NCBI GenBank assembly: GCA_044356325.1
Contig: JBIKWJ010000004.1
Span: 402 to 64,401 of the forward strand
DNA from: Minisyncoccia bacterium
Lineage (GTDB): Bacteria; Patescibacteriota; Minisyncoccia; SW-4-49-11
Length of the DNA stretch: 64,000 nucleotides
Direction of reading: 5' to 3'
Shown: piece by piece, positions 1 through 64,000 of the stretch
Position numbering within the stretch: position 1 is the first letter of the stretch
Layout: the number at the start of each line of letters is the position of its first letter
Notes under the pieces: generated by a model
What the model saw: the letters and a program-made list of their open reading frames with translations, nothing else
Database searches by the model: none
What the model was told of the DNA's origin: nothing
Translations under genes and position numbers: made by a program

Positions 1-201
1 GACTTTTACCGGTTGAGAATATAAGTAATATCACAATAACTAATAGGAGAAGTCCTCTTATCATATTAACTTTAGCGAGTTCGCTTTTTTGTAACCCTAA
101 TTTTAATAATCCTTTTTCCTCTAACATATCTTTTAGTGATCTCACATATATGAGCCCCACCGTTAAGGGAATAATAGGTATAAGCCAAAAATATACCATA
201 T

Positions 202-1761
202 TTACTTAATAATAATACTAATACGAGATGAAAGTACTGGTAATACGGGGATAAATCCTGGAATTAGCTTAATATCAGCTGAGTCTACATTGTCAAGACT
301 CTTAATATAATCTTGAGCCTGTGATATGGTTTTAAATCTAATATTACGAGAAATATCTCCCTCATCAAATTTTGGCTGTAAAGAATAATCTACATATACT
401 CTTGCTCTTACAGCCTGTTTATTAGGGAATTCTTGAGGTGGATCAAAATTAATTTTAATATCTGATCCTAATTCTCTTGAATCAATAACTTGTGAAGCTA
501 ATAAGGATTGTATTAATTTATTTAAATTCTCTTCTTTATAAAATAATCCTTGAATATTACCTGATGCTTTTACGGTAAAACTTCTTGATCTATCCCCTAT
601 ATTTGGAAGCCCCGTAAATTGAATATCATTTAATTTAGTTTGTATTGCTAAAGCCTTAGTATCTTTTCTCTCACCTATTTGTTGATTTACAATTTCAGTA
701 AGCTTTTTTTGCAAATCAGTTCTTGCTTTTTCTATATCTTTTTCTACAACAACAATTCCATCCTCGCTAGCTCCATTACTAATAGCTGTTCCTAACTCTC
801 CATAAATTGCAGCAAATTTAGTTGAATTATCCTCAAATCCTGGAATAGTTAATTTTCCCGCTGGGATATTATAATCTTCTCCTGAATTATCAGCTATGAT
901 TTTTGCTAACACAGAATTCTGAGCTGGTATAGTGACGGCTTCTGTGAGGCGAAATTGCTTGCCCTTTGATGAAAGAAATCGAGTATTTGAAACAAGTGAT
1001 TGTGAAGCTTTGGTTTCATTTTTAATAGTAATAGTAGCATTTGCCTTAGAGCCTCCAACTTGTGATCCAGTTCCCTCATATGTTCCTTCTACAGAAGCAC
1101 TAATAGTGTCTGTTGTGGATGGAGTTGCTTTATTACCAACACTAATATCGGTAATACTAGGGTCAAAAGTAATATCAAAATCTTTAGATAATGATTCTAA
1201 TTTTGTGGTAATAGTAATATCAGCTCTTGGGATAAATATAGAGAACCCCGCAATCAGAATTATTGTTATAATAATCACGCCTCTCAATACAAATTTCCAA
1301 GAAAGGACATCTGATTTTTTCTTTATTAATGGTTGTGGGTTAGTAGGTTCTGACTGAAATACTTCTGCAGAATTTGATTCAGGAGTAGATCTGGTAATAT
1401 TTTGATTCAATTGATATCCAAAAAAATCAGTATAGGGATCATTTTCTATATTTATACTTGTGGTCTCAGTAACCGTATGAGGAAGGCTGTTAGAATTTGT
1501 AATGGGAATATTGCTAATTGAGAGCAAAGATACCAAATCATTATCTGAACTAGATAATTCTATATTGTTCTTTGATAATAATTGTTTAATAGTATGGATA
1601 AATAAGCCTCTATTAATAGGATTATATAATATATCCATATTATCTGGTATATAAATCAATACTTTATCTCCTTTTACGATATCACTTTTAATTTGATATA
1701 TAATATCTGAGATTCCATCTTTTGGATTTAATATAAGTGATTTTGGAGTTATATTTTTCAT
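202..1761 (-). CDS. Bitopic membrane protein with a ~150-aa cytoplasmic N-domain, one TM helix and a large extracytoplasmic domain. Function unknown; possibly a pilus-assembly partner of the adjacent PilM/FtsA-like gene.
   Basis: 519-aa ORF with one hydrophobic helix (VIIITIILIAGFSIFIP). It lies immediately downstream of the actin-fold ATPase gene on the same strand with a 7-nt gap. Confidence 0.45.
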   Translation of the reverse strand: MKNITPKSLILNPKDGISDIIYQIKSDIVKGDKVLIYIPDNMDILYNPINRGLFIHTIKQLLSKNNIELSSSDNDLVSLLSISNIPITNSNSLPHTVTETTSINIENDPYTDFFGYQLNQNITRSTPESNSAEVFQSEPTNPQPLIKKKSDVLSWKFVLRGVIIITIILIAGFSIFIPRADITITTKLESLSKDFDITFDPSITDISVGNKATPSTTDTISASVEGTYEGTGSQVGGSKANATITIKNETKASQSLVSNTRFLSSKGKQFRLTEAVTIPAQNSVLAKIIADNSGEDYNIPAGKLTIPGFEDNSTKFAAIYGELGTAISNGASEDGIVVVEKDIEKARTDLQKKLTEIVNQQIGERKDTKALAIQTKLNDIQFTGLPNIGDRSRSFTVKASGNIQGLFYKEENLNKLIQSLLASQVIDSRELGSDIKINFDPPQEFPNKQAVRARVYVDYSLQPKFDEGDISRNIRFKTISQAQDYIKSLDNVDSADIKLIPGFIPVLPVLSSRISIIIK

Positions 1762-1767
1762 AATGAT

Positions 1768-2970
1768 TTATTCGCTTAAACGATATGGTAGATGAATATC
1801 TGTAGGAATATTAGCAATATGTATAAGGCCAATAATATCAATGTAACGAGCATTATCTATTTTACTGGTCATATCAATAATGTGGGGAAATTGTTGTGGC
1901 GTAAGAATTGATATACCTGGTTTAATAAGAGAATTGACTGATTTATGCCAGTTACTGTATTCCAAAGCCTCTTTAATACCTAATAATTGTGCACCCTCTC
2001 CATATAATAGTATATGAGGAGGGAGATTTTCTAATTGAGCTTCCTGTAAACTCAAAATAATTCCTTGTAACCAAAGAGATATTTCTGGCTCAAGAGCATC
2101 AGTGATACGGCGAGACATATCTCTTGGTAATTGTAGACGACTATATTCTTGACGTACTATTTCAGCTTCATCAATAGTAATTTGAAATGCATTTGCAATA
2201 GCTTGAGTAAAACTATGACTTCCCATACTAAAGGATTGTATATAATTAATTTTTTGATTCTGAATAGTACTAATAGTGGTATGACCAAATCGGATATCTA
2301 CTAATATTACTGATATATCTTTATTACTATTATAATCTAATATAAGTTGACCTACGGCATATCCATGTTGATATACTCCTTCAATAGATAGTTCTATACT
2401 TTTTTCTATATTAATCAATGATTGTTTATAGGCAATAGGAATATAGGTGTTGAGGGTCTCTAGAGTTATCGTATGAGCTTTTTCTCCAATTGGTGATAAA
2501 GTCTCCTCCCCATCTAAACGAATATCATTGAGAGAAATCTGCGCCAAAGATAAAGGGAGTTTATGACCCAACGAAGTGACATAAGGCTCCTCATCAAATT
2601 GAACATATATATCATCAATAGTATTAATCCACTCTTTTGAATTAATACTTTTTCGTGGTTTTTCACGATTTATCTCAACAATACGATCTTTCATTTCTAC
2701 TAATGGTCCTGACACTCCCAATATCATACCTGTTTTATCTTCATCAGTATTGGCTTTAGATTCAAGGCAAGCATTTTCTATCGCTTGTATTAATAGTGTT
2801 TCTTGTTCAATAGCGTTAGTATTAACAACCCCAAAGGGTAATTGAGTTTGTCCAATACCTTGAATCAAGGTATTGCCAGTCTTAATATCAACAGTATAAT
2901 CAACCACAGTAACTCTATTCTCAGAGATATCTATAATAAGAGGTTCAGATGATACTTTTTTACCAAACAT
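1768..2970 (-). CDS. Actin-fold ATPase of the PilM/FtsA family
   Basis: 400 aa. It has the N-terminal sugar-kinase/actin-like fold pattern and the segment ILVDIRFGHTTISTI...SFSMGSHSFTQAIANAF typical of FtsA/PilM. No ftsZ follows; a bitopic membrane protein is the downstream neighbour instead. Confidence 0.5.
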   Translation of the reverse strand: MFGKKVSSEPLIIDISENRVTVVDYTVDIKTGNTLIQGIGQTQLPFGVVNTNAIEQETLLIQAIENACLESKANTDEDKTGMILGVSGPLVEMKDRIVEINREKPRKSINSKEWINTIDDIYVQFDEEPYVTSLGHKLPLSLAQISLNDIRLDGEETLSPIGEKAHTITLETLNTYIPIAYKQSLINIEKSIELSIEGVYQHGYAVGQLILDYNSNKDISVILVDIRFGHTTISTIQNQKINYIQSFSMGSHSFTQAIANAFQITIDEAEIVRQEYSRLQLPRDMSRRITDALEPEISLWLQGIILSLQEAQLENLPPHILLYGEGAQLLGIKEALEYSNWHKSVNSLIKPGISILTPQQFPHIIDMTSKIDNARYIDIIGLIHIANIPTDIHLPYRLSE

Positions 2971-2983
2971 CGTATTATATTAT

Positions 2984-3592
2984 TTATTTTGGATAGTATA
3001 ATAATATTAGCCAAATAATTTGTCCTATAAATCCTACTCCTAGGGGAATTGCCAAATTATCATCAAGTTTAGAGGCGAAGGTTTCAATAATCACTCCACT
3101 TATAGCTAATATAAGTGGAGTAATACCAAATCCCCATATACTACCTGCTATTACAAAGTTAGCAATTAAAGCTAATAATATACCCTCCCAAGTTGTTTTG
3201 TTTTCTGTATTCGGGAATACCTTCATTGTACCATAAATTCCTCCAATTGTAGAAAATGTATCCCCAATAATTGCAATTAATATTGCTGTGATTGAGACTA
3301 TTGGCTCAAAAAGGGCTGTAGTTACAATAGCTGCCAAAACTAAATTTAATCCATCAACATTAGTATGTTGCTCTTTTGGCTTTACAAGACTCGCAAATGG
3401 CACCCAAATACGCGTATCCAGACGTAAATATTCATATACCAGAAATCCTACTACAAATACAGCTAAAAATCCTCTGGCATATAGCTCTGCATTCGTAAAA
3501 GTTTGGACGGATATATACCAATACAACGCAAAAGGAAGTATAAGTGCTAAATGGAGAGATTTACGAAGTAATATATCTCTTTTTGTTTTCAT
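2984..3592 (-). CDS. Polytopic membrane protein of the polyprenol (dolichol/phytol) kinase / CTP-transferase family
   Basis: 202 aa with several TM segments. Motif IGDTFSTIGGIYGTMKV....NKTTWEG matches the GD..A..(I/V)GG..G..K....NKT.EG signature of dolichol/phytol kinases. Confidence 0.45.
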   Translation of the reverse strand: MKTKRDILLRKSLHLALILPFALYWYISVQTFTNAELYARGFLAVFVVGFLVYEYLRLDTRIWVPFASLVKPKEQHTNVDGLNLVLAAIVTTALFEPIVSITAILIAIIGDTFSTIGGIYGTMKVFPNTENKTTWEGILLALIANFVIAGSIWGFGITPLILAISGVIIETFASKLDDNLAIPLGVGFIGQIIWLILLYYPK

Positions 3593-3593
3593 A

Positions 3594-5324
3594 TTATTCT
3601 ATTATAGCACGAATACGACGCACTCCGCGAGCAACAGCCTCTTCTTTTTTAATTTTGAATATACCTATTTCTCGAGTATTGTGAATATGAGGTCCCCCAC
3701 ATAATTCTTTCGAGATATTTCCAAAACTATATACATCTACTTGCTCTGGATAATTACGATTAGCTAAATATAAAGCTCCAGAATTTTTGGCCGCCTCTAG
3801 AGACATAGGAGTAATAATGACATCTACCCCAGCTTGAATATATTCATTTACTTTATTCTCCACCATTTGGATTTCCTCGGGAGTTAATTTTCTCTCAAAA
3901 CTAAAATCAAATCGTGTACGCTCAGCAGTAATATCTGAACCTTTTTGTTCTACTTCCTCTCCCAACACATCTCGCAAAGCCTTATTTAAAAGATGCGTAG
4001 CACTATGTAGTCGGGTCACAATAGCTAATTCCTCTTCATTCGCAGCTTTTAATTCTCCATTATCAAGAATTAATCCATGTCCACCAAATTTTTTGGCAGC
4101 TCCAGCTCGGGAAATACTCTGATGTTCCATCTTATAATTCTCAAAATCTTGCTCATCAAAAGATAACCCCTGTAATCGAAGAACTTCTGGGGATAATCCA
4201 TATGTTGAGGCTAATAAAAAAGCTTCTTCTCCTGACATATGAGGAATACGCTTTTTCTTTAATATTTTAGCCATATGTCGCTTACCACGTGATACTGACT
4301 CACTGAACAATGCATATTCCTCCTCAACACTATGTTTAATACTATCTTTTGCATTTATCAGCTCAGGATATCTCTTTTGATATGCTTCAATAATATTTTC
4401 AATAGTATTAAACACTAATTCTAAAGGCTTATCATAAGATGAAATAAGACTTAATACTTTTCTCAATAATCTTCTTAATATATATCCTTGTTCCTTATTG
4501 GATGGAACTACTCCCTCAGCTAAAAGAAAGGTACTAGCTCGAATATGATCAAATACTATACGATACATATCTAGTGATTGATTTGGAAATTGACTCTGTA
4601 TATTACCAATAATTGGAGTAAATATTTTGGTGTCATATACCGACTTTACTCCTTCTATTTGAGTGATAATGCGCTCCATGCCACCACCAGTATCTACCCC
4701 TTGTTGTTCTAATTCTTTTAGACTTCCATCTATTCCAGAATAATATTGATTAAATACAATATTCCATACCTCAACTCCCTTTACAAAAATCTCGGTAGTA
4801 GGGCCACAAGGTCCTTCAGCTCCTGTAGGCCCCCAAAAATTATCCTCTCTTCCAAGTTCTTTAATATCTAAATCTATTCCTTTATCCTGAGCTAATTGTT
4901 TCCATATAGCTAAAGTTTCCGTATCTTTTGGGCTTCTCTCATCCCCTTCAAAAATAGTTACATAATCAATTGTCATTCCGAGTTCCTCGACAATAAATTC
5001 ATATCCTAATTTGATAGCCTCTTGTTTAAAATAACTCCCCTCTCCACTGGGATAATGAAAGGAGAAATTCCCTAACATTTCAAAAAAAGTGTTATGAGTA
5101 TCATCTCCCACCTCATCAATATCATCTACTCTCAGACATTTTTGCACACTAATAACCCTATTTCCATAAGGAGATATTCTCCCCAGATAATAAGGCTTGA
5201 ATTGTTGCATACCAGCTGTAGTAAATAATACAGAATTATCTCCTTCTGGTAATAATGATGATGACTGTACTCTTATATGTCCTTTGGTCTCAAAATATTC
5301 AAAAAACTGCTGAATAATTTTCAT
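3594..5324 (-). CDS. alaS: Alanyl-tRNA synthetase, short form (catalytic plus editing domains, no C-Ala domain)
   Basis: N-terminus FFEYFETKGHIRVQSSSLLPEGDNSVLFTTAGMQQFKP is the class II AlaRS signature. Editing-domain motifs HSATHLL and CGGPHIHNT are present. At 576 aa it is far shorter than canonical ~870-aa enzymes. Confidence 0.9.
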   Translation of the reverse strand: MKIIQQFFEYFETKGHIRVQSSSLLPEGDNSVLFTTAGMQQFKPYYLGRISPYGNRVISVQKCLRVDDIDEVGDDTHNTFFEMLGNFSFHYPSGEGSYFKQEAIKLGYEFIVEELGMTIDYVTIFEGDERSPKDTETLAIWKQLAQDKGIDLDIKELGREDNFWGPTGAEGPCGPTTEIFVKGVEVWNIVFNQYYSGIDGSLKELEQQGVDTGGGMERIITQIEGVKSVYDTKIFTPIIGNIQSQFPNQSLDMYRIVFDHIRASTFLLAEGVVPSNKEQGYILRRLLRKVLSLISSYDKPLELVFNTIENIIEAYQKRYPELINAKDSIKHSVEEEYALFSESVSRGKRHMAKILKKKRIPHMSGEEAFLLASTYGLSPEVLRLQGLSFDEQDFENYKMEHQSISRAGAAKKFGGHGLILDNGELKAANEEELAIVTRLHSATHLLNKALRDVLGEEVEQKGSDITAERTRFDFSFERKLTPEEIQMVENKVNEYIQAGVDVIITPMSLEAAKNSGALYLANRNYPEQVDVYSFGNISKELCGGPHIHNTREIGIFKIKKEEAVARGVRRIRAIIE

Positions 5325-5392
5325 GGTGAATACTATATTTAATCTTAGAATTAGAATATCATACTATTCCTTATCAAGCAATATACTGTATA

Positions 5393-6934
5393 TTAACGAA
5401 TCCTTTTATATAATGAATAGCCATTATGCTCAGCTATATCCTCTGGCACTAATACCCTCACACTATTGGGAGGCATATGTATATACAGAAATCCAGCATA
5501 TCCACTCAAGGGTTCAAATTCATCTGTTATTGGTAATAAATCTCTTAGCATAGAAACCTCTATTACAGAGCCATGACGCCATTGTATATGTTCAGTGATA
5601 GGTTTATCAGTTGTATTAACCACAATTAATACAGTCTCAGCCACATAATCAGTATATCGCTCAAAGGCAAGTAGTTGATGAGCCGTAGCTATACGAAAAT
5701 CTCCTATACGTAAAGCTCGATATTGTGTGCGTAAGGCAATAAGTTGTTTCATCCAAGTTAAATCAGCATTATTTTTATCAACGAGACTCCAATCCATAGG
5801 ACCACGATTGGCGGGATCCCAACCACCAGACATACCTAATTCGGAGCCATAATAAATATTAGGAGAACCTGGAAGTGTGAATTGTAATACTTGAGCAATT
5901 TTACGTTTAGATAAATCGGGAATTCTTGTTGCAAGACGTGCCAAATCATGATTATCTAATAATAACCAACTTTTGAGTAATGATTCAATTCCAATATCCA
6001 ATACCATATGAGCTAACATAGAGGCTGCGGTGGCAGACTTAAGTGAGCCTTCCACTAATAATAGTACTAAGCTTCTTAAATGATAATTCACAACCCCATC
6101 CATTGCCGGCATCCATCCTGCTGGATATGTGATAATTTCACCCACTATGAGAGATTCTGGGTTTTCTTTATGCGCAGCCTCAGTAAGTTCAGCGAGGAAA
6201 TTATGTCCCAAGTCATAGGCAGTATCAAGTCGCCAGCCATCAACTCCATCACGCAAATAACTTCTTACTATCGAATTCTCTGATTTCCACAAATAATCTC
6301 TCACCGAAGAATTTTCTAAATGTAATTCTGGTAAATTAAATTGCCCTCTCCAAACACGAGCCCCCCCGAGAATTTGAGTATCAAAAATAAACCAATTTCG
6401 CCATATACTCTCTATATCCTTTTCAGCTTCTTGAAACTTGCTTGCATTACGCCCCATATGATTAAACACTCCATCGAGTACCAATTTCATATTTCGGCTA
6501 TGAAGAGCATTTGCTAATTCCTTTACATATTCACGTGTACCAAGCTCAGGAGATATAGTCTCAAAATCTAAAGAATCATATTTGTGACTTGTAAAGCCAA
6601 GCTGAATTGGATTAAGATATAATACTTCAATACCTAAATCCTGTATATAATCAAGATGACTAATCAAACTGGCAATATCACCTCCCCAAAAATCTAATTC
6701 CTGACTCCAAACTTTACAATTATCTATAAAATTTCCAGGTTGAGGCAGCTCATTCCAGTCACGCAATTGACGGGGTGAAGCATATAGTGATTTTTTAGCG
6801 TCAATATTAGCTGAAGGAGCAAAGCGGTCTACCAATACCTGATATACAATAGCTCCATTACGCCAATCCGCCTCTCTCTTGGTATAAATATCTATAAATT
6901 CACTCGTATCAATCTCAGCTGTATTTTGTTCCAT
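5393..6934 (-). CDS. GH13 alpha-amylase family glycosidase (neopullulanase/alpha-glucosidase-like)
   Basis: Conserved GH13 regions are VYQVLVDRF, GIEVLYLNPI, GWRLDTAYDL, VGEI and LLDNHDLARL. Confidence 0.85.
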   Translation of the reverse strand: MEQNTAEIDTSEFIDIYTKREADWRNGAIVYQVLVDRFAPSANIDAKKSLYASPRQLRDWNELPQPGNFIDNCKVWSQELDFWGGDIASLISHLDYIQDLGIEVLYLNPIQLGFTSHKYDSLDFETISPELGTREYVKELANALHSRNMKLVLDGVFNHMGRNASKFQEAEKDIESIWRNWFIFDTQILGGARVWRGQFNLPELHLENSSVRDYLWKSENSIVRSYLRDGVDGWRLDTAYDLGHNFLAELTEAAHKENPESLIVGEIITYPAGWMPAMDGVVNYHLRSLVLLLVEGSLKSATAASMLAHMVLDIGIESLLKSWLLLDNHDLARLATRIPDLSKRKIAQVLQFTLPGSPNIYYGSELGMSGGWDPANRGPMDWSLVDKNNADLTWMKQLIALRTQYRALRIGDFRIATAHQLLAFERYTDYVAETVLIVVNTTDKPITEHIQWRHGSVIEVSMLRDLLPITDEFEPLSGYAGFLYIHMPPNSVRVLVPEDIAEHNGYSLYKRIR

Positions 6935-7014
6935 TGATGGAAATAAAATAATATATTGTATTTATTATACCATATGTTATGATTTAGCAAATTAATTATG
7001 CTATACTAGTATAT

Positions 7015-8481
7015 ATGAAAACATCTCTTATTGTATATTGGGCTCGGCGAGATTTAAGACTAACCGATAATCCTGCATTATATCACTCTATTAATACCGC
7101 AAAAGAACGAAATATATCTTTTGCTCCTATTTTTATATTAGAAAATTATATGCTTGAGGCTAAACCTCAAGCTCAATTTGGCTATGCCCAAAGACATATA
7201 TTAAGCCAAGCTTTACCCGAGTTTATACAGCAATTTCCTCAATTTCATTTGATTAAAGGCAAGGGTGCTCAGTCAATTATTGACCTGAGTAAATCTTATC
7301 AAATTGAACTCTATGTCAATCATGATATATATCCTGATTTCACTAAGCAATTGCAAAAAATTAAAGAAGCTGGTATCAATATACATATTTATGCAGATAG
7401 ACTGAGCGTTGATACAGATACTCGCAGTCAAAATGGAAATTTGTATTCTGTATTTACCCCTTTCAAAAAATCTATTTGGCAAGAATTCTTAAATACCGAA
7501 ACTTATCCGAAGCCCGACCTAAATTCTATATCATATCAAGATATTATCTCAGATTGGAATTATATACAGGCTAACACTGACGCCATACAACAAGAATTTT
7601 CCTCCAATAGAGATATCTTAATTGAAGATAGAGTATATGATTTAACTCAATATATTCCTCTTCCCGATTTATCTCTATGGTATTATTCTGAGGCTGAGGC
7701 TTTAGCATTATTCAAACATTTCCTTGATTCTGGCTTTCTTGATAATTATCATCTTAATAGAGATTCCCTGGAACTCGATACTATTGATAATGGTAAAACT
7801 TCAAAAATGAGTTTAGCTCTTGCTTGGGGATTTGTCTCAAGTAGAGCTCTTAGGCAAATGATACAAAAACATAGTAATAATACTCTTGAATCAGCTCTGA
7901 TAGATAACCAATATCCTGGAGCTACTATATATATATCCGAGCTTATTTGGAGAGAATTTTATGCCTATTTATTATATCATCAACCTAAATTACTCAATAC
8001 CGAATTTCAATTGCAATTCCGGGATACTATTGATTGGACTTCAGGAGAAAAGGCTCATAAAAGATTTCTTGCTTGGATTAAAGGAGATACCGGCTATCCC
8101 ATTGTCGATGCTGCCATGAGGCAATTAGCTCAAACAGGATGGATGCATAATCGATCCCGTATGATTGTAGCAAGTATATTAACCAAACATCTTGGAATTG
8201 ATTGGCGATGGGGACAAGAATATTTTCAGGCTACTCTTGTAGATTTAGATGAACCCTCTAATAATGGAGGTTGGCAATGGGGAGCTTCTGTAGGAGCTGA
8301 TCCTAAGCCGATTCGTATATTTAACCCTTATCTTCAGGCGAAAAATTATGATACAAAAGGAATATATCAGTCAAAATGGCTTGGAGAAAGCTATATTCCC
8401 CCACTTACACCTATTATTGAGCATAGTAAGGCAAGAGAACAAGCAATATTACGTTATAAGCAAGCTAAGTTCAAACTATAA
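7015..8481 (+). CDS. phr: Deoxyribodipyrimidine photolyase / cryptochrome family
   Basis: N-terminal YWARRDLRLTDNPAL and FAD-binding region TGYPIVDAAMRQLAQTGWMHNRSRMIVASIL ... NNGGWQW. Confidence 0.9.
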   Translation: MKTSLIVYWARRDLRLTDNPALYHSINTAKERNISFAPIFILENYMLEAKPQAQFGYAQRHILSQALPEFIQQFPQFHLIKGKGAQSIIDLSKSYQIELYVNHDIYPDFTKQLQKIKEAGINIHIYADRLSVDTDTRSQNGNLYSVFTPFKKSIWQEFLNTETYPKPDLNSISYQDIISDWNYIQANTDAIQQEFSSNRDILIEDRVYDLTQYIPLPDLSLWYYSEAEALALFKHFLDSGFLDNYHLNRDSLELDTIDNGKTSKMSLALAWGFVSSRALRQMIQKHSNNTLESALIDNQYPGATIYISELIWREFYAYLLYHQPKLLNTEFQLQFRDTIDWTSGEKAHKRFLAWIKGDTGYPIVDAAMRQLAQTGWMHNRSRMIVASILTKHLGIDWRWGQEYFQATLVDLDEPSNNGGWQWGASVGADPKPIRIFNPYLQAKNYDTKGIYQSKWLGESYIPPLTPIIEHSKAREQAILRYKQAKFKL

Positions 8482-8517
8482 TAGGAAAGTATTTAGTTTT
8501 CTATTATAGACTGATTT

Positions 8518-10386
8518 TTATTCCAATATTCCATCTGCATTATATTTTACAATATACATATCTGGACCAATGGAAGTAGTAAGTTCAGTTTGATTAGTAT
8601 CTCCATTCCCCAAAACAATAGTACCACCAAATTTTCCTACAGAAACAAGACTACCATCTACACTAGCAGAGATATCATTTCCATAATCATCACCAGTTCC
8701 ACCAGCTCTCTTTGCCCAAGCCAAACTTCCATCTGCATTATATTTTGCAGTAATTATATCATATCCTCCTGCACTTGTCAGAGGTACCGCGGATCCATCT
8801 ATTGTTAGAGTATTTTGGAAAAATCCAGTTAATATCACAGACCCATCTGATAAAGCAGCAGATCCCTGAAAAATATCAAAACCACTCCCTCCAATTTTTT
8901 TTACCCAAGCTAAACTTCCATTTGTATTATATTTTGCAACATAACCCTCAGCTACACCCAAATTTGATAATATTGTTTGATTTGACTCTCCTGGTGCAAA
9001 AGTAATCTGTTGACCCCAACCACCTGCCCAACCAGTAATGATACTACTTCCATCACTAAACCCAGTCATACTACTCACAGCATCATATCCATTTCCACCA
9101 GCTCTCTTTGCCCAAGCCAAACTTCCATCTGCATTATATTTTGCTATGAATATAGTATAATTTCCTGTACCTGTATTTAAAGTAGTAGCATTAGGATCCC
9201 CTACGCCAAAGGTTGTATTACTAGCAAAGAAACCTCCTACCATAAAGCTATTGTCAGCAAATGTATGTATTGCTCTTCCTCCTTGATCATGTACACCTTT
9301 TACATCCTTCGCCCAAACCAAGCTTCCATTTGCTGCATATTTTGCAATAAATATATCTGGTCTATCTAAACAGGTTGGTAAACAATCACGACTAGTAAAA
9401 GAAATTTGATTAGATTCACCCTGCCCAAATGTTGCGGTACCAGAGAACATCCCTGTAATAATACTAGTACCGTCAGTAAATGCTCCTAGCCCATAAGCAG
9501 AATCACTTCCATTAAATGTTCCCGCACCTCCGGCTCTTTTTGCCCACATTAATGTTCCATCTACATTGTATTTAGCTAGATAAATATCTTCAAGCCCAGC
9601 ACTCGTTAAATTAACAGCTCCTGTTTCTCCAGGACCAAATGTTATAGTATTTTTAAACCCCCCTGCAACTACAAAAGTACCATCCGCAAAGCTTTTAATC
9701 CGTGTTTCACCTACTATAGGTATATTACCACTAGTTCCACCAGCTCTCTTTGCCCAAACCAAGCTTCCATTTGCATTATATTTAGCAATAGCAAGTTCTG
9801 CAGATCCCGCACTTGTTAAACTAACAGCAACTGTTTCCCCAGCCCCAAATACCGCCGTCCCAGTAAAAGGTCCTGCTACGATACTGCTCCCATCTGATAA
9901 AGCAACTACTGAGTTAGTTCTACCAGTTGTTTCTGTAACAGTTGCTTTTTTTGCCCAGGTAATACTTAGAGCAAAAGAATTTATACCTATAACTTTTCCT
10001 AACTCACCAGTTAATACTTTAAGACTTATTTGTCCATTAGTTGGGTTTAATGCTATCTGATAATTGTCTCCCAAGGGATCTTTCGGTATTGCAGCTATAT
10101 AATCTGGGGCTAATGCACTTAAATTAACGCAATTAGTGGTTACTCCTACTGGACAAATATCTTTATATGATGTTGTAATACCGGTTGGATATGATCGATT
10201 TGTAACAAAATAATTCTCTAATGCTTGATTGATTTTAGTAATATCATCTAATCTAACGGTATTACGAGCTGATTGTAATTGTCTAGCAGGGTTAATTGCA
10301 ACTAATACAATGGAAGCTAATATACCTATTAAAGCTACTACTAATAGTATTTCTAATAAGGTGAAACCTTTTTTTTGTTTTTTCAT
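8518..10386 (-). CDS. Large type IV pilin-like protein: class III prepilin signal fused to about eight SBBP-type beta-propeller repeats
   Basis: N-terminus MKKQKKGFTLLEILLVVALIGILASIVLVAINP (G-F cleavage site, Glu at +5). The repeat (A)KYNADGSLAWAKRAGG(T/N)G is reiterated about eight times, with matching DNA-level internal repeats. Confidence 0.75.
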   Translation of the reverse strand: MKKQKKGFTLLEILLVVALIGILASIVLVAINPARQLQSARNTVRLDDITKINQALENYFVTNRSYPTGITTSYKDICPVGVTTNCVNLSALAPDYIAAIPKDPLGDNYQIALNPTNGQISLKVLTGELGKVIGINSFALSITWAKKATVTETTGRTNSVVALSDGSSIVAGPFTGTAVFGAGETVAVSLTSAGSAELAIAKYNANGSLVWAKRAGGTSGNIPIVGETRIKSFADGTFVVAGGFKNTITFGPGETGAVNLTSAGLEDIYLAKYNVDGTLMWAKRAGGAGTFNGSDSAYGLGAFTDGTSIITGMFSGTATFGQGESNQISFTSRDCLPTCLDRPDIFIAKYAANGSLVWAKDVKGVHDQGGRAIHTFADNSFMVGGFFASNTTFGVGDPNATTLNTGTGNYTIFIAKYNADGSLAWAKRAGGNGYDAVSSMTGFSDGSSIITGWAGGWGQQITFAPGESNQTILSNLGVAEGYVAKYNTNGSLAWVKKIGGSGFDIFQGSAALSDGSVILTGFFQNTLTIDGSAVPLTSAGGYDIITAKYNADGSLAWAKRAGGTGDDYGNDISASVDGSLVSVGKFGGTIVLGNGDTNQTELTTSIGPDMYIVKYNADGILE

Positions 10387-10479
10387 ATATTTTAAGTGTA
10401 TTTTTTAGATTTTATACTAAATTTAGTATATCATATTCTATGTTTTTGTCTACGATGTATCTCATCTTAGTCATATTTA

Positions 10480-10911
10480 TCAAAATTTACCCGTACTCCC
10501 GAAACCACCTTCGCCACGAGATGAATCAATTAATGTATCAGTAAATTCAATATCACAATATTCCACTTCCTGTACTACTAACTGAGCACATTTTGCTCCT
10601 TTTTCTATTATTTGTATTGTATGAGATAGATTAATCAAAGATATTTTTATTTCTCCTATATAACCAGCATCAAAAACTCCTCCTAGACTTTTGAGCCCCT
10701 TATTAAAAGCAAGGCTCGACTTATCCCAAACCAAAGCTGCATATCCTACAGGTAAATTCATAGCAAGACCAGTCGGAATAATTTTCTGCTCCCCTGGTTG
10801 AAATACTATTTCTTCAAGAGTATACAAATCCATACCAGCATCTGTGGAGTGACCATAGCTTGGTAATTTTGCATCAGGGTTAAGTTGTTTGAATTGTAAT
10901 TTCATATACAC
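10480..10911 (-). CDS. dut: dUTP diphosphatase
   Basis: Motifs GYSTDAGMDLY, DAGYIGEI and SSRGEGGFGSTG. Confidence 0.9.
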   Translation of the reverse strand: MYMKLQFKQLNPDAKLPSYGHSTDAGMDLYTLEEIVFQPGEQKIIPTGLAMNLPVGYAALVWDKSSLAFNKGLKSLGGVFDAGYIGEIKISLINLSHTIQIIEKGAKCAQLVVQEVEYCDIEFTDTLIDSSRGEGGFGSTGKF

Positions 10912-10956
10912 CAGTATAACAAATTATGCTATAATTAACAAAATAAATTTCCTTTT

Positions 10957-11382
10957 ATGCCTCAAATATTCCTCGCCAAAACCGAACCCTCAACTTTTTC
11001 TATTGATGATTTTGAAAAAGAGCATATTACACTTTGGGATGGAGTACATAATTATCAGGCTATTAATGTAATTAAAACTTGGCAGGTCGGAGATTATGTC
11101 TTAATTTATCATTCAGTCAAAGAACGCCGTATCGTAGGAATTGCTAAAGTAATAGAAGATCCCTATCTAAATCTAGCCGATAGCCGCTTTAGTTGGGCTG
11201 CAAAATTAGAATTTGTAACCAGATTCACCCCTGAAGAACAAATTAGCCTCGATACTATCAAACAATCCCATCTTTTTGATGATTTTCTTTTAGTAAAGCA
11301 TAGTCGCCTCTCTGTGATGCCTTGTCCAGATGATTTTGTTATTTGGCTACAAGAGCAAATACCTCGTATTATACTCACCTAA
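10957..11382 (+). CDS. EVE (PUA-like) domain protein
   Basis: 141 aa. The W-D-G-V-H-N-Y ... G-D-Y-V-L-I-Y-H-S pattern is typical of EVE domains. Confidence 0.65.
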   Translation: MPQIFLAKTEPSTFSIDDFEKEHITLWDGVHNYQAINVIKTWQVGDYVLIYHSVKERRIVGIAKVIEDPYLNLADSRFSWAAKLEFVTRFTPEEQISLDTIKQSHLFDDFLLVKHSRLSVMPCPDDFVIWLQEQIPRIILT

Positions 11383-11383
11383 T

Positions 11384-12109
11384 ATGGATAATTTAATTCA
11401 TGAAATAGTTCTCAAAAGTCAAGAATTGGACCCAAAATTACAATCTCAATTCATTGATTTAGAGAATGCCATTATATCTCTTCCTGATAAATCTAAAAGT
11501 GTATCTATCTTAGATACCATTCATCAAATTCAGGCTATTAACCCGAAACTAACTATTATCCCCTACTATTCCCTCAGATTCCATCAAGCAAAAACTCTCG
11601 ATGAGACAGCGCAAGAATTTTTATCCTTATTAGAGCAATTAATACCTTTGCATATACCTAAAATATTACTTATTAGTGGGGTACCAAAATCAAAATATAC
11701 CACTCTTGATGTATTGTCATTTATACAAACCCATTATCAGGATACATATCCTCGTATTGCTATTGCCTATAATCCATTCCTCTCGGGTGAAGAATTAGAG
11801 CAAGAAAACAATCTCCTTATGAATAAAATTAAAACTGGACTTATATCTAGCGTATATTTACAAATCGGTATAGATATACCGACTATACAAAAGGCTGTCG
11901 CATTCATACAATCCTTACAAGCAGATATTACGATATATATTAGCCTTATGAATCCTACGCCCCTTCGCTTAGCTCAATTCAAATATCGCCCTTGGAAAGG
12001 GGTGATGGTATCTCAAGAATATTTAGCCTCTTCTCAAAGAGCACAAGAAATAAATCAAAGTTTATATCAGCTAGCTAAAGAGCTCAATATTGGAGTTATT
12101 CAAGGCTAA
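11384..12109 (+). CDS. Hypothetical protein, possibly a TIM-barrel enzyme. Start trimmed to the first ATG after the EVE gene stop.
   Basis: The six-frame ORF 11330..12109 overlaps the EVE gene. The ATG at 11384 gives MDNLIHEIV with no overlap. Confidence 0.4.
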   Translation: MDNLIHEIVLKSQELDPKLQSQFIDLENAIISLPDKSKSVSILDTIHQIQAINPKLTIIPYYSLRFHQAKTLDETAQEFLSLLEQLIPLHIPKILLISGVPKSKYTTLDVLSFIQTHYQDTYPRIAIAYNPFLSGEELEQENNLLMNKIKTGLISSVYLQIGIDIPTIQKAVAFIQSLQADITIYISLMNPTPLRLAQFKYRPWKGVMVSQEYLASSQRAQEINQSLYQLAKELNIGVIQG

Positions 12110-12113
12110 TACC

Positions 12114-12539
12114 TTATACTTGATCCAAATATTGTCTATAGCCTTCACGCTCCATATCTTCTTTTGGGATAAAGCGTAGAGATGCTGAGTTGAGACAATA
12201 TCTCTTGCCTCCTTTATCTTGAGGACCATCATCGAATACATGTCCAAGATGAGAATTAGCTCCTTTGGATCTCACCTCAATTCTCGTTTGGAATAATTTA
12301 GTATCTTTTTTAGTAATAATTACATCATCTTTAATTGGTTTTGTATAAGATGGCCAGCCAGTACCTGAATTATATTTATCTCGAGAAGAGAATAAAGGCT
12401 CTCCAGAAACAATATCTACATAAATACCATCTCTTTTATTATTATAATATTCATTTTCAAATGGGGCTTCTGTACCATCCTCTTGAGTAACAGTATATTG
12501 TATTGGAGTTAGCTTGTCTTTCAAATCATCTGATGACAT
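12114..12539 (-). CDS. msrB: Peptide-methionine (R)-S-oxide reductase
   Basis: Motifs [17 protein letters not shown] and [11 protein letters not shown]. Confidence 0.9.
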
Positions 12540-12689
12540 ATATTTTCTTTATCTTTATATACAGTATATAGGAGTACCCCTTATCATACAAGTTATATAT
12601 TCATTTATACTTATCCCCAATTTAATACTTGAAAAAATACATAAAATTATTTATACTGGAGGAGTACACCCTATCCCCCTCCCTCCACA

Positions 12690-12995
12690 ATGTGTGAACA
12701 TACTCGTCTAAGACAAATGGTCAAGAGGGCTTATGGGTATAGATGTCAACTATGTTTTAAGCAATTTCATAGCAAAGAACTGAGTGCCCATCACATTTTA
12801 CAAAAACAGCACGGAGGATTAACTATTTTTGATAATATGAAGCCTCTCTGCTTTGACGAATGTCATGCGAAAGTTCATGAAGGACCTATTACCCATAATG
12901 TCAGAGGAGGACTCCTTCTCATTATCCCAATGACTATTCAAATTCCTAAACTTACACTCATCAGGCAACCATCACTTGTATTAGCCGCCGCCTAG
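12690..12995 (+). CDS. Small HNH-family endonuclease
   Basis: Cys/His pattern C..C...C..C ... HHI ... N ... C...CH..H in a 101-aa ORF. Confidence 0.55.
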   Translation: MCEHTRLRQMVKRAYGYRCQLCFKQFHSKELSAHHILQKQHGGLTIFDNMKPLCFDECHAKVHEGPITHNVRGGLLLIIPMTIQIPKLTLIRQPSLVLAAA

Positions 12996-12998
12996 ACA

Positions 12999-13547
12999 CT
13001 AAAGAGAAGTCAACCCTTCTCTTTTTTCTTTTTCCTCTTTTAATAAATTCCTTTTTATATGTACTCCCCAATGATAATTCCCAATTGCACCCTGTTTTGT
13101 AATAATACGATGACAAGGTATAAGTATAGCAATGGGATTTTTACCAATAGCGGTTCCGACAGCTCTAAAAGCTTTGGGGTTAAATATAGAGTCAGCAATA
13201 TCTGCATAATTACTTGTCTGACCTAGCGGAATAGATAATAATGCTTGCCAAACTTGCAATTGAAATTCTGTACCTTTTATATGAAGTATCAAAGGAGATT
13301 GATTTTGCCCCTTTATTCCATCAATTGCCTGTATATGAATATCTTTTGTCTCATTAATTAATTCCATACCCTTAAGTCTTTTTTGTAATTCGATATAACC
13401 TTCTTCCAGAGTAGTATGAAAACCAATATAACAAATACCTATAGGAGTAGATGCTATAATAATATTGCCATATGATATAGTATATATCTGATAATATATG
13501 GTATTTACACCTATATTTTGTAAAGAAGTAATTGTATATGTATTCAT
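12999..13547 (-). CDS. ogt: Methylated-DNA-protein-cysteine methyltransferase
   Basis: Active-site motif IPCHRI and helix-turn-helix RAVGTAIGKNP. Confidence 0.85.
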   Translation of the reverse strand: MNTYTITSLQNIGVNTIYYQIYTISYGNIIIASTPIGICYIGFHTTLEEGYIELQKRLKGMELINETKDIHIQAIDGIKGQNQSPLILHIKGTEFQLQVWQALLSIPLGQTSNYADIADSIFNPKAFRAVGTAIGKNPIAILIPCHRIITKQGAIGNYHWGVHIKRNLLKEEKEKREGLTSL

Positions 13548-13561
13548 ATATAGCTACTCTT

Positions 13562-14179
13562 TTATGACAATATGTTGATTTCTTTTAAAATAATATCTAC
13601 TCCGTCTTCAACGGTAAGAGTATCGGTATCAATTTCAATCGCATCATCAGCTTTTTTGAGAGGAGAATGCTCTCTCTCAATATCTTGACGGTCACGCTCC
13701 GCAATTGAGTATTTAATATGCTCCAAATCTGCCTCTATGCCGGCTTTTTGTAATTGTCTATAGCTTCGCTGAGCGCGTATATCGAGAGAGGCTGTAAAAT
13801 AAAATTTAAAGTCGGCTTCAGGGAATACCACTGTACCACTATCTCGTCCCTCCACTACAATATTTTTTCCCTTGGCAAATTCACGCTGAATATCTAAAAC
13901 TTTTTCTCTAATTTCTGGAATTTTTGCAATTCTTGCTACATTGTCTGAGACCTCTTGATTTTTGAGAACTGTATAATCAATACTATTATAATCCAAATCT
14001 TCAGCTAATTTTATCAAAATATCTGAGTCTCTAAGATTTAGATGTTTCTTGAGAGCATTATACGTAATCCATCGATACAAAGATCCAGAATTGAGATGAA
14101 AATATCCTAATCGTTTTGCCAGTGACTCAGCGGTACTTGTTTTTCCTGTTCCTCCTGTCCCATCGATTGTGATAATCAT
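13562..14179 (-). CDS. cmk: Cytidylate kinase
   Basis: P-loop ITIDGTGGTGKTST and YFHLNSGSLYR. Confidence 0.9.
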   Translation of the reverse strand: MIITIDGTGGTGKTSTAESLAKRLGYFHLNSGSLYRWITYNALKKHLNLRDSDILIKLAEDLDYNSIDYTVLKNQEVSDNVARIAKIPEIREKVLDIQREFAKGKNIVVEGRDSGTVVFPEADFKFYFTASLDIRAQRSYRQLQKAGIEADLEHIKYSIAERDRQDIEREHSPLKKADDAIEIDTDTLTVEDGVDIILKEINILS

Positions 14180-14326
14180 ACTATCTCTATATTAATTTCT
14201 ACACATCTTATATAGAGTATCATAGGATAGATGAATTGTCTAAAGTTTGTATGAGATGAGGAGATCGTAGATAAAACAGATTACTATATATTACTAGCCT
14301 ACAAAACATAGCTTGATACAAAAATT

Positions 14327-14434
14327 GTCCTCCTTTGCCTGTCTGCGGTAGGCAGGGCGGAGGTGGATAGAGTTTAAGTCTTTATCTTATCCACCCCCAC
14401 CTTTCAGGCTCCCCCCTCCTAAGGGGGACACCCC
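14327..14434. repeat. GC-rich palindromic repeat element copy
   Basis: gtcctcctttgcc...ggcggaggtggatagag...atccacccccacc...cctcctaagggggacacccc. It is preceded by the terminal motif gatgaggagatcgtagata at 14256. Confidence 0.7.
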
Positions 14435-14446
14435 ATGTTACATTCT

Positions 14447-15178
14447 CTACAAAGGCACTTCTATTACTATAAACTCAGCATTTTGAATTACCTTAATATG
14501 AATTTCCTCCTCAATATCCCATATACCAATTGCATCTCTTGTATCTAATTCTTGATTATTCACTCTAATTGCACCCGATATCACAAAAATATATATTCCA
14601 TTTCCCGTTTTTTTGAGACTATAGTCTAATTGCTTATTTTGCTCTACATAGGCTCTTTGAAACCAAGCATCCTGATATACTCCAATACCTTCTTCATGCG
14701 TTTCTATTGGGGATATAATCTGATGGAAAATATTAGGTGATTTGTATATATCAAAGTATCTCTGCTCATAGCGTGGTACTATATTCATTTTATTTGGGAT
14801 AACCCAAATTTGAAGAAGAGTTACTGGCTTATCACTATAAGCATTGAATTCACTATGGAATACCCCGCTACCCGCACTCATCACCTGTATATCCCCAGGC
14901 TTTGATACTGCAATATTACCCATATTATCTTTATGCTCTAATCCCCCTGACAAAGGTATCGTAATAATCTCCATATTATTATGAGGATGAGCTCCAAATC
15001 CCCTCCCTCCCGCTATACTGTCATCATTGAGTACTCGCAAAGCTCCAAATCCCATACGATTTTCGTCGTAATATTCTGCAAAGCTAAAACTATAATTGGT
15101 TTTAAGCCAATCATAATCAGCCTTGCCACGAGAATCGGATGTATATATTAGTGATTGCATATATATTAAGTATATCAT
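14447..15178 (-). CDS. Pirin-family cupin protein
   Basis: GFGAHPHNNMEIITIPLSGG ... VMSAGSGVFHSE, the pirin N-terminal cupin signature. Confidence 0.85.
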   Translation of the reverse strand: MIYLIYMQSLIYTSDSRGKADYDWLKTNYSFSFAEYYDENRMGFGALRVLNDDSIAGGRGFGAHPHNNMEIITIPLSGGLEHKDNMGNIAVSKPGDIQVMSAGSGVFHSEFNAYSDKPVTLLQIWVIPNKMNIVPRYEQRYFDIYKSPNIFHQIISPIETHEEGIGVYQDAWFQRAYVEQNKQLDYSLKKTGNGIYIFVISGAIRVNNQELDTRDAIGIWDIEEEIHIKVIQNAEFIVIEVPL

Positions 15179-15225
15179 AAGAGAAAAAGAGAGATATCAT
15201 GGATACCCCCCTCAATAGGCTTTAG

Positions 15226-15498
15226 CTAACTCAGCCAAGATAAAATGTAGCTAGTCGTCATCAGAAGCAATGCCCTCTCATAAGACAAACTCCCCGGTAC
15301 TATACCTATACTGTTAAACCATAAAAATAAGCGCCTAAAACTTGATATATCTTCCTGCACGGGTCCTACTTGATACCCTGTGCCTGCAAGATAATTCATC
15401 AAAGAGATGAATATCACCTCCAGCTCATCACTCCAATCATCTTGCCTCCTGGCGAAATTTCTTGCTTTCTCAACAACTGCTTGTGCTGGCACTATCAT
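15226..15498 (-). CDS. Hypothetical protein with atypical (GC-richer) composition
   Basis: 90-aa ORF with no recognisable motifs. Confidence 0.3.
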   Translation of the reverse strand: MIVPAQAVVEKARNFARRQDDWSDELEVIFISLMNYLAGTGYQVGPVQEDISSFRRLFLWFNSIGIVPGSLSYERALLLMTTSYILSWLS

Positions 15499-15580
15499 GA
15501 TAGAATTGGGAAGAACACCCTATAAAAATACTCTATCATAGCTGCTTTGTCAATATGCATCAGCAAAGAAAAAGAGAGGC

Positions 15581-15976
15581 CTATGCAGCCCCTCTGTCGA
15601 TAATTTTTTGAGATAAAGGAATTGGTTGTGGATTGGCCAATAACTTTTCAGCCTCTGTGACATCTTGGCAATAATCACCCTCACATCTACATTGCTTATA
15701 CACATCTGTATGCTCTCGAGTAATTGTGCCATAACAATCTGTTTCCAATAAAGTGACAGCTTCATCAAAAGAAAGACATCCAGGCTGGGCAATAGCAAGA
15801 ATCTTATTGAGACCTACATAAGTGCGCATTGTATCAATGACTTTATATCGTCGTGTTGGTTTTTCAACTGCAAATACAACTAAGCTAGCAAATGCTTGAT
15901 GATGTGCTTCTGGACTATCAGGATAATTAGATTTCCCCCAAGCCAAAGCTTTTTCATGGGGTCCTGTTTCAGTCAT
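15581..15976 (-). CDS. Hypothetical protein with atypical composition
   Basis: 131-aa ORF. An alternative overlapping frame (15550..15798) was rejected. Confidence 0.4.
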   Translation of the reverse strand: MTETGPHEKALAWGKSNYPDSPEAHHQAFASLVVFAVEKPTRRYKVIDTMRTYVGLNKILAIAQPGCLSFDEAVTLLETDCYGTITREHTDVYKQCRCEGDYCQDVTEAEKLLANPQPIPLSQKIIDRGAA

Positions 15977-16088
15977 TGATTTGAATGCAACAACTTTTTA
16001 AGAATATCCTAATACCAAATTGATGTCAATTCTATATTGATCAATCGCTCAATATTATATATACTAATACTATATTTATATCTCATTT

Positions 16089-16376
16089 ATGAACGCAAAA
16101 ACAATAGCCCCAGGAGTAGTACATGATATCCCTGATGATTTGAGAGAATTATTATTGAGTAATAATACCTTGCTTGAAAAATGGAATAATCTCACTGACC
16201 TTGCCCGCAATGAATGGATTTGTTATGTTACCATAGTCAAAAAACCCGAGACCAGAGCCAATCATATCACTCGTCTATCTGAAGAATTACTTATGGGAGA
16301 AAAAAGACCCTGCTGCTGGCCAGGTTGCCCACATCGCAGAGAAAGTGCTAAAAAGTGGTTTAAGAATTTGGAGTAA
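16089..16376 (+). CDS. Small hypothetical protein, possibly YdeI/OmpD-associated-like
   Basis: 95-aa ORF with C-terminal RPCCWPGCPHRRESAKKWF. Confidence 0.35.
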   Translation: MNAKTIAPGVVHDIPDDLRELLLSNNTLLEKWNNLTDLARNEWICYVTIVKKPETRANHITRLSEELLMGEKRPCCWPGCPHRRESAKKWFKNLE

Positions 16377-16378
16377 GA

Positions 16379-16747
16379 TTACTCCCTACTCCTCAATACA
16401 AAGCTAACAGTGACCGTATCCCCCACCTCAATAGATTCAGATTTTCTCAATTTAGCGGGTAATGGGATAAATTGTATTCCATCTCCCATAGGCATCAGAG
16501 ATGTATTCCAAGAGTATTTGCCCACTGTTGCAGTAATCGCTACCAGCCCTCTATCCGCAAAATATTTTGTCTCATCTGTAATCTCATGAGGCACTCGTAC
16601 ATATACCCAGGGATTTGCTAAATCAAAAATCTCAACTAACCCGGTAACAATAGTATTCTTTCCTGATTTTGTATAAGAAAGTTTGGACATATATCTATCT
16701 ATTAATTGTCTATATATTAGTATATTCAAAAGATATACTTTATGCAA
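16379..16747 (-). CDS. Hypothetical protein
   Basis: 122-aa ORF. Confidence 0.4.
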   Translation of the reverse strand: MHKVYLLNILIYRQLIDRYMSKLSYTKSGKNTIVTGLVEIFDLANPWVYVRVPHEITDETKYFADRGLVAITATVGKYSWNTSLMPMGDGIQFIPLPAKLRKSESIEVGDTVTVSFVLRSRE

Positions 16748-16761
16748 ATGCAGTATTTGTT

Positions 16762-16856
16762 GTCCCTACCTATCGGCAGGCAGGCCCCTTTGGAGGGGGA
16801 AGCCTGGAAAGCGGGGGTGGATAAATTATAAACTTGAACCCTATCCTCCTCCACCG
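16762..16856. repeat. GC-rich repeat element copy, opposite orientation to 14327-14434
   Basis: gcgggggtggataaa...ctatcctcctccaccg is the reverse complement of the ggaggtggatag / atccacccc modules. Confidence 0.65.
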
Positions 16857-16882
16857 TCGCAAAGCGAGATATTTCATAATTC

Positions 16883-17278
16883 TTATCTATTCAAATAGGT
16901 TATACTCAATTGCAATATAGTCGCAAAGGAAACCCAGAGTAAATAAGGTATACTTGCATAAGTCACCCAGCGTAAATACGGCCAAATAGCAATCATCGCC
17001 CAGATGAGAGTAATCAATAATAGGATAATATCCAGAGAAGCTAATACATTATTCCTGAGCCCAAATTGCAATGGTGCAAAGGCAGCATTGAATACTAAAT
17101 TGAGTATAAAAGGTAAAGCTACTATCCATGGAATTTTCCCTATAGCCGCTTGATAGAATACCGTACCGAAACTGGCAAATATGATCAAATATAATATTGA
17201 CCATACCGATCCAAATAAATAGGATGGAGGAGCCCAGAAGGGTTTGATCAAATTCTCATACCAATTATAGGTGTTCAT
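16883..17278 (-). CDS. TspO/MBR-family tryptophan-rich membrane protein, short
   Basis: N-terminus WYENLIKPFWAPPSYLFGSVWSILY matches the TspO consensus (L.KP.W.PP..F..VW..LY). It has 4-5 TM helices. Confidence 0.6.
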   Translation of the reverse strand: MNTYNWYENLIKPFWAPPSYLFGSVWSILYLIIFASFGTVFYQAAIGKIPWIVALPFILNLVFNAAFAPLQFGLRNNVLASLDIILLLITLIWAMIAIWPYLRWVTYASIPYLLWVSFATILQLSITYLNR

Positions 17279-17424
17279 ATTTTTTATATTATATAGCTTA
17301 TTATAGCATAGAAAACTACTAAAGAGATATTGACATTATACTACTATATAGTACTATATAGTAGTATATTCTTACACTAAACCTAGTTAGGAATTGCACA
17401 TTCCCAACCCTACACGGAGGAACC

Positions 17425-18411
17425 ATGTCTATTCCAACCCCAATTTCTATCGCAAAAAATATATTCAGGTATGTTAAGGATAACCCAAATTTAGCTCTCA
17501 ATAACCAAGAAGAAGATATTCCTGATATCTGGACCTTTGATACAAAACACACGCCTATATCGACCTTAATGGACACTGGAGGTTATGGAATATTCACAGA
17601 AGTCTTTGACCGAACCAATATTATTCCCACAAGGTGGGTCAATTTTTCTCGACAATTCTACACTCCAGAAGCAAAACTATTAATAGCATTAGAACATGCC
17701 TGTGAAAACTCATCATGGCTAACATGGACCCCTGAGTTAATGCGTGATGACTTTGTGCTAAATGGCCACTGGTTTACCAAAAAACAACAACATGCAACCT
17801 ATGCTCATATTATCAAGCTCTTACGTCAAGGTCAATGTAATAATATTCAAATAGTACCTCCAACCAAGAGTTATAGAGATGCTCCTAATGCGTTTGGTGT
17901 GCAATTAAATGATGATGTGGTAGTTGATTTCCCTAGCGACTATGGGACACTGGTTCTGATGCGAAAAGAGCTGTATTACAGGATTACGTATACTGACAGA
18001 GATATTCCCCGGAACATACATGAATATCCATCTGATATCAAACCAAGATGTCAGATGATTGGTCGTACAAAGCAATTTGAAGGTAGAGAATTCAGAGGTA
18101 GAGAAGGGTCTTTGCTTAAAACATTATACCAATTACTGCCAGCCTTAAAAGCGCAAGATATAATCTATGTCCTATCAGAAGTGAATAGGGGTAAGACAAG
18201 ACCAAGATTTATTGGGCACATGAATGTCACAGCTCTGAATAAATCCCACGGGACATTAACAGGAGCGGTCCACTTAGATCAGATGTATATGACCTCCCGC
18301 AACTGCAGAGGCCTATCCGAGGAGGAGACTGATTCGTTGAGGAGAAGTAGTGGATCTTGGGAATCTTATTACTCACAAACTAAGGATGTTTGGGAAATAA
18401 TACAAACCTAG
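17425..18411 (+). CDS. Hypothetical protein with atypical composition
   Basis: 328-aa ORF followed by a rho-independent terminator. Confidence 0.5.
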   Translation: MSIPTPISIAKNIFRYVKDNPNLALNNQEEDIPDIWTFDTKHTPISTLMDTGGYGIFTEVFDRTNIIPTRWVNFSRQFYTPEAKLLIALEHACENSSWLTWTPELMRDDFVLNGHWFTKKQQHATYAHIIKLLRQGQCNNIQIVPPTKSYRDAPNAFGVQLNDDVVVDFPSDYGTLVLMRKELYYRITYTDRDIPRNIHEYPSDIKPRCQMIGRTKQFEGREFRGREGSLLKTLYQLLPALKAQDIIYVLSEVNRGKTRPRFIGHMNVTALNKSHGTLTGAVHLDQMYMTSRNCRGLSEEETDSLRRSSGSWESYYSQTKDVWEIIQT

Positions 18412-18433
18412 TCTCATCAGTTTTAATACCTCC

Positions 18434-18470
18434 GGCACCCAGAGACAAAATCAATGGGTGCTTTTTTATT
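18434..18470 (+). terminator. Rho-independent terminator
   Basis: gcaccc-(15-nt loop)-gggtgc followed by TTTTTTATTTT. Confidence 0.55.
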
Positions 18471-18574
18471 TTAAAGATAGTTTTTGAGTATATTCAAAAC
18501 TACTCCCTACTATGATTTGACGATCAATCTTTTACTATTTGATTATACATTATCTTTAAGTTCATAAAATCTAT

Positions 18575-18964
18575 TTACCCTACCCTCGTACACAATTCCA
18601 CCAAGAATCCATTGATATCGCGGACATAGCCAACTATTTGACCCCAAGGTTTTTGAGCTGGTTCTTTGACTACCATTGCTCCTGCTTCAATAGCTTGTTT
18701 GAAGGTGCTATCAATATCATCAGTTACAAAGGTAATTTCAAAAGCTGGTGGTATTATGGATAAATCAGATTTATTGATCGCAATCCCATTATATTCAGCT
18801 ACGCTATAATCTGCGAATGCTAATGTAGTTCCTCCCGTTTCTAGCTCAGCATAATCTTTTTCAGGAGTTATGAGTTTTTGGCTAAATCCAAATGCTTTGA
18901 TATAAAAATCTATTGTCTCCTCAACATTGTCAACATATAAAATGGTATAGCTATAAGTTATCAT
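18575..18964 (-). CDS. VOC / glyoxalase-bleomycin-resistance family protein
   Basis: 129 aa with the beta-alpha-beta-beta-beta module pattern ILYVDNVEETIDFYIKAFGF. Confidence 0.7.
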   Translation of the reverse strand: MITYSYTILYVDNVEETIDFYIKAFGFSQKLITPEKDYAELETGGTTLAFADYSVAEYNGIAINKSDLSIIPPAFEITFVTDDIDSTFKQAIEAGAMVVKEPAQKPWGQIVGYVRDINGFLVELCTRVG

Positions 18965-19012
18965 AGAACATTCTCTTTAGTGTATATTTCTATTATAGCA
19001 TAAACAGAGAAT

Positions 19013-19498
19013 TTATACTTTTTGCAAGAATAATTCAATATCTTCCTTGATATCCATAGGACTTGTCGTAGGAGCATATCGTTTAATCGTAAGTCCATCT
19101 GATGAGACCAAAAATTTGGTAAAATTCCACTTTATGGCATCACCCAAAAGACCAGCATGAGCATGCTCTTTGAGATAACTGAATACTGGATGAGTATTCT
19201 CTCCATTTACATCAATTTTCTCTGAAAGTAAAAAGGATACCCCATAATTGATCTGACATACATTTACTACGGTTTCATTGCTCTCAGGTTCTTGCCCAGC
19301 AAATTGATTACAAGGAAAACCAATCACTATCAAACCTTTATCTTTATACTCTTGATGTAGTTTCTCTAAATCAACAAATTGAGGAGCTAAACCACATTTA
19401 GTAGCGGTATTGACGAGTAATAAGACTTTACCCTGAAATTGTTGCATAGAAACGGTATTCCCCGCAGTATCGTTAAAGGAGAGATCATAGAATGACAT
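19013..19498 (-). CDS. gpx: Glutathione peroxidase
   Basis: Motifs LLVNTATKCGLAPQ, IGFPCNQFAGQEP and KWNFTKFLV. Confidence 0.9.
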   Translation of the reverse strand: MSFYDLSFNDTAGNTVSMQQFQGKVLLLVNTATKCGLAPQFVDLEKLHQEYKDKGLIVIGFPCNQFAGQEPESNETVVNVCQINYGVSFLLSEKIDVNGENTHPVFSYLKEHAHAGLLGDAIKWNFTKFLVSSDGLTIKRYAPTTSPMDIKEDIELFLQKV

Positions 19499-19625
19499 AG
19501 TATTGAGTTTAGATATTATGATTGTTTATCACTCCTTCTAGTATACTCTTATTTTAATTGGAATGGAAATTATTTTATGTCGCATTTTCAGGCTTGCCGC
19601 CGCTTATTACAAATGAGAAATCAAT

Positions 19626-20309
19626 CTATTCCGCTTCACCTTTAGAATCTTTGAAAGAGAGTCTATCTGCCAATTCCGAAGTTTCAGCATAAAGCTTCAT
19701 TTTCAAATTGAATGGATGTCCATGCATGGCAATCAAATTCATATTGTCAGCAACACTCACACTTTCTCGGGTTGGCTTTGGTAAACTAAAGTCAGGCTCC
19801 TTAGGCTCCTCCACAACTATTCCTAGCTTATACAACTCATTTAGCCAGAAATATCTAACATTTGTCAATAATGTATAAATATTTATTTCAGTACCATCGT
19901 TAAGAGTGGCGTAGAGCCCCTTTGTTGCAACATAATATACACCTTCTTCATCTTCATAAGCCGTAAGTACCAAATATTCTTCTATCTGACTAGCGCTGCT
20001 AATCAATGCATTTTTCCTATCCAACTTACTATGCTTAGAACAATCTGCAATATCGCGAACAAAGCTAAACTGAGAAAAAATTACAAGAATATACTTCTCA
20101 AGATACTCTTTAGGGGTTCTAAACTCCTCATTGATCTCTTTTACATTATGGTAGAGATGCTCATAAGTATGATAAAAAGCCACAGCACAGTTAATCGCTA
20201 ATCTGATATTAATACTCAACCCAAACTCCTTTTTATCAAAGACCTCCTTGAATGATCTATACTCCATTAGAGGACCCTCAACAAAGTATGTTTTTATATC
20301 ACTGTACAT
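19626..20309 (-). CDS. Hypothetical protein
   Basis: 227-aa ORF next to the tRNA-Ser locus. Confidence 0.45.
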   Translation of the reverse strand: MYSDIKTYFVEGPLMEYRSFKEVFDKKEFGLSINIRLAINCAVAFYHTYEHLYHNVKEINEEFRTPKEYLEKYILVIFSQFSFVRDIADCSKHSKLDRKNALISSASQIEEYLVLTAYEDEEGVYYVATKGLYATLNDGTEINIYTLLTNVRYFWLNELYKLGIVVEEPKEPDFSLPKPTRESVSVADNMNLIAMHGHPFNLKMKLYAETSELADRLSFKDSKGEAE

Positions 20310-20492
20310 AATTCATCCCGTTTACAGAGTATAATCTAAATTTTTCAAGCTTGAGACATAGGTATCAGCCAACTTTCAAATTATCAAAAATCCGACTAAA
20401 TATCAACAATCTATACATGTATTATATACTTTTCACTCTGTTCACGCTAGTGTGTATACCAATTAATTACGAAGTTTCAAAGACTATATAAG

Positions 20493-20516
20493 GGAGAGTA
20501 AGAGATTACGAACTCG
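20493..20516 (-). repeat. 24-nt near-identical copy of the tRNA-Ser 3' end (acceptor plus T-arm), a tRNA fragment scar
   Basis: ggagagtaagagattAcgaactc matches ggagagtaagagatt-cgaactc at the 3' end of the intact tRNA (20671-20693). No complementary 5' acceptor strand is present, so it is not a tRNA. Confidence 0.6.
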
Positions 20517-20669
20517 TCGCAAATGGGATTTGCTCTTTGAAACCCCTCGGTTTCAATACTTCCGCCACAGGAAACTTCCGTTTCCCGACCCCTTCCCTAG
20601 TTCGAATTTCTCTTTACTAACTTATGGAAATTAAAAAATAGGAGTATACCCCTATTTTTTAGATTATTG

Positions 20670-20756
20670 CGGAGAGTAAGAGATTCGAACTCTTGATACC
20701 TTTCGGTATACACGCTTTCCAAGCGTGCGCACTAGACCAACTATGCGAACTCTCCA
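20670..20756 (-). tRNA. tRNA-Ser (anticodon GGA)
   Basis: The reverse complement folds as a cloverleaf. Acceptor stem is GGAGAGT/ACTCTCC. The D-arm has conserved GG. Anticodon stem CACGC/GCGTG carries loop TTGGAAA. There is a long variable arm (ATACC-GAAA-GGTAT) and a T-arm AAGAG-TTCGAAT-CTCTT. Discriminator is G; CCA is not encoded. Confidence 0.85.
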
Positions 20757-20773
20757 TTATCTTGATTATTTTA

Positions 20774-20800
20774 TCAGATATTTACTGTATTGACTAGAGT
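20774..20800 (+). repeat. 27-bp perfect direct repeat, copy 1 (tcagatatttactgtattgactagagt)
   Basis: Identical to 23278-23304. It lies 18 bp from the tRNA-Ser 5' end and contains a TTGACT -35-like hexamer. Confidence 0.8.
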
Positions 20801-20863
20801 AGAGATTAAATAATTATACTATTGTAAAATTAAGTTAGTTAAAAAGTTATCTAGAATTAATAT

Positions 20864-21583
20864 CTAAATTTTAATAAGTTTCAACAACAAATATGAAGGG
20901 AAATTAGTCTCATCCTTCCACTTTTCTGGATATTCTGATATATCTTTTTGAGACGGTTTAGTTTCAATCACCTTATCAATCTTAAAGCCTGCTTTTATAA
21001 TCTCATTAAAATAAAAGCTAAGTGGATGGGTATAAGTTTTTGTTGAAAAATTATTATTATATATATCTTGTAGAGAGATTGTGACTTTCTTACTATTCCA
21101 ATAATGTATTTTATCATAGTGAAATTTTATCCAATCACTATTTGGTTTTTTAATAAACATCAAAGGATGTGGAATTGCTATTATAAAAATACCTTTATCT
21201 CTCAAAATTGAATATGTCATTTGTAGACTTTTAATAATATCTTTTTTACTTAAATGTTGTAAAACAATAATTGAAATAATTACATCAAACTTTTGCTTAA
21301 TCTTTTTATACTCAATTACAGAATCAATAAAAAATTCAATATTAGGAGACTTAATTTTACATAACTTAATAAGTTCATCTGAAATATCAACTCCGATAAC
21401 ATTACCTTCTTTTTTAGCAATTGATCTTGATAAATACCCCTCACCACATCCTGCATCTAAAACATCTTTTCCTTTTACATTACCAATAAGCTTTAGAACT
21501 AATGGTCTTACTAAATAATCACTATGAATAGTTTTTTTATTTCTATCCCAAAAACTAGCTTTTTTCTTATATTCATTATTCAT
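20864..21583 (-). CDS. Class I SAM-dependent methyltransferase
   Basis: Motif I VLDAGCGEGYLS and the overall Rossmann pattern. Confidence 0.7.
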   Translation of the reverse strand: MNNEYKKKASFWDRNKKTIHSDYLVRPLVLKLIGNVKGKDVLDAGCGEGYLSRSIAKKEGNVIGVDISDELIKLCKIKSPNIEFFIDSVIEYKKIKQKFDVIISIIVLQHLSKKDIIKSLQMTYSILRDKGIFIIAIPHPLMFIKKPNSDWIKFHYDKIHYWNSKKVTISLQDIYNNNFSTKTYTHPLSFYFNEIIKAGFKIDKVIETKPSQKDISEYPEKWKDETNFPSYLLLKLIKI

Positions 21584-21695
21584 AATAATAAATGATTTAT
21601 ACCATAATTATACCATATTCTGTGGAAGAGGTAAATTTATATCCTAAAAAAAAGGGTAGTCATCGTACGACTACCCTAATAATCTCCACAACAGT

Positions 21696-22094
21696 TCAAA
21701 GTTGACAGAAAAGTCTAGCTCTAGCTAGAGCGTTAGACTCTTCATTGATACCACCAAAAAATGTGGTGGAGCAAACTGTTATGGGTGTTTTTGAAAAGTT
21801 CACATATACTCCAGCATTCCCTGCTGGAGCAGAACCTCCTATATCTCCATAACCTTGCCCATATACACCATAATGTATTTTATTTTTATTATCTCCTCCA
21901 ACTGGAATGAGTGCTTCCGTAAAGAAGGAACCTCTTTCACCCTCGGTGAGGGTGACCTCACTGAGGATACTTGGCCCTGGTGGCTTGGCCTGAGCTGCTG
22001 AGGGAGCAGCTAACACAAAACACCCAAGAAAAATAGCACAAAGTTGAGAACGAAACATGTCCAAGGTTAGCTGAGTACCCCTATTTTGTAGCAT
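21696..22094 (-). CDS. Small secreted hypothetical protein with atypical composition
   Basis: N-terminal signal peptide LCAIFLGCFVLAAPSAAQA. The mature part is Gly-rich. Confidence 0.45.
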   Translation of the reverse strand: MLQNRGTQLTLDMFRSQLCAIFLGCFVLAAPSAAQAKPPGPSILSEVTLTEGERGSFFTEALIPVGGDNKNKIHYGVYGQGYGDIGGSAPAGNAGVYVNFSKTPITVCSTTFFGGINEESNALARARLFCQL

Positions 22095-22124
22095 ATATAT
22101 ATTTATTTGTCAAATGTATATATC

Positions 22125-22817
22125 TTAAATTAAATCTAACTTTCTCTTAGCAGTATTATAAAATTCTTCTACTATTTCATATCCATAAAATATTCCATTT
22201 CTCTTTAACACTTCAACTCCTAAATTAGCTGTACCCATAAAAGGATCTAGAACTTTCATTTCTTTTATAAAATATTTTCCCAAAATAAAATCTATTATTG
22301 CTTTAGGTTGAGGACAAGGATGTTCAGGTACAGATATGTAGTTAATATATAGAATATCACCAGAATATTGCTTTACTTTTGATTTACTAAAGACTAATAT
22401 TTGATGACAATTAGAATGGGAATACTCTTTAGTTATATAATTTTCATCAAATCCATGATCTGGTAATTCAAAACCATTATCTGAATTAACAAAATTAATA
22501 TGTCTAGTTTCTAAAAATAAATTACAATCTAATACAGCAAATTTCTGTACTAAACCAGCAAGTTGAATATATTTATTATCAGTAAAAATACTGTCTGATA
22601 TTTCTATTATTAATTTTCCATTTTTATTTAATTTTTTACTAATTTCTAAAATAACATTTTTTATAAAATAAATATATTTATCTAAATCTAAATCATCATC
22701 AAAATTTCCATAATAAGTTTTTATATTATAAGGTGGACTAAAAATAGCCAAGTCTATTGACTCTTCATCTATTTCTGACATAGATTCTGAGGAATGATTA
22801 AAAATTTTATATTTCAT
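22125..22817 (-). CDS. DNA methyltransferase, N6-adenine/N4-cytosine type (beta-class motif order), apparently orphan
   Basis: Motif IV IFSPPYN is near the N-terminus and motif I DPFMGTANLG near the C-terminus. No restriction endonuclease candidate is adjacent. Confidence 0.7.
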   Translation of the reverse strand: MKYKIFNHSSESMSEIDEESIDLAIFSPPYNIKTYYGNFDDDLDLDKYIYFIKNVILEISKKLNKNGKLIIEISDSIFTDNKYIQLAGLVQKFAVLDCNLFLETRHINFVNSDNGFELPDHGFDENYITKEYSHSNCHQILVFSKSKVKQYSGDILYINYISVPEHPCPQPKAIIDFILGKYFIKEMKVLDPFMGTANLGVEVLKRNGIFYGYEIVEEFYNTAKRKLDLI

Positions 22818-23277
22818 AAATTTAGTATACTCCTAAAACCATTGTTATAATATAGCAAAATTATTTTTTAACACTTTATTATTATATCATATTTTTCATT
22901 GTGAATTATGAGTTGTGAATTATTGATTACATCCACTTTTCAATTAAGAAAATTATTTATGGATATAAGCTAGCACCTACATATATTTTATGAAGCATTC
23001 AATATCAATAACAAATCTTTTTCCCAATCAAAGGATGTCGTTTCCATATTTTGTAATTTTTCTACAGCTTTTAGGCATTTTGCATCTTTTTTGATAAATT
23101 TTTTCAATAATTCCACTATATCTACCATAAAATCTCCTACTGTTCCGTCTGAATCGTCTACTCCATTCATTAATTTTTTTTTCTAATCTCAGTAGTATTT
23201 TTACTAAAATTTTAGCTGTCTGCAAACTAACTGGCAATTTAGATATAACTAGTATCATTATCTACTCCTTTTATTAG

Positions 23278-23304
23278 TCAGATATTTACTGTATTGACTA
23301 GAGT
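23278..23304 (+). repeat. 27-bp perfect direct repeat, copy 2
   Basis: Identical to 20774-20800. Here it forms the -35 region of a good sigma70-like promoter. Confidence 0.8.
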
Positions 23305-23322
23305 TGTATATCAGTTTAATAT
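23294..23322 (+). promoter_or_regulatory. Sigma70-like promoter (TTGACT-17-TAATAT) upstream of the small membrane protein and RND transporter genes
   Basis: Hexamers with 17-nt spacing, 20 nt upstream of the ORF starting at 23344. Confidence 0.5.
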
Positions 23323-23343
23323 AGATTTATACTAAATCATTTT

Positions 23344-23601
23344 ATGAATATACAAGATATTGTTATTACTATTGCAACTATTATTCTTTCTGTATCCCTG
23401 ATCCCCCAAGTTATATTAGGATTTCAGACTAAAACTCAAGATATTACGTATATTACTTCTATATCTTCTCTTATCTCTTTATTATTTATGGCAGTTGCTT
23501 TTGCTTCTCTTGAACTTTGGTTATCTGCTATTATTACTGTACTCAATGCAATACCCTGGTTTATATTTATGATTCAAAAATATATTTATACAAAAAAATA
23601 A
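23344..23601 (+). CDS. Small membrane protein
   Basis: 85 aa with two hydrophobic helices. Confidence 0.4.
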   Translation: MNIQDIVITIATIILSVSLIPQVILGFQTKTQDITYITSISSLISLLFMAVAFASLELWLSAIITVLNAIPWFIFMIQKYIYTKK

Positions 23602-23707
23602 TATATTAAAAAAAGCTCCTCTTTTCATTTAGCAATCTATTATTTTGTTTGCGAGAAACCTATATATCGTATATACTGAATACAGTACTTATTAATCAAT
23701 TATCAAT

Positions 23708-26425
23708 ATGGATACATCCAATAAACCCGATGCATTAACAAAAATTGCTCTATTCTTCTTGAATAAATGGCGAATTACTGTTCTCTTATTAGTCGGTATT
23801 CTTGCAATTGGAACTGCAGCTTATACTACATTTTTAAAGCGTGAGGGGTTTCCTACTATTGAGGTTCCAGTTGCTCTGATTCAAACTCCTTATTTTGTCA
23901 ATGATAAAGGACTTGTAGATAAAGATGTCACCGAGCCAATTGAATCGGCTATCGGAAGTATACAAGAGATTAAAGCTATAACCTCTACCAGTGCTGATAA
24001 TTTTTCTAATATTACGGTTGAATTCAAAGAAGGTACAACTTCTAAGGATGGAGCAAAATTATTAGAAGATGCAGTGAATGGTGCTACCCTACCACAGGAT
24101 ATCAAACCTTCTTTTGTCACAATTAATGCCGCTTCTTTTGATGGAGAGAATGACCTTGTATTCAGTTTAATTGGTAATGGAAAATCTACTCAGGAATTGC
24201 AAGATAAGGCTACTTTTGTTGCAAAGGAAATAGATTCTGTGAATTCAGTTACTCGAACAAATGTCATTGATTTACAAGAAGTTCAAACGAATCCTATTAC
24301 AGGAGAATCTAATTTAGAGCAAATTAAATTTGGACGCTCAGCTCATCGCAATGATGACGATAAATTAGTATTCTCTGATGCTATCCTGATTGGAGCTGTA
24401 CGAGATACTTCTAAGGGAACCATTGAATTCTCACAGGCTATTCAAGACAAAGTTCAAAAGCTAAAAGATGCTGGAGATTTAGATGGATATGATGTGATAT
24501 TTGGTGGTGGAGATGCTTCTAATGCTCTTACTGCACAATTATCTTTACTCCAGGAAAGCGCTATATCTGGGCTTATCGCAGTTATGGTTATTATGATATT
24601 AATTGTTAACTGGAGAGCTTCTATTGTGATTGCGGTGTTTATCCCTGTCTCTATTGCACTTACTTCTTTAGGATTATATCTGATTGGATATTCTCTTAAT
24701 ACCCTGACTTTATTTGGACTGATTCTGGTGATTGGATTAATCGCCGATGATGCTATTCTTGTGATTGATGCTATTGATAATGCCCGTAAACAAGGTTATA
24801 AAGGGAAAAAGGCGGTAATTCATGCCATTAATACTGTTGGGCTGGCAGATATATCTGGAACTGTTACTACCATTCTAGCCTTTATTCCTATTGCTCTTGT
24901 ATCTGGTACTTTAGGAGAATTTATTAAGCTTATTCCTATTACCGTTATCTTGACTTTGGCTTTATCTCTGATAGTAAGTCTTACTCTGATTCCTTTCTTT
25001 GCAAACTTGGTATTACCTCATTATGAAGCTGAGACAGGAGTCAAGACGAAAAGAAAAGGTATTAGCAAAGTACTCTATAATGTTCTCTATTTTGTTCCTG
25101 GTATTATTGATTGGATTAATATTAAAGTGTATCAGTATACCAATTGGTATCTTAATAATATATGGCGTAGTACTATAATATTTGTTTTGACGATAGCACT
25201 TATTGGAGCAGGAATATTTACTGCAGGTAAACTCAAATTTGCTATTTTTGCTCCGGCTAAAGACACCAATGAGATTACAGTAACTTCTATATTAAAGGAT
25301 AATCGTGATTTACAGAAATCTATTGATACCACCAAAGAGGTTGAGAGAATTATCAAGGATACTAATGCTGAGTATATTGATGATATTACCTACTTTAATG
25401 CTGATGCATCTGGTGTATTAATGTATATTACTCTTACACCTCTTGGAGAGCGAGAGAAAACTTCAGCTACTATTGTATCTGAGATAAATGATAAGATTGC
25501 CGATAATGTAAAACTGAAAGATTTGAAAGTCAAAGCAGGTATAGCTGGAGCTGGTCCTCCAACTGATGATTATCAAATTACCTTCCAAGTATTCTCAGAC
25601 AATCAAAAAACTCTTGAAAATTCAACCAAAGAAATTCGAGACTTTACCAGAGATATCAAATTAGATGGTGGTGAAATCAAAGATGTCATTATCAATAATA
25701 TTGATACTATTACCCGAAAAGATGGTAGAAGATTTGCCTCTGTGCAAGTTGCTGTGTCTGACCCAGAGAATACCAATCTTGTACTTGAAGCTCAAACTGC
25801 TATTAAAGAAAAATTTGATACTGATGCATTTCGTTCTAAGTATGATTTATCCAAAGATGGAGTTGCCTTTGATCTAGGACAACAAGGAGAAAATCTCGAT
25901 TCCTTCCAATCTGCGATATTTGCTCTTATTGCGGCTATTATCATTATGTATGTACTCTTGGTATTGCAATTCAATTCCTTGAGCCAACCATTCCTCATCT
26001 TAATGGCTGTACCATTCTCATTCCCTGGATTATTCTTTGGACTTTATTTGACCAATAACCCATTAAGCTTCTTTGCCTTAATTGGTATTACGGGTCTTGT
26101 CGGTATTGTGGTTAATAATACTATTCTCTTACTTGATTACTCAAATGCCGTCTTAGCAGAAACGGGATCTATTCGGGAATCAATTTCTGGAGCAATCAAA
26201 TATCGTTTCCGAGCTTTGATTACTACTTCTCTCTCAACTATTGTTGGTATACTTCCTCTCGCTTTTGCTGACCCATTCTGGGAAGGACTTGCCTATGCAC
26301 TAGTATTCGGACTTACATCTAGTACCCTATTGGTAATATTTGCCTATCCGGTATTCTATGTAGCCTTGGCTCATACTCGACGATTTGTCTGGAGAAAAGT
26401 ATTCCGTAAAAAAGACTTTAATTAA
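23708..26425 (+). CDS. RND-superfamily transporter permease (AcrB/MmpL-like)
   Basis: 905 aa. It has 12 predicted TM helices in two bundles, each preceded by a large extracytoplasmic domain. The TM4 motif LIADDAILVIDAIDNARKQG resembles AcrB D407/D408. Confidence 0.75.
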   Translation: MDTSNKPDALTKIALFFLNKWRITVLLLVGILAIGTAAYTTFLKREGFPTIEVPVALIQTPYFVNDKGLVDKDVTEPIESAIGSIQEIKAITSTSADNFSNITVEFKEGTTSKDGAKLLEDAVNGATLPQDIKPSFVTINAASFDGENDLVFSLIGNGKSTQELQDKATFVAKEIDSVNSVTRTNVIDLQEVQTNPITGESNLEQIKFGRSAHRNDDDKLVFSDAILIGAVRDTSKGTIEFSQAIQDKVQKLKDAGDLDGYDVIFGGGDASNALTAQLSLLQESAISGLIAVMVIMILIVNWRASIVIAVFIPVSIALTSLGLYLIGYSLNTLTLFGLILVIGLIADDAILVIDAIDNARKQGYKGKKAVIHAINTVGLADISGTVTTILAFIPIALVSGTLGEFIKLIPITVILTLALSLIVSLTLIPFFANLVLPHYEAETGVKTKRKGISKVLYNVLYFVPGIIDWINIKVYQYTNWYLNNIWRSTIIFVLTIALIGAGIFTAGKLKFAIFAPAKDTNEITVTSILKDNRDLQKSIDTTKEVERIIKDTNAEYIDDITYFNADASGVLMYITLTPLGEREKTSATIVSEINDKIADNVKLKDLKVKAGIAGAGPPTDDYQITFQVFSDNQKTLENSTKEIRDFTRDIKLDGGEIKDVIINNIDTITRKDGRRFASVQVAVSDPENTNLVLEAQTAIKEKFDTDAFRSKYDLSKDGVAFDLGQQGENLDSFQSAIFALIAAIIIMYVLLVLQFNSLSQPFLILMAVPFSFPGLFFGLYLTNNPLSFFALIGITGLVGIVVNNTILLLDYSNAVLAETGSIRESISGAIKYRFRALITTSLSTIVGILPLAFADPFWEGLAYALVFGLTSSTLLVIFAYPVFYVALAHTRRFVWRKVFRKKDFN

Positions 26426-26434
26426 GTAAAAAAG

Positions 26435-26462
26435 AGGTAGCTCATTGAGCTACCTTTGGTTG
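26435..26462. terminator. Bidirectional rho-independent terminator between convergent genes
   Basis: Hairpin aggtagctc-att-gagctacct with TTGGTT on the plus side and a T6 run on the minus side. Confidence 0.5.
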
Positions 26463-26479
26463 GATTCGTGGAATTACCT

Positions 26480-26926
26480 CTATGTAAAAAATTTAATAGT
26501 TTTTCTTAATTTTTTTATATAAAAATCCTTTACTGGAGACCATAAAGTCATTAGAATCAAGAATATACTAAAGCCATATCCCAAACTCAAATATCTTTGT
26601 TCATATAGTATATTACTAAGTGACTCACTCCCCATTTTTGATGCCCATACTGAACTTATCCTCAACAGCACCGGCAAGCACAGGTATAAAGTATAAATAC
26701 AATGAATAATAAATGATTTTTTGGAGTAAGTGTCAAATTGATTGTTAAATCTGATACTCTGATTATTAAGCGACATAATACCTGCTTCTACCATAATCCA
26801 AACCCATTGTAAAATTAGAATTGGTGATAGGAAAAATCCCCATAAAAATGCTATATCACTCCACCCTGACAATAGGCAATAAACTGCACTAAATAAACTC
26901 CCGATAGACCAGTAAACAATGAGCAT
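26480..26926 (-). CDS. Hypothetical polytopic membrane protein
   Basis: 148 aa with four hydrophobic helices. Confidence 0.4.
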   Translation of the reverse strand: MLIVYWSIGSLFSAVYCLLSGWSDIAFLWGFFLSPILILQWVWIMVEAGIMSLNNQSIRFNNQFDTYSKKSFIIHCIYTLYLCLPVLLRISSVWASKMGSESLSNILYEQRYLSLGYGFSIFLILMTLWSPVKDFYIKKLRKTIKFFT

Positions 26927-27008
26927 TGTTCATTCCACCTACTTCGGGTGGGGTGAATAGGACCAACACTTTACAACATAAAATCTATACTTTTGTCAAT
27001 AATTCCAT

Positions 27009-28142
27009 TTATTTTTTAGATTTTTTCCAAAAAGTTTTATTCTGTATGTTTTCTGGAAGATAACTCTCAATATCATAAGCCTTATAATCTTTGCCATAGC
27101 CTAAATCTTTCATCAAATTAGTGGTAGCATTGCGAATATTCAATGGTATTGAGAGATTACCCGATTGTTTGACTTCCCTCTGAGCCTCTTTAATAGCATC
27201 ATATACTCTTCTATCTTTGGGGGCTTGAGCCAAATATACCACTCCATGCGCAAGATTAATAGAAGCCTCAGGAAGCCCCACTACTTCTACTGTTCGGAAT
27301 ACTTCATTGGCAATCACAAGTGCTGTGGGCAGAGCCATACCAATATCCTCACTCGCAAATATAATCATTCTACGTGCAATAAATTTAGGATCTTCTCCCC
27401 CTTCTAGCATACGGGCAAGATAATATAAAGCCGCATCTACTTGGCTGGCTCTCATACTTTTAATAAAGGCACTAATAACATCATAATGCTCCTCCCCTGC
27501 CCTATCATATCTAAGATTGGTATCTCTCAAGATAGCTTCAATATTCTCAATACTGATAGAATCCCCATACATAGACTTGGCCCTCTCATAAATTCCTAGA
27601 GCCTTACGGGCATCCCCATTGGCATATTGTGCAATATACTCACTTATAGTAGAATCCCCTAATCCCGCCTGAGCTAATATATTTTGTATTTCCTCTACAG
27701 TAAGGGCTATAAGCGTATAGATAATACAACGAGATTGTAGGGCGGCTATAATTTCAAAACTTGGATTCTCTGTAGTAGCTCCAATCAAAATCAGAGTTCC
27801 GTCTTCCACAAAAGGAAGTAAATATTCTTGTTGAGCTTTATTAAAACGATGTATCTCATCCAGGAATAAAATCTTTTGCTGTTCAGTATTATCTTTGATA
27901 ATTACTTCTATATCTTTTTTCCCTGCTCTTACTGCTGAGACTTCATATAATTTACCATCAATTGCATTACTATATATACGAGCTAGGGTAGTTTTACCCA
28001 CTCCAGGAGGACCCCACAAAATAAAGGATTGTGGCAATTGCTGTGTAATACACAGATAAAGAGGCTTACCCTCTCCTACAAGGTGTTTTTGACCTATAAA
28101 GGTATTCAGATTGATGGGTCTCACGCTATCTGCAAGTGGCAT
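27009..28142 (-). CDS. rarA: Replication-associated recombination protein A (AAA+ ATPase)
   Basis: Walker A WGPPGVGKTTLARIY, Walker B ILFLDEIHRFNKAQQ and sensor LIGATTENPSFEI. Confidence 0.9.
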   Translation of the reverse strand: MPLADSVRPINLNTFIGQKHLVGEGKPLYLCITQQLPQSFILWGPPGVGKTTLARIYSNAIDGKLYEVSAVRAGKKDIEVIIKDNTEQQKILFLDEIHRFNKAQQEYLLPFVEDGTLILIGATTENPSFEIIAALQSRCIIYTLIALTVEEIQNILAQAGLGDSTISEYIAQYANGDARKALGIYERAKSMYGDSISIENIEAILRDTNLRYDRAGEEHYDVISAFIKSMRASQVDAALYYLARMLEGGEDPKFIARRMIIFASEDIGMALPTALVIANEVFRTVEVVGLPEASINLAHGVVYLAQAPKDRRVYDAIKEAQREVKQSGNLSIPLNIRNATTNLMKDLGYGKDYKAYDIESYLPENIQNKTFWKKSKK

Positions 28143-28190
28143 AAGGGATAATTATATTAATACGTATAGTATAACATACACTGTATTATT

Positions 28191-28314
28191 GTCCTCCTTT
28201 GGAGGAGGTACCCGCAGGGTGGAGGTGGATAATCAGAAAATTCTATTTTATATTAAACTTATATCTCTTTCCACCCCGTCAGGCAAAGCCTACCACCCCT
28301 CAAGAGGGGAATTT
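28191..28314. repeat. GC-rich repeat element copy between rarA and the fusA terminator
   Basis: gtcctcctttggaggaggtacccgcagggtggaggtggataa ... ccaccccgtcaggc...cccctcaagaggggaatttt. Confidence 0.7.
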
Positions 28315-28370
28315 TAAAACAAGACACAATTTCAAGGGAGGACATTTAAATCTGTTCCCTACCTACCAAA

Positions 28371-28400
28371 AAACCTGAGTTTTTATTCTCAGGTTTTTTA
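28371..28400. terminator. Rho-independent terminator downstream of fusA
   Basis: aaacctgag-tttttatt-ctcaggttt, flanked by an A-run and a T-run. Confidence 0.7.
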
Positions 28401-28419
28401 GGTTTATAGATTGACACTA

Positions 28420-30540
28420 TTATCTCGCTGTTCTCTTGGCAATAATATCTTGTTGCACATTGCTAGGAACTGGCTGATAATCATTGAATTCCATCACTGC
28501 ATTTCCTCGTCCTTGTGTCATAGAACGAAGTGTAGTTACATATCCAAACATTGAAGATAGCGGAACTTTTGCTGACACTACTTTGAGTCCACCAGTTCTA
28601 TCATTCATTTCTTCAATAAGTCCTCGTCGTGAATTTAAATCTCCTACTACGTCTCCCATATATTGCTCTGGAATAGTTACTTCCACTGCCATAATTGGCT
28701 CGAGAATAATTGGATTTGCTTTTTTTACAGCTGCTGAAAGAGCCATAGAACCTGCAATTTTGAAAGCTGATTCTGAAGAGTCAACATCATGATATGACCC
28801 GTCATATACTGTTGCTTTGATATTAATAAGTGGGTATCCTGCAATAACACCACGATCTATAGATTCTTTTACTCCCTTTTCAATGGCAGGCACATATTCA
28901 GATGGAATCGATCCTCCCTTTAATTCATTTCCAAAAATATAATGTTGTGGTTTCTTTGGGTCAATTTCAGTTGTTTCAGGATCAAATGACTCAACTCGAA
29001 GATATACATCTCCATATTGTCCTTTTCCTCCTGATTGTTTGATATATTTTCCTTGTGCTTCAGCAGAACTTTGAATAGTTTCTTTATAGGATACTTGTGG
29101 TTGTCCTACATTTACTTCTACGCCAAATTCTCGCTTCATACGATCCACAATAATATCAAGATGAAGCTCTCCCATGCCTGCAATAAGGGTGTCTCCTGTT
29201 ACTTCATCAGAACTTACTTTAAGAGTTGGATCTTCGTCAGATAATTTGTGTAGAGCTAAACTCATTTTTTCTTGATCAGCCTTAGTCTTTGGCTCAAGTT
29301 TAATCTGAATAACAGGTTCTGGGATAACAATTTTCTCCAAGATAATTGGATCTTTCTCATCACAAAGAGTATCTCCTGTAGTAGTATTCTTAAGTCCTAC
29401 AATAGCCCCAATTTCTCCTGCAGATAACTCCTCTACTTCTGTTCGAGAATTAGCATGCATCAAAACAAGTCGAGAAATTCGCTCTTTCTCCCCCTTGGTT
29501 GAGTTATACACATAACTTCCACTCTTAAGAGTTCCAGAATAGACTCGGAAGAATACTAATTGTCCAATATAAGGATCAGTTGCAATTTTGAAAGCAAGTC
29601 CTGCAAATGGTTCATTTTTATCTGCTTTTCGCTCTAATTCTTTTTCTTCATCATCTACATCAGTTCCTTTGGCCGCATCAATATCCAGTGGAGATGGAAG
29701 ATAATCAATAACAGCATCAAGCAATTTTCTTACAATAGCAGTTCGAGAATCTCCTCCGAGTACTGGGAAAATTTTTGATTCAAGAGTTCCTCGTCGAATA
29801 GCATATTTCATTTCTTCAGTTGAGAGCACACCATCATTCAAGAATAATTCAATTAATCTATCATCTACTTCTGAGACTTTCTCCATCAATACTTGTCGAT
29901 ATTCTTCTACTTGCTCGAGCATATCTGCAGGAATTTCAGCCTCAATAATTTCAGTCATACCAGCATCATCAGCATAGACATAGGCTTTATTCTCTACCAA
30001 ATCTACAAGACCTCGTATACCTTGCTCAAAACCAATTGGCAAAGCAATTACAACGGCATCTTTAGATAGTCGCTCCTGAATAGATGCAAATGATTTATAA
30101 AAATCTCCTCCAGTTTGATTGATTTTGTTTACAAAACAAATTCGAGGCACATTATATCTATCAGCTTGTCGCCAAACTGTCTCAGATTGTGGCTCTACCC
30201 CAGATTTTCCATCGAATACGGTAACCGCACCATCGAGCACACGAAGAGATCGCTCTACCTCCATAGTAAAATCAACATGGCCAGGAGTATCAATAATATT
30301 AATTCTATGATCTTTCCAAAAACAAGTAGTAGCAGCTGAGGTGATAGTAATCCCTCGCTCTCGCTCTTGTGCCATCCAATCCATTTCAGCCGCACCATCA
30401 TGTACTTCACCAATTTTATGCTTTAATCCAGTGAAATACAAAATTCGCTCCGTAGTAGTAGTTTTACCTGCATCAATATGCGCAATAATTCCAATATTAC
30501 GAACATCATCAAGAGGAATATCTTTGTGATCTTTGGCCAT
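28420..30540 (-). CDS. fusA: Elongation factor G
   Basis: G-domain [23 protein letters not shown] and NKMD. Full length is 706 aa. Confidence 0.95.
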
Positions 30541-30629
30541 GGTATTTGATTATTAATTACTAATTAGTATACTTACCACTCAAATCCTGACCATGATATT
30601 CATAGACAGGATTCTTAGCAGTATTTCAA

Positions 30630-31097
30630 TTATCTCAAATGAGCAAAAGCTCGGTTTGCTTCCGCCATTCTCTGAGTATCATCTTTTTTCTTGATAACAG
30701 AACCAGTTTTATTGAAAGCATCCATTAACTCTTCAGCTAATTTTTTATCAGTTGACTTACCTTTTTTCTTGCGTACAGCATCTAGAATCCATCGGAATGC
30801 AAGAGAAGTTTTTCGTTCTGGTCGAACTTCTACCGGTACCTGATAATTAGCACCCCCAACTCTTCGAGATTTTACCTCAACTGCAGGAGATACATTTTTT
30901 ACCGCAGTATTGAATACATTCAAAGGATCTTGTGAATGATCTTTTTCAATAATATCCATAGCCCCATAAAATACATTTCGAGCTACTGACTTTTTACCAT
31001 CCAACATAATATAGTTGATAAATTGAGAAACCAAAAGATTCTTGTATCGTGGATCAAGTTCGATTTCTCTGGTATAATTGCGCTTTCTTCTAGCCAT
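30630..31097 (-). CDS. rpsG: 30S ribosomal protein S7
   Basis: Universal S7 sequence pattern. It occupies the str operon position between rpsL and fusA. Confidence 0.95.
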   Translation of the reverse strand: MARRKRNYTREIELDPRYKNLLVSQFINYIMLDGKKSVARNVFYGAMDIIEKDHSQDPLNVFNTAVKNVSPAVEVKSRRVGGANYQVPVEVRPERKTSLAFRWILDAVRKKKGKSTDKKLAEELMDAFNKTGSVIKKKDDTQRMAEANRAFAHLR

Positions 31098-31121
31098 AAT
31101 ATTACAATATCTTAATTAACC

Positions 31122-31535
31122 TTATTTCTTCGGTCTTTTTACCCCATATTTACTTCGCTCTTGAGATCGTCCATCTACTCCAGCAGTATCCAATACTCCT
31201 CGAACAATATGATATCGTACTCCAGGCAAATCTTTTACTCGCCCTCCTCTTAGCATTACTACTGAATGCTCTTGAAGATTATGCCCCATTCCTGGAATAT
31301 ACGCAGTAACTTCTTGTCCATTAGATAATCGAACTCTTGCAATTTTACGTAAAGCTGAGTTAGGTTTTTTAGGAGTGGTAGTTGTAACTTTCACACATAC
31401 TCCTCTTTTGAAAGGGGAATTACTCTCCATAGGCTTATTTTTGAGAACATTAAAAGTTCTAGCCAATGCTGGAGACTTGGTTTTCTTTACTCCGGTCTTG
31501 CGACCTTTTCGTACTAATTGTTGTATAGTAGGCAT
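31122..31535 (-). CDS. rpsL: 30S ribosomal protein S12
   Basis: [12 protein letters not shown] ... [10 protein letters not shown] ... the universally conserved S12 sequence. Confidence 0.95.
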
Positions 31536-31617
31536 AAATAATAATTATAATTAGCGGGGTGAGCAGTTTATACACCTATAAACGCTCAAAAGCACACCTC
31601 TTTTGGGAACTTGTTCT

Positions 31618-31646
31618 ATTGTAGTATATATATTGTTATTTGTCAA
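31618..31646 (-). promoter_or_regulatory. Sigma70-like promoter of the str operon (TTGACA-17-TACAAT on the minus strand)
   Basis: Consensus hexamers with 17-nt spacer, about 80 nt upstream of the rpsL start. Confidence 0.6.
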
Positions 31647-31654
31647 TATAAAGT

Positions 31655-31869
31655 TGGGGTTTCGTAGCGGAGGCTTTAAGTCCCTCCCATATTTTAGTTT
31701 GGGAGGGGGTTTATCCCGGCATATTTCGTAGAGTCAGAGACCTAGCCGATATATAGTTTCGTAGGGGCGACCTTTAAAGCCACCTGTACTATTTTGTCCT
31801 CCTTCGGAGGAGCTTTTGTCCCTCCTATATTTATTTAGGAGGGGGTGCCCCTCAGGGCGGAGGTGAATT
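31655..31869. repeat. GC-rich repeat element cluster upstream of the str-operon promoter
   Basis: tcgtaggggcgacc, gtcctccttcggaggag, aggagggggtgcccctcagggcggaggtga. Confidence 0.7.
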
Positions 31870-31922
31870 AGAGCAAAATACTAAATTAAAAAGATTTTAT
31901 ACATACACCTGTTATTGTAAAT

Positions 31923-31951
31923 TGACAAAATATGAATTTTGTGTTATGAAT
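31923..31951 (+). promoter_or_regulatory. Sigma70-like promoter (TTGACA-17-TATGAA with extended TGn) upstream of the SPFH gene
   Basis: Hexamers 10 nt upstream of the ORF at 31962. Confidence 0.5.
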
Positions 31952-31961
31952 AAAGAGTTCT

Positions 31962-32948
31962 ATGCACATTCACAAACTCATGGCTAGATTCGATCCCTTT
32001 TATCTTCCACCTATTTGGACTGTACCCGATGATGAGATTCACATAATTTCATGGTTCGGCATGCGCCCAGATAACGGCAGAATGGGATTTTTTTCTAAAA
32101 TCGCTACTCCAGGGCCGCACATAATTGTCCCAGGGGCAAAATTGGTAGGTGCATATAGTACAAATCAATTCCCCGTATATCTATTTCGGCATGACACTCC
32201 AACACCTGGAGATTATGCTGAACTAGAGCTGCCAGATATCACATTAACTGCAAAAGTTAGTATAATAGCTCAACTCAAGGGAAATGGTTTACGCCAAAAA
32301 GCAAGTAGTGTTTTCAATGCACATTATAATGCCGAAGATCAAGATGTATTACAGGCAACTGAACGCATCTTGAACCCTTATATCCGTCTAGTTCTGCAGA
32401 GACATTCTTATACAGAATACACCAATCAGCGTGCAGATGGAAAAACCCTAAATGAGATTCAAGTCTCCAAAATTACACCGGACCAATTGCTACAAGCTCT
32501 TGGCCTGAAGCAATTTGGGGCTAGAATTGATAAAGATACAGGTGTTGCAGAAGAAGATATTAGAAAAATTGGTGAAACAATCCTAGACAAACTTGACAAT
32601 ATCGGAGTTGACTTAATGTCGATTAACATCGATGATTTGTCTCTTCCTGATACAGTCAATGAGGCTAGGAATAGATCTGCCGTAGAGAAAGCCGAGCAAC
32701 AAGCTGCACTCGATCGCGAAATAGCCCGAGCTCGAGTAATTGAGCAGCAGGTCGAAAACCGAGTTAAAGAGGCACAGGGATTGCTCAAAGCCGTGAAAGC
32801 ATTAAGTGAGAATAAAACTATCTCCGATGAACAAGCCTACAGAGCATTGGTAGAGATACCTGCTTTGAAGGAAATTGTGGGAGACAAAGATAAGTTCATC
32901 ACTGAAGGTGGGCTTAGTGGCCTCCTTGCCATGCTACAATCAAAGTAG
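31962..32948 (+). CDS. SPFH / band-7 (stomatin-prohibitin-flotillin-like) domain protein
   Basis: 328 aa with an N-terminal beta-rich domain. A C-terminal charged coiled coil (EARNRSAVEKAEQQAALDREIARARVIEQQVENRVKEAQ) is typical of band-7 proteins. Confidence 0.5.
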   Translation: MHIHKLMARFDPFYLPPIWTVPDDEIHIISWFGMRPDNGRMGFFSKIATPGPHIIVPGAKLVGAYSTNQFPVYLFRHDTPTPGDYAELELPDITLTAKVSIIAQLKGNGLRQKASSVFNAHYNAEDQDVLQATERILNPYIRLVLQRHSYTEYTNQRADGKTLNEIQVSKITPDQLLQALGLKQFGARIDKDTGVAEEDIRKIGETILDKLDNIGVDLMSINIDDLSLPDTVNEARNRSAVEKAEQQAALDREIARARVIEQQVENRVKEAQGLLKAVKALSENKTISDEQAYRALVEIPALKEIVGDKDKFITEGGLSGLLAMLQSK

Positions 32949-32967
32949 ACTTATAATCTACTTCCTT

Positions 32968-32997
32968 AGCCGAGATAATATCTCGGCTTTTTTATTT
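32968..32997 (+). terminator. Rho-independent terminator
   Basis: agccgaga-taata-tctcggct followed by TTTTTTATTT. Confidence 0.75.
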
Positions 32998-33017
32998 ATA
33001 GTTTATGTCTATAAATA

Positions 33018-33046
33018 TTGACATTTTGTCTAAAATATGCTATATA
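33018..33046 (+). promoter_or_regulatory. Sigma70-like promoter (TTGACA-17-TATATA)
   Basis: Consensus hexamers 28 nt upstream of the ATG at 33074. Confidence 0.5.
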
Positions 33047-33073
33047 TATTATGTTCTTTTCATCGAGGCACTA

Positions 33074-33852
33074 TGGCAAATCGTCGCTATAGCCTTAACA
33101 ATCAGTCCAAACAATCTGGCACCACCTCAGGTGCTAATTCTTCAACAAGCTCTTCACCCCCTTCATCCTCTGCTCCGGCAGGTAATAGTGGTAGTGGAAT
33201 GAAGATTCCATCTGGAGTTTCTCCTGGATTGCTTATCGCTGGTAGTGGTGCCTACCTCTTGGCACGAATGTTCTTCTTTGGGGGTGCTCTCGGGCCTATT
33301 GAGGCAATCGCTATCCTGATTGCAGATGGCTTCGCCTACAAGAACGGAGGCAAGGGACAAAAAAAACTTGCCGCCCTGATCATAGGCTTTACTGCCCTGA
33401 ATCTTGTATTCCCTGGTATTATCCCATGGATAAGAGGATTCCGGGAAGCCCAGATCAACCCTCCTGCTCCAGTTGAACAGGTAGCTCCTCCACCAGTTGA
33501 GGAGCCTCCTCCTTCAACCGAAAGAGTTGTAGTATCTGGTAAGAAAATCACCCTTACAGGTGATGGAACTTACTCGATACCCAAAGGGCGAAAGTCTCTT
33601 TGCTTCACAAACTTGGGAATGAAGGATGGGAGTTCAAATACCTCTCAGTATATGACTTTAAATGGAAAGGAATATATTTCTCTGGGGACAGAATGCCATG
33701 ATCTCCCTGAAGATCTCGAGGGAAAAGTTATCGTAGACTTTTTCCCTGGCAAAGAGTATGGTACTCCTGAAGGAGTGAGAGAACTCTATGCTTATTGGAA
33801 ATCCCAACCAGGAGGACAATCCGAATTACCTATCATTCGACTAGGTGAATAA
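33074..33852 (+). CDS. Hypothetical membrane-associated protein with a Ser/Pro-rich low-complexity N-region
   Basis: Start set at MANRRYSL. The upstream in-frame ATG at 33037 lies inside the promoter -10. The protein has two hydrophobic helices and a proline-rich PPAPVEQVAPPPVEEPPPS segment. Confidence 0.45.
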
Positions 33853-33877
33853 AATTTACTCTCAGTCACCAAATAGC

Positions 33878-33910
33878 AAACCTACCCACTGTGGTAGGTT
33901 TTTTCTTTTT
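33878..33910. terminator. Bidirectional rho-independent terminator between convergent genes
   Basis: cctacc-cact-ggtagg followed by a T-run. Confidence 0.65.
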
Positions 33911-33918
33911 GTAAAGAT

Positions 33919-34833
33919 TCAAACCAAGGCTGAGATAATATATTGTGTGATGAGGAAAGCCCCCATAATTATCATAAGTCCCACCACTGCATTCCTAATT
34001 CCATCTAAAGCCTGACCTACTTCTCCTGGATTAGAACTTGTCATATATTTAAAACCTGACATTACCAGTATTGCAACGGTAATAGCACCTAATATTCCTA
34101 ATAAAGCATTAATAATACCCGCTATAAGATCTGGAATACTATTGAACTTAATAGGATTAGTGAATCCTACACTTTGAGGCGCTGATGAGTCAGTAGTTCC
34201 TCCCCCACCAGTAGATCCAGGAGTAGCAGTACTTGCAGTACAAGTTGGTTTACCACCTTGAGTAGCACAAACTTGCCCAGAGGTACAAGTCTTTCCATCA
34301 CATTTACCATTAACACTTGCATCTTTTGTACAAGTAGGCTTACCTCCCTGAGTGGCACATACTTGCCCAGAAGTACAGGTCTTTCCATCACAAGTATCAG
34401 CCGTTGAACCTCCTGAGGTTGATCCACCAGGACTACCTGGTGGTTTTTTACTAATGTCACATGGTCCTGTTTTAGGCCCTGGAGCTCTACATACACCTAA
34501 TTCACCACCAGATTTACAAGCATCTCCAATTATAACACAATCTTCCCACCCATTCTTCTCAGAATCAAGTGTTTTACAAGTCAATGGATTATTTTTTGCT
34601 ACACTATCTGCATTTGTCCTATCACAAAAACCACTTTCAGTCTGCGTTGCAGTTCCTGCAGATTGCCCTCTTCCTCCAGTAGTTACTTCTCTTTGATAGG
34701 TACAATCATCTCCATTTTTTTTACCAGAACATGCGGTATTTTGTGGAGAACTCTGAGCAAAGCTATTCTGAGGGATAATTAATCCTATACCTAATAAAAG
34801 TGAGAATAAAATATATTTCATACTAATTTGCAT
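33919..34833 (-). CDS. Secreted Cys-rich protein with two 30-aa tandem repeats and a C-terminal VirB2/TrbC-like pilin hairpin (array member 7)
   Basis: Signal peptide present. Repeat CDGKTCTSGQVCATQGGKPTCT appears twice. C-terminus LIAGIINALLGILGAITVAILVMSGFKYMTSSNPGEVGQALDGIRNAVVGLMIIMGAFLITQYI is the shared paralogous hairpin. Confidence 0.6.
   Translation of the reverse strand: MQISMKYILFSLLLGIGLIIPQNSFAQSSPQNTACSGKKNGDDCTYQREVTTGGRGQSAGTATQTESGFCDRTNADSVAKNNPLTCKTLDSEKNGWEDCVIIGDACKSGGELGVCRAPGPKTGPCDISKKPPGSPGGSTSGGSTADTCDGKTCTSGQVCATQGGKPTCTKDASVNGKCDGKTCTSGQVCATQGGKPTCTASTATPGSTGGGGTTDSSAPQSVGFTNPIKFNSIPDLIAGIINALLGILGAITVAILVMSGFKYMTSSNPGEVGQALDGIRNAVVGLMIIMGAFLITQYIISALV
34238..34395. 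repeat. Tandem in-frame DNA repeat, 2 x ~90 bp (63-bp near-identical cores)
   Basis: acaagt(t/a)gg(t/c)ttacc(a/t)cc(t/c)tgagt(a/g)gcaca(a/t)acttgcccaga(g/a)gtaca(a/g)gtctttccatcaca appears at 34240 and 34330. Confidence 0.8.
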
Positions 34834-35239
34834 TTAATGGTATATTGATATCATCTACTGTGTCATCTGCTGGGAATACAAATCCTAATACGGTATTGGA
34901 TACGACAAAGGCAAAGAATATAATAATCAGTCCTATGATTGCATTTACCATTCTTTTTTGAGCTGATTCAGCCTGCTTCTCATCCCCTCCTGCTGTTGCA
35001 TATTCAAATCCTGCATATAGGAATATAATAAATATTATAATTCCTATAAATCCTAATATCCACCTTATAATAATCGACACTGTCTCTATCAGGCTTGGTC
35101 CCTCAGCTATTCCGGTATTAATTGGGATTGTCCCTGGATCAGGGAGAGTGGCATCAGGGGCTCTTTGAGCTAGAGATATATTAGAACTTAATACAAATCC
35201 CCCCATCAATAAAGCTATTATAATCAATAAGACTCTCAT
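34823..35239 (-). CDS. VirB2/TrbC-like pilin-family protein (array member 6)
   Basis: Signal peptide, then IIRWILGFIGIIIFIIFLYAGFEYATAGGDEKQAESAQKRMVNAIIGLIIIFFAFVVSNTVLGFVF. This is two hydrophobic helices joined by a short Gly-rich loop, as in T4SS pilins. Confidence 0.55.
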   Translation of the reverse strand: MRVLLIIIALLMGGFVLSSNISLAQRAPDATLPDPGTIPINTGIAEGPSLIETVSIIIRWILGFIGIIIFIIFLYAGFEYATAGGDEKQAESAQKRMVNAIIGLIIIFFAFVVSNTVLGFVFPADDTVDDINIPLNAN

Positions 35240-35299
35240 ATCTATTTTACTATTCTATATATTACAAGTATATCAAGTATTCTATTATCTGACAAGAAG

Positions 35300-35560
35300 A
35301 TGTATAAGATGAGGAAATTGTAGACACTGAGTTCTATTCAAAGTGTAAGCTTGTATTTTATCCACCCCGTCTCCTCCCATACAAAAGTATGAGAGGAGAC
35401 ACCCCTCAAGAGGGGAATTTTTCGTACAGTACATTTTTATATATTCCCCTCTTGAGGGGTGCCGTCGCTAGACGGTGGGGTGGAATACGGGCGACTGTAA
35501 GGTCACCCCTACACAACTCACACTTTATCTAGATATATGTCTCATCTTCTGAAGAAGATG
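35300..35560. repeat. GC-rich palindromic repeat element (MITE/REP-like) with AT-rich terminal motifs, inside the pilin array
   Basis: Near-perfect ~130-bp palindrome: ccaccccgtctcctcc...cccctcaagaggggaatttttcgtacagtac | atttt...ttcccctcttgaggggtg...gacggtggggtgg. The same modules occur at 53911-54272 in opposite orientation. Confidence 0.75.
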
Positions 35561-35643
35561 AGACAAAGGATATAGTCTATCCCCTAAATAATAAAAAGGG
35601 ATATGATAATCCCTTTTTATTATTTGTATATTAGATACATTAT

Positions 35644-36030
35644 TTAGACATTTCCTTGGAATACGAATGACAATACTGCATTTGAAGCAACAAAGGCAAA
35701 GAATATAATAATTAATCCAATTACTGCATTAATCATTCGAGATGTTGCACTTTTTGCTTTTCCTTCATCTCCTCCTGCTGTTGCATATTCAAATCCTGCA
35801 AATAAGAAGATAATAAATATAACAATTCCAATAAATCCTAATGCCCATCGAATAACGAGAGAGATGGTTCCTGTCAAACTAGTAGATTGAAAAACTCCTG
35901 TTCCAGTTGGAATAACTCCTATTCCTCTATTATCTGGGGTAGGTGATACAGCTCCAGCTAAAGCAGGTGCTAATACTAATAAAGGTAATAATACTCTTGT
36001 CACTATTGATTTTATTCTGGAGTTATTCAT
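35644..36030 (-). CDS. VirB2/TrbC-like pilin-family protein (array member 5)
   Basis: Start trimmed to MNNSRIKSIVTRVLLPLLVLAPALAGA (signal peptide). Hairpin is IRWALGFIGIVIFIIFLFAGFEYATAGGDEGKAKSATSRMINAVIGLIIIFFAFVASNAVLSFVF. Confidence 0.55.
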   Translation of the reverse strand: MNNSRIKSIVTRVLLPLLVLAPALAGAVSPTPDNRGIGVIPTGTGVFQSTSLTGTISLVIRWALGFIGIVIFIIFLFAGFEYATAGGDEGKAKSATSRMINAVIGLIIIFFAFVASNAVLSFVFQGNV

Positions 36031-36129
36031 AAGAATATCTATAATTATTAAATAATATGTCCTATAAGTATATATTATCATATAATATATACTTATGCAA
36101 GTAATAGCATTGTGGATAAGTCTATTATA

Positions 36130-36468
36130 TTATAAGCCAAAGACAAATCCTAAGACCGCATTAGACAAAACAAATGCTAACCCTACAATAAACACTCCTA
36201 TTACTGCTGCTGCAATTCTACTTATGGCTTCTTCGGTTTTTTTAGGATCTCCCCCTGCTGTTGCATATTGGAATCCAGAAAATAGTATAAGGACAAATAA
36301 TATTATCCCTATTAACCCGAGGCTCCATCTTACAATAGCAGATACAAAGGTAAATATATCTCCTTGTTCTGTTACCCCAGTACCAGTAGGAATACCCAAA
36401 ACAGGTGGTACAGATTCCTGAGCTTTGGCTGTAGCTATTATAAGATTTGCTATAAGTTTTTCTAACAT
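36130..36468 (-). CDS. VirB2/TrbC-like pilin-family protein (array member 4)
   Basis: VRWSLGLIGIILFVLILFSGFQYATAGGDPKKTEEAISRIAAAVIGVFIVGLAFVLSNAVLGFVFGL. Confidence 0.55.
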   Translation of the reverse strand: MLEKLIANLIIATAKAQESVPPVLGIPTGTGVTEQGDIFTFVSAIVRWSLGLIGIILFVLILFSGFQYATAGGDPKKTEEAISRIAAAVIGVFIVGLAFVLSNAVLGFVFGL

Positions 36469-36479
36469 ATATAAGATTA

Positions 36480-37151
36480 TTAAGCGCCAGCAGCAAGTAA
36501 ACCACTAGTTACAAAATTAGTAATGAGGAATGCCCCCATAATAATAAGCAATCCAATCACGGCATTGGTAATAGCTCCTGTAGCAGCTGCTGTTTGGCTA
36601 GCATTTCCAGAGGACGTCATATAAAGATATCCTTGTAATACAATGATTATAAAAAATACAGTTCCAAGAAGCCCTAATATCCAGCGTATAATATTAGCGA
36701 CATATCCTATGAGAGTTCCTCCTGTATTAAGTCCTGATCCAGCATTTCTGAATTGATTTAACCCCTGAGACAGTCCATTTGATTCACTATTAATATTATT
36801 ACCGCCAGTTGTAGGTGTTCCATTTGGAGAGTTTGGTGTATTTGGATTTTGCTTAGCATCTGCTGCAGGTTTTAATGTATTGGCTTTAGGTACAGGAGCA
36901 CATACAATTTCCTTTGCTTGATTTTGAATACATGCTTGTCCAGAGCTACATTTAACAGTAGAGTCTCCTCGGCAATCTCCATTACTTTCTGCCTGATTTT
37001 CCAAACATTTTGTAGCACCATCTACTGTTACACAGACAAAATCTCCCGTACAGTTAGGACCAGTGCCACAAGCAGCTAAAGCATTATCTGCCCCCCCCAT
37101 AAATCCGATTGCAAATAGAATTGCTAAACTTGTTGATAAAATAAATCTCAT
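36480..37151 (-). CDS. Secreted Cys-rich protein with a C-terminal VirB2/TrbC-like hairpin (array member 3)
   Basis: Signal peptide. Cys module CGTGPNCTGDFVCVTVDGATKC...CRGDSTVKCSSGQACIQNQAKEIVC. C-terminus IRWILGLLGTVFFIIIVLQGYLYMTSSGNASQTAAATGAITNAVIGLLIIMGAFLITNFV. Confidence 0.55.
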   Translation of the reverse strand: MRFILSTSLAILFAIGFMGGADNALAACGTGPNCTGDFVCVTVDGATKCLENQAESNGDCRGDSTVKCSSGQACIQNQAKEIVCAPVPKANTLKPAADAKQNPNTPNSPNGTPTTGGNNINSESNGLSQGLNQFRNAGSGLNTGGTLIGYVANIIRWILGLLGTVFFIIIVLQGYLYMTSSGNASQTAAATGAITNAVIGLLIIMGAFLITNFVTSGLLAAGA

Positions 37152-37181
37152 AATATCTATATTTAATTATTTTTAATTATA

Positions 37182-37904
37182 TCATCTTTTTCTTAATTTC
37201 CAAATAAATAACCCAAGCCCCCCAGCAAGAAATAGTATTCCTCCTATTAAAATAGCTATATTTCCGGATGTTTTAGATTGTTCTGGATCTGAATTTGTAT
37301 CAGTATTAGGGGTAGGAGTATTGGTAGATAATAGTATAGTTCCTGCCTCATCTCGAATAACTCCATTTTCTTTTTGAAGGGTTTTCTGAGTTTCCTCTGA
37401 TAATGTAATATCTGGACCAAGACAATCTGCTATACAGGTATTATTATTCTCCCCTTTTTCATATTCACAGACATTATTTTGATTGCAAGTACTGTCCTTG
37501 GTTACATCTATATTCAATACTTTTCCATTTTGACTCTTGATATTAATAGCCTTAACATGAGGGAAATAAGGAATATTTATCACAAAAGTACCTTCTTTAT
37601 AGGGATATATTAGAGTTTGAGGAAAAGTGTATTGATAAGCCTCTAAATTTACCTGGAAATTATTATCTACAGGAAGAGCTGCTCTATCGTAAATACTTAA
37701 AGTATCATCAGTATCCTGTACCTGTATTGGCTCTGAGACAAATTTATCTAGACGAATTTCATCAGTAGCTTTGTCATAAAATAAAGATACTTGATAACTT
37801 TTGGCAGTACTAATCAATGGGAGGAATAGTAGGGTTAAGAATATGGTGTAAAAAGAGAATTTCATAGTATTGATATTATTGTTTACAAGCCCCTGTTTGC
37901 TCAT
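37182..37904 (-). CDS. Secreted protein with a small Cys module and a C-terminal TM anchor (array member 2). Start is ambiguous; 37865 is the alternative.
   Basis: Signal peptide MKFSFYTIFLTLLFLPLISTA, module DSTCNQNNVCEYEKGENNNTCIADC, and C-terminal anchor ILIGGILFLAGGLGLFIWKLRKR. It lacks the pilin hairpin. Confidence 0.5.
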   Translation of the reverse strand: MSKQGLVNNNINTMKFSFYTIFLTLLFLPLISTAKSYQVSLFYDKATDEIRLDKFVSEPIQVQDTDDTLSIYDRAALPVDNNFQVNLEAYQYTFPQTLIYPYKEGTFVINIPYFPHVKAINIKSQNGKVLNIDVTKDSTCNQNNVCEYEKGENNNTCIADCLGPDITLSEETQKTLQKENGVIRDEAGTILLSTNTPTPNTDTNSDPEQSKTSGNIAILIGGILFLAGGLGLFIWKLRKR

Positions 37905-39375
37905 CAGCTAACATTTTAGCGCAGGTTTCTGCAAATGGATATGCTCTAGTTTTATCATTTTGTTGTTCACAACCCACAATACTTGCCCACTGACATCTAT
38001 AAGAGCTGTTCCTAAATGATTGACAGTCAGTAATTCCGTTCTTTTTCAAAGTAGCAGCAACTGCTGCATCTTGATATTGTGGAGCCATATTATAATACGC
38101 AAATGTACCCTCTTTGATAGTATAAGTACCTGGTTTAACTGTGGGGACGCCCGCTACGGCTGCCCAAGAAGCCCAAGTAGTTGACAACATCTGAAATCTA
38201 CCATAAGCATCACTGTTAAGTCCGGTAGTATTGTATAGATTAGGATTTTCTGCTCCTGGATGTATATTTTGAGATTGAGGATACATTTTTCCACCTACTA
38301 ATCTAAAATAGCCCGACCTATCAGAGGCTCCTTCATAAAAAGATATAGTTCGCATTACGGCAGATATATTATCATCTAAATTAGTTGCGTCTACACAAGC
38401 AACACTTAATGATCCAACATTACCACTACCTCCACCTGTGGTTGCCGCGCCTCCTCCATTTGAGCCATTATCATTAAAAGTGCTCGCAGTGTCACATTTT
38501 ACTTCGAATATTTTACCTGATTGAAAAGTGAATACTGCTGAGAAATTTTGTTCTTGGAAACCAAGCCCTACGAGGAGAAAACTAAATAAGAGAAAACTTG
38601 ACATTACGAGTAATAGACCAATTACCGCATTAGTAATAATGCTATATCCTGTACTTACCCCCCCAGGATTACCGGCTGAGGTAAGTATATATACTCCACC
38701 AATTACAATACTTAATACTGCCAGTGAAGCGAGTAGACCCAAAGCTAAATTAAAGATGTCTCGAATTAAGATAAATATATCACAAATAGTACAGTCTCTA
38801 CTGGTACCACATTTAACAAGTCCTGTTTCTGAATTGGTTGAGCTTCCATTAGTTGTTCCACCACCAGTATTGACTAGTCCAGGAGTATTAGAACCAGTTG
38901 AACCCCCAGAGGTACCGACTTGGTTGCCTCCTCCACCAGCATTAGATCCAGATGGTGAATTAGTGGTACCACCAATAGTTGCATTTTCTTTTATACATTT
39001 AAAGTTACTACATTTAAGACCTGCTACACATTCATTTCCATTCCCAGAACAAGACTGTCCTTCTGTTTTATTTCCTCTTGGGCTGGAACAAACTTGATTA
39101 ATACAAGCCAATCCATTTTGACAGGTATCTCCGGAGCAAGATGATCCTAAACTTCTACGACAAGTTAACCCTAATCCTAGATTATTTTTATCTTTAACTT
39201 GGCATTTTCCATTTAAACGAGAAATCCCATTTTGAAATGTACAATTTTGCTCTAATGCTGTTGCCCTAGCACTACAGGCTCCATCAGCTGTCTGAGCATA
39301 AGTAGATTTAATACTAAAAAATGAAGCTATTAAAAAGATTATACTAAAGACTATACCAAACTTTATATATTTCAT
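37876..39375 (-). CDS. Tripartite secreted protein (array member 1): Cys-rich N-domain, central VirB2/TrbC-like hairpin, and C-terminal phage-lambda-type lysozyme/lytic transglycosylase domain
   Basis: Signal peptide, then Cys modules (CSGDTCQNGLACINQVC, CSGNGNECVAGLKCSNFKC) and a Gly/Thr-rich linker. Hairpin is IRDIFNLALGLLASLAVLSIVIGGVYILTSAGNPGGVSTGYSIITNAVIGLLLVMSSFLLF. The C-terminal ISFYEGASDRSGYFRLVGGKMYP...AYGRFQMLSTTWASW aligns with lambda R lysozyme (LAWSEGTD...YDVIVGG...AGRYQLLSRWWDAY), including the catalytic Glu. Confidence 0.65.
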   Translation of the reverse strand: MKYIKFGIVFSIIFLIASFFSIKSTYAQTADGACSARATALEQNCTFQNGISRLNGKCQVKDKNNLGLGLTCRRSLGSSCSGDTCQNGLACINQVCSSPRGNKTEGQSCSGNGNECVAGLKCSNFKCIKENATIGGTTNSPSGSNAGGGGNQVGTSGGSTGSNTPGLVNTGGGTTNGSSTNSETGLVKCGTSRDCTICDIFILIRDIFNLALGLLASLAVLSIVIGGVYILTSAGNPGGVSTGYSIITNAVIGLLLVMSSFLLFSFLLVGLGFQEQNFSAVFTFQSGKIFEVKCDTASTFNDNGSNGGGAATTGGGSGNVGSLSVACVDATNLDDNISAVMRTISFYEGASDRSGYFRLVGGKMYPQSQNIHPGAENPNLYNTTGLNSDAYGRFQMLSTTWASWAAVAGVPTVKPGTYTIKEGTFAYYNMAPQYQDAAVAATLKKNGITDCQSFRNSSYRCQWASIVGCEQQNDKTRAYPFAETCAKMLADEQTGACKQ

Positions 39376-40718
39376 CTTTTTACATTATCAGCTAATGTTT
39401 GTATTTCTGATTCAGCTTGACTAATAGCTTTGGTATAATCAAGTAATCCTGAGTTTACTGAATTAATAGACTCAATAAATATTTTATCTACTGAATTATT
39501 ATCTGGTTGTCTCCAAGTTTTGGCTTGTAAAATTTGTTTTACAAATACTCCATAATCACTATCCTGAGATTGAGTATCCACCAAATCTCTTCTGGCTGTT
39601 GGTCGCTTGGTTTTCAAGAAATACTCTTGAGCATTTTCCTTTTCAGTAGCTGATTTGAGGAATGCAAAAGATTCTTTAGGATATTTGGATTGACCGCTGA
39701 CTCCATATCCCCAATAATTTGCATAGTTAGCAAGTCCAGAATCTAGTGATACTTGAGGAAGAGGTGCTACCGCAAAATTAAGTCTTGGAGCTTTTGCTTT
39801 AATTGCTTCTATTTGATAAGAATATCCAAATATCATAGCTACTTCCCTCTCATAAAAAGCATCTATTGAATTATTGAGGGTTGAATTCCAACTATACACT
39901 GATTTTCGAGGATTAGCAAAATCAGTATAATAGGTTAAAGCTAATGTTCCTGGAGAGATATTTTGTCCATTGATATTTTTTCCTTGTGAGAATGTAATTC
40001 TACTAGAATCTTTGGGATCAGTAAATTGAGCACCTGTTTGTAACATTAATGACATTAATATATCAGGGGAACGATTTATATTATCCCCTGTTCCTAATGC
40101 AACTCCTGCTTGTGTAATATTCCCAAATTGGTCTATTTTAGTTAATTCCGGGACAATTTTTTGTAATTCTTCCCAAGTTGCTGGTGGATTTGCAATTCCG
40201 GCATCATTAAATGCATCTTTATTATATAATAATGCTAAAGTATCAGTGTATAGCGGAAATCCATATATTTTACCATCATCAATAAAATCTTGACCAACAA
40301 CATCCACAAAGCGATCTTTATAATCTTTTATGGTCATAATCTCTTCTGACATTGGAGCTAATTTATTCTTATGCTTACCAAGCCAAGTATGTTCTATAGC
40401 AAATATATCTGGCCCTCTCCCTTCAGCTAAAGCATTAATAAGTTCTGTCTCATAATCTTGAGGCTTAAATTTACGATATTCTATACTAACACTAGGATAT
40501 GTTTTACGAAAATCACCTCCTAATTTTGTCATTGTATCGGTTTCATCCCAAACACCCCATACTACCAAGTTTACTTTTGCTACTTGTTTCCTACCTCCAG
40601 CTTGGAACCCAAGAGCATTTCCTAACATCAAAATAACAACTGCCAATATAGCTACTCCAGCAATAATAATTAATTTACGATTTTTGGTAAATGAATCAAG
40701 AGAGTTATTCCCTGCCAT
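39372..40718 (-). CDS. Membrane-anchored extracellular solute-binding protein (ABC-type, family 1, sugar-like) with no cognate permease or ATPase in the window
   Basis: 448 aa with an N-terminal TM anchor and MalE-like fold signatures (LVVWGVWDET ... YRKFKPQDYETELINALAEGRGPDIF). Its stop overlaps the start of the lysozyme-pilin gene (ATGA). Confidence 0.7.
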   Translation of the reverse strand: MAGNNSLDSFTKNRKLIIIAGVAILAVVILMLGNALGFQAGGRKQVAKVNLVVWGVWDETDTMTKLGGDFRKTYPSVSIEYRKFKPQDYETELINALAEGRGPDIFAIEHTWLGKHKNKLAPMSEEIMTIKDYKDRFVDVVGQDFIDDGKIYGFPLYTDTLALLYNKDAFNDAGIANPPATWEELQKIVPELTKIDQFGNITQAGVALGTGDNINRSPDILMSLMLQTGAQFTDPKDSSRITFSQGKNINGQNISPGTLALTYYTDFANPRKSVYSWNSTLNNSIDAFYEREVAMIFGYSYQIEAIKAKAPRLNFAVAPLPQVSLDSGLANYANYWGYGVSGQSKYPKESFAFLKSATEKENAQEYFLKTKRPTARRDLVDTQSQDSDYGVFVKQILQAKTWRQPDNNSVDKIFIESINSVNSGLLDYTKAISQAESEIQTLADNVKR

Positions 40719-40720
40719 AT

Positions 40721-41263
40721 TTATGATTTTTTAAATATATACCCATAATGATATTTACCTGCATCAATTTTATGATCAATTTCAAAACCATTATTTTGTA
40801 TCAGAGAAACTAATTCTCTCTCAGGAATTCTTGATGATTTGAGAGGTCCTATTGGGCTTGCTATATCCCATTCTATTATGACTAATTTTCCTTTTTCTTT
40901 TAATATTTTATGAGCTTCTTTGAGCAAATGTTTTTTATCATTTACTTGAAAAAGGATATTATGTATCATAACTCTATCTACTGATTCTTTTGGTAAAGTA
41001 GAGCCACTATCAGTCTCAAGATTGGTCAAAATAAGTTCAATATTGGTAATCCCTTGAATTTTATATTTACTCCTGAGAGATTGATGAGCTGATTCCATTA
41101 CATCAATTGCTAATACTTTCCCTGTTGGCTGAATAAATTGAGCAATAGCAATGGAAAAGTCTCCAGCCCCTGATCCAAAATCAGCAATTTTCATTCCAAT
41201 TTCTAAATCAAACTGCTTTACTATTTCACGAGGTGATAGAAATCGAGTAGTGGTTTCTAACAT
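40721..41263 (-). CDS. Class I SAM-dependent methyltransferase
   Basis: Motif I IADFGSGAGDFS and the Rossmann pattern. It lies 2 nt from the start of the next gene. Confidence 0.7.
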   Translation of the reverse strand: MLETTTRFLSPREIVKQFDLEIGMKIADFGSGAGDFSIAIAQFIQPTGKVLAIDVMESAHQSLRSKYKIQGITNIELILTNLETDSGSTLPKESVDRVMIHNILFQVNDKKHLLKEAHKILKEKGKLVIIEWDIASPIGPLKSSRIPERELVSLIQNNGFEIDHKIDAGKYHYGYIFKKS

Positions 41264-41329
41264 AATGAGATTTTATTTTATAGCTGTATCTAGTATATAG
41301 TTATTCCTTTAAATCGTCAACTAATACTA

Positions 41330-43822
41330 TTATTCTATTCCTTCTTCTGGTTCATCTTCGGTGGTAACAGCGATTGAAGCAATAGTATCATCTTTATTAA
41401 GTCTCATAATTTTTACCCCTTGAGTATCCCGGGATAATGTCGGAATATCTTTTTGAATATTAAGCTTAATAATATTCCCCCCAAGAGAAATAGCAATTAA
41501 CTCTTTGCTATCTGGGGTAACTACTTGAGCTCCCATAACAAGACCAGTTTTAGTGGTAATTTTAGAAACCTTTACTCCTCCCCCACCTCGTCTTTGTACT
41601 TTATAATGACTTAATTTACTTTTTTTACCATATCCTTGTGCTGTTGCAATCACAAGCCATCCTTGCTCATCTCCAGAACGAATTGTTTGCATAGATAATA
41701 TCGTATCATCAGGCTTTAAGGTGATTGCTTTTACTCCAGAGGCTGTTCTTCCCATTGGCCTTAATTCTTCTTGAGAAAATCGTATTGCTTTTCCTTGTGC
41801 AGTAAACAAAATAACATCATCATCGGTATGAGTAATAGTTGCTTGTATCAGAGTATCTTTATCTTTGAGATTAATGGCAATAATTCCACCTTTTCGAACA
41901 TTAGCATATACTGACATTGCACTCTTTTTGATAACACCTAATCTGGTGACAATAGAGACAAAGCTATCTGAGGCATCTTCTGTTGGTAGAATGGATTGAA
42001 TTTGCTCATCTTTAGTAAGTTCCAAGAAATTAACTATAGATTGACCTTTGGCAATACGAGATCCTTGAGGAATTTCATAAGCTTTTAATTTTAATACTCT
42101 TCCATTATTAGTAAAGAATAATAATTTCGCATGAGTAATAGTATGAAGGAAAATTGATACAGAGTCATCTTCTCGTGTCTTAACTCCAGAAATTCCCACT
42201 CCACCTCGTCTTTGGGAACGATATTCTTTAGGGTCTACTCGCTTAATATATCCATCTTTGGTCAAAATAATAATAGTATCTTCATTGGGAATAAAATCTG
42301 TCTCTCTAAAATCTCCCAATTCTTCTTGGAATACTCGAGTTTTTCGCTCATCGCCATATTGCTCGGATACTTGCTTCAAATCATCTTTGATAATCTGATA
42401 AATTCTCTCTTCTGAGCCTAAAATTGACTCCAATTCTTTAATAAGAATTAATAATTCTGCTAATTCATCAAGAATTTTTTGTCGCTCTAATCCAGCAAGA
42501 GTTTGTAATCTCATATCAAGAATAGCCTGTACTTGTAAGGTACTGAATTCAAAACGTTTAATCAAATTAACCTTGGCAAGTTCTTTGCTCTCAGATCCTC
42601 GAATAATAGTAATAACTTCATCAATAAAGTCAAGAGCTTTTTTGAGTCCTTCCAAAATATGTGCTCGGTCTTTAGCCTGTTGTAATTCGAATTCAGTTTT
42701 TCTTGTTACGACTTCTTTGCGATGAATAATATAATATTGTAAAGCTTGTTTTAATGACAAAGTTTTTGGTTCAATACCATCACAAAGAGCCAACATATTC
42801 ACATGATAGGTTTTTTGTAAATCTGTTAATTTATATAATTTGTTGAGTACTTTTTGGGGATAAGCATCAGATTTGAGCTCAATTACTACTCTTACTCCAT
42901 CTCTATCAGATTCATCTCGAATATCTTTGATTCCATCAAGTTTTTTATCTCTGACCATATTAGCCATTTTCTCAATCAAGGTAGATTTATTGGTCTGATA
43001 TGTCATTTCGGATACAATAATATCAAAAGCATTTCCTTTTTTGGTTCTCTCTACAATTTCAGCTTTAGCTCGAGTAACCAGAGGCCCTCGCCCAGTAGCA
43101 TATACTTGCCGAATATTTTCAATATTATATAATTCACCTCCAGTTGGAAAATCTGGTCCCTTAACAAAATGCAATAATTCTTCAATAGTAATTTCTGGAT
43201 TTTCTATCAAAGCAATAGTTGCTCCTACAATTTCCTTCAAATTATGGGGAGGGATATTAGTTGCCATACCTACCGCAATTCCTGTTCCTCCATTAATAAG
43301 AAGATTAGGGACTCTAGCCGGTAATACGGTTGGCTCTTCTAGACTTCCATCATAATTGGGGATAAAATTAACCGTTTTTTTATCAATATCGACAAGCATT
43401 TCCCGAGCAATTTTGTCCATTTTAGCCTCAGTATATCGCATAGCAGCAGCTGAATCACCATCCATAGAACCAAAGTTTCCCTGTCCTTTTACTAAGGTAT
43501 ATCTCAAAGAGAAATCTTGTGCCATACGCACCAAAGAGTCATATACTGCAGTATCTCCATGGGGATGGTATTTTCCAAGCACTTCTCCAACTATGGTAGC
43601 AGATTTACGGAATTTTGCTTCTGGACGCAGACCAAGTTCATGCATAGCATACAAAATTCTTCTATGAACTGGTTTTAATCCATCTCTTACATCAGGAAGA
43701 GCTCTATCCACAATTACGCTCATTGAATAATCAATATAGGCTCGCTCCATCTCAGCTACAATATCAGTAAGCTCAATAGTTCCTATATTCTCAATTGTTG
43801 AAATTTTGGTATCGTCTGCCAT
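41330..43822 (-). CDS. gyrA: DNA gyrase subunit A
   Basis: Active-site region [10 protein letters not shown], the QRRGGVG beta-pinwheel repeats and an 830-aa length. Confidence 0.95.
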
Positions 43823-43827
43823 AGTCT

Positions 43828-44418
43828 TTAAGATTTAATCTGCTGTATAAGGGGTTTGATTTCGACAGTATCGAATGGAAGCTCTGATTTTTTGATACTA
43901 AAATCATCTTGAGGCTCTTGTTTGACACCATATTCACTCACTAATCCTTGTAATTGGGAATCTTGAGTATATACTGGAATTACAATACGAGGCTCAATAG
44001 CATTAATAAGATGTAAAGATTTCTCAGACCCAAATGATTCACTTAATGATAATACGAGAATATCTGGACTTCCTATGAATTCCAAGTCTTCTGTAGTTAA
44101 TTCTTTTGTAATACCAAATACGATTGCAACTAATATATTTTCCACCGAAAGAGAAATAAGATTAATTTTATCTTCATCTTCAATTTGCCGAATTGCATTG
44201 GCTCGAACAGTAACTCCTTGATAAGAATATTCTCCAGCCCCATTAATATGAAATCCCTTCATATCTGATATTTTGATAGGTTTGGTAGAAATAAGTAAAT
44301 CATTTTCTTTTTGAGGAATAATAAATTTAGCTTCCTCAGCCTCAACAGGATTGATAATCACGCGATAATCTTTTCCTTTTATTGTAATTGTCGTATTATT
44401 TTGCCATTGAATCTGCAT
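43828..44418 (-). CDS. Hypothetical protein, possibly a degenerate metallo-beta-lactamase-fold (COG2220-like) protein
   Basis: N-terminus [24 protein letters not shown] resembles MKITWLGHS.FLIE..G.RILIDP, but the His motifs are absent. Confidence 0.3.
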
Positions 44419-44424
44419 ATCTGA

Positions 44425-45912
44425 TTATTTATTCTGAGTAATAGTATCGTGAAGAATTTGTCTTGCAATTTGTGGATTAGCACTACCCTTGGAATAGCGC
44501 ATAACCTGCCCTATTAAGAATTGTAGCACATTTTCATTCCCATTCTGATAGTCAAGTACTACTTTTGGGTTCTCTGTAATGACTTGATCTACAATTCCCT
44601 GCAAAGCATTCGTATCATTGACCTGCTTTAATCCCTGTGATTCTACAATATCACTAGGATCTGAACCTGTCTCAATCATTTGCAATAATAGAGTCTGAGC
44701 TCCTGTGGATGATACTTCTCCACTAAATACAATTTTGATAAATTCAGCATAATTCTCGGGACTAATCGGAGAATTATCAAAAGACAGTCCCTTTTCAGAA
44801 TAATGTTTAATAAGCTCAGTCAGAATATAATTAGCGGACAATTTGATTAATTTAGTAGTCTCCTCAGGGGTGAATTCTTTATTATCTGCTTTTATCCAAG
44901 CTTTTAATTCGGATATTGTTTGTTCAAAATAATCAGCTAAAGCTTTATTTCGTACCAAAATCTCAACCTGCTGTATAGCTAATTGATATTCATCAAGGAA
45001 TCGCTTTCTCTTTGCAATAGGAAGCTCCGCGGTAATAGAGGCGGCATCAGCCACAATAGCAGATGTCTCAAAAGGTGGAATATCAGGTTCTACAAAATAC
45101 CGATAATCATGAGCATTTTCTTTTTTACGCTGACTAAAAGTAATAGATTTCGCATCATCCCAACCTCTCGTTTCCTGCACTACCGATCCCCCTTGTGTTA
45201 TAACTTCAGTTTGGCGAATAATTTCATATTCAATAGCCTGTTCTACTACACGAAATGAATTCAAATTCTTAATTTCTACTTTAGTACCAAAAGCTTCTGT
45301 ACCCTTTTCTCGAAGAGAAATATTTACCTCACAACGCATTTGTCCTTTATCCATATCTCCATCGGATATATCAAGATAACGTAATATTAATTGTAATTCT
45401 TCACAAAATATTTTTGCTTCTTCGGCATTGCGAATATCAGGCTCAGTCACAAGCTCCATCAGAGGAAGTCCTGCCCTATTGTAATCTACAACAGTTTTAC
45501 CATTAATATGAGATAATTTACCCGTATCTTCCTCCATATGAATTCGAGTAATACGAATATATTTTGGTCCCTTAGAGGTTAATATTTCAATATTTCCCTC
45601 ATAACAAAGAGGCCTTTCATATTGGGTAATTTGATACCCTTTTGGCAAATCTGGGTAAAAATAACTTTTACGTTCAAACCAAGTATAATCGGAAATTTGA
45701 CAATTCAAAGCTTGTCCAAATCGAGTTATTTTGACCAAAGCCTCACGATTAGGTACTGGTAATGTCCCAGGATGCCCAGTACAAATAGGACAAATATTGA
45801 TATTAGGCTGATCTTCGAGCCCCTTCCCATTTATACAGGAACAGAACATTTTAGAATTTGTTTTTGACTCGACATGCACTTCCATCCCGATCACTGCTTC
45901 GTATTCTCTCAT
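44425..45912 (-). CDS. gatB: Asp/Glu-tRNA amidotransferase subunit B
   Basis: N-terminus YEAVIGMEVHVESKTNSKMFCSC and the C-terminal YqeY-like domain. Confidence 0.9.
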   Translation of the reverse strand: MREYEAVIGMEVHVESKTNSKMFCSCINGKGLEDQPNINICPICTGHPGTLPVPNREALVKITRFGQALNCQISDYTWFERKSYFYPDLPKGYQITQYERPLCYEGNIEILTSKGPKYIRITRIHMEEDTGKLSHINGKTVVDYNRAGLPLMELVTEPDIRNAEEAKIFCEELQLILRYLDISDGDMDKGQMRCEVNISLREKGTEAFGTKVEIKNLNSFRVVEQAIEYEIIRQTEVITQGGSVVQETRGWDDAKSITFSQRKKENAHDYRYFVEPDIPPFETSAIVADAASITAELPIAKRKRFLDEYQLAIQQVEILVRNKALADYFEQTISELKAWIKADNKEFTPEETTKLIKLSANYILTELIKHYSEKGLSFDNSPISPENYAEFIKIVFSGEVSSTGAQTLLLQMIETGSDPSDIVESQGLKQVNDTNALQGIVDQVITENPKVVLDYQNGNENVLQFLIGQVMRYSKGSANPQIARQILHDTITQNK

Positions 45913-45990
45913 ATAAACACTGTATAGGTATTATTTTATACCTTATTATACCATATATTCTATAATATTGCTAGATAGAGGAGAAGCCTT

Positions 45991-47046
45991 TTACTTTGAT
46001 TTATTCTTTAGAAAATCCCATACCTCATTTGCCATCTCTATATCAGCATTCTGATTACCGACTAATTTCAAATATAGAAAACCATATCTTTCAGCAATAC
46101 TCGGCTCTATATGCCCACCTCCAATAATCTTATATAAGGCTACCTCGGTGTTATTCCCACCATTTCGATATATATATTTTTCAGCAGTACTTTTATCTTT
46201 TTTATTAATATCAGGGAAATTAGTAATTATTGGTGTTTGAGTAGTTTGATTCCTTATCACCCAATAATTAATTGTTTCTTCTATTGAGAACCCTTCTCCT
46301 GTATTATTGCTTCCCTTTCCTCCATTATATGAAACAAAAGGATCTTCTGTCCCATTCATAAATAATGCGGATACTTTGTCTGTTGAATTTACACATTTAG
46401 AGTTTTTAGTATTACTTGCTACGATGGCTGCAAATGCTGTGATTCTATTTGGAATTTCTTGAGCCAGCCGAATGGAAAAATGACCACCATTTGAAGTTCC
46501 TACAGCATATACTTTTGAACTATTGGCTTTATACGTATTGATTACAAAATCTAATAAATTATTTGTTAATAACACATCATCAGATATAGGAGTTCTTGCT
46601 GAATCTGTCCTACAGTCATTCCAACCTCTTGTATTCTCAGGCCCCATAATTCCATTTGGAACTATTAATATAAGATTTTCTCGCTCAGCAATATCTAGCC
46701 AAAGCTGATGTGGTGATTTACCTCCATTTGCTAATCCAATCATATCATCAAAACTACCTCCATTCCCATGAAAAAGCATTACTATAGGTGCATTGATTGG
46801 ATTATTAGGGATAAATAGATGATAATTTCTATCTATTCCAGATATATTAATAACTTGATTTTTTAATAATCCCTTCTCTGTTATAGAATTACTATTTTCT
46901 TTTACATCTACTTCTTTTGGTACGACACTATCTTCAGTATCTATTTTTTCAATATTTCCTACTCTCAACAATACAATACATCCCAAAATCAAGATAATTA
47001 TTATCCCTATTTTGAATATTCCTATTTGTCTTCGAAACCAATTCAT
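45991..47046 (-). CDS. Secreted alpha/beta-hydrolase esterase (PHB-depolymerase/LpqC-like)
   Basis: N-terminal TM/signal segment, HGNGGS, and nucleophile elbow GTSNGG. Confidence 0.55.
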   Translation of the reverse strand: MNWFRRQIGIFKIGIIIILILGCIVLLRVGNIEKIDTEDSVVPKEVDVKENSNSITEKGLLKNQVINISGIDRNYHLFIPNNPINAPIVMLFHGNGGSFDDMIGLANGGKSPHQLWLDIAERENLILIVPNGIMGPENTRGWNDCRTDSARTPISDDVLLTNNLLDFVINTYKANSSKVYAVGTSNGGHFSIRLAQEIPNRITAFAAIVASNTKNSKCVNSTDKVSALFMNGTEDPFVSYNGGKGSNNTGEGFSIEETINYWVIRNQTTQTPIITNFPDINKKDKSTAEKYIYRNGGNNTEVALYKIIGGGHIEPSIAERYGFLYLKLVGNQNADIEMANEVWDFLKNKSK

Positions 47047-47104
47047 ATTATATTTATAATAGTATAGTATATATGTAACCCCTCCAAAAGTTGTGGGTAA
47101 GTTT

Positions 47105-48715
47105 TTACTTCTCTATGCGTGGGAAAATGTGAATATTCTCGCCCGCAAGAAGTCTTTTCATTAATATTGCAGTTGATGGCATTATTGGCTCAATTGCCTC
47201 TATGATTGTATCAAGAGATCTAAGCCAAATCCGTATAAGAGCATTCAATTCTTCAACCTCTCCCTCTTTATATAATTCCCAGGGTTTTTGGGATTCTATT
47301 TCTTGACCAATAGCAGTTACCATTTGAAAAATATATTCTATAGCTGCCCAAATATCATAAGCAGCCATAGAGTCGCGATAATTAGATTTAAGAATATCTA
47401 ATCTGGGATTATATCCTTCACCTTGATTCTTAGCCAATCGTTCTGAAGTTTCATCTATGTCGTCGTTCGGATCTATCCAATCAATACGATAACTTTGAGG
47501 TTGAGGAATTTCTGATTTTTTATACTCTTGATTTGAATCTGAGAGATCTATACCATATTTCTTTGCCATTCCAATTACACGGCTAAAGGTATTACCAAAT
47601 TTATTAACAAGTTCTGACTCATAAATTCCAATAATTTTCTCCTTGGTAATATCTCCATCATTACCAATTCGCATTTCTCGTAAGATAACATAGCGGAGTA
47701 TATCATTGCCAAGACCATCCGTTATCTCATCAAAATACGTAATAATATCTTGAGGTACTATAACATTACCAATACTTTTACTCATTTTACGCCCATCAGA
47801 GAGGAAAAATCCTGTGATGAGAATAGTCTTCGGCAAATTCTCTTCTGGTACTCCGAGGGCCAAAAGAAAGGCTGGCCAATATACTGCATGAAATTTCAGA
47901 ATATCCTTACCCATTACTTGCAAATCTGGTGGCCAAATATCTCCAATTTTAGCTAAAATCTCTCCTATAGATAAATCTTTAATATCTATATTTTGACTCG
48001 CCAATATTCCGGACATATAATTAAATAAAGCATCAATCCAAACATATAATGTTTGACTAGTATCAAATGGTACTGGTATACCCCAGCTTACTTTTTCTCG
48101 GGTTACCGAAAAATCTCCCACTTCTGGATTTTTCAAGAGCTCAATTGCCTCATTACGGCGAGATTCTGGTACAATATTAATCTTACCGTCCTCTATAAGC
48201 TGTAAAACTTTATCCTTATATTTATTTAATCGAAAAAAGTAATTCTTTTCTAATATAATTTGGGGTTTTTCATCATGATCAGGGCATAATCCTCCCACTC
48301 TCAATTCAGATTGAGTGACAAAAGACTCCGCTCCTACACAATATAAAGCCTCATATTCTTGTGGGTATATATCATCACTTTCTAATAATTTTTGAATAAC
48401 AACTTGACATAAAGCTTTATGAGTCGGATTAGTAGTACGAATAAAATAATCATAGCTAATATCCAAATCTTTCCAAACTCCTTCCCAAATAGCAGATAAT
48501 TTATCTGTATATTCCTGAGGTGATAAATTGTCTTTTTGGGCTGCATCAGCTACTTTTTGCCCATGCTCATCGGTACCCGTCAAAAAGAAAGCTCCCGATC
48601 CAAACTTACGATTATAGCGTGCCAATACATCAGCAATGGTCGTTGCATAATAATGCCCTAGATGAGGCTCCCCATTCAAGTAATAAATAGGAGTTGTGAC
48701 AAAGAATTTTTTCAT
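47105..48715 (-). CDS. metG: Methionyl-tRNA synthetase
   Basis: HIGH region GEPHLGHYY and KMSKS present. 536 aa. Confidence 0.9.
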   Translation of the reverse strand: MKKFFVTTPIYYLNGEPHLGHYYATTIADVLARYNRKFGSGAFFLTGTDEHGQKVADAAQKDNLSPQEYTDKLSAIWEGVWKDLDISYDYFIRTTNPTHKALCQVVIQKLLESDDIYPQEYEALYCVGAESFVTQSELRVGGLCPDHDEKPQIILEKNYFFRLNKYKDKVLQLIEDGKINIVPESRRNEAIELLKNPEVGDFSVTREKVSWGIPVPFDTSQTLYVWIDALFNYMSGILASQNIDIKDLSIGEILAKIGDIWPPDLQVMGKDILKFHAVYWPAFLLALGVPEENLPKTILITGFFLSDGRKMSKSIGNVIVPQDIITYFDEITDGLGNDILRYVILREMRIGNDGDITKEKIIGIYESELVNKFGNTFSRVIGMAKKYGIDLSDSNQEYKKSEIPQPQSYRIDWIDPNDDIDETSERLAKNQGEGYNPRLDILKSNYRDSMAAYDIWAAIEYIFQMVTAIGQEIESQKPWELYKEGEVEELNALIRIWLRSLDTIIEAIEPIMPSTAILMKRLLAGENIHIFPRIEK

Positions 48716-48766
48716 ATACTTATTTGCTATTAGATTGATATCATTTCTTCACCTAATACGTATAAA

Positions 48767-49222
48767 TTACTTAATCTCCAAAATCACATATTTCTGCACA
48801 CCAGATGGAGTCTCAACTTCCACCTCTTCTCCAACACTACGATGCATAAAAGCTTGTCCAAGAGGAGATTCATCTGAAATTTTTCTCTCAGCAGGATTAG
48901 CTTCAGTTGGACCTACAATTAAAAATTCTCTTTCCCCAACACCATTAGCAACTTTAATTTGAGACCCTAAAGATACAAATTGAGAGTTGGTAGGAGATTC
49001 AATTACTTCAGCATTACGAATTAAATCTTCTAATTCTAAAATTTTAGATTCATTAAAAGCCATATCATTTTTTGCTTCATGATATTCGGAGTTTTCTTTC
49101 AAATCTCCTTGCTCCTTTGCAAACTTAATTTTCTCAACAATATCCTTGCGTCGAATCAAAAGAGCCTCAAGTTCTACTTGCGCCTTTTCTAACCCTGACT
49201 TAGTCATATGATACTTCTTCAT
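48767..49222 (-). CDS. greA: Transcription elongation factor GreA
   Basis: N-terminal coiled coil with acidic tip (DLKENSEYHEAKND) and C-terminal FKBP-like domain. Confidence 0.9.
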   Translation of the reverse strand: MKKYHMTKSGLEKAQVELEALLIRRKDIVEKIKFAKEQGDLKENSEYHEAKNDMAFNESKILELEDLIRNAEVIESPTNSQFVSLGSQIKVANGVGEREFLIVGPTEANPAERKISDESPLGQAFMHRSVGEEVEVETPSGVQKYVILEIK

Positions 49223-49336
49223 ATATTATGTAATTATATAGTATTAACGAATTGAAGGACGTATATATTTATATATATCTTTTATATATTCACTTTTTAT
49301 TATAAATATCCTATTGTATATTCACTTTTACTGTTA

Positions 49337-51292
49337 ATGGAGTATACTATATGTATGTATATTTTGCAAGTTGTCCCTCTCATCAAACTCCCTGGTCAAA
49401 TAAGCCAAACTTTGACCTATTATGCTTCCGAGAATATTCTCCCGGGAACTCTTATCTTAGTGGGAGTTCGTAATACAGATATTACCGCAATAGTTTATTT
49501 TTGTCAAGAGTTGACAAATGCCAAACAAGATTTAAAGAAATTTGCAAGCTTTAGCCCCAAGCCAATTCGCAAGCGATTTTCTGATAATAGCTTGTTAACA
49601 AGCCAACAATTAGAATTAGCTCAATGGATGAGTAATTATTATGCCCATGCACTTGGTAATATTATCAAATTATTTATACCCAAATTATCCAACAAAATAA
49701 AACGCTATCCCAATATACTCAATGTCCCCTCTCCTGAAATAGAATTAGGCCCTGATTATATACCAAAAGTATTCCTAGGAACTCTTACTAAACGTCTCAA
49801 ACACTATCATACTATTCTTAAATCAACTATAGGTCAAATACTGATATTAGTACCCGATACTATTAGTCTCGAAAGACTTTCCCGTGAATTTGCAGATTAT
49901 AATCCCCTACTCATCAGCTCACAACTCGGCATAACTGCCCAGAGGGCCGCTTGGTCTCAAGTCAAATCAGGAGAAGCTAAGATTATTATTGGTACGAGAG
50001 GTAATATATTCCTTCCCTTTCAACATTTAACTCATATTATCATTGAGGATGAATCCTCTGAAGCCTATTATTCTTTTGATACCAAACCTCATTATCATAC
50101 AACCAGTATTGCAGTCGAGGTAGCCAAATTATATAAAGCCCATATCACCCTCGCCTCCACTATTCCGAGCATTAGTACTCTTGCTTTATTAGAATCTCAT
50201 AATCTCAGTCTCCCCACTGAGGTATACCCTCATATCCCTAAATCCAAAATCAATTTGATTGAAATGCAAACCGAATTCTATAAGGGAAACCGAGATTTAT
50301 TATCCATACCCGCCCAAAAAGCTATACAGAAGTCTCTACAAAATAATCAATCTGTTATTATATATGTCAATCGCCGAGGTGAATCTCTCTATGTATCTTG
50401 CCGCGATTGTGGATATCACCTCAGAGACCCAAAAACAGGAACTTTACTCACCGTGCATCGTGTAGACACTTTACCAAAAGCCATACCCAATTATACCGAG
50501 AATCAAGTATTATTATCCCATAGCTCACATAAATGGTTTAAGATGATACATATTTGCCCACAATGCAAATCCCTCAATTTACATCAAGGAGGAATTGGAA
50601 TTGAGAAAATTGAAGATTTTAGTAAATCCTTATTCCCCAACATTCCCCATTTTGTACTTTCTAGTGATACCGCCAGCAACTTGGAACATCAGCAAAGTAT
50701 TATAGATAATTTTACTCAGACTAAACCCGCAATTCTACTCACTACGCGTATGATACACAAATTTCTAGATACTATCCCGAAAACTCTCACCATTATCCCC
50801 TCTGCTGAATCCCTGGTTAATTTCCCCGATTATACTATTCGAGAAAAGTCAATACAGGTTTTATCCGAGCTCATAATGCATAGTGATAAAACTCTAATAC
50901 AGACATTCACCGCTTGGAATCGTGATGAGGAGAGTCCCTCACATATTCACACCATACTCAATCACCCTATTGCCGAGTTATGGGAACAAGAATATGAGAA
51001 TCGCAATCTCTATCATTATCCCCCACAATATGAGATTATCGCCATACATTCACAACATCATATCAGATCCAAATCTCTAGCCCAGGCTCTCAGAATCAAA
51101 GAGGCTTTGTCTAGTATACATATACGAGCTCTTGGACCTTTAGAAAAATATATTGCTCGAGGCAAGGGTCTGTATCGCTTTACCCTCACTATACAAACCT
51201 CACCCAAACAAGCCACCTCTATCAAACGCAAATTAGTCCCCATATTAGAATATGGCCAAGAAATAGAAATCAATCCCCCAAATTTGGTGTAA
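49337..51292 (+). CDS. priA: Primosomal protein N' (PriA) homologue with degenerate helicase motifs
   Basis: Collinear with PriA: ILILVPDTISLERL (cf. ALVLVPEIALTPQ), AKIIIGTRGNIFLPF, and the Cys4 zinc region CRDCGYH...CPQC. Walker A reads TLTKRL (not GSGKT) and Walker B reads IEDES (not DEEH). Confidence 0.7.
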   Translation: MEYTICMYILQVVPLIKLPGQISQTLTYYASENILPGTLILVGVRNTDITAIVYFCQELTNAKQDLKKFASFSPKPIRKRFSDNSLLTSQQLELAQWMSNYYAHALGNIIKLFIPKLSNKIKRYPNILNVPSPEIELGPDYIPKVFLGTLTKRLKHYHTILKSTIGQILILVPDTISLERLSREFADYNPLLISSQLGITAQRAAWSQVKSGEAKIIIGTRGNIFLPFQHLTHIIIEDESSEAYYSFDTKPHYHTTSIAVEVAKLYKAHITLASTIPSISTLALLESHNLSLPTEVYPHIPKSKINLIEMQTEFYKGNRDLLSIPAQKAIQKSLQNNQSVIIYVNRRGESLYVSCRDCGYHLRDPKTGTLLTVHRVDTLPKAIPNYTENQVLLSHSSHKWFKMIHICPQCKSLNLHQGGIGIEKIEDFSKSLFPNIPHFVLSSDTASNLEHQQSIIDNFTQTKPAILLTTRMIHKFLDTIPKTLTIIPSAESLVNFPDYTIREKSIQVLSELIMHSDKTLIQTFTAWNRDEESPSHIHTILNHPIAELWEQEYENRNLYHYPPQYEIIAIHSQHHIRSKSLAQALRIKEALSSIHIRALGPLEKYIARGKGLYRFTLTIQTSPKQATSIKRKLVPILEYGQEIEINPPNLV

Positions 51293-51314
51293 TATCTTAA
51301 TAAGGTTAAATATC

Positions 51315-51385
51315 TGAGTTCTGTAGGGGCGACCTGGTAGTCGCCTGTGCTATTATGTTCCCCCTCTGAAGACGGTGAGCTAGGT
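51315..51385. repeat. GC-rich repeat module (ctgtaggggcgacc..gtcgcctgtg type)
   Basis: Shares ctgtaggggcgacc and tcgcctgtg with 53931-53960 and 31757-31790, and (reverse-complemented) with 35488-35512. Confidence 0.7.
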
Positions 51386-51392
51386 TTCGATA

Positions 51393-51427
51393 GTAGAAAA
51401 AGAGGGACAGCATTACGCGCTGTCCCT
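51393..51427 (-). terminator. Rho-independent terminator for the clamp-like gene
   Basis: gggacagc-attacgc-gctgtccc followed on the minus strand by CTTTTTCT. Confidence 0.6.
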
Positions 51428-51444
51428 TAACACTGAATATACAC

Positions 51445-52338
51445 CTATAAACTCACGATGGGCATTAGCAAGTAATCCATATGTATATACGGCCCTATGG
51501 TGGCAGTAAATAGGAATTGCCCTGATCGTGTAGACCGATTGATATTCATTGTAACCAAACCCGATGATGAATAGCGCTTAACTAGCTCAAGGAAATCCAA
51601 TAACTGTTTTACACTAAAAGAGATATCCTCATAATGAATAGGTGTTTGCAATAAAATATCTAACTCTTTACCGTTATACGCAGTAAATATGAGCTTTAAT
51701 GAACCATTATCTTGCCTAGTTTGAACATTAACCACACCAGCCGCCAGCAACTCCAACTTCTTAACTTCTTGATCCGTTAATTCTTCTGAATCCCCCGCTA
51801 ACCTCTTAACTGCTTCACCCATTAAATTCTTAACTTTTTTAAGGAAATTGTATAAACGGTTACCATCAAAAGATACTGTATTTTGGTGGTCTAGAGTTGG
51901 CCAAGCATTGTCTAGGCTCTCATAAGGATATTGATTAATTCTATTTTTCCTTAATTCAATCCTATCCGAGGAAATGGAGCGAATTATTGGGTTACCTTTG
52001 CATAGATCATCTATAACCCCTACTTGTCCAATACCCAATTGGCTACGACCTAATTGGTCTATTCTTACAAACCGAGGGGACTTAACATATCTTGAAAATG
52101 CACTTCGATGAATGAGTATCGGCTTTGTGCAGTGCCATATGGTATTTTGAAAGGTAATACGCAATGCTCGAACGGTATCAGTGGAAATAATTCGCATTCC
52201 ACCATTTAAAGGCTGGATAAAAATGCAGTTAAGGCCCTCACGATATTTATCCCTACTAGCACATATGCTAGCCGCGTACAGTACGCCTTCAGGTAGCAAC
52301 GCTAATACTTTGTTCATGGGAAAAGCTCCAATGTACAA
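51445..52338 (-). CDS. Two-domain DNA polymerase III beta-clamp-like protein (DnaN paralogue lacking domain I)
   Basis: REGLNCIFIQPLNGGMRIISTDTVRALRI aligns with DnaN domain II (RYYLNGMLFE....LRTVATDGHRLAV). The C-terminus YLLMPIVSL resembles DnaN YVVMPMRL. The gene has visibly higher GC than its neighbours. Confidence 0.5.
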   Translation of the reverse strand: MYIGAFPMNKVLALLPEGVLYAASICASRDKYREGLNCIFIQPLNGGMRIISTDTVRALRITFQNTIWHCTKPILIHRSAFSRYVKSPRFVRIDQLGRSQLGIGQVGVIDDLCKGNPIIRSISSDRIELRKNRINQYPYESLDNAWPTLDHQNTVSFDGNRLYNFLKKVKNLMGEAVKRLAGDSEELTDQEVKKLELLAAGVVNVQTRQDNGSLKLIFTAYNGKELDILLQTPIHYEDISFSVKQLLDFLELVKRYSSSGLVTMNINRSTRSGQFLFTATIGPYIHMDYLLMPIVSL

Positions 52339-52432
52339 AAAGAATATATCATATCTCTTCCAATTTGTCTACGATATATCTCATCACCCTCCTTGCTTTT
52401 TTGCCTCATTTATGCTATAATATAGTAACAAA

Positions 52433-52966
52433 TTGTTATACTATTATATGATTCTTGATATTGAAACAGGACTTAAAAATCCTATTCTCCGTACCAAATC
52501 TGAACCTATTGATTCTATTACTCGAGATATTCATAAATTAGCTCGAGATATGAAATCTAGTATTAGACCTCATCATGGGATGGGGCTTGCTGCTCCACAA
52601 GTCGGACATAATGTACGATTGATTTTGATTAATGTCCCAGGAGAGCATTTTGAAGAGTCAGGATTTGAGGATTGTGCTTTGGATCAACATTATGTAATTA
52701 TTAATCCTGAATTAACTGCTTTGAGTCAGGATACTGCTACTATGGAAGAGGGGTGTTTATCTTTGCCTGAATATTTTGCTGATGTGATTAGGCCTACCAG
52801 TATTGAATTTACGGGGCTTAATCTAAAGGGTGAGAAAATTGGTGGTAAGGCTTATGGAATTTTTGCTCGAATTCTACAACATGAAATTGATCATCTTGAT
52901 GGGGTATTATTTGCTGATAAGGCGCTTCCTGTAAAGCTAAAACAAAGTGGGAAAGTGTATGTCTAA
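52433..52966 (+). CDS. def: Peptide deformylase
   Basis: Motifs GMGLAAPQVG, EGCLS and QHEIDHLDG. Confidence 0.9.
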   Translation: MLYYYMILDIETGLKNPILRTKSEPIDSITRDIHKLARDMKSSIRPHHGMGLAAPQVGHNVRLILINVPGEHFEESGFEDCALDQHYVIINPELTALSQDTATMEEGCLSLPEYFADVIRPTSIEFTGLNLKGEKIGGKAYGIFARILQHEIDHLDGVLFADKALPVKLKQSGKVYV

Positions 52967-53909
52967 ACCCCGTATTGTAGTTTGGGGTACTCCTCAGCTT
53001 ACGGTTGCTATTGCTGAGTACCTACTCGATTGGGCCGATATTGTCGCCATCATTACTACTCCCGATACTCCGCAGGGGCGTAAAAGAATTTTAACTCCTA
53101 GTCCGCTCAAAGTATTTGGGGAAAGTAATTTTATTCCCGTGTATAGTCCTATTTCTCTCAAAACTCCCGAGACTAGTGAATTATTGCGTACATTATCTGC
53201 TGATATTTGGCTTATTATTGCCTATGGTAAAATTATTCCGCAGGCTATATTAGATATTATGCCTCATAGAGTACTGAATATTCATCCTTCAAGACTTCCT
53301 CAATATCGTGGACCATCTCCTATACAGGCGAGCCTCCGTAATGGAGACAAGAGTACCGCTGTTAGTTTGATGGAGATTGATCATTTGATGGATCATGGAC
53401 CTATTATTGCTCAGGAGGAAATGAGTATATCCCCTACTGATACCTATATTGAACTTGAGGCAAAAGTTATCACTGTTGCGGCTGATATACTGAGACAAAA
53501 TCTCATTCCTTTTATAAATGGAGGAATTACTTCCCAGCCTCAAGATGATGCTAAAGCTAGTTTTGTGAAAATGGTTCAAAAAATTGATGGGATTATTGAT
53601 TGGGAGAGTCAATCAGCTGAGGATATTATGAATGCCTATAGAGCTTATACTATTTGGCCTCAAGTATATACCTATCTCAATACGGATAAAAAGATTGTAT
53701 TTGATAGATTAGATCTTGAGCATATATCTGATATTAAGCTTAAGCCAGGATATTGGCAATTAGATTCTACTAGTCATAATCTGATTATTGGAACAAAAAT
53801 AGGGAATATTGCGGTCAAAGAATTAACTGTAGAAGGGAAAAAGACTATTACTGCTGATAGCTTTGCGAATGGATATGCAGGGGTGTATTTTGTGAATAGA
53901 GAGTTATAA
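52947..53909 (+). CDS. fmt: Methionyl-tRNA formyltransferase
   Basis: HPSRLPQYRGPSPIQASL formyltransferase core. It overlaps the def stop by 20 nt. Confidence 0.9.
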   Translation: MGKCMSKPRIVVWGTPQLTVAIAEYLLDWADIVAIITTPDTPQGRKRILTPSPLKVFGESNFIPVYSPISLKTPETSELLRTLSADIWLIIAYGKIIPQAILDIMPHRVLNIHPSRLPQYRGPSPIQASLRNGDKSTAVSLMEIDHLMDHGPIIAQEEMSISPTDTYIELEAKVITVAADILRQNLIPFINGGITSQPQDDAKASFVKMVQKIDGIIDWESQSAEDIMNAYRAYTIWPQVYTYLNTDKKIVFDRLDLEHISDIKLKPGYWQLDSTSHNLIIGTKIGNIAVKELTVEGKKTITADSFANGYAGVYFVNREL

Positions 53910-53910
53910 T

Positions 53911-54272
53911 ATCGTAGATAAATTGTGAGTTCTGTAGGGGCGACCTTACAGTCGCCTGTGTTCTCCACCCCGTCTGTCTAGAGACATCCACCCCTCAAGA
54001 GGGGAATTTTTCGGACAGAGCCTTTTGTTATATACTGACTCCTATCTACTCACAACCCATGAGGGAAATTTTTAGAACAGTACATTGTATATATTCCCCT
54101 CTTGAGGGGTGGACAGCTTCGCTGGACGGGGTGGATAAAATACAAACTCAAACTCTATCCACCTCCGGCCTAGCGGCGACCTCCTCCAAAGGAGGACAAT
54201 AAAACTGTCCCTCGCTGGCGAGGGTGCCCGTAAGGGCGGGTGTGGACTGAGCTAATTCCCCTCTTGAGGGGT
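53911..54272. repeat. ~360-bp composite cluster of GC-rich palindromic repeat modules (largest copy of the family)
   Basis: Contains ctgtaggggcgaccttacagtcgcctgtg, ccaccccgtc, cccctcaagaggggaattttt ... ttcccctcttgaggggtg, gacggggtggata, tatccacctcc, gacctcctccaaaggaggac and ttcccctcttgaggggtag. All of these recur at other loci. Confidence 0.8.
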
Positions 54273-54291
54273 AGCAAAATAATATCAGAAA

Positions 54292-54320
54292 TTGACAAAA
54301 CTGCTATTTTATGCTATAGT
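54292..54320 (+). promoter_or_regulatory. Sigma70-like promoter (TTGACA-17-TATAGT) upstream of the glycosyltransferase gene
   Basis: Consensus hexamers immediately upstream of the ORF at 54323. Confidence 0.5.
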
Positions 54321-54322
54321 CT

Positions 54323-55453
54323 TTGTCTGTAGAACTAATATCCCATATGGTCATAGCATTTGTTGGTACCAGAGGAATTCCCTATCAAAATACTCGAGAT
54401 AGAAATGAGTATAATTGTGAAATTGTAGCGACTCAATTGGCAAGACGAGGGCATTCTGTATATGTGCTCTCAGACCCTAATTATACCCAATTAACGGAAT
54501 ATAAGAATATTCATATTATTCCAAGTCAACCCAAAGTTAAGTCCATTATTCGTGAGCTCCGGAAAATAGAAAATCTTGATATTGTACATATTAAATCCCT
54601 AGAATATGCTTGGGTGGCTTTTTGGGTATCATTACAAATGCCTCAAGTAAGAGTTATTTTTGATTATCATCAATATACTTTTATCAATAGTAAAAAAAAT
54701 AGACGCCGCTATATGCTACTCTCTTATATATCTGCTCAGTTTTCTGATTCTTTGATTATAGATAATCCAGAATTACAAACTCTCCTAAACCCTTCTTTTA
54801 AATCAAAAGTATATAGTATACCGACAGGAATTGATACTGCTTCTATTGTAAATTCTCAAAATAATTTCAAAAATTTGTATCCTCAAGAATATATTCTGGT
54901 TAATATTGGACAGTATAGAGATTCTGAAAGTTTAGAATTATGGCTAAAGGCATATCGCAAACATAATCTGAATCTTCCTGTTATTGTACTGGGTAAAGTA
55001 AAGCCTGCTATACGTGAGTCTTATCAAAGTGATATTATTCTTTTTGTAGGAGAATTAAGCGGGAATACCGAGCAGTCTCTGATTCAAAATGCTCATATAT
55101 TTGTAGAAATTTCTCCTAATAATGAAGATAAATATCCTATATCCTTAGCTCTGATTGCTGGGATTCCTGTTCTTGCTTCAAAAGGAGAATATAATCAAGA
55201 ATTAATAAAAGCAAATGGAATATTCTTTACTCCTTATAATTATGGCTCTATTGTAACTGGTCTCAATATTATTGAGGATATGTATCCTATTCTCAAGCGC
55301 ATAGCCTCAGAATATATGCCTATTATTCAGGATATATTATCTATTGAGGGTCAAGTACACAAATATCTGTATGCTTATCTCAATACATTTGAAGCGAAAA
55401 AAGCTCGTAAATATCTTGAAACCCCTCGATTCTCTATACCCGTAATTGGATAA
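54323..55453 (+). CDS. Glycosyltransferase (GT-B fold, GT4-like)
   Basis: C-terminal EDKYPISLALIAGIPVLASKGEYNQELIKANGIFFTP matches the GT4 E..G..LEAMA.G.PVIA pattern. Confidence 0.5.
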   Translation: MSVELISHMVIAFVGTRGIPYQNTRDRNEYNCEIVATQLARRGHSVYVLSDPNYTQLTEYKNIHIIPSQPKVKSIIRELRKIENLDIVHIKSLEYAWVAFWVSLQMPQVRVIFDYHQYTFINSKKNRRRYMLLSYISAQFSDSLIIDNPELQTLLNPSFKSKVYSIPTGIDTASIVNSQNNFKNLYPQEYILVNIGQYRDSESLELWLKAYRKHNLNLPVIVLGKVKPAIRESYQSDIILFVGELSGNTEQSLIQNAHIFVEISPNNEDKYPISLALIAGIPVLASKGEYNQELIKANGIFFTPYNYGSIVTGLNIIEDMYPILKRIASEYMPIIQDILSIEGQVHKYLYAYLNTFEAKKARKYLETPRFSIPVIG

Positions 55454-55861
55454 TTATTCTGTGGGATTTTCTTCTGCTGTTTCTGCGTGGATATGCTCTT
55501 CTCCATGATCATGGTTATGTCCATCATGATTATGCTCAAGTTCTAATTCTTGGGTCAAATTCTTGGTAATTTCCTCTTTATGTTGTACTAATTCTGCTTT
55601 TAATACTTCGATTTGACTCGCAAATATATCGCTAAGAGTAGGGACATTTTCTTGAATATAGGTAGTGACGAGTTCCGGATCATTATCATTGAGTAAAGTG
55701 TCTAAATGCTGAGCTTGCTCTTCACTAAGGGTATCATAAGCCGCACTGAGTACACGAACTTCGAGAATTTGAGTTAATTCATCTACCAATTGCGCTCTAT
55801 TCTCAATAGGTAAATCTTCTAGTCCTAATAATGTGATGATATTGTCTTGTGCATTGTCCAT
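55454..55861 (-). CDS. Small acidic protein with a His-rich C-terminus (putative metal-binding)
   Basis: HNHDGHNHDHGEEHIHAE tail. The gene abuts the giant downstream ORF. Confidence 0.4.
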   Translation of the reverse strand: MDNAQDNIITLLGLEDLPIENRAQLVDELTQILEVRVLSAAYDTLSEEQAQHLDTLLNDNDPELVTTYIQENVPTLSDIFASQIEVLKAELVQHKEEITKNLTQELELEHNHDGHNHDHGEEHIHAETAEENPTE

Positions 55862-55875
55862 ATTATTGTAATTAA

Positions 55876-58800
55876 TTATTTGTTAAGTACTTGTCGCACA
55901 GCTTCTTTAATTCCTATCATCTTACTTGGTTGCAAGAATGTGGATAGAGGTTGTATTATATTGTTAGTATTCGGAAGTTTGACTGGCTTCCAAAATCCAG
56001 AGGTTGGTATTTTACTATCAGAACTAAACTCAGCCCAATTAAATATTTGGTTAAAATCTTCTGCTGACTTTATACCTTTAAAAGATAAATATTCTCGGAA
56101 TAGTTGAACATTCTGATTGTTTGGATTAGGGTTGCTTACAATAGCATCGTATAGCCAGTTTTTACCTGCATCAGTTTGTACATAAGTATCTAATACCTGC
56201 TTACCTAAATTAGAGTCATAAGGCAAGTTCCCTAATTCATTAGCGATATATCTCTGCACTACACCTAAAGAGTTTGTTCCTTTAGTTAATTCCACCATAT
56301 CTGGAGCATCTTCAAATCTAGCTAAAATAGTCTGATTCAAAACGTTTCTTAATTCATCAGAGTTTATGTTATTAACTACTTCAGACATTTGCTCTGGACT
56401 TAAGTTAGCAAAGTCAGTAAGACTATTAACTCCAAATCCATTAGATAAAAATGTAGATCCTTCACCTATATTGATTATAGAGTTATAGATTACTTCTCTT
56501 CCATAATCATCTGTAAAATATGATTGTATAATTTCTTTAGCTTGTAAATCTGTAAGATTTTGCTTACCTAATATTTCAGATAAATCTCTAGTAAATTTAC
56601 TAGTTGCAACTGGTGGAACTTCTGGAGCTAGAGTTGATACTGGAGCTTCGGCTGCTGGTGGAACTGTAGGCTCTGATCCTAAAGATTCAGTGCCTAATGG
56701 TGATGATGCTGGTGTTTCGGGATATCCTGGCTCAATAGTAGGAGATTCTGCTGGAGATGGAGCAACATATTCTGTCGGTTGGAATGCCTCAAGATGATCT
56801 ATGTTAAAATGACTAATTCCCTCTAATTGACCCGGACCTAGATATCTTGAAACTTCATATAATTGCTCTTTTGAAAGACTGGCCATTTCATTAGCATTAT
56901 CTATTCCCCATTGTGCTAATAATCCTCTTCCCCCTTCTGTACCTTGCGCTAATTGAAACATCGTATTCTGACCTACTCCCGACTGCACATAATTTTCTAG
57001 GGCATGCTGTATTTGGTCTGGACTAGCATTTGGCCCTAATTGTTTAGCTATTTCTCCCCATAAAGTCTCACCTTTACTTAATTGAGATATATCTTGTAAT
57101 TGTACAGAAGGATTATCAGGACTATCTATAATATCTGGTTTAGGAGTATTGGTAATCTGCTCTGGATTAAAAATTCCTCCTGGCCTCATCATATCAACTG
57201 CTAATGAGGTCATAAGGCCTCCACCCACTGCTGTTCCTACTACATTTGCAATAAGTCTATTCCTTTGTTGTTTTTGTAATTCTGTAATACGTTCTTTTGA
57301 TAAAGTAGTTAATAATCTACTTGTATATTGCTGATTATATTCTGGGGAAGAGAATATAAATTTCTCAGGTTGAGCTTTTACCTCACCTTCATCACTATTA
57401 CTATTCTCTGAATTTATGGTTTCACCCTCAATTTTATTAATATTAGTAAGAAGCTCTTCTTTTTCGGGCTGTTTTGCAATACTTTCACGCTGTACTCTTG
57501 TACCTAATTCATTTAATATGGCCTCATAAGCTGTTTGCTGTGATTCATTAGTAAATTTACCACCATTAAGGCGATAATAGGCCTCGAGTGTACTAAGCTT
57601 TGTACTAAGATCAACATCCTTTGCCTCCTTAATATATCCTTCTTGTAATGACTCCCCTACTAATTTTGGTATAGCTGCTTGAAAATTAATATTCAAACCA
57701 AATTTATTGATTTTAATACTCCCATCTTCAAAACCAGCACGAGCTAATTCTCGACTTGATACTCCAGACATAAGACTTGATACAGAACGCCTCAATACTG
57801 CGAGTCCTCCCGCAACAGGTAATCCAAATCCTGTTAATGCTAAGGTAGTTCCTACTCCAAAGGCTACCAAATTGAGTCTACTAATAAATTTTTTATGTTT
57901 AATAGCAAAATTGAAAAATCTTTCTTTTAGTGGATTTATTGCCTTCTCAAATCCAGATTGTAATTCTTGTGATTGTAATATTCTTTCTTCTCTCAAATTC
58001 TTAACCTCTTGTGTAAAGACTCTATGAATTTCTGACTCTAAACCTTGAGCTGACATAATACCAATAACTTCCTCAACTGTTTGATTATATTCTCCCCTTA
58101 GTCTTTCTAATTCTAGTTTTGCACTCTCATCATTACGATTTCTATTATACAATTCTTCAGCTCGGGCATAAGCTTTTCTCAAATTATCAAGTTGTGCTTT
58201 TGAGCTAGTTTCTAATTGCTCATCTTGTTTAGAAGTATCACCTATAGTTTCTGTAACCTGAACATTTGGTAATTCTTCAGCTGGGGTTAATTTAGGAGTT
58301 TTATCTATTGGGTATAAAGGAGATTCTTCTTCTGGATTTGGTAAAATATGCTCAATTGGAGTATCCGACGGATCTACAATTATAGGTTCTAAGAATTCCT
58401 TATCATTTAATACTCCTTCTATCCAATCTGGAGTATTTGGATTTAATCCTTCTATGATATAACCTAATTTTTTGTTTTCATTATTACTTGTATATATGAT
58501 ACGAACTGGTCTTGATTTAGCAAAAATCTCCTCAAAAGTCCTTGGGCGATTTAGTTCAACTTCATTACCCTCATTATCAACAATATGTGTAATATTACCT
58601 TCAGTGTTAAGTTTAATAGTCCCTGTACTTACAAGAGAATTTTTAGCATCTGATATGTTAATTAAATCTCTATGTGCTATTAATATATCTCTTAGTTGTG
58701 GTAATTTCCGAGAGAGATGTCCATCAAGTTTATGTGATAATTTTTCCACTTTATCCCAAGCATCTGTTTCTAATTGTCTATAAACATTTTGAACAGATTC

Positions 58801-59889
58801 AGTTCTAAGATTTGGTGCATGTGTGTCACCAAATTCTTTATACTTTTGTATAGCTTCACGTGCTTCTTGTTTTAATAGTTCAATTTCTGCACTATTATCA
58901 AGGGTTTCTAATTCTCCTTCACCAGGATATATTTTACCCTCTATTCTAGCTAATGCACCTCCCGTTTCTCGTTCAACAATACTATCAACTACACCATTTA
59001 ATTCTTCCTGTAATGATTCTTCTCCAGGTAATTTATCAAGTAGTATTTCTGTCTCTACATCTAATCCGGAAGGACTTGTTTCAGATGGAGGTGTATTATC
59101 ATCTTGAAAATACGGATACCTATTTAGTATTTCATTTAATTCAGGATCAATAACTCTTTTATCTATAGATTTACCACTTGCTGAATGAGTTAACTCCTCT
59201 ACTGACCCTCCCCCCTGTTGAGAATCTGGCTCTTCTTCTATTTGAGGTTCTTCTGAATTTAAGGGTTCAAGACCAATTTTTTCTCTCCAAATATTAATAT
59301 TCTTTGGAGTTAATTCATTATTTTGCAATTCTGCTGGAATTAAACCTTCTTCTTGGACTATTCTTCTGAGGTCAAATCTTGCCTGATTACCTTTCTTTCC
59401 TTCAGGAATACCGAGTAATGTTGCAAAGGTTGGGATTATAGATCGTGAAAGTTCATACTTTATTTCGTTATCTGATAATTCAAGAATCCCATCCTTTATC
59501 CTACCCGATTGAGTCCATGTTATTTGATGTAGGGTAGATTCTTTTGATTCATTGCCTTCTTCTGGATCAGGAGATTCTACAGAAGGGACATATTCTGATA
59601 ATCCATATGCCAGCCGAATAGTATTTATCATATACAAATATACCCCTGATATATTTCCTTCTCTTTTCAAATCTAATGCTTCTTGATAATGTGGAAATTG
59701 CTCTAAAACTGGCACAACGCCCTTAGATGTAATAGCATCGATCAGTTGTAGTTTTTCTGTTTTTGTAAGCTGAAGCCAACCTGGTAATTCTCCCCCATGT
59801 TTTTTATGTGCTTTTGAAGCTTCACGAGTTACAAAAGGCATAGATGATTCTTGTTCCACGAATCTAAGTTGTTCTGGTGATCTTCCCAT
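55876..59889 (-). CDS. Giant (1337-aa) acidic hypothetical protein with central TM helices, coiled-coil and Pro/Glu-rich segments
   Basis: Uninterrupted 4-kb ORF. TM candidates are FGVGTTLALTGFGLPVAGGLAVL and LIANVVGTAVGGGLMTSLAV. No recognisable catalytic motifs. Confidence 0.6.
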   Translation of the reverse strand: MGRSPEQLRFVEQESSMPFVTREASKAHKKHGGELPGWLQLTKTEKLQLIDAITSKGVVPVLEQFPHYQEALDLKREGNISGVYLYMINTIRLAYGLSEYVPSVESPDPEEGNESKESTLHQITWTQSGRIKDGILELSDNEIKYELSRSIIPTFATLLGIPEGKKGNQARFDLRRIVQEEGLIPAELQNNELTPKNINIWREKIGLEPLNSEEPQIEEEPDSQQGGGSVEELTHSASGKSIDKRVIDPELNEILNRYPYFQDDNTPPSETSPSGLDVETEILLDKLPGEESLQEELNGVVDSIVERETGGALARIEGKIYPGEGELETLDNSAEIELLKQEAREAIQKYKEFGDTHAPNLRTESVQNVYRQLETDAWDKVEKLSHKLDGHLSRKLPQLRDILIAHRDLINISDAKNSLVSTGTIKLNTEGNITHIVDNEGNEVELNRPRTFEEIFAKSRPVRIIYTSNNENKKLGYIIEGLNPNTPDWIEGVLNDKEFLEPIIVDPSDTPIEHILPNPEEESPLYPIDKTPKLTPAEELPNVQVTETIGDTSKQDEQLETSSKAQLDNLRKAYARAEELYNRNRNDESAKLELERLRGEYNQTVEEVIGIMSAQGLESEIHRVFTQEVKNLREERILQSQELQSGFEKAINPLKERFFNFAIKHKKFISRLNLVAFGVGTTLALTGFGLPVAGGLAVLRRSVSSLMSGVSSRELARAGFEDGSIKINKFGLNINFQAAIPKLVGESLQEGYIKEAKDVDLSTKLSTLEAYYRLNGGKFTNESQQTAYEAILNELGTRVQRESIAKQPEKEELLTNINKIEGETINSENSNSDEGEVKAQPEKFIFSSPEYNQQYTSRLLTTLSKERITELQKQQRNRLIANVVGTAVGGGLMTSLAVDMMRPGGIFNPEQITNTPKPDIIDSPDNPSVQLQDISQLSKGETLWGEIAKQLGPNASPDQIQHALENYVQSGVGQNTMFQLAQGTEGGRGLLAQWGIDNANEMASLSKEQLYEVSRYLGPGQLEGISHFNIDHLEAFQPTEYVAPSPAESPTIEPGYPETPASSPLGTESLGSEPTVPPAAEAPVSTLAPEVPPVATSKFTRDLSEILGKQNLTDLQAKEIIQSYFTDDYGREVIYNSIINIGEGSTFLSNGFGVNSLTDFANLSPEQMSEVVNNINSDELRNVLNQTILARFEDAPDMVELTKGTNSLGVVQRYIANELGNLPYDSNLGKQVLDTYVQTDAGKNWLYDAIVSNPNPNNQNVQLFREYLSFKGIKSAEDFNQIFNWAEFSSDSKIPTSGFWKPVKLPNTNNIIQPLSTFLQPSKMIGIKEAVRQVLNK

Positions 59890-59951
59890 AATATCTATTT
59901 ATTTTACATTATTTTTAGTATATCATATTGATACACAATTCCCAAATTTTT

Positions 59952-61367
59952 TTAATCAGCTTTACGGGGAGCTATGATTGCCCATGGGGTTTTGAGTAAT
60001 ATGATAATATCTAGCCATATGCTCCAATTCTCTATATAAAAGGTATCATATAAGACTTCTTCTTCAAAACTCAAATCTGAGCGGCCATTGACTTGGGCCA
60101 TACCCGTTATTCCTGGTTTGATTGTGAGTACTTTTTTATGATGCTGTTTATATTTGTCTACTTCTCGAGGTTGATGAGGGCGAGGGCCTACAAGACTCAT
60201 ACTTCCTGCGAGTACATTAAAGAATTGGGGTAATTCGTCTATACTGGTTTTGCGGATAAATTTACCTAATTTGGTAACACGAGGATCATTTTTAATCTTA
60301 TTCACAGGACCTGCTTTTATACCTTTTTCAGCTAATAGTTTTTGCTCTAAAGCAATAGATGCGGCATTATCTTCATCGGTACATAATTCTTCATACATAC
60401 TGCGGAATTTGTATACATCAAATGGTTTTTTGGCAACTCCTACTCTACGACTTTTATACAAAATAGGTCCTGGTGAGTCAATTTTGATTGCAATTATGGT
60501 AATAATATATATTGGTAAAAGGATAATAATTGCTATGCTTGAGACTATAATATCGAATAATCTTTTCCAAATACTTCCCCATCCTTCTAGGGTTGTTCGC
60601 TTTACGCGGAATAATAATACTCCTGAGAGATTTTTTACCTCTACTTGGGTATACATATCGAATATATTGGGGATATATTGAAAATCAATTTTATATTCCT
60701 CACATAGATAATTTACTTTTATTAATTGTTCTTGAGGTAATTTGGTATCTGCCAATATAACTTCATCTATTTGTTTGGTAAGAGCTAAATGCCTTAAATC
60801 TTTAAGGTTTAATCCTTTTTGTACTTCTACTATGTGATATCCTATACCTGCTTTAGTATTAAGCGCATCTAATACTAATTTACCAGCTATATCACTACCT
60901 GTAATAATCACAACTCGATGTATTCCCCATTTATAATGTCTTATAATAATATCTTGTATGGTATGTACTAATAATCTTCCAATAAGTAAAAAGATAATAG
61001 CTAAAGCCCATAAGGAAATAATCAAAAATCTTGAGGAGAATAAGTCTCGAGAATAAAAGAAATAATATAAAATAATAATGAGAATTGTAGTAGATACGGA
61101 GCTCAAAATACGATAAAATTCACTCACAATTCCGCGAGTATTTCGAGTACTATACATTCCAGAAAATGCCAAGATAATTACAGTTACTATTGCAAATATA
61201 ATAACAAAACTGTTATACCAGTCACTACTAAAATCATAGGGTATGGGACGATATTCAATTGCAAGGCTTGAAATACGTAATTGATAAGATAATATTCCTG
61301 CTAAAATAATGACAAAAAAGTCTATTGGTACTCGTATAGCACTAAATAATAACTCAAATCTATTCAT
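59952..61367 (-). CDS. Polyprenyl-phosphate glycosyl-1-phosphate transferase (WbaP/bacterial sugar transferase family)
   Basis: C-terminal KRLFDIIVSSIAIIILLPIY...SPGPILYKSRRVG...PFDVYKFRSM...GPRP signature, with N-terminal TM helices. Confidence 0.8.
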   Translation of the reverse strand: MNRFELLFSAIRVPIDFFVIILAGILSYQLRISSLAIEYRPIPYDFSSDWYNSFVIIFAIVTVIILAFSGMYSTRNTRGIVSEFYRILSSVSTTILIIILYYFFYSRDLFSSRFLIISLWALAIIFLLIGRLLVHTIQDIIIRHYKWGIHRVVIITGSDIAGKLVLDALNTKAGIGYHIVEVQKGLNLKDLRHLALTKQIDEVILADTKLPQEQLIKVNYLCEEYKIDFQYIPNIFDMYTQVEVKNLSGVLLFRVKRTTLEGWGSIWKRLFDIIVSSIAIIILLPIYIITIIAIKIDSPGPILYKSRRVGVAKKPFDVYKFRSMYEELCTDEDNAASIALEQKLLAEKGIKAGPVNKIKNDPRVTKLGKFIRKTSIDELPQFFNVLAGSMSLVGPRPHQPREVDKYKQHHKKVLTIKPGITGMAQVNGRSDLSFEEEVLYDTFYIENWSIWLDIIILLKTPWAIIAPRKAD

Positions 61368-61387
61368 ATATAGTAATTGTTTATAGA

Positions 61388-61720
61388 ATTATCCAAGAAG
61401 AATATAAGCTGGATTCTGTTATATATATTTGCAAGCAATTATATATAGGTAATCATTTATCTTGATATACTGTTACCAGTATATTCTTGGCGGCACTCTT
61501 TTCAATACAGAAAAGCACGGCCTTGCACCTGATAGGGTTTATCTCTTTTCACCTTAGATGAGATACACTCAAATGTCTTGTTTCTGCGATACTATCCCGA
61601 TTGAGCAAGCTCAATGATGGGTATTACCCACTATCATTTATTACAAAGTAATAGGTGTCCAGACTTTCCTCACTCACCATATTATGGATATGCGCGATTA
61701 CCATTCTCCTTGGATACTCT
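61388..61720 (-). ncRNA. rnpB: RNase P RNA (bacterial type A-like)
   Basis: The reverse complement contains GAGGAAAGUCUGGAC (P4 5' strand with bulged U) and ACAGAAUCCAGCUUAUA (P4 3' strand, exactly complementary to AAG-CUGGA). It also has UAAGGUGAAAAG and a P1 helix GUAUCCAAGGAGAAU / AUUCUUCUUGGAUA. A TATAAT -10 sits just upstream on the minus strand. Confidence 0.75.
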
Positions 61721-61758
61721 TTATTATAAGGGTTTTTGACAAAAGAGCAACTTTATTA

Positions 61759-63588
61759 TCATTTGCTAGAAGCAATATCAATAATATGAAGTTGTAATTC
61801 TCGATTACCCCCCCATTCATTGATTTCTAGACGAAATACGAGATCAATAATATCATTGCGATGTAATTGATCCAGAACATAAGCAGAATTAAATCCAATA
61901 GCAGAAATGGTTAGAGGGCTCCCTGACTGAGCCTCTGATATTAATTGCAATTTGATATGATTTTGTTCTTTTCCAAGTGATTTAATATCAGTAATTCTTA
62001 ATTGGCGCACCAAAAATACAGGGTTTGGATTTTGCATTCCAAATGGAGCTAATTTATAAAAAGTATCATACAAATCCCAGTCTATAGCCTCAGCTGATAA
62101 TTCTATATCTATTTTTTTATAAGGAGATAAGGTATTAATATCAACTTGTGCACGAATTTGACTTCTTAATGATTCTTTTACGGCATCAGTTTGATGGGTA
62201 TCAAATGATAATCCTGCTGCCTGGCTATGTCCTCCTCCTGAAATAATAATATCTTGCATATTTTGTACCGCCTCTGCAATATTGAATTCCGGAATACTTC
62301 TGGCTGACGCCACATTATGATGAGATTGTTCTTGATACAAAATTACCGGCCTATAATATTTTTCTACTAATCTTGAAGCTACTATACCTAATACTCCAAT
62401 TGACCAATTTTTATCTCCTTCAAAAATAACTGATAATTGTGAAATATCCTCATATTGAGCTAATTTTGCTTCTACTTCTTTTAATACCGTATCAGTCAGA
62501 CTTTTTCTATGATCATTGAGCTTTTGTAATTCTTGAGCCAATTGTTCTGCCTCATTTTTTTCTTGAGTAGTAAAAAGTTTAAAGGCTTGATTGGCATGAG
62601 CAATTCTTCCAGCCGCATTAATACGAGGAGCTATTTGGAATCCTACAGAATAAACACTAATATTCGCTGACTCTACTCCATCAATTTCATCAACTTCTGC
62701 AATAATACCAGTCTCTTCAATCAAGGCCTGTAGGCCTATATTTCGGGTCTTAGCGAGCACATATAACCCATATCTCACCAGAATTCTATTCTCCCCCACA
62801 AGTGGTACCATATCTGCAATAGTTCCAATAGCGGCTAAATCTAAGAGCCACTTTTCATATCCTATGGGAATATTATCATATCCTATCTTAGTTCTAGCTT
62901 CACTTAGGAGGGCGGTAATAACCTTAAAGGCTAGTCCTGCTCCACATAAATCTTTAAAGGGATAAGGGTCTCCTTTTCGCTTAGGCACAATAATTCCAAA
63001 TGCTGGGGGCATTTCTTCTGGTACGGAGTGATGGTCTATGACGATAACATCAACTCCTGATTCTTGTATGATTTCAATTTCCTTTGCGCTTCTCACTCCA
63101 CAATCAACAGTGATTACTATATTGGGCTTTTGAGACAAAATATAAGCCACACCCTCATCTTTTAACCCATATCCTTCTTTATGCCTATCCGGAATATACA
63201 CTTGCACATAGGTATCAAATTCTGTAGTATCTGTATCTCCTAATTGAAATTTACTCTTTTGATTCAAAGCAAAGTATACAGTCTTAAGTCCTTGATACAA
63301 AATGGTACTTCCTGTTACCCCATCAGCATCATAATCTCCAAAAATAATAATTTTTTCTTTTTTTTGTAAAGCCTCAATAATTTTATTTATGCTTTTTTGC
63401 ATATCTAATATTAAAAATGGGTTCAATAAATCTTGATAATCAGCATTGATAAAATTATCTATATCCTTAGTGTTTTGAATATCTCTATTCCATAATAATT
63501 GTAGAATAATAGGATTTAACTCTGGATAACTATTGATAATATCTTTTGTAATAGTTGGCTGTATATGCCATTGATATTTTGACTTCAT
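61759..63588 (-). CDS. recJ: Single-stranded-DNA-specific exonuclease RecJ
   Basis: DHH motifs IIFGDYDADGVTGSTIL, ITVDCGVRS and VIVIDHH, plus a DHHA1 domain. Confidence 0.9.
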   Translation of the reverse strand: MKSKYQWHIQPTITKDIINSYPELNPIILQLLWNRDIQNTKDIDNFINADYQDLLNPFLILDMQKSINKIIEALQKKEKIIIFGDYDADGVTGSTILYQGLKTVYFALNQKSKFQLGDTDTTEFDTYVQVYIPDRHKEGYGLKDEGVAYILSQKPNIVITVDCGVRSAKEIEIIQESGVDVIVIDHHSVPEEMPPAFGIIVPKRKGDPYPFKDLCGAGLAFKVITALLSEARTKIGYDNIPIGYEKWLLDLAAIGTIADMVPLVGENRILVRYGLYVLAKTRNIGLQALIEETGIIAEVDEIDGVESANISVYSVGFQIAPRINAAGRIAHANQAFKLFTTQEKNEAEQLAQELQKLNDHRKSLTDTVLKEVEAKLAQYEDISQLSVIFEGDKNWSIGVLGIVASRLVEKYYRPVILYQEQSHHNVASARSIPEFNIAEAVQNMQDIIISGGGHSQAAGLSFDTHQTDAVKESLRSQIRAQVDINTLSPYKKIDIELSAEAIDWDLYDTFYKLAPFGMQNPNPVFLVRQLRITDIKSLGKEQNHIKLQLISEAQSGSPLTISAIGFNSAYVLDQLHRNDIIDLVFRLEINEWGGNRELQLHIIDIASSK

Positions 63589-63598
63589 ATAATACCTA

Positions 63599-64000
63599 TT
63601 ATTTGGAATTTTTACAATTTAATTCTATACTGAATGTATACGGCTTTACTGATTTTTGTAAGGTAACGGTAATGGGAGTTATGTCTATATCTTGATCATC
63701 TATACAATCTTTACCAAAAAATGATTCGATAAATTCTGTATAATCGGGAGAATTTTTACTAATAATTAGATTATAATTTTTATCCTTTACCCCTAAAATA
63801 TCTCGGAGTTGACTTACAATATCATTAGGCGTATTTTGTCCCCTTATAATAAAATGTTTAACCCCAAGATTTGCAGCATTTTCAATATCCTCTGACCGCC
63901 CTAAATGGCTGAATAATACGAGTGGTATACGCTTATATTTTTCCTCTTGCTGTAAAGATTGGAATAACTCAAACCCAGTCATATTTGGCATTTGAATTCC
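63599..64000 (-). CDS. Response-regulator receiver (CheY-like) domain protein, N-terminally truncated by the window edge
   Basis: MPNMTGFELF...IPLVLFS...K matches the receiver-domain core (D..MP.MDG.EL). The ORF runs off the window end. Confidence 0.55.
   Translation of the reverse strand, partial: GIQMPNMTGFELFQSLQQEEKYKRIPLVLFSHLGRSEDIENAANLGVKHFIIRGQNTPNDIVSQLRDILGVKDKNYNLIISKNSPDYTEFIESFFGKDCIDDQDIDITPITVTLQKSVKPYTFSIELNCKNSK

Follow-up and report, generated by a model that had tools for sequence, protein, structure and literature searches.

The gene analysed here encodes a modular type IV pilin, in which a complete small GspG/PilA-like pilin module (aa 1–140) is followed by a seven-bladed DUF5122/delta-60 beta-propeller (aa 141–622). 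It comes from an uncultured, ultra-small bacterium of the CPR/Patescibacteria type and is probably a minor subunit at or near the pilus tip, with the propeller as a putative attachment head. In the window (the whole 64,000-nt stretch of DNA that was analysed) the ORF list places this 622-aa ORF, with an ATG start, exactly where an earlier note on the same DNA had put it; the translation is identical to protein P0001, annotated by JGI/NCBI as a prepilin-type protein. Features are collected in Table 1.

Table 1. Features of the pilin-propeller gene and its surroundings, in window coordinates.
Feature	Residues	Position	Strand	Basis or remark
Whole gene, 622-aa modular type IV pilin		8518..10386	-	ORF list; stop codon 8518-8520
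Class III leader MKKQKKG	aa 1-7	10366..10386	-	sequence; N_methyl / TIGR02532 matches; predicted prepilin-peptidase cleavage after Gly7
Mature N-terminus and alpha-1 helix	aa 8-63	10198..10365	-	model helices; GspG 5wda, geopilin/PilA/PilE1 sequence matches
Small globular GspG-like pilin head	aa 64-140	9967..10197	-	T2SSG match, stand-alone pilins, P0126 end
Seven-bladed DUF5122/delta-60 beta-propeller	aa 141-622	8521..9966	-	repeat anchors, DSSP, CylK profile and Foldseek matches
Blade 1	aa 141-196	9799-9966	-	
Blade 2	aa 197-266	9589-9798	-	
Blade 3	aa 267-343	9358-9588	-	
Blade 4	aa 344-410	9157-9357	-	
Blade 5	aa 411-479	8950-9156	-	
Blade 6	aa 480-541	8764-8949	-	
Blade 7	aa 542-608	8563-8763	-	
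C-terminal strand, MYIVKYNADGILE	aa 609-622	8521..8562	-	7th KYN motif; inferred 'velcro' closure
52-nt exact direct repeat, copy 1	codons 415-432	9093..9144	-	start of blade 5
52-nt exact direct repeat, copy 2	codons 547-564	8697..8748	-	start of blade 7; 396 nt from copy 1; repeat family D2
Segment missing from the orthologous locus of L094/L095 (whole propeller and short 3' spacer)		8469..9972	-	BLASTN
Sigma-70-like promoter match TAGACA-16-TATACT with TG		10425..10452	-	consensus scan; in 93-nt dut-pilin spacer

The N-terminus reads MKKQKKG|FTLLEILLVVALIGILASIVLVAINP, a basic seven-residue leader with a final Gly, followed by Phe at +1, Glu at +5 and a hydrophobic helix. The canonical class III prepilin signal (KKG|FTLLE) recognised in the earlier note is thereby upheld, with both Pfam N_methyl (29.2 bits, cut-off 21.2) and NCBIfam TIGR02532 (29.4 bits, cut-off 16.3) scoring above their thresholds and with G7, F8, T9, L10, L11 and E12, which include G−1, F+1 and E+5, invariant across 19 homologs. 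The alpha-1 helix that bears F+1 and E+5 passes from a hydrophobic alpha-1N into an amphipathic alpha-1C and constitutes the filament-assembly interface. In the AlphaFold2 model of the whole protein (pLDDT 84.7, pTM 0.77) the pilin part, where pLDDT is mostly 70–93, contains helices 10–30 and 33–63 and strands 75–77, 109–113 and 120–124, i.e., an alpha-1 helix on a small beta-sheet head with the 'lollipop' shape of pilins, and a profile of the 19 homologs matches the PDB chains of GspG (5wda), geopilin, PilA and PilE1. Pfam T2SSG matches aa 36–123 at 22 bits against a cut-off of 21; Cys78 of the head is invariant and Cys86 is also present.

The module boundary lies at ...GINSF, and in the linker, aa 121–140, pLDDT falls to 71–73. 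Residues 1–141 alone align over about 95% to stand-alone CPR pilins of 138–215 aa at 40–71% identity, those with a named source being from Patescibacteria MAGs, and one relative (P0126) terminates exactly at the pilin/propeller boundary. Propellers like that of aa 141–622 occur with T9SS, PKD or no partner domains, and the protein joins a complete pilin module to an independently folding domain known outside pilins, as expected of a modular pilin.

For the propeller, the earlier note had proposed about eight repeats and an eight-blade ring, which has to be revised to seven. The motif [AV]KY[NA]xxGxL occurs seven times (aa 201, 271, 348, 415, 484, 547 and 613; spacing 63–77 aa), as does a W-A-K half-motif, the first copy of which (aa 144) has no KYN before it, and since the final KYN copy forms the extreme C-terminus as a KYNADGILE strand, these counts give seven blades with a C-terminal closing strand. 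Blade 1 begins ITWAKKA, without a KYN strand, and for this reason the C-terminal strand is read as the 'velcro' of the ring, which it would close by supplying the strand missing from blade 1; all family members but P0083 end in a KYN-type strand in alignment A1. DSSP of the model likewise yields seven repeat units of strands. The top match for the propeller is CylK, whose own propeller is seven-bladed (PMC8916777), both by profile (E 5.6e-32, at profile positions 251–577, covering only the propeller) and as the best PDB fold match in Foldseek (E 3e-21, TM 0.56 when normalised to the whole 622-aa query, 490 columns). Structure prediction, proposed as a check in the earlier note, thus supports the pilin-plus-propeller design, and repeats, model and fold match together point to a closed multi-bladed propeller, with ring closure itself presumed from the C-terminal strand.

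As regards family, PF17164 (DUF5122) is the entry that passes its cut-off (40.2 bits against 27), while the TIGR02608 delta-60 repeat reaches 52.1 against 76.5, PF06739 (SBBP) gives no Pfam match to the protein at E ≤ 1, and the LipL53 SBBP equivalog NF047494 reaches 57.3 bits against 400, the N-terminus being a prepilin signal and not a lipobox. The name "SBBP-type" given to the repeat in the earlier note is therefore valid for the clan and not for the family. The DUF5122/delta-60/SBBP superfamily is very large (203,693 clusters at E ≤ 1e-3 in an exhaustive profile search) and has almost no known ligands, so a ligand found for this protein would be informative for many others. Our literature search on DUF5122/delta-60/SBBP found no functional study. 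Giant viruses carry the same type of propeller on collagen-like fibre proteins, and cyanophages carry it on structural proteins.

Across CPR genomes the design forms a conserved family. We found at least 19 full-length relatives; all of those with named genomes come from CPR MAGs, where the gene usually stands by itself amid housekeeping genes. Of the best 120 matches, about 19 have the pilin plus DUF5122 architecture at 600–650 aa, six representative clusters share it among the top 150 of the exhaustive profile search, and full-length copies among GTDB species representatives belong to MAGs labelled Paceibacterota or Saccharibacteria. A junction search (aa 40–221), intended for counting fusions, yielded short fragments for the most part and could give no such count. 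The design is already catalogued, and the gene adds one more uncharacterised modular-pilin architecture; what is new here is the fast evolution, the 52-nt exact repeat, the constant blade number in strains and the propeller-less relative at the same locus, all described below.

A dUTPase gene lies upstream on the same strand and a photolyase gene downstream in convergent orientation, so that the description of the gene as alone between dut and photolyase was essentially right; the copies in relatives are also solitary, and the ortholog with 75% identity keeps the dut/photolyase synteny. The absence of other pil genes nearby is confirmed as well: Pfam scans of 30 other window ORFs gave no pilB, pilC, pilD or pilT, the approximately 6 kb of contig beyond the end of the window has none either, neither the window nor the remainder of the contig, as far as it is visible, contains a Peptidase_A24 gene, and no gsp gene turned up in the window. 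A gene of the FtsA/PilM family (1768–2970), 5.5 kb from the pilin-propeller gene, was considered as a pil gene and not counted, because its family is ambiguous: Pfam PilM_2 gives 39.6 bits (cut-off 27), whereas the NCBIfam scores for ftsA (44.6) and pilM (38.4) are both far below their cut-offs and give no decision.

A motif scan of the whole window detected no prepilin signal beyond this gene. A second prepilin gene begins right where the source contig ends, about 400 nt beyond the window, and the near contig end breaks inside this second gene in every assembly tried; the far end carries response regulator, enolase, FtsK and HIT genes and no pil genes. Type IV pilus genes are well conserved across Patescibacteria according to a published survey (PMC11623550). 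The gene stands outside any pilin operon, unlike most characterised minor pilins, which speaks against the minor-subunit reading. The sigma-70-like site upstream, overlapped by an 18-nt perfect palindrome at 10413–10430, is a candidate only, as promoter-like sites in the region are no commoner than shuffled expectation.

The favoured mechanism may be outlined as follows. Prepilin peptidase would cut the prepilin after Gly7; the hydrophobic alpha-1 helix would first hold the protein in the membrane and would then insert it into a type IV pilus composed mainly of small (~140-aa) pilins encoded elsewhere in the genome. Its bulk would make the propeller-pilin a subunit of low abundance, placed probably at the tip or close to it, where the propeller may act as the effector, a putative ligand-binding head by which the cell attaches to the envelope of a host cell or to another surface. 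Processing and assembly are assumptions in this scheme, as the 70.7-kb contig shows no gene for a prepilin peptidase, an assembly ATPase or a platform protein.

That same lack of pilus machinery in the window and the visible rest of the contig, along with the isolation of the gene among housekeeping genes, which its relatives share, and the resemblance of the head to the GspG pseudopilin, may be taken to favour a different and, in our judgement, unlikely reading, namely that the class III signal does no more than export the protein and anchor it in the membrane, or place it in a short pseudopilus stub, and that the propeller is a cell-surface receptor or binding protein off any long pilus. Archaeal surface proteins with pilin-type signals offer a comparison for such an arrangement. 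It accords poorly with the invariance of Glu+5 and of the whole of alpha-1N in the 19 homologs, Glu5 being established in pilin biology as a residue that matters for assembly and not for cleavage, and with the retention of a complete globular pilin head, which is more than a helix.

We regard it as quite improbable that the protein is instead the major, structural pilin, with each filament subunit bearing a propeller in a thick, propeller-coated pilus. The pilin module closely resembles PilA-like pilins that stand alone, this locus in a relative codes for just such a small pilin, a candidate promoter-like site precedes the gene, and our own rough geometric estimate of packing would permit a propeller on every subunit of a filament by way of a flexible linker. 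However, characterised modular pilins are minor subunits (PMC8179133; PMC11623550), and filaments of 622-aa subunits would be costly for an organism with a reduced genome. The second prepilin gene on the same contig and the breaking of assemblies in pilin 5' ends also count against it, as they imply several pilin genes with shared N-termini. Characterised modular pilins being minor and adhesive, and the pilin module being homologous to stand-alone pilins, we lean by analogy towards a minor or tip adhesin.

A pilus-displayed enzyme, either CylK-like and alkylating or another catalytic propeller (hydrolase, lyase), is very unlikely, even though CylK is the nearest solved relative in sequence and fold and modular pilins with a peptidase exist (PMC8179133). 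Catalysis by CylK requires Arg105 from an N-terminal Ca2+-binding beta-roll, with the active site at the interface of the two domains (PMC8916777). No such beta-roll with Arg105 is present on the top face of the propeller here, its place being taken by the pilin module in the first 140 aa, and with the catalytic N-terminal domain missing the CylK-like reading was rejected; the window also offers no CylC-type halogenase or polyketide context, and the high dN/dS reported below is atypical for an enzyme. Hardly credible, finally, is a type II secretion pseudopilin (GspG/GspH-like) that is no pilus subunit, since partial GspG (TIGR01710, 49.7 bits) and GspH matches and a Pfam T2SSG score just above cut-off are set against NCBIfam cut-offs of 88.85 and 80, which are far from reached, and against the missing gsp operon in the window. 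CPR cells are generally described as without an outer membrane, which leaves a type II secretion system no role in them.

Within the gene, Tandem Repeats Finder reported no repeats over 8400–10500, as the repeats are too diverged in DNA with the exception of one 52-nt block. A 51-nt repeat family has seven copies at 69–88% identity, and the longest exact internal repeat is 52 nt, whereas 100 codon shuffles averaged 11.4 nt and never exceeded 15. The claim that such repeats make the gene recombination-prone was borne out in part: the exact repeat exists and variants with 0 or 1 blade are present in relatives, but the comparison of copy number across strains that the earlier note had suggested gave seven blades in all four strain-level alleles (95–98% identity) and in the 75% ortholog.

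Loss of the propeller can be followed in a relative (L094) with flanking genes 94–98% identical at the nucleotide level. BLASTN against the window gives 91% identity up to 9973 and resumes at 8468, and the gene at this locus encodes a 138-aa pilin only, with stop codons at the module boundary. It has Ala and not Gly at −1, and this propeller-less allele may be decaying and not functional. L095 has an identical 109-nt junction and possibly comes from a common sample, so the two were counted as one observation. A duplicate of the last 24 nt of the module after the stop (87.5% identity) was considered as a recombination scar in L094 and was too weak.

The pilin-propeller gene is also the fastest-evolving in its neighbourhood. 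In comparison with L002, the propeller has a dN/dS of 0.69 and the pilin module one of 0.32, against 0.06–0.23 in nine neighbouring genes, with similar dS, and amino acid identity is 75% against 86–96% for the neighbours. Both the rapid non-synonymous evolution and the loss from a close relative are in keeping with a specificity determinant that is exposed at the surface and subject to changing selection, although a dN/dS of 0.69 could reflect relaxed constraint instead of positive selection. A bolder proposal, which we consider unlikely, is that in an environmental CPR episymbiont a fixed pilin locus carries the propeller as a cassette for host specificity, with the repeats letting recombination remodel or remove it and seven-, one- and no-blade alleles coexisting among close relatives. 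If this were so, allele switching would change the host or surface to which the cell can attach, and pilus adhesins would vary at the level of whole modules, in contrast with the point or cassette variation of Neisseria pilE.

Members of the CPR/Patescibacteria are believed to live on the surface of other microbes. Few attachment devices have been shown by experiment to matter in these bacteria, and type IV pili are one of them (PMC11623550, PMC9894109). A conserved and fast-evolving pilin-propeller family is therefore a concrete candidate for the host-touching part of the pilus in uncultured environmental lineages, and the alleles with and without a propeller at one locus constitute a natural, ready-made comparison.

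Among known systems, the Friedel-Crafts alkylating enzymes CylK and BrtB (PDB 7fh6, 7ron) provide the closest solved structure for aa 141–622 and share the repeat type, but CylK, which has Ca2+ bound at every blade junction, is a cytoplasmic biosynthetic enzyme and the protein described here a pilin. LipL53-family lipoproteins of Leptospira and T9SS-sorted delta-60 proteins of Bacteroidota belong to the same superfamily and are anchored by a lipobox or a T9SS C-terminal domain, or carry PKD stalks, whereas the anchor here is a pilin. PilY1/PilC of diderm type IVa pili also presents a propeller at the pilus tip for adhesion (PMC8179133, PMC11623550). It is not itself a pilin, unlike the protein described here, and docks onto minor pilins via its own IPR008707 propeller; no Pfam or NCBIfam match to this family (PF05567/IPR008707) was obtained at E ≤ 1, and PilY1 is not in the top 50 PDB fold matches.

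The overall plan is nearer to that of the modular pilins. We take the InterPro entry IPR013431 to be that of the delta-60 repeat. An InterPro survey published in PNAS by Raynaud et al. 2021 showed modular pilins to be widespread (1,219 proteins in 264 architectures, many from CPR phyla), with IPR012902-IPR013431-IPR013431 in four proteins and IPR012902-IPR013431 in one in its Dataset S1, and PilB of Streptococcus sanguinis, a pilin with a vWA module, is a bona fide adhesin (PMC8179133). PilB and the present protein both begin with a class III signal, continue with a small pilin module and end in a bulky functional module at the C-terminus, and they differ in that the effector here is a DUF5122/delta-60 seven-bladed propeller, not a vWA or lectin module, encoded by a solitary gene outside a pil operon. 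The best functional analogue, and the closest to have been tested, is probably PilX2 of Nanosynbacter lyticus TM7x (Saccharibacteria, T4P-2), to which we liken the protein on the basis of its published description: it is a minor pilin with a heptabladed propeller, proposed as a tip adhesin, whose deletion halves host binding while filament extrusion continues (PMC11623550). PilX2 has an RCC1-repeat propeller, no predicted PilD signal and a place in a five-pilin locus, whereas the protein described here comes from a solitary gene and has a DUF5122/delta-60 propeller behind a canonical G|FTLLE signal.

The reading frame of the pilin-propeller gene, which begins with ATG, was confirmed (see the table), and its 622-aa product carries at the N-terminus the class III (prepilin) signal MKKQKKG/FTLLEILLVVALIGILASIVLVAINP, where the slash marks the predicted cleavage site: a basic leader of seven residues, the last of them Gly, is followed by Phe (+1), Glu (+5) and a hydrophobic helix. 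The scores for N_methyl (Pfam) and TIGR02532 (NCBIfam) exceed the curated cut-offs, bearing out the type IV pilin with a canonical signal proposed in the earlier note. T2SSG (Pfam) matched aa 36-123, barely over its cut-off, and a six-frame motif scan of the 64-kb window returned no further prepilin signal. Because stand-alone pilins of 138-215 aa align to aa 1-141 over about 95% of their length (40-71% identity), the N-terminal part is a complete pilin, more than a signal; several of these pilins carry the annotation PilA, and those that are named stem from Patescibacteria MAGs. The profile of A1, an alignment of 19 full-length homologs, matched GspG (5wda), geopilin, PilA and PilE1 in this module when compared with PDB sequences, and the AlphaFold2 model built from A1 (mean pLDDT 84.7, pTM 0.77) gave a long helix (aa 10-63) and a small beta head (strands 75-77, 109-113 and 120-124).

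The dUTPase gene lies upstream on the same strand, across a 93-nt spacer with a promoter-like TAGACA-16-TATACT and an 18-nt palindrome, a possible operator, which is conserved only in part at L094, a locus of a propeller-less relative. Downstream, after 36 nt, comes the convergent photolyase gene. No pilB, pilC, pilD or pilT was found in the window or the visible remainder of the contig, and the fusion relatives are also solitary, with housekeeping neighbours. The gene thus stands alone as had been described, except that the contig also holds an ambiguous FtsA/PilM-family gene and a second prepilin gene (MQRAKRVKKGFTLLE...), the latter at the extreme contig end, roughly 400 nt past window position 1 and downstream of the FtsA/PilM-like gene, the 519-aa gene and a 149-aa gene. 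This position, together with assemblies of three related populations that each break within a pilin 5' end, suggests that each genome has several pilin genes whose N-termini are nearly identical. The FtsA/PilM-like gene and the 202-aa and 519-aa proteins may or may not form a pilus-alignment module. A solitary gene would fit a surface anchor without a filament, but Glu at +5 is invariant and the pilin head complete, making this reading unlikely.

Coordinates of the pilin-propeller gene, its relatives and other features (window positions unless a locus is named)
Feature	Position	Strand	Remarks
Pilin-propeller gene	8518-10386	-	622 aa
Palindrome	10413-10430		perfect, 18 nt, TATACTAAATTTAGTATA; overlaps -10 element of promoter-like site
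Actin-like ATPase, FtsA/PilM family	1768-2970	-	PilM_2 (Pfam) 39.6 bits, above cut-off; NCBIfam does not separate FtsA from PilM
202-aa multi-pass membrane protein	2984-3592	-	upstream of FtsA/PilM-family gene
519-aa single-TM protein	202-1761	-	weak Baseplate_J match; downstream of FtsA/PilM-family gene
Second prepilin gene (MQRAKRVKKGFTLLEILLVIAA...)	L001 (source contig) 20723-20790; L096 20723-20836; L092 11945-12055
P0126 gene	L094 2223-2639 / L095 539-955		propeller-less ortholog
P0127 gene	L092/L093 10001-10642		pilin module and one propeller repeat
PF18895 'T4SS_pilin' proteins	33919-34833; 36480-37151; 37876-39375	-	C-terminal domains; largest protein Cys- and Gly-rich
1337-aa ORF	55876-59889	-	flanked by glycosyltransferase and sugar-transferase genes; no Pfam family at E<=0.001
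RNase P RNA, bacterial class A	61389-61713	-	139.6 bits
tRNA-Ser(GGA)	20669-20755	-	single

The PF18895 cluster is of a kind linked to the type IV secretion system of Patescibacteria. No structured RNAs were found in the window besides the two listed.

At the locus of the propeller-less relative P0126 (L094 and L095, counted as one observation) the synteny SelR-EVE-dut-[pilin]-photolyase is that of the window and the flanking genes are 94-98% identical to it in nucleotides, while the segment 8469-9972 of the window is absent. The P0126 protein (138 aa, 71% amino-acid identity between pilin modules) ends precisely at the module boundary, where ...INPF is followed by two stop codons, with a weak duplicate of the last 24 nt of its gene directly past the stops, and since its residue -1 is Ala (KKKKKA/FTLLE), Gly in the window protein, the allele may be decaying. 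P0127 (213 aa) comprises the pilin module and exactly one propeller repeat, with the usual C-terminus ...AKYNSDGELE, and is encoded immediately downstream of a full-length fusion gene at another conserved locus, flanked by GAPDH and mnmA; as a lone blade forms no propeller, P0127 may have arisen by recombination or may oligomerise. GCA_964585065.1 also has a fusion at the GAPDH-mnmA locus, its two paralogs lying on different contigs. A plain pilin at the dut-photolyase locus in a relative, and the PilA-like pilin module, favour a major pilin, which we nevertheless regard as quite improbable beside a minor component with a binding head.

The repetitive region begins at aa 141. The motif [AV]KY[NA]xxGxL occurs seven times (aa 201, 271, 348, 415, 484, 547 and 613; spacing 63-77 aa), as does the adjoining W-A-K half-motif, first seen at aa 144 with no KYN before it; the final ten residues are the seventh KYN copy, and blade 1 is therefore most likely completed by the C-terminal strand. 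These counts give seven blades, not the eight of the earlier note, and the model agrees, with seven repeat units of up to six DSSP strand segments each and a lone final strand (609-615), its confidence dropping at aa 121-140. The propeller itself stood, and its family is DUF5122/delta-60 rather than SBBP proper: PF17164 (DUF5122) scores 40.2 bits (cut-off 27), the delta-60 repeat profile, whose entry we take to be IPR013431, and the SBBP/LipL53 equivalog both remaining under their cut-offs.

Between the window and the locus holding the 75% ortholog (L002), amino-acid identity is 75% for the pilin-propeller protein and 86-96% for eight neighbours, and dN/dS (Nei-Gojobori) is 0.69 for the propeller, 0.32 for the pilin module and 0.06-0.23 for nine neighbours. 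As dS is comparable, the surplus divergence is non-synonymous, in keeping with a protein exposed at the surface and subject to either diversifying or relaxed selection, two regimes that gene-wide dN/dS does not separate. Recombination-prone repeats had also been proposed: an exact 52-nt direct repeat has one copy at the start of blade 5 and one at the start of blade 7 (after codon shuffling the longest is 15 nt), a 51-nt family has seven copies (69-88% identity) and the whole module has been lost in a relative, yet blade number is stable at short range, since seven are present in each of four alleles at strain level (95-98% identity; length 622-624 aa) as well as in the 75% ortholog (627 aa).

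The alkylating enzyme CylK was matched both by the A1 profile against PDB sequences (E 5.6e-32, profile positions 251-577) and as the top Foldseek hit in the PDB (E 3e-21, TM 0.56 over 490 columns, normalised to the full 622-aa query). In CylK the C-terminal domain folds as a seven-bladed propeller, each blade junction holding a Ca2+ site, and catalysis needs Arg105 of an N-terminal beta-roll domain (PMC8916777). That domain is absent from the 622-aa protein, so a CylK-like activity is unsupported, and with the high dN/dS also against it a displayed enzyme is very improbable. A T2SS pseudopilin is scarcely credible, with NCBIfam scores under the cut-offs and no gsp genes found in the window. 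In a BFVD fold search of the model the top viral hits (E 1e-20 to 5e-30) were collagen-triple-helix proteins of giant viruses (Indivirus, Klosneuvirus, Fadolivirus, pithoviruses) and cyanophage structural proteins; by analogy, recurrence on viral fibrous appendages fits a fibre-end binding role.

An identical protein is encoded on a 70.7-kb JGI metagenome contig. The pilin-DUF5122 architecture, at 600-650 aa, is found in about 19 of the best 120 database matches, the remainder being propellers with other partners (T9SS sorting domains, PKD) or none. An exhaustive profile search placed 203,693 clusters in the propeller superfamily at E<=1e-3, with only 6 pilin fusions among the top 150. In the GTDB species representatives, the MAGs with full-length copies bear the labels Candidatus Paceibacterota or Saccharibacteria; the propeller on its own is frequent in Bacteroidota and further phyla. 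Named homologs bear Patescibacteria labels; the window has a GC content of about 34% and encodes an AlaRS of 576 aa. Taken with the three PF18895 proteins, these traits indicate a genome of the CPR/Patescibacteria type.

The evidence establishes the architecture and its conservation; by analogy we infer how the protein might be processed, assembled, positioned in the filament and engaged with a ligand: PilD would cut after Gly7, the alpha-1 helix would insert the protein into a pilus made chiefly of small pilins, and the propeller, probably located at the pilus tip, would be exposed as a head that binds a ligand. Natural alleles with and without the propeller and its fast evolution make the gene a candidate determinant of host contact in CPR bacteria not yet cultured. 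The protein falls under the definition of modular pilins, and the architecture is already catalogued, though unstudied, since an InterPro survey lists five proteins with a prepilin motif followed by IPR013431 (PMC8179133). Among tested proteins the nearest analogue is PilX2, a minor pilin that likewise bears a seven-bladed propeller, although of RCC1 repeats; the CPR bacterium Nanosynbacter lyticus needs it to bind its host efficiently, but extrudes filaments without it (PMC11623550).

Follow-up and report, generated by a model that had tools for sequence, protein, structure and literature searches.

Two identical 27-nt sequences bracket a small group of genes beside a tRNA-Ser gene in the 64-kb stretch of DNA analysed here (the window), and the question is whether these repeats are attachment (att) sites of an integrated or mobilised cassette, as a preliminary description of this DNA had proposed, or have another origin. 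The 27-mer, TCAGATATTTACTGTATTGACTAGAGT, was indeed found as a perfect direct repeat in exactly two plus-strand copies, at 20774-20800 (copy 1) and 23278-23304 (copy 2). No further match with up to three mismatches is present within the 64-kb window, and the chance expectation for a 27-mer repeat was 0.00 (100 shuffles). The two copies enclose the islet proper of 2477 nt (20801-23277, GC 0.271), whose genes are all on the minus strand. To its left lies, as had also been described, the tRNA-Ser(GGA) gene (20669-20755, minus strand; ARAGORN, Rfam tRNA 55.3 bits), a conserved anchor present at the orthologous position in the related loci L011-L016 and L042. The right anchor is an RND/AcrB-family transporter gene (23708-26425, plus strand; Pfam ACR_tran 9e-95) with orthologues in all related loci. 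Between copy 2 and this gene lies a plus-strand gene for an 85-aa PQ-loop/SemiSWEET-like membrane protein (23344-23601). The islet structure was assembled independently in at least six samples, which excludes an assembly artefact.

The presence/absence comparison that the preliminary description had called for showed the islet to be precisely absent, with one repeat left, in three related Paceibacteria MAGs (L012, L013 and L014), where the tRNA-Ser, 18 nt, a single 27-mer and the 85-aa gene follow one another. The segment is thus a presence/absence islet. Copy 1 occupies the native position, 18 nt upstream of the tRNA-Ser 5' end and not at the 3' end of the gene; its left flank is identical to that of the empty-site MAGs and its right flank is islet sequence, while the right flank of copy 2 is again identical to the empty-site MAGs. 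Overall, the tRNA-Ser/RND interval was observed in at least five states, with the same flanks and differing gene content in close relatives, as in flexible genomic islands: it can contain nothing (L011), a Cys-rich 79/86-aa gene (L016), the 85-aa gene (L012-L014) or a four-gene cassette encoding a SWIM protein, a DNA methyltransferase, a secreted protein and a class I methyltransferase. Compared across these genomes, the interval is a hypervariable slot in this Paceibacteria lineage. The 85-aa gene itself comes in two alleles, A in the window and B in L012, L014 and L042, with 64-66% amino acid identity. Its product has 132 representative homologues, of which 11 of 41 matched Pfam PQ-loop (best E 4.5e-7), and the match to the solved SemiSWEET 4rng was weak (E 0.57).

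The location of the 27-mer points to a promoter. On the minus strand, a promoter scan predicted a tRNA-Ser promoter at 20768-20796 (TAGTCA-N17-TAAAAT with the TG of an extended -10), ending 12 nt before the tRNA-Ser 5' end. Its -10 hexamer (20768-20773) lies outside the repeat, and its -35, TTGACTAG on the plus strand, is invariant across all lineages compared. The sequence TGnTAAAAT is retained in the divergent L011 too, the L015 equivalent being TGCTAAACT; TGnTAAA(A/C)T is common to every lineage, and spacer positions 11-14 vary. On the plus strand, a promoter for the 85-aa gene was predicted at 23294-23322 (TTGACT-N17-TAATAT), 21 nt before the ATG, and copy 2 would be the source of its -35. 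With a 17-nt spacing on each strand, within the usual 16-18 nt, a placement before both genes and conserved hexamers around a variable spacer, the 27-mer has the features of a sigma-70-type bidirectional promoter. It is therefore predicted to form the upstream half (-35 hexamer and 17-nt spacer) of the conserved tRNA-Ser(GGA) promoter and, on the opposite strand, to hold the -35 hexamer TTGACT of a putative 85-aa/RND promoter. This reading is based on consensus matches and conservation; the scan total of 29 sites against 23.8 +/- 4.6 in shuffles shows no enrichment. A duplicated promoter had been offered as the alternative to a cassette, and that suggestion appears essentially right.

A common promoter motif could be rejected. 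The preliminary description had asked whether the repeat stands before many unrelated genes; the 64 kb contain only these two copies of the 27-mer, and matches in other sequences were confined to the orthologous locus. A degenerate 27-mer scan of JGI metagenome contigs gave one further contig among the matches listed, at the same locus, and the scan of viral contigs gave no match. Two other regulatory assignments at the locus were discarded. Copy 2 as a minus-strand promoter of the islet is unsupported, the -10 position being occupied by CTAATA derived from an RND gene fragment (RND', described below) and the scan giving no site there. The sequence AAAGGAG is former SWIM coding sequence (E-G-V-D) rather than a ribosome-binding site. 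The 3' side of the tRNA-Ser bears partial-tRNA repeats typical of integrase activity; a tRNA-like remnant at 20493-20600 was rejected as a structured RNA (folding z-score -0.97, no Rfam match).

The cargo of the islet is what the preliminary description had listed. Next to copy 1 is a gene for a 239-aa class I SAM-dependent methyltransferase (20864-21583, minus strand; Pfam Methyltransf_25, 5e-17), with a promoter-like site of its own at 21607-21635. Its product is 100% identical to that of L042 over 238 of the 239 aligned residues, the last residue differing. The gene has the same context in all the contigs listed among the 17 that encode it, and its only other close relatives (72-77% amino acid identity) lie beside a tRNA-Ala in a genome of 56-60% GC, where the GC of the genes themselves is 31-37%. 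A terminator-like hairpin of the intrinsic type (21653-21677, minus strand; 11-bp stem and T run), 3' of the secreted-protein ORF, may divide two transcription units. The latter ORF (21696-22094, minus strand; 132 codons, 120 aa from the Met at 22058) belongs to no known family and was rightly called GC-atypical, at 0.436 against 0.355 +/- 0.031 for the window ORFs; its N-terminus is signal-peptide-like as judged by eye. Its homologues form only five clusters, all within this islet family, and the AlphaFold model was unusable (pLDDT 40). Both methyltransferase genes are strongly AT-rich, with a GC of 0.249 for the class I enzyme (z = -3.5) and 0.227 for the DNA methyltransferase (z = -4.2).

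The DNA methyltransferase (22125-22817, minus strand; 230 aa) is the orphan beta-class N6A/N4C enzyme that had been described. It matched Pfam N6_N4_Mtase (7e-19; 69.1 bits against a cut-off of 26.7) and PADLOC MTase_II, and has SPPY (motif IV, residues 27-30) before DPFMGTANLG (motif I, residues 187-196), the beta-class order. Pfam and PADLOC revealed no cognate restriction endonuclease beside it, the neighbours being a SWIM remnant and the small secreted protein. Homologous DNA methyltransferases elsewhere are likewise solitary, the family counting about 60 solitary homologues of about 230 aa in Parcubacteria. A conserved trio of DNA methyltransferase, small membrane protein and class I methyltransferase, hinted at by L029, was discarded because the neighbours are not homologous. 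Compared with L042/L043, the protein is a mosaic: 22 of 24 N-terminal and 45 of 45 C-terminal residues are identical and the centre is 28% identical, L042/L043 carrying a DPPW allele and the window an SPPY allele. The central ~150 codons (~22273-22722) thus look like an exchangeable allele. In sister strains the gene is deleted (a 930-nt in-frame deletion), and in other strains the centre is swapped.

The small ORFs noted in the segment are at 22988-23258 (minus strand), where they represent the C-terminal 89 codons of a SWIM zinc-finger gene of 246 aa. By tblastn they correspond to residues 158-246 of the L042 protein in two frames, 90-95% identical, the frameshift falling at a T run (23174-23182). 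L020 is one T shorter and keeps the 89-aa ORF intact. The full L042 protein matched Pfam SWIM (9e-5) and PADLOC PDC-S62 (1.3e-15). The suggestion of a restriction-modification or defence remnant is borne out by a truncated SWIM/PDC-S62-like gene lying with an orphan methyltransferase, possibly for defence; no nuclease family was found by Pfam or PADLOC. The truncation is due to a 649-nt microhomology deletion with its joint at AAGGA. The joint TCCTTTTATTAG (23266-23277, plus strand) combines this TCCTT-microhomology deletion with the last ~10 nt of RND' (CTTTTATTAG), abutting copy 2.

The nature of this last fragment became clear from L042, a diverged relative with the full islet, in which the RND promoter and 34 RND codons lie directly left of copy 2, the sequence adjoining it, GAATTACAGTCCTTTTATTAA, being the end of the 34-codon RND 5' fragment. 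The fragment matches RND at 22 of 28 amino acids (blastn E 2e-12). With a truncated RND gene and its promoter immediately next to copy 2 of L042, the duplication can be traced to a single illegitimate junction. The joint between RND codon ~34 and the 27-mer falls at the patch TTATTA(G/A)TC(A/G)G.TATT; the left joint lies in the conserved tRNA-Ser region and the right one at a short microhomology, as in products of homology-facilitated illegitimate recombination (HFIR) or illegitimate junctions. The region upstream of RND' is 78% identical to the L015 RND upstream region, against 45-55% for those of the window, L011 and L016; RND' itself is moderately similar to L015/L016 (78-81%). The flanking similarity that had been described around the repeats was recovered in loose form (20755-20800 against 23256-23304, 86% over 49 nt), but the sequence left of copy 2 is a remnant of the RND fragment and was rejected as extended att homology. 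Likewise, AGATAATG, which adjoins both copies and was first taken for extended homology, is SWIM coding sequence at copy 2.

Our preferred reading, to which we give a probability of about 0.7 from these sequence comparisons, is that two alternative cassettes of the slot were joined in tandem by illegitimate recombination, with a 27-bp piece of the tRNA-Ser promoter duplicated as a scar. In a single event, the four-gene cassette would have been imported from a more distant relative, together with the adjoining RND promoter and RND codons 1 to ~34. One end of the imported DNA would have been joined at position -19 of the resident tRNA-Ser promoter via illegitimate (microhomology) recombination, and the conserved tRNA region would have provided the homology for recombination at the other, in an event of the HFIR or unequal-crossover type. 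The cassettes would then stand in tandem, each retaining a copy of the promoter core. We infer both the direction of the DNA transfer and natural transformation as its route; pilus/pilin genes are present in the window, and within the CPR competence has been demonstrated only for Saccharibacteria (PMC10187176). The parental haplotype (tRNA-Ser, promoter, four-gene cassette and full RND, without the 85-aa gene) was not found in the collections searched. A circle of illegitimate-excision origin, integrated at the 27-mer by a trans-acting recombinase or RecA, would give the same final structure.

The window version would be a later, decaying derivative of the tandem arrangement. The 649-nt deletion at AAGGA/TCCTT would have taken SWIM codons 1-155, the intergenic region and nearly all of the RND fragment, the homopolymer frameshift coming afterwards, and sister strains would have lost the DNA methyltransferase by their in-frame deletion. 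Present movement between strains seems to occur in larger units. A block at 20590-23687 is ~99.7% identical in L002 and L020 although the flanks are only 86-95% identical, indicating that this 3.1-kb block was spread by homologous recombination in the flanks. Near-identity runs past copy 2 and through the 85-aa gene, which lies outside the repeats and inside the co-transferred block; against L020, the left edge of near-identity falls within copy 1. The flank identities are mosaic between lineages, which together with the identity block is the pattern of flank recombination in flexible islands. The repeat variants are shuffled among copies and lineages, and so fit recombination and gene conversion.

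Could the islet instead be ancestral, and the empty sites of L012-L014 the product of RecA-mediated deletion, with the repeats as its substrates? The empty sites could be such secondary deletions, since direct-repeat recombination leaves exactly one copy. From the window to L042 the islet has diverged as much as its flanks (~92% in each), so that the islet is old here and its low GC is no sign of recent arrival. L042, moreover, has both allele B of the 85-aa gene and its copy-2 sequence in common with the empty L013 and L014. This explanation nevertheless leaves the origin of the repeats unexplained and still needs the illegitimate joint. A length of 27 bp is close to the lower limit for efficient homologous recombination, and this counts against RecA deletion. 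Among the listed loci (10 of the 14 contigs), all allele-A contigs carry the islet or break inside it, and none is a deletion product. We regard this explanation as possible but rather doubtful.

An intragenomic tandem duplication spanning the promoter core through RND codon ~34, in which the cargo of one copy was later replaced by homologous exchange, would give exactly one new joint, RND codon 34 to the 27-mer, as seen in L042, and cassette replacement through flank homology is evident at the locus. It requires, however, an extra replacement step, and the closeness of the RND' promoter to that of L015 (78%) rather than to the resident one (45-55%) favors import unless the duplication is very old. 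This scenario appears unlikely.

Somewhat less likely still is the proposal that the repeats are attL and attR of an integrase-less cassette, for which the tRNA-Ser promoter would supply a 27-bp attB, and a gene elsewhere in the genome or on a helper element the site-specific recombinase for insertion and renewed excision. Relatives do lack exactly the segment between the perfect 27-bp repeats and retain a single copy, and each copy has one native and one islet flank, the islet flank of copy 2 being derived from a truncated RND gene. The segment is GC atypical and adjoins a tRNA whose 3' side shows the partial-tRNA repeats noted above, and the copy 1 (native-like) and copy 2 variants of L002/L020 might represent attB x attP hybrids. 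Yet no integrase, recombinase or transposase (Phage_integrase, Resolvase, Recombinase) was found by Pfam in the islet ORFs, the larger window ORFs or the called genes of the 64 kb. The site is in a promoter rather than at the tRNA 3' end, and copy 2 abuts, in L042, a truncated RND gene with its promoter, which is abnormal for an attP-bearing element. Direct inspection of the 27-mer showed none of the dyad symmetry that recombinase core sites have. The matches listed included neither a second location nor a circular junction or viral copy, the allele-A contigs again carry the islet or break inside it, and near-identity of strains continues beyond copy 2. Scans of viral contigs with both methyltransferases gave no match and the islet proteins were absent from viral collections; with regard to phages as a source of the cargo, a tblastn search of GenBank phages found nothing for the SWIM protein and only ~27% identity for the methyltransferases. 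With no integrase in 64 kb, a promoter location, the RND' joint and an exchanged block that extends beyond the repeats, the repeats are probably not att sites. What stands of the original proposal is a variable, horizontally exchanged islet.

We consider it improbable that the 27-mer is a dedicated site of a host-encoded, integrase-independent, integron-like cassette-stacking system with an enzyme acting in trans. If it were, MTase/defence, PQ-loop and Cys-rich cassettes would be inserted, stacked and removed at the 27-mer, and the perfect identity of both copies would reflect recent activity. An Xer/dif-type (IMEX-like) module with 27-28-bp sites for host XerC/D can be practically dismissed even though the repeat is near dif in length (28 bp) and the element lacks its own integrase, as the 27-mer lacks partially palindromic arms of the XerC/XerD kind (by direct reading, the left arm TCAGATATTTA agrees with the right arm ACTCTAGTCAA in reverse complement at 3 of 11 positions), all relatives retain it as a tRNA promoter, the GC skew does not switch here, and the RND' joint is left unexplained.

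Returning to the tandem joining of two cassettes by illegitimate recombination, its closest parallels are known systems. HFIR is well documented for bacteria capable of natural transformation (PMC3240628), and its products resemble the present structure in that the added foreign DNA has one end in a homologous anchor (here the tRNA-Ser region) and the other at a microhomology of a few bases, with no element recombinase. The present case differs in being deduced from comparative sequence in an uncultivated CPR lineage, in the duplication of a promoter core and the 5' end of a gene, and in its donor, which would be a related genome carrying another allele of this locus. Flexible genomic islands, both additive and replacement, occur in streamlined aquatic bacteria, one of them flanked by tRNA-Ser(gga) (PMC10872708). 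They share with this locus the tRNA-side hotspot, the alternative cassettes, exchange by homologous recombination and methyltransferase/defence-like cargo. The additive islands, however, have integrase-made repeats of the tRNA 3' end, whereas here the repeat is a promoter, no mobile-element gene is present and the segment is only 2.5 kb. Tycheposons and classical genomic islands bear integrases and have partial tRNAs of ~40 nt as att sites (10.1101/2020.12.28.424599); cargo beside a tRNA between direct repeats and a presence/absence polymorphism are common to both, but here an integrase is lacking, the repeat precedes the tRNA, and a host gene in truncated form adjoins copy 2. The methyltransferase, finally, is like solitary beta-class enzymes or decayed type II R-M systems in its N6_N4_Mtase domain, its beta order, the lack of a nuclease and its reduced SWIM/PDC-S62-like neighbor, but differs in that the centre, with catalytic motif IV and the target-recognition region, exists here in two alleles, SPPY and DPPW, between identical termini.

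The locus is an ordinary flexible genomic islet, and none of the processes by which it varies is new in kind. It shows that a direct repeat on the side of a tRNA can mimic att sites although it is a duplicated promoter fragment, which calls for caution in island-finding heuristics. It also offers a well-resolved natural example, from uncultivated Paceibacteria of the CPR, of how tiny genomes may vary their content without mobile-element machinery: through a fixed slot between a tRNA and a transporter, 3-kb sweeps of homologous recombination, deletions at microhomologies and allele swaps in the core of a DNA methyltransferase.

The 27-mer TCAGATATTTACTGTATTGACTAGAGT was found at 20774-20800 and 23278-23304; allowing up to 3 mismatches gave no further match across the window (0.00 occurrences expected by chance, from shuffles), so the direct repeats reported around an islet beside tRNA-Ser in the preliminary description are real and exactly two in number. 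tRNA-Ser(GGA) occupies 20669-20755 on the minus strand, leaving 18 nt between its 5′ end and copy 1 upstream of it. The content of the islet was also as described, with every feature between the repeats on the minus strand: the class I SAM methyltransferase at 20864-21583, then a strong terminator (21653-21677), an ORF of 120/132 aa whose N-terminus resembles a signal peptide (21696-22094), the beta-class N6_N4 DNA methyltransferase (22125-22817), and two overlapping small ORFs (22988-23258). The GC content of the secreted-protein ORF is indeed atypical (0.436), and that of the methyltransferase genes is 0.249 (class I) and 0.227 (DNA methyltransferase) versus 0.355 +/- 0.031 in 53 other ORFs. 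The AlphaFold model of the secreted protein has a pLDDT of 40. Elsewhere in the window, six T4SS_pilin-family genes are clustered at 33919-39375, and a bacterial RNase P class A RNA is found at 61389-61713 (139.6 bits).

Exact-protein look-ups recovered the same islet structure in independent assemblies, and the downstream RND transporter, used as query against species-representative genomes, placed the window in Candidatus Paceibacterota/Parcubacteria (CPR) and gave six related loci. In three related MAGs (L012, L013, and L014), tRNA-Ser is followed, after 18 nt, by a single 27-mer and then by the 85-aa gene and RND; the native flanks, judged against these, are the left side of window copy 1 and the right side of copy 2. 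Genomes thus differ in whether they carry the 2.5-kb segment, which is a genuine presence/absence islet between duplicated copies of native sequence and is not syntenic in all relatives. Nor is the 27-mer a common promoter motif, the prospect against which the preliminary description had set its cassette. The tRNA-Ser/RND slot can also hold a Cys-rich gene of 79/86 aa (L016 2028-2267; L042 4513-4773), and in the related locus L011 it contains neither this gene nor the 85-aa gene.

Read on the minus strand, the 27-mer is ACTC-TAGTCA followed by 17 nt ending in TGA, with TAAAAT next in copy 1, where the promoter scan predicted a -35/extended -10 promoter stopping 12 nt short of the mature tRNA. 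The plus strand offers a second predicted promoter, TTGACT-N17-TAATAT, which takes its -35 (TTGACT) from the 27-mer and lies 21 nt ahead of the 85-aa gene. TTGACTAG and TGnTAAA(A/C)T are conserved throughout the relatives, with variable spacer positions 11-14, and the promoter architecture survives in L011 and L015, another related locus, despite drifted sequence. Promoter elements on both strands and the conservation of the hexamers thus mark the repeat as the core of a predicted bidirectional promoter (tRNA-Ser/85-aa gene), and the duplicated promoter, initially offered as the alternative reading, is the one that held up. The right edge of the 27-mer is the point past which the tRNA promoter stops constraining sequence, and four different sequences follow that same edge nucleotide depending on the genome. 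The plus-strand face of copy 1 (20790-20817, TTGACT-16-AATTAT), a possible promoter, runs antisense to the class I methyltransferase gene and points at its 3′ end.

Homologues of the secreted protein form only five clusters, one of which led to L042, a more diverged relative with a fuller islet at the same locus (~92% nucleotide identity to the window, islet and flanks alike). Comparison with L042 identifies the window's small ORFs as the last 89 residues of a SWIM zinc-finger protein that is 246 aa long there (Pfam SWIM, 9e-5; PADLOC candidate PDC-S62, 1.3e-15). Upstream of the SWIM gene are a promoter of the RND type and the 5′ part of an RND gene, ~34 codons in length (22/28 residues identical; blastn E 2e-12). 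This truncated RND fragment abuts the second 27-mer copy, after which come the 85-aa gene, a Cys-rich gene of 86 aa, and RND in full. The sole new joint required would link RND codon ~34 to tRNA promoter position -19, at a microhomology patch, and it would stack two alternative tRNA-Ser/RND slot cassettes in tandem, necessarily duplicating the promoter core. The RND-fragment promoter shows 78% identity to the more distant L015 versus 45-55% to the resident type, which favors import of this DNA from a diverged relative. One end of the incoming DNA would have been anchored by homology around the tRNA and the other attached by an illegitimate joint, a pattern named homology-facilitated illegitimate recombination (PMC3240628). 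Campbell-type integration of an aberrantly excised circle would fit as well, since the same final structure is expected; an intragenomic tandem duplication with later cargo replacement would also end in that structure but seems unlikely. We consider the repeats best explained as a duplicated tRNA-Ser promoter core arising from a single joint made by illegitimate recombination in a flexible slot of the genome, and the islet resembles both the products of homology-facilitated illegitimate recombination and known flexible genomic islands (PMC10872708).

Between two AAGGA/TCCTT microhomologies, 649 nt of the L042 sequence are missing from the window, a gap spanning SWIM codons 1-155, the intergenic region, and the RND fragment except ~10 nt; TCCTTTTATTAG at 23266-23277 is a leftover of the sequence around this deletion. 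AAAGGAG-ATG at 23258 was rejected as a true gene start, being former coding sequence. In the islet-carrying strain L020 the 89-codon SWIM remnant is intact; the window has an additional T in the run at 23174-23182 (9 T versus 8 T) that shifts the frame, which could be simple decay or a slippage-prone tract. Three independent assemblies (L002, L009, and L010) have lost the DNA methyltransferase through a 930-nt in-frame deletion (window 22187-23116) at a TCCA(T/C) microhomology, leaving a 67-aa fusion ORF (L002 6047-6250) that still ends in the methyltransferase C-terminus. The islet is best explained as a decaying methyltransferase/SWIM module.

The DNA methyltransferase belongs with about 60 other solitary-type enzymes of ~230 aa in a family found in Parcubacteria and Woesearchaeota, frequently near tRNA genes. 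In other Parcubacteria (L032 5754-5933; L034 5715-5932), a homologue lies directly downstream of tRNA-Glu/tRNA-Arg, with a 25-63-nt copy of the tRNA-Arg 3′ end 155 nt further along, an att-like partial-tRNA repeat. The two alleles, SPPY (window, L020, and L044) and DPPW (L042 and L043), share 22/24 N-terminal and 45/45 C-terminal residues, and their central ~160 residues are 28% identical. This divergent center (window 22273-22722 versus L042 6227-6934 and L043 575-1282) holds the catalytic motif SPPY/DPPW and the presumed target-recognition region, which suggests allele swapping through recombination in the conserved ends, possibly switching m4C/m6A specificity. Close homologues of the class I methyltransferase fall into only three clusters, and two of these come from a 56-60% GC genome, next to tRNA-Ala. 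Its closest non-islet homologues (L037 6914-7894, L039, and L040; 72-77% aa, 76% nt) follow aroK and a DHQ-synthase-like gene, convergent with tRNA-Ala(CGC), and themselves have a GC of 31-37%. The gene seems to be a repeated horizontal traveller that has moved between very different genomes, here too adjoining a tRNA.

On the 3′ side of tRNA-Ser, a partial tRNA-Ser-like 3′ half including GAGTTCGTAATCTCTTACTCTCC lies at 20493-20545 (minus strand), 178 nt downstream of the real tRNA. It consists of a variable-arm-like hairpin, T arm, and acceptor strand and is kept in L013, L014, L015, and L042. The adjoining 227-aa ORF region (19520-20589) is missing in L002 and L020, and in L042 the tRNA 3′ end/terminator sequence is repeated ~2.5 kb downstream, around extra genes. 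This side resembles a classical integration hotspot and is distinct from the repeat finding.

Between 20590 and 23687, the window differs from L002 and L020 at ~8-10 sites (99.7% identity), and the flanking genes are 86-95% identical (GPx 87-88%, RND 94-95%, EF-G 86-88%). The near-identical block starts, against L020, within copy 1 and extends beyond copy 2 across the 85-aa gene, which has a low GC (0.267) and encodes a PQ-loop/SemiSWEET-like protein. The two alleles of this gene (window 23344-23601; L042 4846-5103; L012 7626-7883) are 64-66% identical in amino acids versus ~90-95% nucleotide identity in the adjacent RND genes; allele A, that of the window, is always linked to the islet among the contigs read, and L042 combines the islet with allele B. 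The flanks (17000-30540) are mosaic, EF-G being 94% identical to the empty-site genomes versus 86-88% to L002 and L020, and RND showing the opposite pattern, closer to islet carriers. Variants of the 27-mer are shuffled among copies and lineages, with two identical copies in the window type only.

Rare excision of the islet at the repeats is possible. That they are att-like sites of an integrated or mobilised site-specific element, as originally proposed, is very doubtful and was not borne out: no integrase, resolvase, or transposase is encoded in the islet or any larger ORF of the 64-kb window, the 27-mer has no dyad symmetry, neither it nor the cargo proteins matched viral collections, all listed cargo-encoding contigs share one and the same context, and the spread, with a block crossing copy 2, differs from the pattern that excision and integration at the repeats would give. 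The islet likewise falls short of the features that define integrase-driven islands or tycheposons (10.1101/2020.12.28.424599). Because that block crosses copy 2, alleles are reshuffled, and flank identities are mosaic, spread of the islet is best explained by homologous recombination in conserved flanks, and the mosaic flanks indicate that such recombination is frequent among these Paceibacteria lineages.

Follow-up and report, generated by a model that had tools for sequence, protein, structure and literature searches.

REPs have been sorted into two super-families, one tagged by GTAG and the other by CGTC (Di Nocera et al. 2013, PMC3733652), and the same study defines the signature of GTAG plus a palindrome for the former. 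CGTC REPs, which include RPE-4 and RPE-6 of Rickettsia and dRS3/NIME of Neisseria, have stems of 8-9 bp that start with two A/T pairs and loops of 4-5 nt. They also have CCA tails, form head-to-head dimers and occur in intragenic copies, and no transposase is known for them (PMC3733652). A search of the literature for palindromic, REP or MITE elements in CPR/Patescibacteria found nothing specific, and a search for literal sequences of the element described here returned unrelated primers only. The present analysis offers an initial view of interspersed hairpin repeats in Patescibacteria, of which the literature searched held no description.

The window, that is, the whole 64-kb stretch of DNA analysed here, has a GC content of 35% and contains a run of pilin-like genes at 33919-39375. 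Two co-directional minus-strand genes in this run, both of which encode the Patescibacteria-type T4SS pilin domain PF18895, are separated by a spacer of 404 bp, whereas the remaining spacers are 11-48 bp long or are replaced by gene overlaps. Thus, the flanking genes are pilin paralogues and the array is otherwise tightly packed, as an earlier note on this DNA had stated. The spacer (35240-35643) includes no ORF of 60 or more amino acids. Its features, and those of the element that resides in it, are collected in Table 1. We consider it likely that this element is a copy of a mosaic repeat of the REP/BIME/MITE kind, which is dispersed, does not code for protein and is non-autonomous. The repeat is multi-copy and modular, and it is variably present between genomes that are 96-99% identical.

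Table 1. Features of the pilin-site spacer and its flanking genes, in window coordinates (R1 is a covariance model of arm A)
Feature	Position	Strand	Details
Downstream pilin paralogue	34823..35239	-	138 aa; PF18895
Promoter-like site of the downstream pilin gene	35267..35295	-	TTGTCA-17-TG-TATACT; block TTCTTGTCAGATAATAGAATACTTGATATAC
Presence/absence stretch of ~290 bp	35299..35588		from comparison of filled and empty spacers; boundary ambiguity 1-2 nt (T/TT)
Left terminal inverted repeat	35301..35326	+	TGTATAAGATGAGGAAATTGTAGACA; AAGATGAG (35306-35313) pairs with CTCATCTT (35541-35548)
Sub-terminal block	35333..35359	+	TCTATTCAAAGTGTAAGCTTGTATTTT; imperfect pairing with 35513-35533
Left arm A	35361..35419	+	TCCACCCC-G-(14-bp hairpin 35369-35400)-A-CCCCTCAAGAGGGGAAT; R1 43.5 bits, E 1.9e-10
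AT-rich central spacer	35420..35440		TTTCGTACAGTACATTTTTAT; loop of the long inner stem; kept among copies
Right arm A, inverted	35441..35485	-	CCACCCC-A-(CCGTC TAGC GACGG)-CA-CCCCTCAAGAGGGGAAT; R1 42.3 bits, E 3.9e-10
GTAG-tagged REP-like hairpin	35490..35512	-	GTAG-GGGTGACC-TTACA-GTCGCC; 6-bp stem with one G.T pair
Right terminal inverted repeat	35524..35550	-	AGAAGATGAGACATATATCTAGATAAA (read on - strand)
Stray 13-nt terminal-repeat fragment	35553..35565	+	AGAAGATGAGACA; direct repeat of 35301-35313
Intrinsic terminator-like hairpin and T-run of the upstream pilin gene	35586..35625	-	17-bp stem, -13.2 kcal/mol as DNA
Upstream pilin paralogue	35644..36081	-	145 aa as called; PF18895

The core of the element is a strong inverted repeat. 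Its inner stem is formed by two arms of 19 nt (35400-35418 and 35443-35461) that are 100% complementary and lie 24 nt apart, and an outer 8-bp pair of TCCACCCC (35361-35368) with GGGGTGGA (35477-35484) surrounds this stem. The 19-mer occurs 6 times in the window and was found in 0 of 100 shuffles. When folded as DNA, the core of 122 nt (35362-35483) reaches -42.5 and -43.5 kcal/mol on the two strands, with z-scores of -11.8 and -10.5 relative to shuffled sequence. When folded as RNA, a segment of 196 nt comprising the core and its flanks reaches -99 and -109 kcal/mol on the two strands (z of -12.2 and -14.1). The inverted repeat reported in the earlier note is therefore real, given the perfect 19-nt arms, the outer 8-bp pair and folding energies far beyond those of shuffled sequence. 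However, its description as a near-perfect palindrome of ~130 bp is not borne out. The arms are of unequal length (57 and 41 nt), and between its complementary blocks each carries a different hairpin, one of 14 bp on the left and an unrelated one of 5 bp on the right (35462-35475). On either strand, the core is predicted to fold as a four-way junction and not as a single long hairpin.

The core is part of a unit of ~250 bp, at about 35301-35550, whose ends are imperfect terminal inverted repeats. These two repeats agree in three blocks, namely AAGATGAG, TAGA(C/T)A and TGAGTT. The interval 35300-35560 that was originally proposed matches this wider unit and not the palindrome itself. Inside the terminal repeats, a sub-terminal pair of 17-nt segments (35333-35349 and 35517-35533) is 76% complementary and provides the outermost stem of the RNA folds. 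The stray terminal-repeat fragment makes a 13-bp hairpin with 35538-35550. At 35490-35512, GTAG stands directly 5' of an imperfect palindrome, in keeping with the 20-40-nt signature of the GTAG super-family. The unit as a whole, being short, non-coding and enclosed by terminal inverted repeats, has the arrangement by which MITEs are recognized.

Related hairpin copies or modules are found elsewhere in the window at 14324-14430, 16770-16870, 28180-28340, 31641-31880, 51315-51400 and 53915-54275, and all are intergenic. As the earlier note had observed, such copies have flanking motifs in common, for example GGGGTGGATAAAATACAA and TAGATAAA.TGTGAGTT. A second full copy, at 53915-54160, has the opposite orientation to that of the pilin-site copy. 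The GTAG hairpin recurs at 51315-51349, 53926-53960 and 31755-31785, for a total of four in 64 kb with the one at the pilin site; the stem of the copy at 53930-53952 is perfect, and GTAGGGGYGACC-N5-GTCGCC is also present in six other Paceibacteria loci. The AT-rich central spacer is present at 54070-54092 of the window and in loci L007, L009, L125 and L073. The left terminal motif resides at both ends of the L073 copy, and it recurs at positions 14253 (plus strand) and 10468 (minus strand) of the window and in L015, L064 and L007. Related copies of the left hairpin carry compensatory differences, and all still fold. A weak match to the R1 model at 6729-6780 of the window lies inside a gene and was judged to be noise.

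Arm A, with the consensus (T)CCACCCCG(TC)-hairpin-(C)CA-CCCCTCAAGAGGGGAAT, is detected far beyond these relatives. When 185,579 species genomes were searched for the 17-mer CCCCTCAAGAGGGGAAT, at least 118 loci were obtained, where ~70 are expected by chance for a 17-mer. In 106 of the 138 matches listed, CCACCC(C/T) is located 12-50 nt upstream of CCCCTCAAGAGGGGAAT, and the 7-34 nt between these flanks nearly always fold into hairpins with unrelated sequences. Compensatory change maintains the hairpins: when 28 copies of arm A were aligned, 33 double changes were counted in the variable helix, a number reached in 0 of 500 shuffles, and 95% of its cells pair, compared with 33-53% when the partner is slid. 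In a reverse test on metagenomes, the 5' part was fixed (TCCACCCCGTC-N6-30-CCACCCCTC), and 75 of 137 matches continue exactly with AAGAGGGGAAT. In 98 of the 137, GAGGGG follows within 16 nt, and only the loop varies. About 45 nt of arm A are conserved across distant phyla. The variable stems are 3-14 bp long, mostly with G/C at the base, and their loops are mostly 3-4 nt. Among the matches listed, the variable hairpin has a (C)GTC head in 74 of 114 arm-A copies and a CCA tail in 77 of 114. The two pilin-site arms have GTC paired or within the stem, with A and CA as tails instead of CCA.

The carriers of arm A include many Patescibacteria, a Thermotogaceae MAG, termite-gut Bacillota, Ignavibacteria/Kapabacteria (including a closed chromosome), Nitrospirota, Desulfobulbaceae, Sulfurovum and Simkania. 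Because cultured Bacteroidota (Parasediminibacterium, Flavobacterium and Pedobacter) also carry it, mis-binning is ruled out as the cause of this spread. Most copies are solo, and their orientation shows no bias relative to neighbouring genes, which points to an element that acts at the DNA level. A phage origin was considered and rejected, as the arm-A context is present in just one of 10 viral contigs that hold the 17-mer.

In genomes of the Nomurabacteria/Paceibacteria type, a composite of a variant arm and arm A, which reads AATTCTCCTCTTGAGGAGTACCCTTTAGGGGGAGGTGGA-spacer-arm A, lies inside coding regions and leaves the frame open. It consists of palindromic modules of ~80 nt without stops. 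Such inserts are found in ksgA (in four genomes, all at one site, with an additional solo arm in one of the four), in purD and pheT (two genomes each), and in tgt, tatD and an arginase-family gene (one genome each); an intragenic copy in the gene for RNase R is on the opposite strand. The host domains were confirmed with Pfam, and the insert stretches or splits them. In L035, L088 and L104, the ksgA insert begins with 39 identical nt, whereas the flanking codons have diverged. The first hairpin of this insert differs in each genome, with its pairing kept. The encoded peptide is SPLEEYPLGGGG..STP..ATPQEGN, and a profile search of a protein database with this peptide was uninformative, as it retrieved only 11 short ORFs.

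These features raise the possibility, which we put forward tentatively and regard as doubtful, that arm A represents a new cross-phylum super-family of nucleic-acid elements. Its members would consist of CCACCCCG, a hairpin of free sequence, CCA, a fixed hairpin CCCCTC-loop-GAGGGG and then AAT. The fixed second hairpin and the single-stranded tags would be recognized by a hypothetical widespread enzyme, which might be a transposase or another DNA- or RNA-processing protein, whereas the first hairpin would need only to pair. Such elements would colonize intergenic gaps and, in Patescibacteria, the reading frames of essential genes, in which they would be kept more strictly at the nucleotide level than the surrounding codons. 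Conservation of this strength across phyla is unusual for selfish repeats, which weighs against the mosaic-repeat reading, and could instead mean that arm A has a function for its hosts.

Some of the same evidence would fit a functional structured RNA. This could be the product of a small RNA gene, or a 3'-UTR element that, when transcribed by read-through, shields the mRNA of the upstream pilin gene from 3' exonucleases. Protection of this kind has been demonstrated for some REPs. Both strands are predicted to fold with exceptional stability, covariation is seen in the variable helix of arm A, and the sequence of the arm is conserved across phyla. Moreover, a promoter-like site on the plus strand (35261-35288) is followed by the hairpin CCCCTC..GAGGGG and AATTTTT at 35402-35424. 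However, promoter-like matches are frequent in this AT-rich DNA (17 observed versus 8.5 expected). Copies of the element are found in both orientations relative to neighbouring genes, after a terminator and in coding regions on either strand, and they vary between near-identical genomes. Also, no known RNA family was recognized: Rfam at the gathering score found only RNase P RNA and one tRNA in the window and gave no match in 18 loci from other phyla, a permissive Rfam scan of 35200-35700 produced sub-threshold noise only, and ARAGORN predicted no tRNA-like gene at the element. We therefore regard a role as structured RNA as unlikely. Several other classes of element were also considered and dropped, namely integron attC sites (the signature does not match), retron or DGR elements (no reverse transcriptase is nearby), CRISPR (there is no regular spacing) and self-cleaving ribozymes of the twister, hammerhead and HDV-like types (the signature appears to be wanting, as judged by general consensus features).

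The preferred reading, that of a mosaic repeat, was examined by comparing filled with empty sites. Six further syntenic genomes were retrieved by means of orthologues of the upstream pilin gene, and together with the window seven genomes were compared (L007 is identical to L008, and L011 to L012, over the retrieved region). The nucleotide identity of gyrA to that of the window is 99% for L006, 96% for L007 and L009, 91% for L011, and 80% for L013 and L015. The pilin-site spacer measures 404 bp in the window, 446 bp in L007, 113 bp in L006 and 116-144 bp in L009, L011, L013 and L015. Thus, the element is present in the window and in L007, and the other five of the seven sites are empty. The stretch that distinguishes filled from empty sites contains the repeat unit, the stray terminal-repeat fragment and ~25 nt of older spacer. 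The copy in L007 is an orthologue of that in the window, 89% identical and with 42 nt extra. The window itself exactly matches a JGI metagenome contig. Two further assemblies of this strain terminate within the element, an outcome typical of repeats.

The earlier note had suggested a recent insertion. A presence/absence difference of ~290 bp and the absence of the element from five of seven genomes agree with insertion, but the orthologous copy in L007, at 89% identity, indicates that the event was not very recent. The element is missing from L006 at 99% gyrA identity and present in L007 at 96%, a distribution that requires either loss in L006 or allele exchange. No clear target-site duplication is visible at the pilin site, where only a loose CATCTTCTT(GT)CAG direct repeat is found. 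A metagenome scan for the orthologous promoter block, intended to count filled and empty alleles, gave no matches.

Other gaps in the region vary in a similar manner. The gap between gyrA and a methyltransferase gene is 66 bp in the window and in L006, holds a 158-bp truncated copy of the element in L009, and in L007 holds a copy of the L009 type with an internal deletion. The junctions at this gap are clean, it is cleanly empty elsewhere, and a possible TAGT duplication is present. The gap after fusA is filled only in the window and in L009. These gaps vary independently of one another between genomes.

The region is also an allelic recombination mosaic. Variation alone is therefore no proof of transposition, although gain and loss are demonstrated. 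The mosaic invites the idea that the element is a recombination substrate, with shared repeats serving as homology for exchange between strains or paralogues. For example, the upstream pilin protein is only ~85% identical to that of L006 despite the 99% identity of gyrA, and a 1.1-kb tract elsewhere that is 97.6% identical between genomes of 80% overall identity ends exactly at a hairpin cluster. However, this is the only tract boundary that coincides with a cluster, and identity dips also flank the empty sites. Array gene order and content, including the order and number of the paralogues, are unchanged in all seven genomes, and this fact, together with the drops in identity in genomes that lack the element, gives no support to the earlier proposal of a hotspot for paralogue shuffling. 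We regard a role as recombination substrate as very improbable.

A slightly smaller probability is assigned to a host site that acts at the DNA level, which could be a cruciform or a site at which a nucleoid or topology protein binds. The BIMEs of E. coli bind gyrase, IHF and Pol I. The pilin-site element shares their mosaic architecture, and in the second hairpin of arm A the sequence is conserved and not the pairing alone, with only the loop varying, which suggests recognition by a protein. However, the element varies in its presence between near-identical genomes, its copies are tolerated inside coding regions, and no candidate binding protein is known, so this role appears highly improbable.

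The signals that surround the element bear on the proposal that it is a terminator or attenuator. A hairpin and T-run follow the upstream pilin gene directly in all seven genomes, whether the site is filled or empty, and in L013 and L015 this hairpin has a different sequence with its pairing kept. The promoter block TTGTCA...TATACT before the downstream gene is retained in five of the seven genomes (91-99% gyrA identity), and L006 and L009, whose sites are empty, retain TTCTTGTCAGATAATAGAATACTTGATATAC, as does L011 with substitutions. The element lies between these terminator and promoter signals, 4 nt upstream of the -35 box. Because putative terminator and promoter are present at empty sites, the split of the array predates the element, and judging by these predicted signals the element does not create it. 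Within the element, no GC-rich stem followed by a U-run of the intrinsic-terminator type was found in the sense of the upstream gene; its stem and U-run matches are one on the plus strand, antisense to the pilins, and two weak, overlapping ones on the minus strand. Thus, although a very stable hairpin cluster between co-directional genes might be taken for an attenuator that divides the array into two units, as had been suggested, it is highly improbable that the element has this role, since it is located after a conserved terminator, has no such terminator of its own in the pilin sense, and is dispensed with by five of seven genomes.

The mosaic-repeat reading can be stated as follows. The body of the unit would be a mosaic of small GC-rich hairpins, namely one GTAG hairpin of REP type and two inverted copies of arm A around an AT-rich spacer, and the two arms would fold as a very stable four-way junction in single-stranded DNA or in RNA. 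The repeat presumably spread at the DNA level by means of a transposase supplied in trans. The unit would have entered the few dispensable bases between the terminator and the -35 box and would later have been lost in some lineages. Its effect on pilin expression is probably small, and would amount at most to an extra barrier to read-through or to altered sequence upstream of the -35 box.

Scanning part of the ORFs of the 64-kb window revealed no transposase gene. In L015, a hairpin cluster with terminal repeats at its ends interrupts a truncated HTH/rve-type transposase gene at the start of the catalytic core, and the terminal motif is also located 110 nt before this gene. No full-length relative of this L015 fragment was found in 2 Mb of retrieved loci. 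Because a truncated HTH/rve-type gene adjoins the same terminal motif, it is possible, though we hold the view only loosely, that a DDE enzyme recognizes the terminal repeats and mobilizes the unit in trans.

A HUH/Y1 enzyme of the RAYT kind that acts on the hairpins is a somewhat weaker candidate, and we think it unlikely. Patescibacteria often possess a well-conserved RAYT-like Y1 gene, for which at least 7,810 database matches were obtained; its match to NCBIfam model NF047646 (E value 5.5e-12) falls below the curated cut-off, and its match to Pfam Y1_Tnp is weak. A tBLASTn search of the retrieved loci, with E. coli RayT and an approximate IS608 TnpA sequence as queries, gave one weak match, to the RAYT-like gene of L123. 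In L123, L146 and L148, the RAYT-like gene is flanked by a hairpin of its own, CCCA(T/C)AGG..CCT(A/G)TGGG (CCCATAGGTCNGACCTATGGG), and in each of these loci a third copy of the hairpin lies in frame within the RAYT-like gene itself. This hairpin differs from those of the window and is absent there, and the link from enzyme to module is therefore mere analogy. The arrangement of a REPtron, in which a RAYT gene is flanked by the same REP, was not found for the GTAG hairpin; among the loci examined, no RAYT gene is flanked by the GTAG hairpin or by arm A. The remaining probability falls to recombination or gene conversion as the means of spread.

For the pilin array itself, the element appears to be of little consequence, with no sign that it regulates the genes or shuffles the paralogues. 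Its broader interest lies in the genomes in which it resides, which are tiny and so tightly packed that each intergenic base counts. In these genomes the elements mark strain-level variation (96-99% identity) and break metagenome assemblies, and in at least one instance the limit of a horizontally exchanged tract falls at such an element. Arm A is unusual among REP-like sequences both in its conservation across phyla and in its tolerance in frame within essential genes. If a single enzyme recognizes arm A, this would bear on the question, raised by Di Nocera et al. 2013, of what mobilizes REPs that have no RAYT.

Among known systems, the GTAG REPs, REPINs and BIMEs of E. coli and Pseudomonas, which RAYT (TnpA-REP) transposases of the Y1 type mobilize, resemble the pilin-site element in having a short GC-rich imperfect palindrome after GTAG. 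They are also alike in their inverted pairs that fold into larger structures, in their mosaic clusters in intergenic gaps mostly after genes, and in copies that vary between strains, and hairpin-flanked RAYT-like genes exist in the same phylum as the window. However, REPINs have no terminal inverted repeats, which the pilin-site unit has, and the host here is a Patescibacteria genome of 35% GC.

Arm A has points in common with the CGTC REPs. A (C)GTC head is seen in 74 of 114 arm-A copies and a CCA tail in 77 of 114, although the two pilin-site arms lack the CCA tail. Both kinds form head-to-head dimers and have copies in frame within genes, no dedicated transposase is known for either, and the two are found in several phyla, among them Thermotogae, Bacteroidota and Sulfurovum. 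However, the stems of arm A are 3-14 bp long and of any sequence, in contrast to the published stems of 8-9 bp with an A/T start. In arm A alone, the hairpin is preceded by an invariant CCACCC and followed by a second hairpin, CCCCTC-loop-GAGGGGAAT; neither of these is part of the published description of CGTC REPs. The published intragenic CGTC copies also encode peptides unlike the STP..ATPQEGN of arm A.

Rickettsia palindromic elements such as RPE-1, and other selfish DNA within protein-coding genes, provide a parallel for the stop-free, in-frame inserts in housekeeping genes of related Patescibacteria. The RPEs are confined to Rickettsia and its relatives, however, whereas arm A crosses phyla, and the pilin-site copy is intergenic. 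Finally, strongly structured bacterial MITEs such as Correia of Neisseria, pneumococcal BOX and RUP, and enterobacterial ERIC are similar to the pilin-site unit in being non-coding, 150-300 bp long and bounded by terminal inverted repeats. Like these elements, the unit is modular, in the manner of boxA-B-C, and it occupies an intergenic position beside promoters and terminators.

Housekeeping genes of Patescibacteria hold in-frame hairpin modules that belong to the same family as those of the hairpin-mosaic element between the two pilin genes of the window. The peptide encoded by these modules is SPLEEYPLGGGG..STP..ATPQEGN. At orthologous sites, nucleotide conservation is higher in the in-frame insert than in the flanking codons.

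Arm A, a module of the element with CCACCC ahead of a variable hairpin and a fixed second hairpin after it, also occurs in variant forms. In a Kapabacteria chromosome (L050 and L052), an insert of ~25 nt, TACTTCGGCAGGCTCAGCACATCGC, separates CCACCC from TCAAGAGGGGAAT, and at least three repeats of this variant lie within 8 kb. In the variants of L112 and L130, the second hairpin is longer, with pairing kept.

A hairpin cluster also marks the edge of a tract that L001, which corresponds to the window here, shares with the relative L013. L001 and L013 are 97.6% identical over 1.1 kb (L001 13332-14439), whereas these genomes are ~80% identical elsewhere. The tract spans most of a Band_7-like gene (window 31962-32948) together with the neighboring hairpin cluster, and it stops at the edge of that cluster. 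From its sequence, it looks like a horizontal exchange with the repeat as boundary. The Band_7-like gene of the window falls to 65-78% nucleotide identity with that of L006, and the upstream pilin (window 35644-36081) shares only about 85% protein identity with its orthologue (L006 10001-10387), despite 99% identity of gyrA. These comparisons point to two surface-related genes that are hypervariable or have been exchanged, against a background that is otherwise near-clonal. L013 is also the sole relative where a type III restriction-modification module (N6_N4_Mtase, RhuM, ResIII; 14234-19478) has been inserted, with the hairpin cluster on one side and rpsL on the other.

Another relative, L015, carries within 14817-15915 a truncated transposase gene (HTH_28/HTH_23/HTH_Tnp_1) that breaks off at the apparent first catalytic region (LHLDT..AIDSYTR). 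The gene is interrupted by a hairpin cluster beginning with TGAATAAGATGAGATGCATCGTAGACAA, and a second, identical copy of this 28-mer is located 110 nt upstream of the gene. This locus is a candidate for the insertion sequence from which the units with terminal repeats at their ends would derive. The window also contains two solo terminal motifs, each of which may be the relic of a terminal repeat or a site with a regulatory role; the minus-strand motif has no neighboring GC-rich hairpin.

Two further features of the window are repetitive or unusual in length. The gene at 8518-10386 contains about seven copies of a tandemly repeated unit of roughly 200 nt (spacing 189-231 nt, identity 60-88%), and its product appears, by sequence, to be a repeat protein. 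The 890 bp at 22818-23707, an unusual length, lack any ORF of at least 90 aa. One arm of a 37-nt inverted repeat (70% complementary) lies just outside this stretch (22643-22679), and the other lies within it (23578-23614).

Locations of hairpin modules, terminal motifs and RAYT-like genes (L-numbers, loci from other assemblies)
Feature	Location	Strand
In-frame hairpin module, ksgA	L035 (two sites), L088, L104, L058	
In-frame hairpin module, purD	L041, L042	
In-frame hairpin module, pheT	L049, L123	
In-frame hairpin module, tgt	L108	
In-frame hairpin module, tatD	L075	
In-frame hairpin module, arginase family gene	L031	
Hairpin module, RNase R gene	L113	opposite
Hairpin cluster beside Band_7-like gene	window 31641-31880 = L001 14103-14439	
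Solo terminal motif AAGATGAG..ATCGTAGA(C/T)A	window 10468	-
Solo terminal motif AAGATGAG..ATCGTAGA(C/T)A	window 14253	+
RAYT-like Y1 transposase gene	L123 5759-6495	
RAYT-like Y1 transposase genes	L146 and L148, about 2930-3720	

The RAYT-like Y1 transposase genes of these loci, a type tied to REP repeats, have hairpins of their own. A CCCA(T/C)AGG..CCT(A/G)TGGG hairpin is present on either side of the genes in L123, L146 and L148, whose TAG stop comes from the 3' hairpin. Within the genes, directly past the HUH motif, a third, in-frame copy encodes the peptide HRSDLW. For this transposase family, database members number at least 7,810, at 65-87% identity.

Follow-up and report, generated by a model that had tools for sequence, protein, structure and literature searches.

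A membrane-tethered, MalE-like solute-binding protein conserved beside VirB2-like pilin arrays in Patescibacteria

Solute-binding proteins in importers, secretion systems and surface assemblies

Solute-binding protein (SBP) genes of the CUT1 type usually adjoin their own permease genes, as in malEFG, ugpBAEC and msmEFG. The MalE-type CUT1 SBPs, which include T. maritima MalE1/MBP, GacH and the Listeria sophoro-oligosaccharide-binding protein, share a Pfam family and a two-lobed fold with the patescibacterial SBP described here; the cleft retains its acidic and aromatic positions, and both are membrane-tethered as in monoderms and extracytoplasmic, in the present case by prediction. Unlike the genes of MalE-type importers, this SBP gene sits after a SAM methyltransferase gene and ahead of a VirB2-like array, without permease or ATPase neighbours across 87 loci.

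SBPs have also been linked to type IV secretion systems (T4SS). PrgZ/TraC are pheromone-binding lipoproteins of enterococcal conjugative plasmids, which carry an MPF-FATA T4SS; PrgZ, a peptide binder of the OppA-like family 5, is encoded in a regulatory region and borrows the chromosomal Opp permease, and MPF-FATA systems are not known to have VirB2 pilins. The SBP described here is likewise found in a T4SS-related locus without a permease of its own and is membrane-tethered in a monoderm envelope, but it is of the family-1 sugar type and adjoins pilin genes. In Agrobacterium, ChvE strengthens the induction of the VirB T4SS by VirA/VirG and also serves its own ABC transporter. ChvE is comparable as an SBP for sugars whose function is bound up with a T4SS; it differs in having a ribose-binding-protein-like fold, in acting through a histidine kinase and in not being encoded beside virB2, and such a kinase is absent here from both the window (the whole 64-kb stretch of DNA analysed) and the conserved neighbourhood. 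Finally, the SBPs of the Sulfolobus 'bindosome' carry class III (type-IV-pilin-like) signal peptides, depend on the Bas assembly system and still feed ABC transporters. They provide a precedent for SBPs joined to a pilus-like surface assembly, although the present SBP has an ordinary signal anchor and its neighbours are VirB2-type (T4SS) rather than type IV pilins.

Patescibacteria (CPR) are host-dependent and poor in recognisable transporters (PMC4508563). Their VirB2 arrays, as described in the main text of Quinonero-Coronel et al. 2025 (PMC12102498), likewise consist of tandem, highly divergent PF18895 genes, sometimes with a non-pilin interruption, and the same text reports the Patescibacteria T4SS as homologous to MPF-FATA. 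That study analyses virB4 neighbourhoods and its main text mentions neither an SBP nor a methyltransferase partner, while the array described here, as compared with those in that text, has no virB4 within 64 kb. Work cited there reports VirB2-like arrays as essential for epibiotic growth of a cultured Saccharimonadia strain (cited in PMC12102498). A search of the accessible literature found no paper tying an SBP to Patescibacteria pilin arrays.

The solute-binding protein, its anchor and its putative cleft

The SBP gene and the gene ahead of it occupy the following positions of the window:

40721..41263 (-): class-I SAM-dependent methyltransferase, 180 aa, no transmembrane (TM) segment, Pfam Methyltransf_31/UbiE-like
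40605..40673 (-): N-terminal signal-anchor of the SBP, hydrophobic, residues ~16-38, as read from sequence
39372..40718 (-): SBP gene, membrane-tethered family-1 (MalE-like) solute-binding protein, 448 aa, ATG start

The SBP matches Pfam SBP_bac_1 (PF01547) at 2.9e-31 and 110 bits (cut-off 26) over residues 58-363, spanning profile positions 3-306 of 307, and SBP_bac_8 at 1.3e-28; its Pfam class is family 1/8 and not SBP_bac_5, the OppA-like family-5 peptide-binding fold. Together with the hydrophobic segment, the PF01547 match bears out the first-pass annotation of a family-1 SBP with an N-terminal TM anchor. Other resources were less specific: NCBIfam returned MalE/GanS/UgpB matches that were all far below threshold, PHROGs gave one weak match to a function-unknown family, and the IMG label reads 'multiple sugar transport system substrate-binding protein'.

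The AlphaFold (AF2) model of the SBP (pLDDT 90.7, pTM 0.85) has the two-lobed fold of oligosaccharide-binding SBPs. In a Foldseek search the best E values ranged from 1e-27 to 1e-22 with TM scores of 0.7-0.84; in the PDB, E reached 9e-27 with target-normalised TM scores of 0.72-0.84, and the top 40 structures were oligosaccharide SBPs without exception (40/40), which fits the idea of carbohydrate binding put forward from the sequence at first; identity to any solved structure is only 18-22%. When the SBP was aligned with E. coli MalE by hhalign (probability 98), a comparison of sequences only, the MalE sugar ligands E44 and E111 fell on E90 (nearly invariant) and D159 (invariant), and W230 on the conserved Y301. 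The family alignment holds 30 invariant columns, about half of them aromatic, pocket conservation being judged here on the sequence alignment. These features suggest that the inter-lobe cleft binds a putative small, oligosaccharide-type ligand.

The N-terminus of the SBP (MAGNNSLDSFTKNRK-LIIIAGVAILAVVILMLGNALGF) forms a hydrophobic stretch of ~23 residues. In the AF2 model a helix covers residues 8-35, pLDDT falls below 50 at residues 34-44, and a low-confidence linker follows the anchor at residues 36-48. An N-terminal hydrophobic segment is present in 83 of 84 SBP family members, with a lipobox instead in three, and the median tether between anchor and SBP domain is 14 aa in these 84. The sequence (...KNRK-LIIIAGVAIL...) has neither a G/A-F/L cleavage motif nor a conserved Glu5, as a class III signal peptide would. 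The export signal and tether are thus predicted to place the SBP domain outside the cytoplasm.

Neither fold nor tether sets the protein apart from an importer component. The fold is not distinguishable from that of transporter SBPs, all of the nearest structures are transporter SBPs, and a membrane tether is typical of importer SBPs in monoderms. These observations favour the alternative that this is an ordinary CUT1 importer SBP whose permeases and ATPase are encoded remotely and possibly shared, and whose adjacency to pilin genes reflects inherited order or co-regulation. In the same direction, a cytoplasmic GH13 alpha-amylase without a signal peptide (5393-6934) hints at intracellular use of alpha-glucan oligosaccharides.

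The pilin array and its junction with the SBP gene

Downstream of the SBP gene the window holds six T4SS_pilin (PF18895) genes between 33919 and 39375, an array being defined as at least two in tandem:

39372..39375 (-): ATGA stop/start overlap of the SBP gene and the first pilin gene, from the junction sequence
37876..39375 (-): first pilin, 499 aa, with Cys-rich N-domain, VirB2-like T4SS_pilin hairpin and lysozyme C-domain
38575-38769 (-): T4SS_pilin hairpin of the first pilin, residues 203-267
37969-38313 (-): lambda-R/GH104-like lysozyme C-domain of the first pilin, residues ~355-469
37182..37904 (-): 240-aa secreted protein (p240) with C-terminal TM anchor, matching no Pfam family
36480..37151 (-): T4SS_pilin, 223 aa (Pfam 4.5e-8; pilin HMM 1e-21)
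36130..36468 (-): T4SS_pilin, 112 aa (Pfam 1.2e-11)
35644..36081 (-): T4SS_pilin, 145 aa (Pfam 5.7e-10)
35390..35408 (-): terminator-like hairpin in a 404-nt gap inside the array, from a consensus scan only
34823..35239 (-): T4SS_pilin, 138 aa (Pfam 8.2e-10)
33919..34833 (-): T4SS_pilin, 304 aa, last array gene (Pfam 2.6e-10), with Cys-rich repeats in its N-domain
33878..33901 (both strands): terminator-like hairpin between the array end and the convergent gene 33037-33852

The SBP gene therefore lies directly upstream of a pilin array, as the first-pass annotation had it, with the first pilin gene and five further T4SS_pilin genes downstream. The first pilin matches Pfam T4SS_pilin narrowly (26.8 bits, cut-off 26.6) and a purpose-built pilin HMM at 7e-18, and the pilin at 36130..36468 comes close to the threshold of NCBIfam NF045849 (Mycoplasma ICE pilin-like conjugal transfer protein). 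Homologues of the 240-aa protein stand in the equivalent, second-gene position at 23 loci. Among the ~49 ORFs scanned in the window no VirB4-, VirB6- or VirD4-type Pfam match and no other T4SS core gene was found.

The C-domain of the first pilin resembles phage lambda-type endolysins (PHROG phrog_90, 5.9e-8; BLASTP 1e-7 against lambda R), and phmmer gave zero matches for the pilin-lysozyme in the PDB. Apart from the window, just one homologous locus (L009) has this lysozyme domain, so a lysozyme link cannot explain the conserved coupling; for the same reason an MltF-like combination of SBP and transglycosylase was rejected. The coupling originally described to a lysozyme-pilin gene is accordingly kept for the first pilin gene in general, and not for its lysozyme domain.

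The junction itself, aaaagATGAaat, is as first annotated: the SBP stop codon TGA (39374-39372) overlaps the ATG (39375-39373) of ORF 37876..39375. No other pair of neighbouring ORFs of 100 aa or more on the same strand overlaps by 4 nt in the window, and an identical SBP/pilin overlap recurs at 15 of 73 homologous loci, the gap being 30 nt or less at 56 of the 73. Genes in the window are densely packed and co-directional, with gaps of 5-6 nt from GatB to GyrA, and because these housekeeping genes are equally tight, close spacing of SBP and pilin is by itself weak evidence. A scan for terminator-like hairpins found none from the methyltransferase gene to the fifth array gene, and the hairpin at 35390..35408 probably ends the methyltransferase-SBP-pilin transcript. 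A sigma-70 promoter scan (74 matches, 56 expected) was uninformative in this AT-rich DNA.

The ATGA overlap, as a means of coupling the SBP stoichiometrically to the first pilin, is among the points in favour of a second alternative, an SBP-fold assembly factor or chaperone that would bind pilin subunits, or a glycan or peptide that they carry, at the face of the membrane and aid their maturation or polymerisation. An SBP held at the membrane surface would be where VirB2-type subunits accumulate. On the other hand, family-1 MalE-like SBPs are known as binders of small molecules, and the MalE-equivalent cleft residues are conserved here.

A conserved methyltransferase-SBP-pilin module

Far from being peculiar to this locus, the pairing of SBP and pilin genes is conserved in hundreds of Patescibacteria genomes. 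In this group the SBP family comprises at least 1588 clusters at 50% identity; examples from complete or nearly complete genomes are OZ246411.1 (an 844-kb chromosome), CAZBFM010000001.1 (653 kb), JBDRIV010000002.1, CAVVCK010000001.1 and DAIMCS010000001.1. A same-strand pilin gene starts less than 1 kb after the SBP stop in 73 of 79 species-level loci anchored on the SBP, and a pilin is the immediate downstream neighbour in 71 of the 79 examined. The link holds under differing upstream contexts (GyrA-methyltransferase, SMC-ComM and NTP-transferase), is kept down to 35% SBP identity, and is retained after tandem duplication of the SBP (L086) and after an SBP-SBP fusion (L087). This persistence through changes of upstream context, duplication and fusion speaks against the importer reading, as inherited gene order alone does not explain it.

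The SAM methyltransferase is a third conserved partner, which had been overlooked in the first-pass annotation. Its stop lies 2 nt ahead of the SBP start, and its NCBIfam matches are generic methyltransferases only, below threshold. At 60 of 84 loci it stands directly upstream of the SBP; in the alternative context it is found two genes downstream. Loci from JGI metagenomes anchored on the methyltransferase, a sample independent of the SBP-anchored one and drawn with a profile from a narrower methyltransferase alignment, show the order methyltransferase-SBP-pilins in 45 of 48 cases and methyltransferase-pilins without an SBP in the other 3 of 48. A block of methyltransferase and pilins without an SBP is also found in Ca. 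Yanofskyibacterium PMX_810_sub, so that a minority of arrays (these 3/48 loci and PMX_810_sub) do without the SBP. The presence of a methyltransferase in the trio would suit a pilin-processing module and hence the assembly-factor reading; that arrays occur, and are expressed, without an SBP argues against it.

A protein of 516-555 aa with 9-10 TM segments, which lies near some arrays and matches no Pfam family, was considered as a hidden partner and rejected, since it is limited to ~8 loci, splits into two clusters that are unrelated to each other, and does not occur in the window.

With regard to evolutionary rate, the SBP evolves slowly and the pilins are hypervariable: median identity is 44% for the SBP where GyrA has 54%, and ~34% or less for the pilins. 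Slow evolution of the SBP would fit a nutrient role, as the importer reading requires, and would also suit an assembly factor binding the conserved TM hairpin of the pilins; with both of its sides considered, the latter reading is decidedly improbable. In combination with the short tether, slow evolution points to a conserved small ligand or a conserved partner. The suggestion made at first, that the SBP might recognise a partner cell's glycan, is unlikely, because the protein is held to its own membrane by a tether of ~14 residues and evolves as slowly as housekeeping genes beside hypervariable pilins. What stands of the broader proposal is a possible accessory of the appendage, perhaps with a part in uptake, which the conserved pilin linkage, the missing nearby transporter and the oligosaccharide-SBP fold all favour, with partner-glycan recognition removed from it.

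Absence of importer and signalling partners near the SBP gene

The first-pass annotation noted that permease and ATPase genes were absent from the window, and this extends to within 10 kb of the SBP at 87 homologous loci. A Pfam search of ~49 ORFs, almost all those of 130 aa or more in the 64-kb window, gave no BPD_transp_1 permease and no ABC_tran ATPase. At none of the 87 loci did the 10 kb on either side of the SBP yield a type-I permease, nor is any permease or ATPase annotated within 10 kb at L001-L005, L086 and L087. Across 1.2 Mb of flanks, a regular expression for the EAA permease motif had zero matches, and one for Walker A plus LSGGQ retrieved five ORFs, all of them SMC. As such expressions may be insensitive, Pfam was run instead on every cluster of multi-TM ORFs in these 1.2 Mb of flanks from 85 loci, and none of the 50 ORFs in 22 clusters matched BPD_transp_1. 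Near the SBP, in the window and flanks, neither the permease (PF00528) nor the transporter-type ABC ATPase of a CUT1 importer is therefore present.

Three Paceibacterales genomes have no type-I sugar permease KOs (K02025/K02026) and do have other orphan SBPs (PMC10936435 Table S4); one of the three, PMX_810_sub, the one in which the SBP family was sought, is the genome with methyltransferase and pilins and no SBP. Both this and the finding, over the window and 10-kb flanks, of a permease beside the SBP in 0 of 87 loci, against the usual CUT1 gene order, weigh against an ordinary importer. On balance, an importer SBP with remotely encoded partners appears somewhat unlikely.

A further alternative is a ligand sensor that would steer the module by acting on a signalling partner, in the style of ChvE-VirA or LuxP-LuxQ. 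SBP co-receptors are known in T4SS regulation, ChvE being the example, and a RodZ-like HTH membrane protein is encoded in the cluster of the alternative context. However, this gene is limited to one sub-lineage, and no histidine kinase, chemoreceptor or other transducer occurs in the window or the conserved neighbourhood, which makes such a sensor highly improbable.

Proposed role of the SBP

The gene nearly always heads the pilin cluster and is never beside transporter genes, and for this reason the SBP appears to be built into a surface apparatus. Our preferred reading, to which we give about an even chance of being correct, is that a MalE/CUT1-type Venus-flytrap receptor has been recruited as a fixed part of a methyltransferase-SBP-pilin module and is not a neighbouring importer's subunit. 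According to this reading, methyltransferase, SBP and first pilins would share one transcript, no terminator having been detected between them, and translation of the first pilin may be coupled to that of the SBP through the ATGA overlap. Once exported, the SBP would be held in its own membrane by the uncleaved signal anchor, or by a lipid anchor in a few orthologues, and since it is anchored on a tether of ~14 residues its two-lobed domain, as modelled, would lie at the outer face of the membrane, near the 2-TM pilin subunits. The cleft, whose fold and conserved positions resemble those of sugar binders, may hold a conserved, small, soluble ligand of oligosaccharide type. Where an importer SBP would meet a MalFG-type permease, the liganded SBP could then dock on a membrane component of the pilin module, and docking may either signal to the apparatus that a glycan from the host or the wall is present or pass the ligand on for uptake.

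A more far-reaching version, which must be considered improbable, is that methyltransferase, SBP and VirB2-like proteins work together in Paceibacteria and ABY1-type Patescibacteria as a surface machine that depends on the SBP, and in which the receptor would feed or gate a VirB2-like 2-TM conduit (or its T4SS) and not an ABC permease.

Concluding remarks

An abundant SBP that is now mis-filed as a 'sugar ABC transporter' SBP is linked to pilin arrays and a methyltransferase in hundreds of genomes of the Patescibacteria, a group that accounts for a large part of bacterial diversity. When the metabolism of CPR bacteria is reconstructed from their genomes, such SBPs are doubtful evidence of sugar import by ABC transporters. 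Being a soluble, easily expressed handle on the module, the SBP lends itself to in vitro screening for its ligand and to prediction of its partners from paired alignments, and natural arrays without an SBP, one of them from the archaeon-parasitising Yanofskyibacterium, are ready comparisons. If the surface-machine reading is true, it would provide these transporter-poor, sugar-fermenting epibionts with a route to acquire oligosaccharides derived from their hosts.

Solute-binding protein gene and its junction with the pilin array

The window has a GC content of ~35%, nearly all of its genes lie on the - strand, and their homologues are found in Paceibacteria/Parcubacteria MAGs. A family-1 solute-binding protein (SBP) gene stands there between a methyltransferase (MTase) gene and an array of VirB2-like pilin genes:

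40721-41263, - strand: MTase, a small class-I SAM methyltransferase without a specific NCBIfam equivalog (also in homologous loci L001-L167)
39372..40718, - strand: SBP, 448 aa; Pfam SBP_bac_1 at 110 bits (cut-off 26), also SBP_bac_8
37876..39375, - strand: first pilin gene, a T4SS_pilin (VirB2-like) hairpin with a lambda-type endolysin-like C-terminal domain
thereafter: a 240-aa anchored protein, then five further T4SS_pilin genes (Pfam)

The SBP begins with a hydrophobic segment of ~23 residues, and its TGA overlaps the ATG of ORF 37876..39375 (aaaagATGAaat), the sole 4-nt overlap between adjacent ORFs of >=100 aa in the window, which holds one SBP and six pilin genes as counted with a pilin HMM. 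Pfam scans of ~49 ORFs of the window returned no ABC permease or transporter ATPase; the first-pass annotation, which had reported the SBP, its anchor, the overlap and a window free of transporter genes, was thus confirmed in every particular.

On the - strand, the only terminator-like hairpins lie within the 404-nt gap that follows the fifth array gene and beyond the final gene; their positions, in what is a weak scan, would be consistent with a single transcript running from the MTase (or further upstream) through the SBP to the first pilins. The non-coding gap (35240-35643, hairpin at 35390-35408) divides the six-gene array, separating the SBP-joined 5' part from a 3' pair (34823-35239 and 33919-34833). 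The small pilin at 36130-36468 (-) scores 35.2 bits, against a cut-off of 40, with the NCBIfam Mycoplasma ICE model 'Mbov_0395 family pilin-like conjugal transfer protein', a near-cut-off match that would tie these arrays to monoderm conjugation systems. The endolysin likeness of the first pilin is supported by PHROG (endolysin, 5.9e-8) and by BLASTP against what we take to be the lambda R sequence (1e-7). This lambda-R/GH104-like lysozyme domain (37876-38313, -), fused to the C-terminus of the VirB2-like pilin, was found only in the window and in one other locus (L009) among those compared, and is therefore not the cause of the SBP-pilin coupling. VirB1 is reported to be lacking in the majority of genomes that encode VirB2 homologues (PMC12102498), and the pilin-fused domain could be a substitute for it.

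Fold and predicted cleft

Public annotation names the SBP a 'multiple sugar transport system substrate-binding protein'. Its nearest solved relatives by sequence are maltose/maltodextrin and other oligosaccharide SBPs, the best being T. maritima MalE1 (2.4e-18), while NCBIfam matches (MalE/GanS/UgpB) are all far below threshold. AlphaFold2, run with 84 family members, gave a confident model (pLDDT 90.7, pTM 0.85) in which a helix at the N-terminus (8-35) is followed by a disordered linker (36-48) and then by the entire two-lobed SBP domain. The top Foldseek matches in the PDB are oligosaccharide-binding SBPs only (Tlet_1705, GacH, sophoro-oligosaccharide BP, mannooligosaccharide BP, maltotriose BP and MalE; E 1e-27 to 1e-22, TM 0.7-0.84, identity 18-22%). 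When the family was aligned by profile to what we take to be the E. coli MalE sequence (probability 98), the presumed sugar-ligand residues E44, E111 and W230 fell on E90 (nearly invariant), D159 (invariant) and Y301, respectively. Across the 84 sequences (42-96% identity), 30 columns are invariant and approximately half of these are aromatic. Fold and conserved cleft positions would fit a functional carbohydrate cleft, so the carbohydrate-binding role proposed in the first-pass annotation is probably correct, the ligand itself being inferred.

Search for transporter genes

CUT1 SBP genes, whose products serve MalE/MalFG-type sugar importers, usually adjoin their two permease genes, so that their absence near this SBP is a clear departure. 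No BPD_transp_1 (permease) or ABC_tran (ATPase) domain is annotated <=10 kb from the SBP in homologous loci L001-L005 or in the distant members L086 and L087. The flanks of 85 loci (1.2 Mb) contain only 50 ORFs with >=4 predicted TM segments, and their 22 clusters include PrsW, Wzy_C, LGT, Vut_1, CitMHS, PAP2 and similar families but never BPD_transp_1. Five flanking ORFs with Walker A and LSGGQ motifs were ruled out as transporter ATPases, all being SMC proteins. Just past some arrays, the opposite strand encodes recurrent proteins, 516-555 aa long, that carry 9-10 TM segments and match no Pfam family (L042 6166-7716, L064 8152-9801, L073 13573-15240, L086 14530-16080, and L067/L082/L084/L085 at about 14-16 kb); they form two unrelated clusters without a homologue in the window.

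That the protein is an ordinary importer SBP with remotely encoded permeases would agree with its canonical fold and with the cytoplasmic GH13 amylase that the window encodes, and we regard this as unlikely, if still a serious contender. The GH13 alpha-amylase-family enzyme (5393-6934, -) has no signal peptide and would thus be cytoplasmic, which implies intracellular alpha-glucan/maltodextrin metabolism, though no recognisable sugar importer is found in the window. For three Paceibacterales genomes, the permeases listed are ABC-2, FtsX/MacB-type and one iron-complex only, and peptide/nickel (K02035) and polar amino-acid (K02030) SBPs occur without cognate permease KOs (PMC10936435 Table S4). 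This suggests that orphan SBPs may be a general trait of the group. One of the three, PMX_810_sub, carries an MTase-pilin block devoid of an SBP.

Conservation of the SBP-pilin association

The family is large, with 1546 homologues at E<=1e-10 in a 90%-clustered database, at least 1588 clusters at E<=1e-30 among 50%-identity representatives and relatives encoded in at least 589 GTDB species genomes; the record names are Patescibacteria (Paceibacteria, Yanofsky-, Portnoy-, Azam-, Doudna- and Falkowbacteria). The same order was read from precomputed gene calls with their Pfam hits, Lactamase_B_3 - GyrA - SAM methyltransferase - SBP - T4SS_pilin array, for homologues at 71%, 54% and 48% identity. 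In 85 loci analyzed with ORF calls of our own and with a pilin HMM iterated from the six window pilins as seed, a same-strand pilin gene starts <=1 kb past the SBP stop in 73 of the 79 with >=500 nt downstream, and among the six exceptions the downstream genes of L002 and L008 are pilins by Pfam. The pilin is the immediate next gene in 71 of these 73 loci, the gap is <=30 nt in 56 and a 4-nt overlap occurs in 15, with three to eight pilin genes per array. Upstream neighbours vary by lineage (GyrA-MTase, SMC-ComM or NTP-transferase) while the SBP-to-pilin junction is constant, which bears out the earlier proposal of an accessory of the appendage. L086 (35% identity) encodes two tandem SBPs followed by six pilins, and L087 a fused double SBP of 845 aa followed by four. 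These double SBPs (L086 8697-11422, L087 56-2593) still stand directly ahead of pilin arrays, and their arrangement suggests that the protein may work in pairs or dimers.

Loci chosen by their SBP cannot reveal the frequency of SBP-less arrays, and a metagenome scan was therefore anchored on the MTase. Among 48 loci with >=2 kb downstream, 45 have the order MTase-SBP-pilin(s) and three (L096, L135, L137) MTase-pilin(s) without an SBP. In the published Ca. Yanofskyibacterium PMX_810_sub, which lives as a parasite on a methanogenic archaeon (PMC10936435), a GyrA fragment is followed by a methyltransferase (00754), by four T4SS pilin genes (00753-00750) and by tRNA-Leu, and expression of all of these on day 14 is documented (PMC10936435, supplementary file 4); this block (PMX_810_sub_00750-00755) has the SBP-less form. 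The conserved unit is thus a trio of MTase, SBP and pilin array in which the SBP is usual, not obligatory. Speculatively, and from the single case of a parasite of an archaeon, the SBP ligand is possibly tied to bacterial hosts. Linkage of the MTase to the array is as tight as that of the SBP: it lies directly upstream in most loci, pilins follow it directly where the SBP is absent, and some loci have the alternative order SBP-pilin-RodZ-like-MTase. Either the pilins or the SBP may be substrates of the MTase.

Tether, evolutionary rate and proposed role

A strongly hydrophobic N-terminal segment is present in 83 of 84 family members (a lipobox in three), and a median of 14 residues separates it from the first beta-strand. 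Such a short predicted tether would keep the SBP domain close to the membrane of its own cell, under the wall, with no plausible reach to a glycan on another cell. Across 51 genome pairs, median identity to the window proteins is 44% for the SBP, 54% for GyrA and 40% for the methyltransferase, whereas the best small pilin reaches ~34% and is often undetectable. Slow evolution relative to the pilins argues that the SBP recognises a conserved small ligand or conserved partner, not a variable host surface. Both the tether and this rate make the suggested recognition of a glycan on a partner cell unlikely; the first-pass interpretation is thus supported in part.

Given the fold, anchor, overlap, conserved synteny, absence of nearby transporter genes and slow evolution demonstrated here, the best-supported reading is that a transporter-type SBP has been co-opted into a T4SS-pilin module. 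More specifically, it is about an even call that a MalE-like Venus-flytrap receptor became a permanent part of the VirB2-like pilin module and is expressed together with it. From its anchorage on the outer face of the membrane, the receptor would bind a conserved soluble oligosaccharide-type ligand in its cleft; the resulting signal, or the cargo, would go to some membrane component of the module in place of a MalFG-type permease. A role as pilin chaperone or assembly factor appears improbable, and one as co-receptor for a putative transducer more improbable still. PrgZ/TraC, ChvE and the Sulfolobus bindosome are functional precedents, although in each case a defining feature of the system is absent here.

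Other features of the window and related loci

The window also encodes a PilM-like type IV pilus component (1768-2970, -) and a pseudopilin of 622 aa that bears an N_methyl motif and beta-propeller repeats (8518-10386, -); together with the VirB2-like array, these indicate that the organism combines appendage genes of the T4P type with those of the VirB2 type. ORF 55876-59889 (-; 1337 aa) has no Pfam match at E<=0.001. In eleven loci (L025, L028, L039, L040, L048, L049, L051, L055, L111, L143 and L157) gyrA ORFs measure 1200-1344 aa, versus ~810-830 aa elsewhere, and are probably intein-containing genes in several Patescibacteria.

Relation to described pilin arrays

A recent survey by Quinonero-Coronel et al. 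2025 (PMC12102498) describes 441 Patescibacteria VirB2 arrays of 2-11 genes, the members of an array sharing ~25% identity; the genes around virB4 are what it analyses, and a solute- or substrate-binding protein is nowhere mentioned in the main text. A literature search, thin in subscription journals, retrieved no paper linking an SBP to Patescibacteria pilin arrays. The SBP-pilin association is robust and not previously described in the literature searched, it concerns a very large and poorly understood group of bacteria, and the hypotheses that it raises are directly testable.
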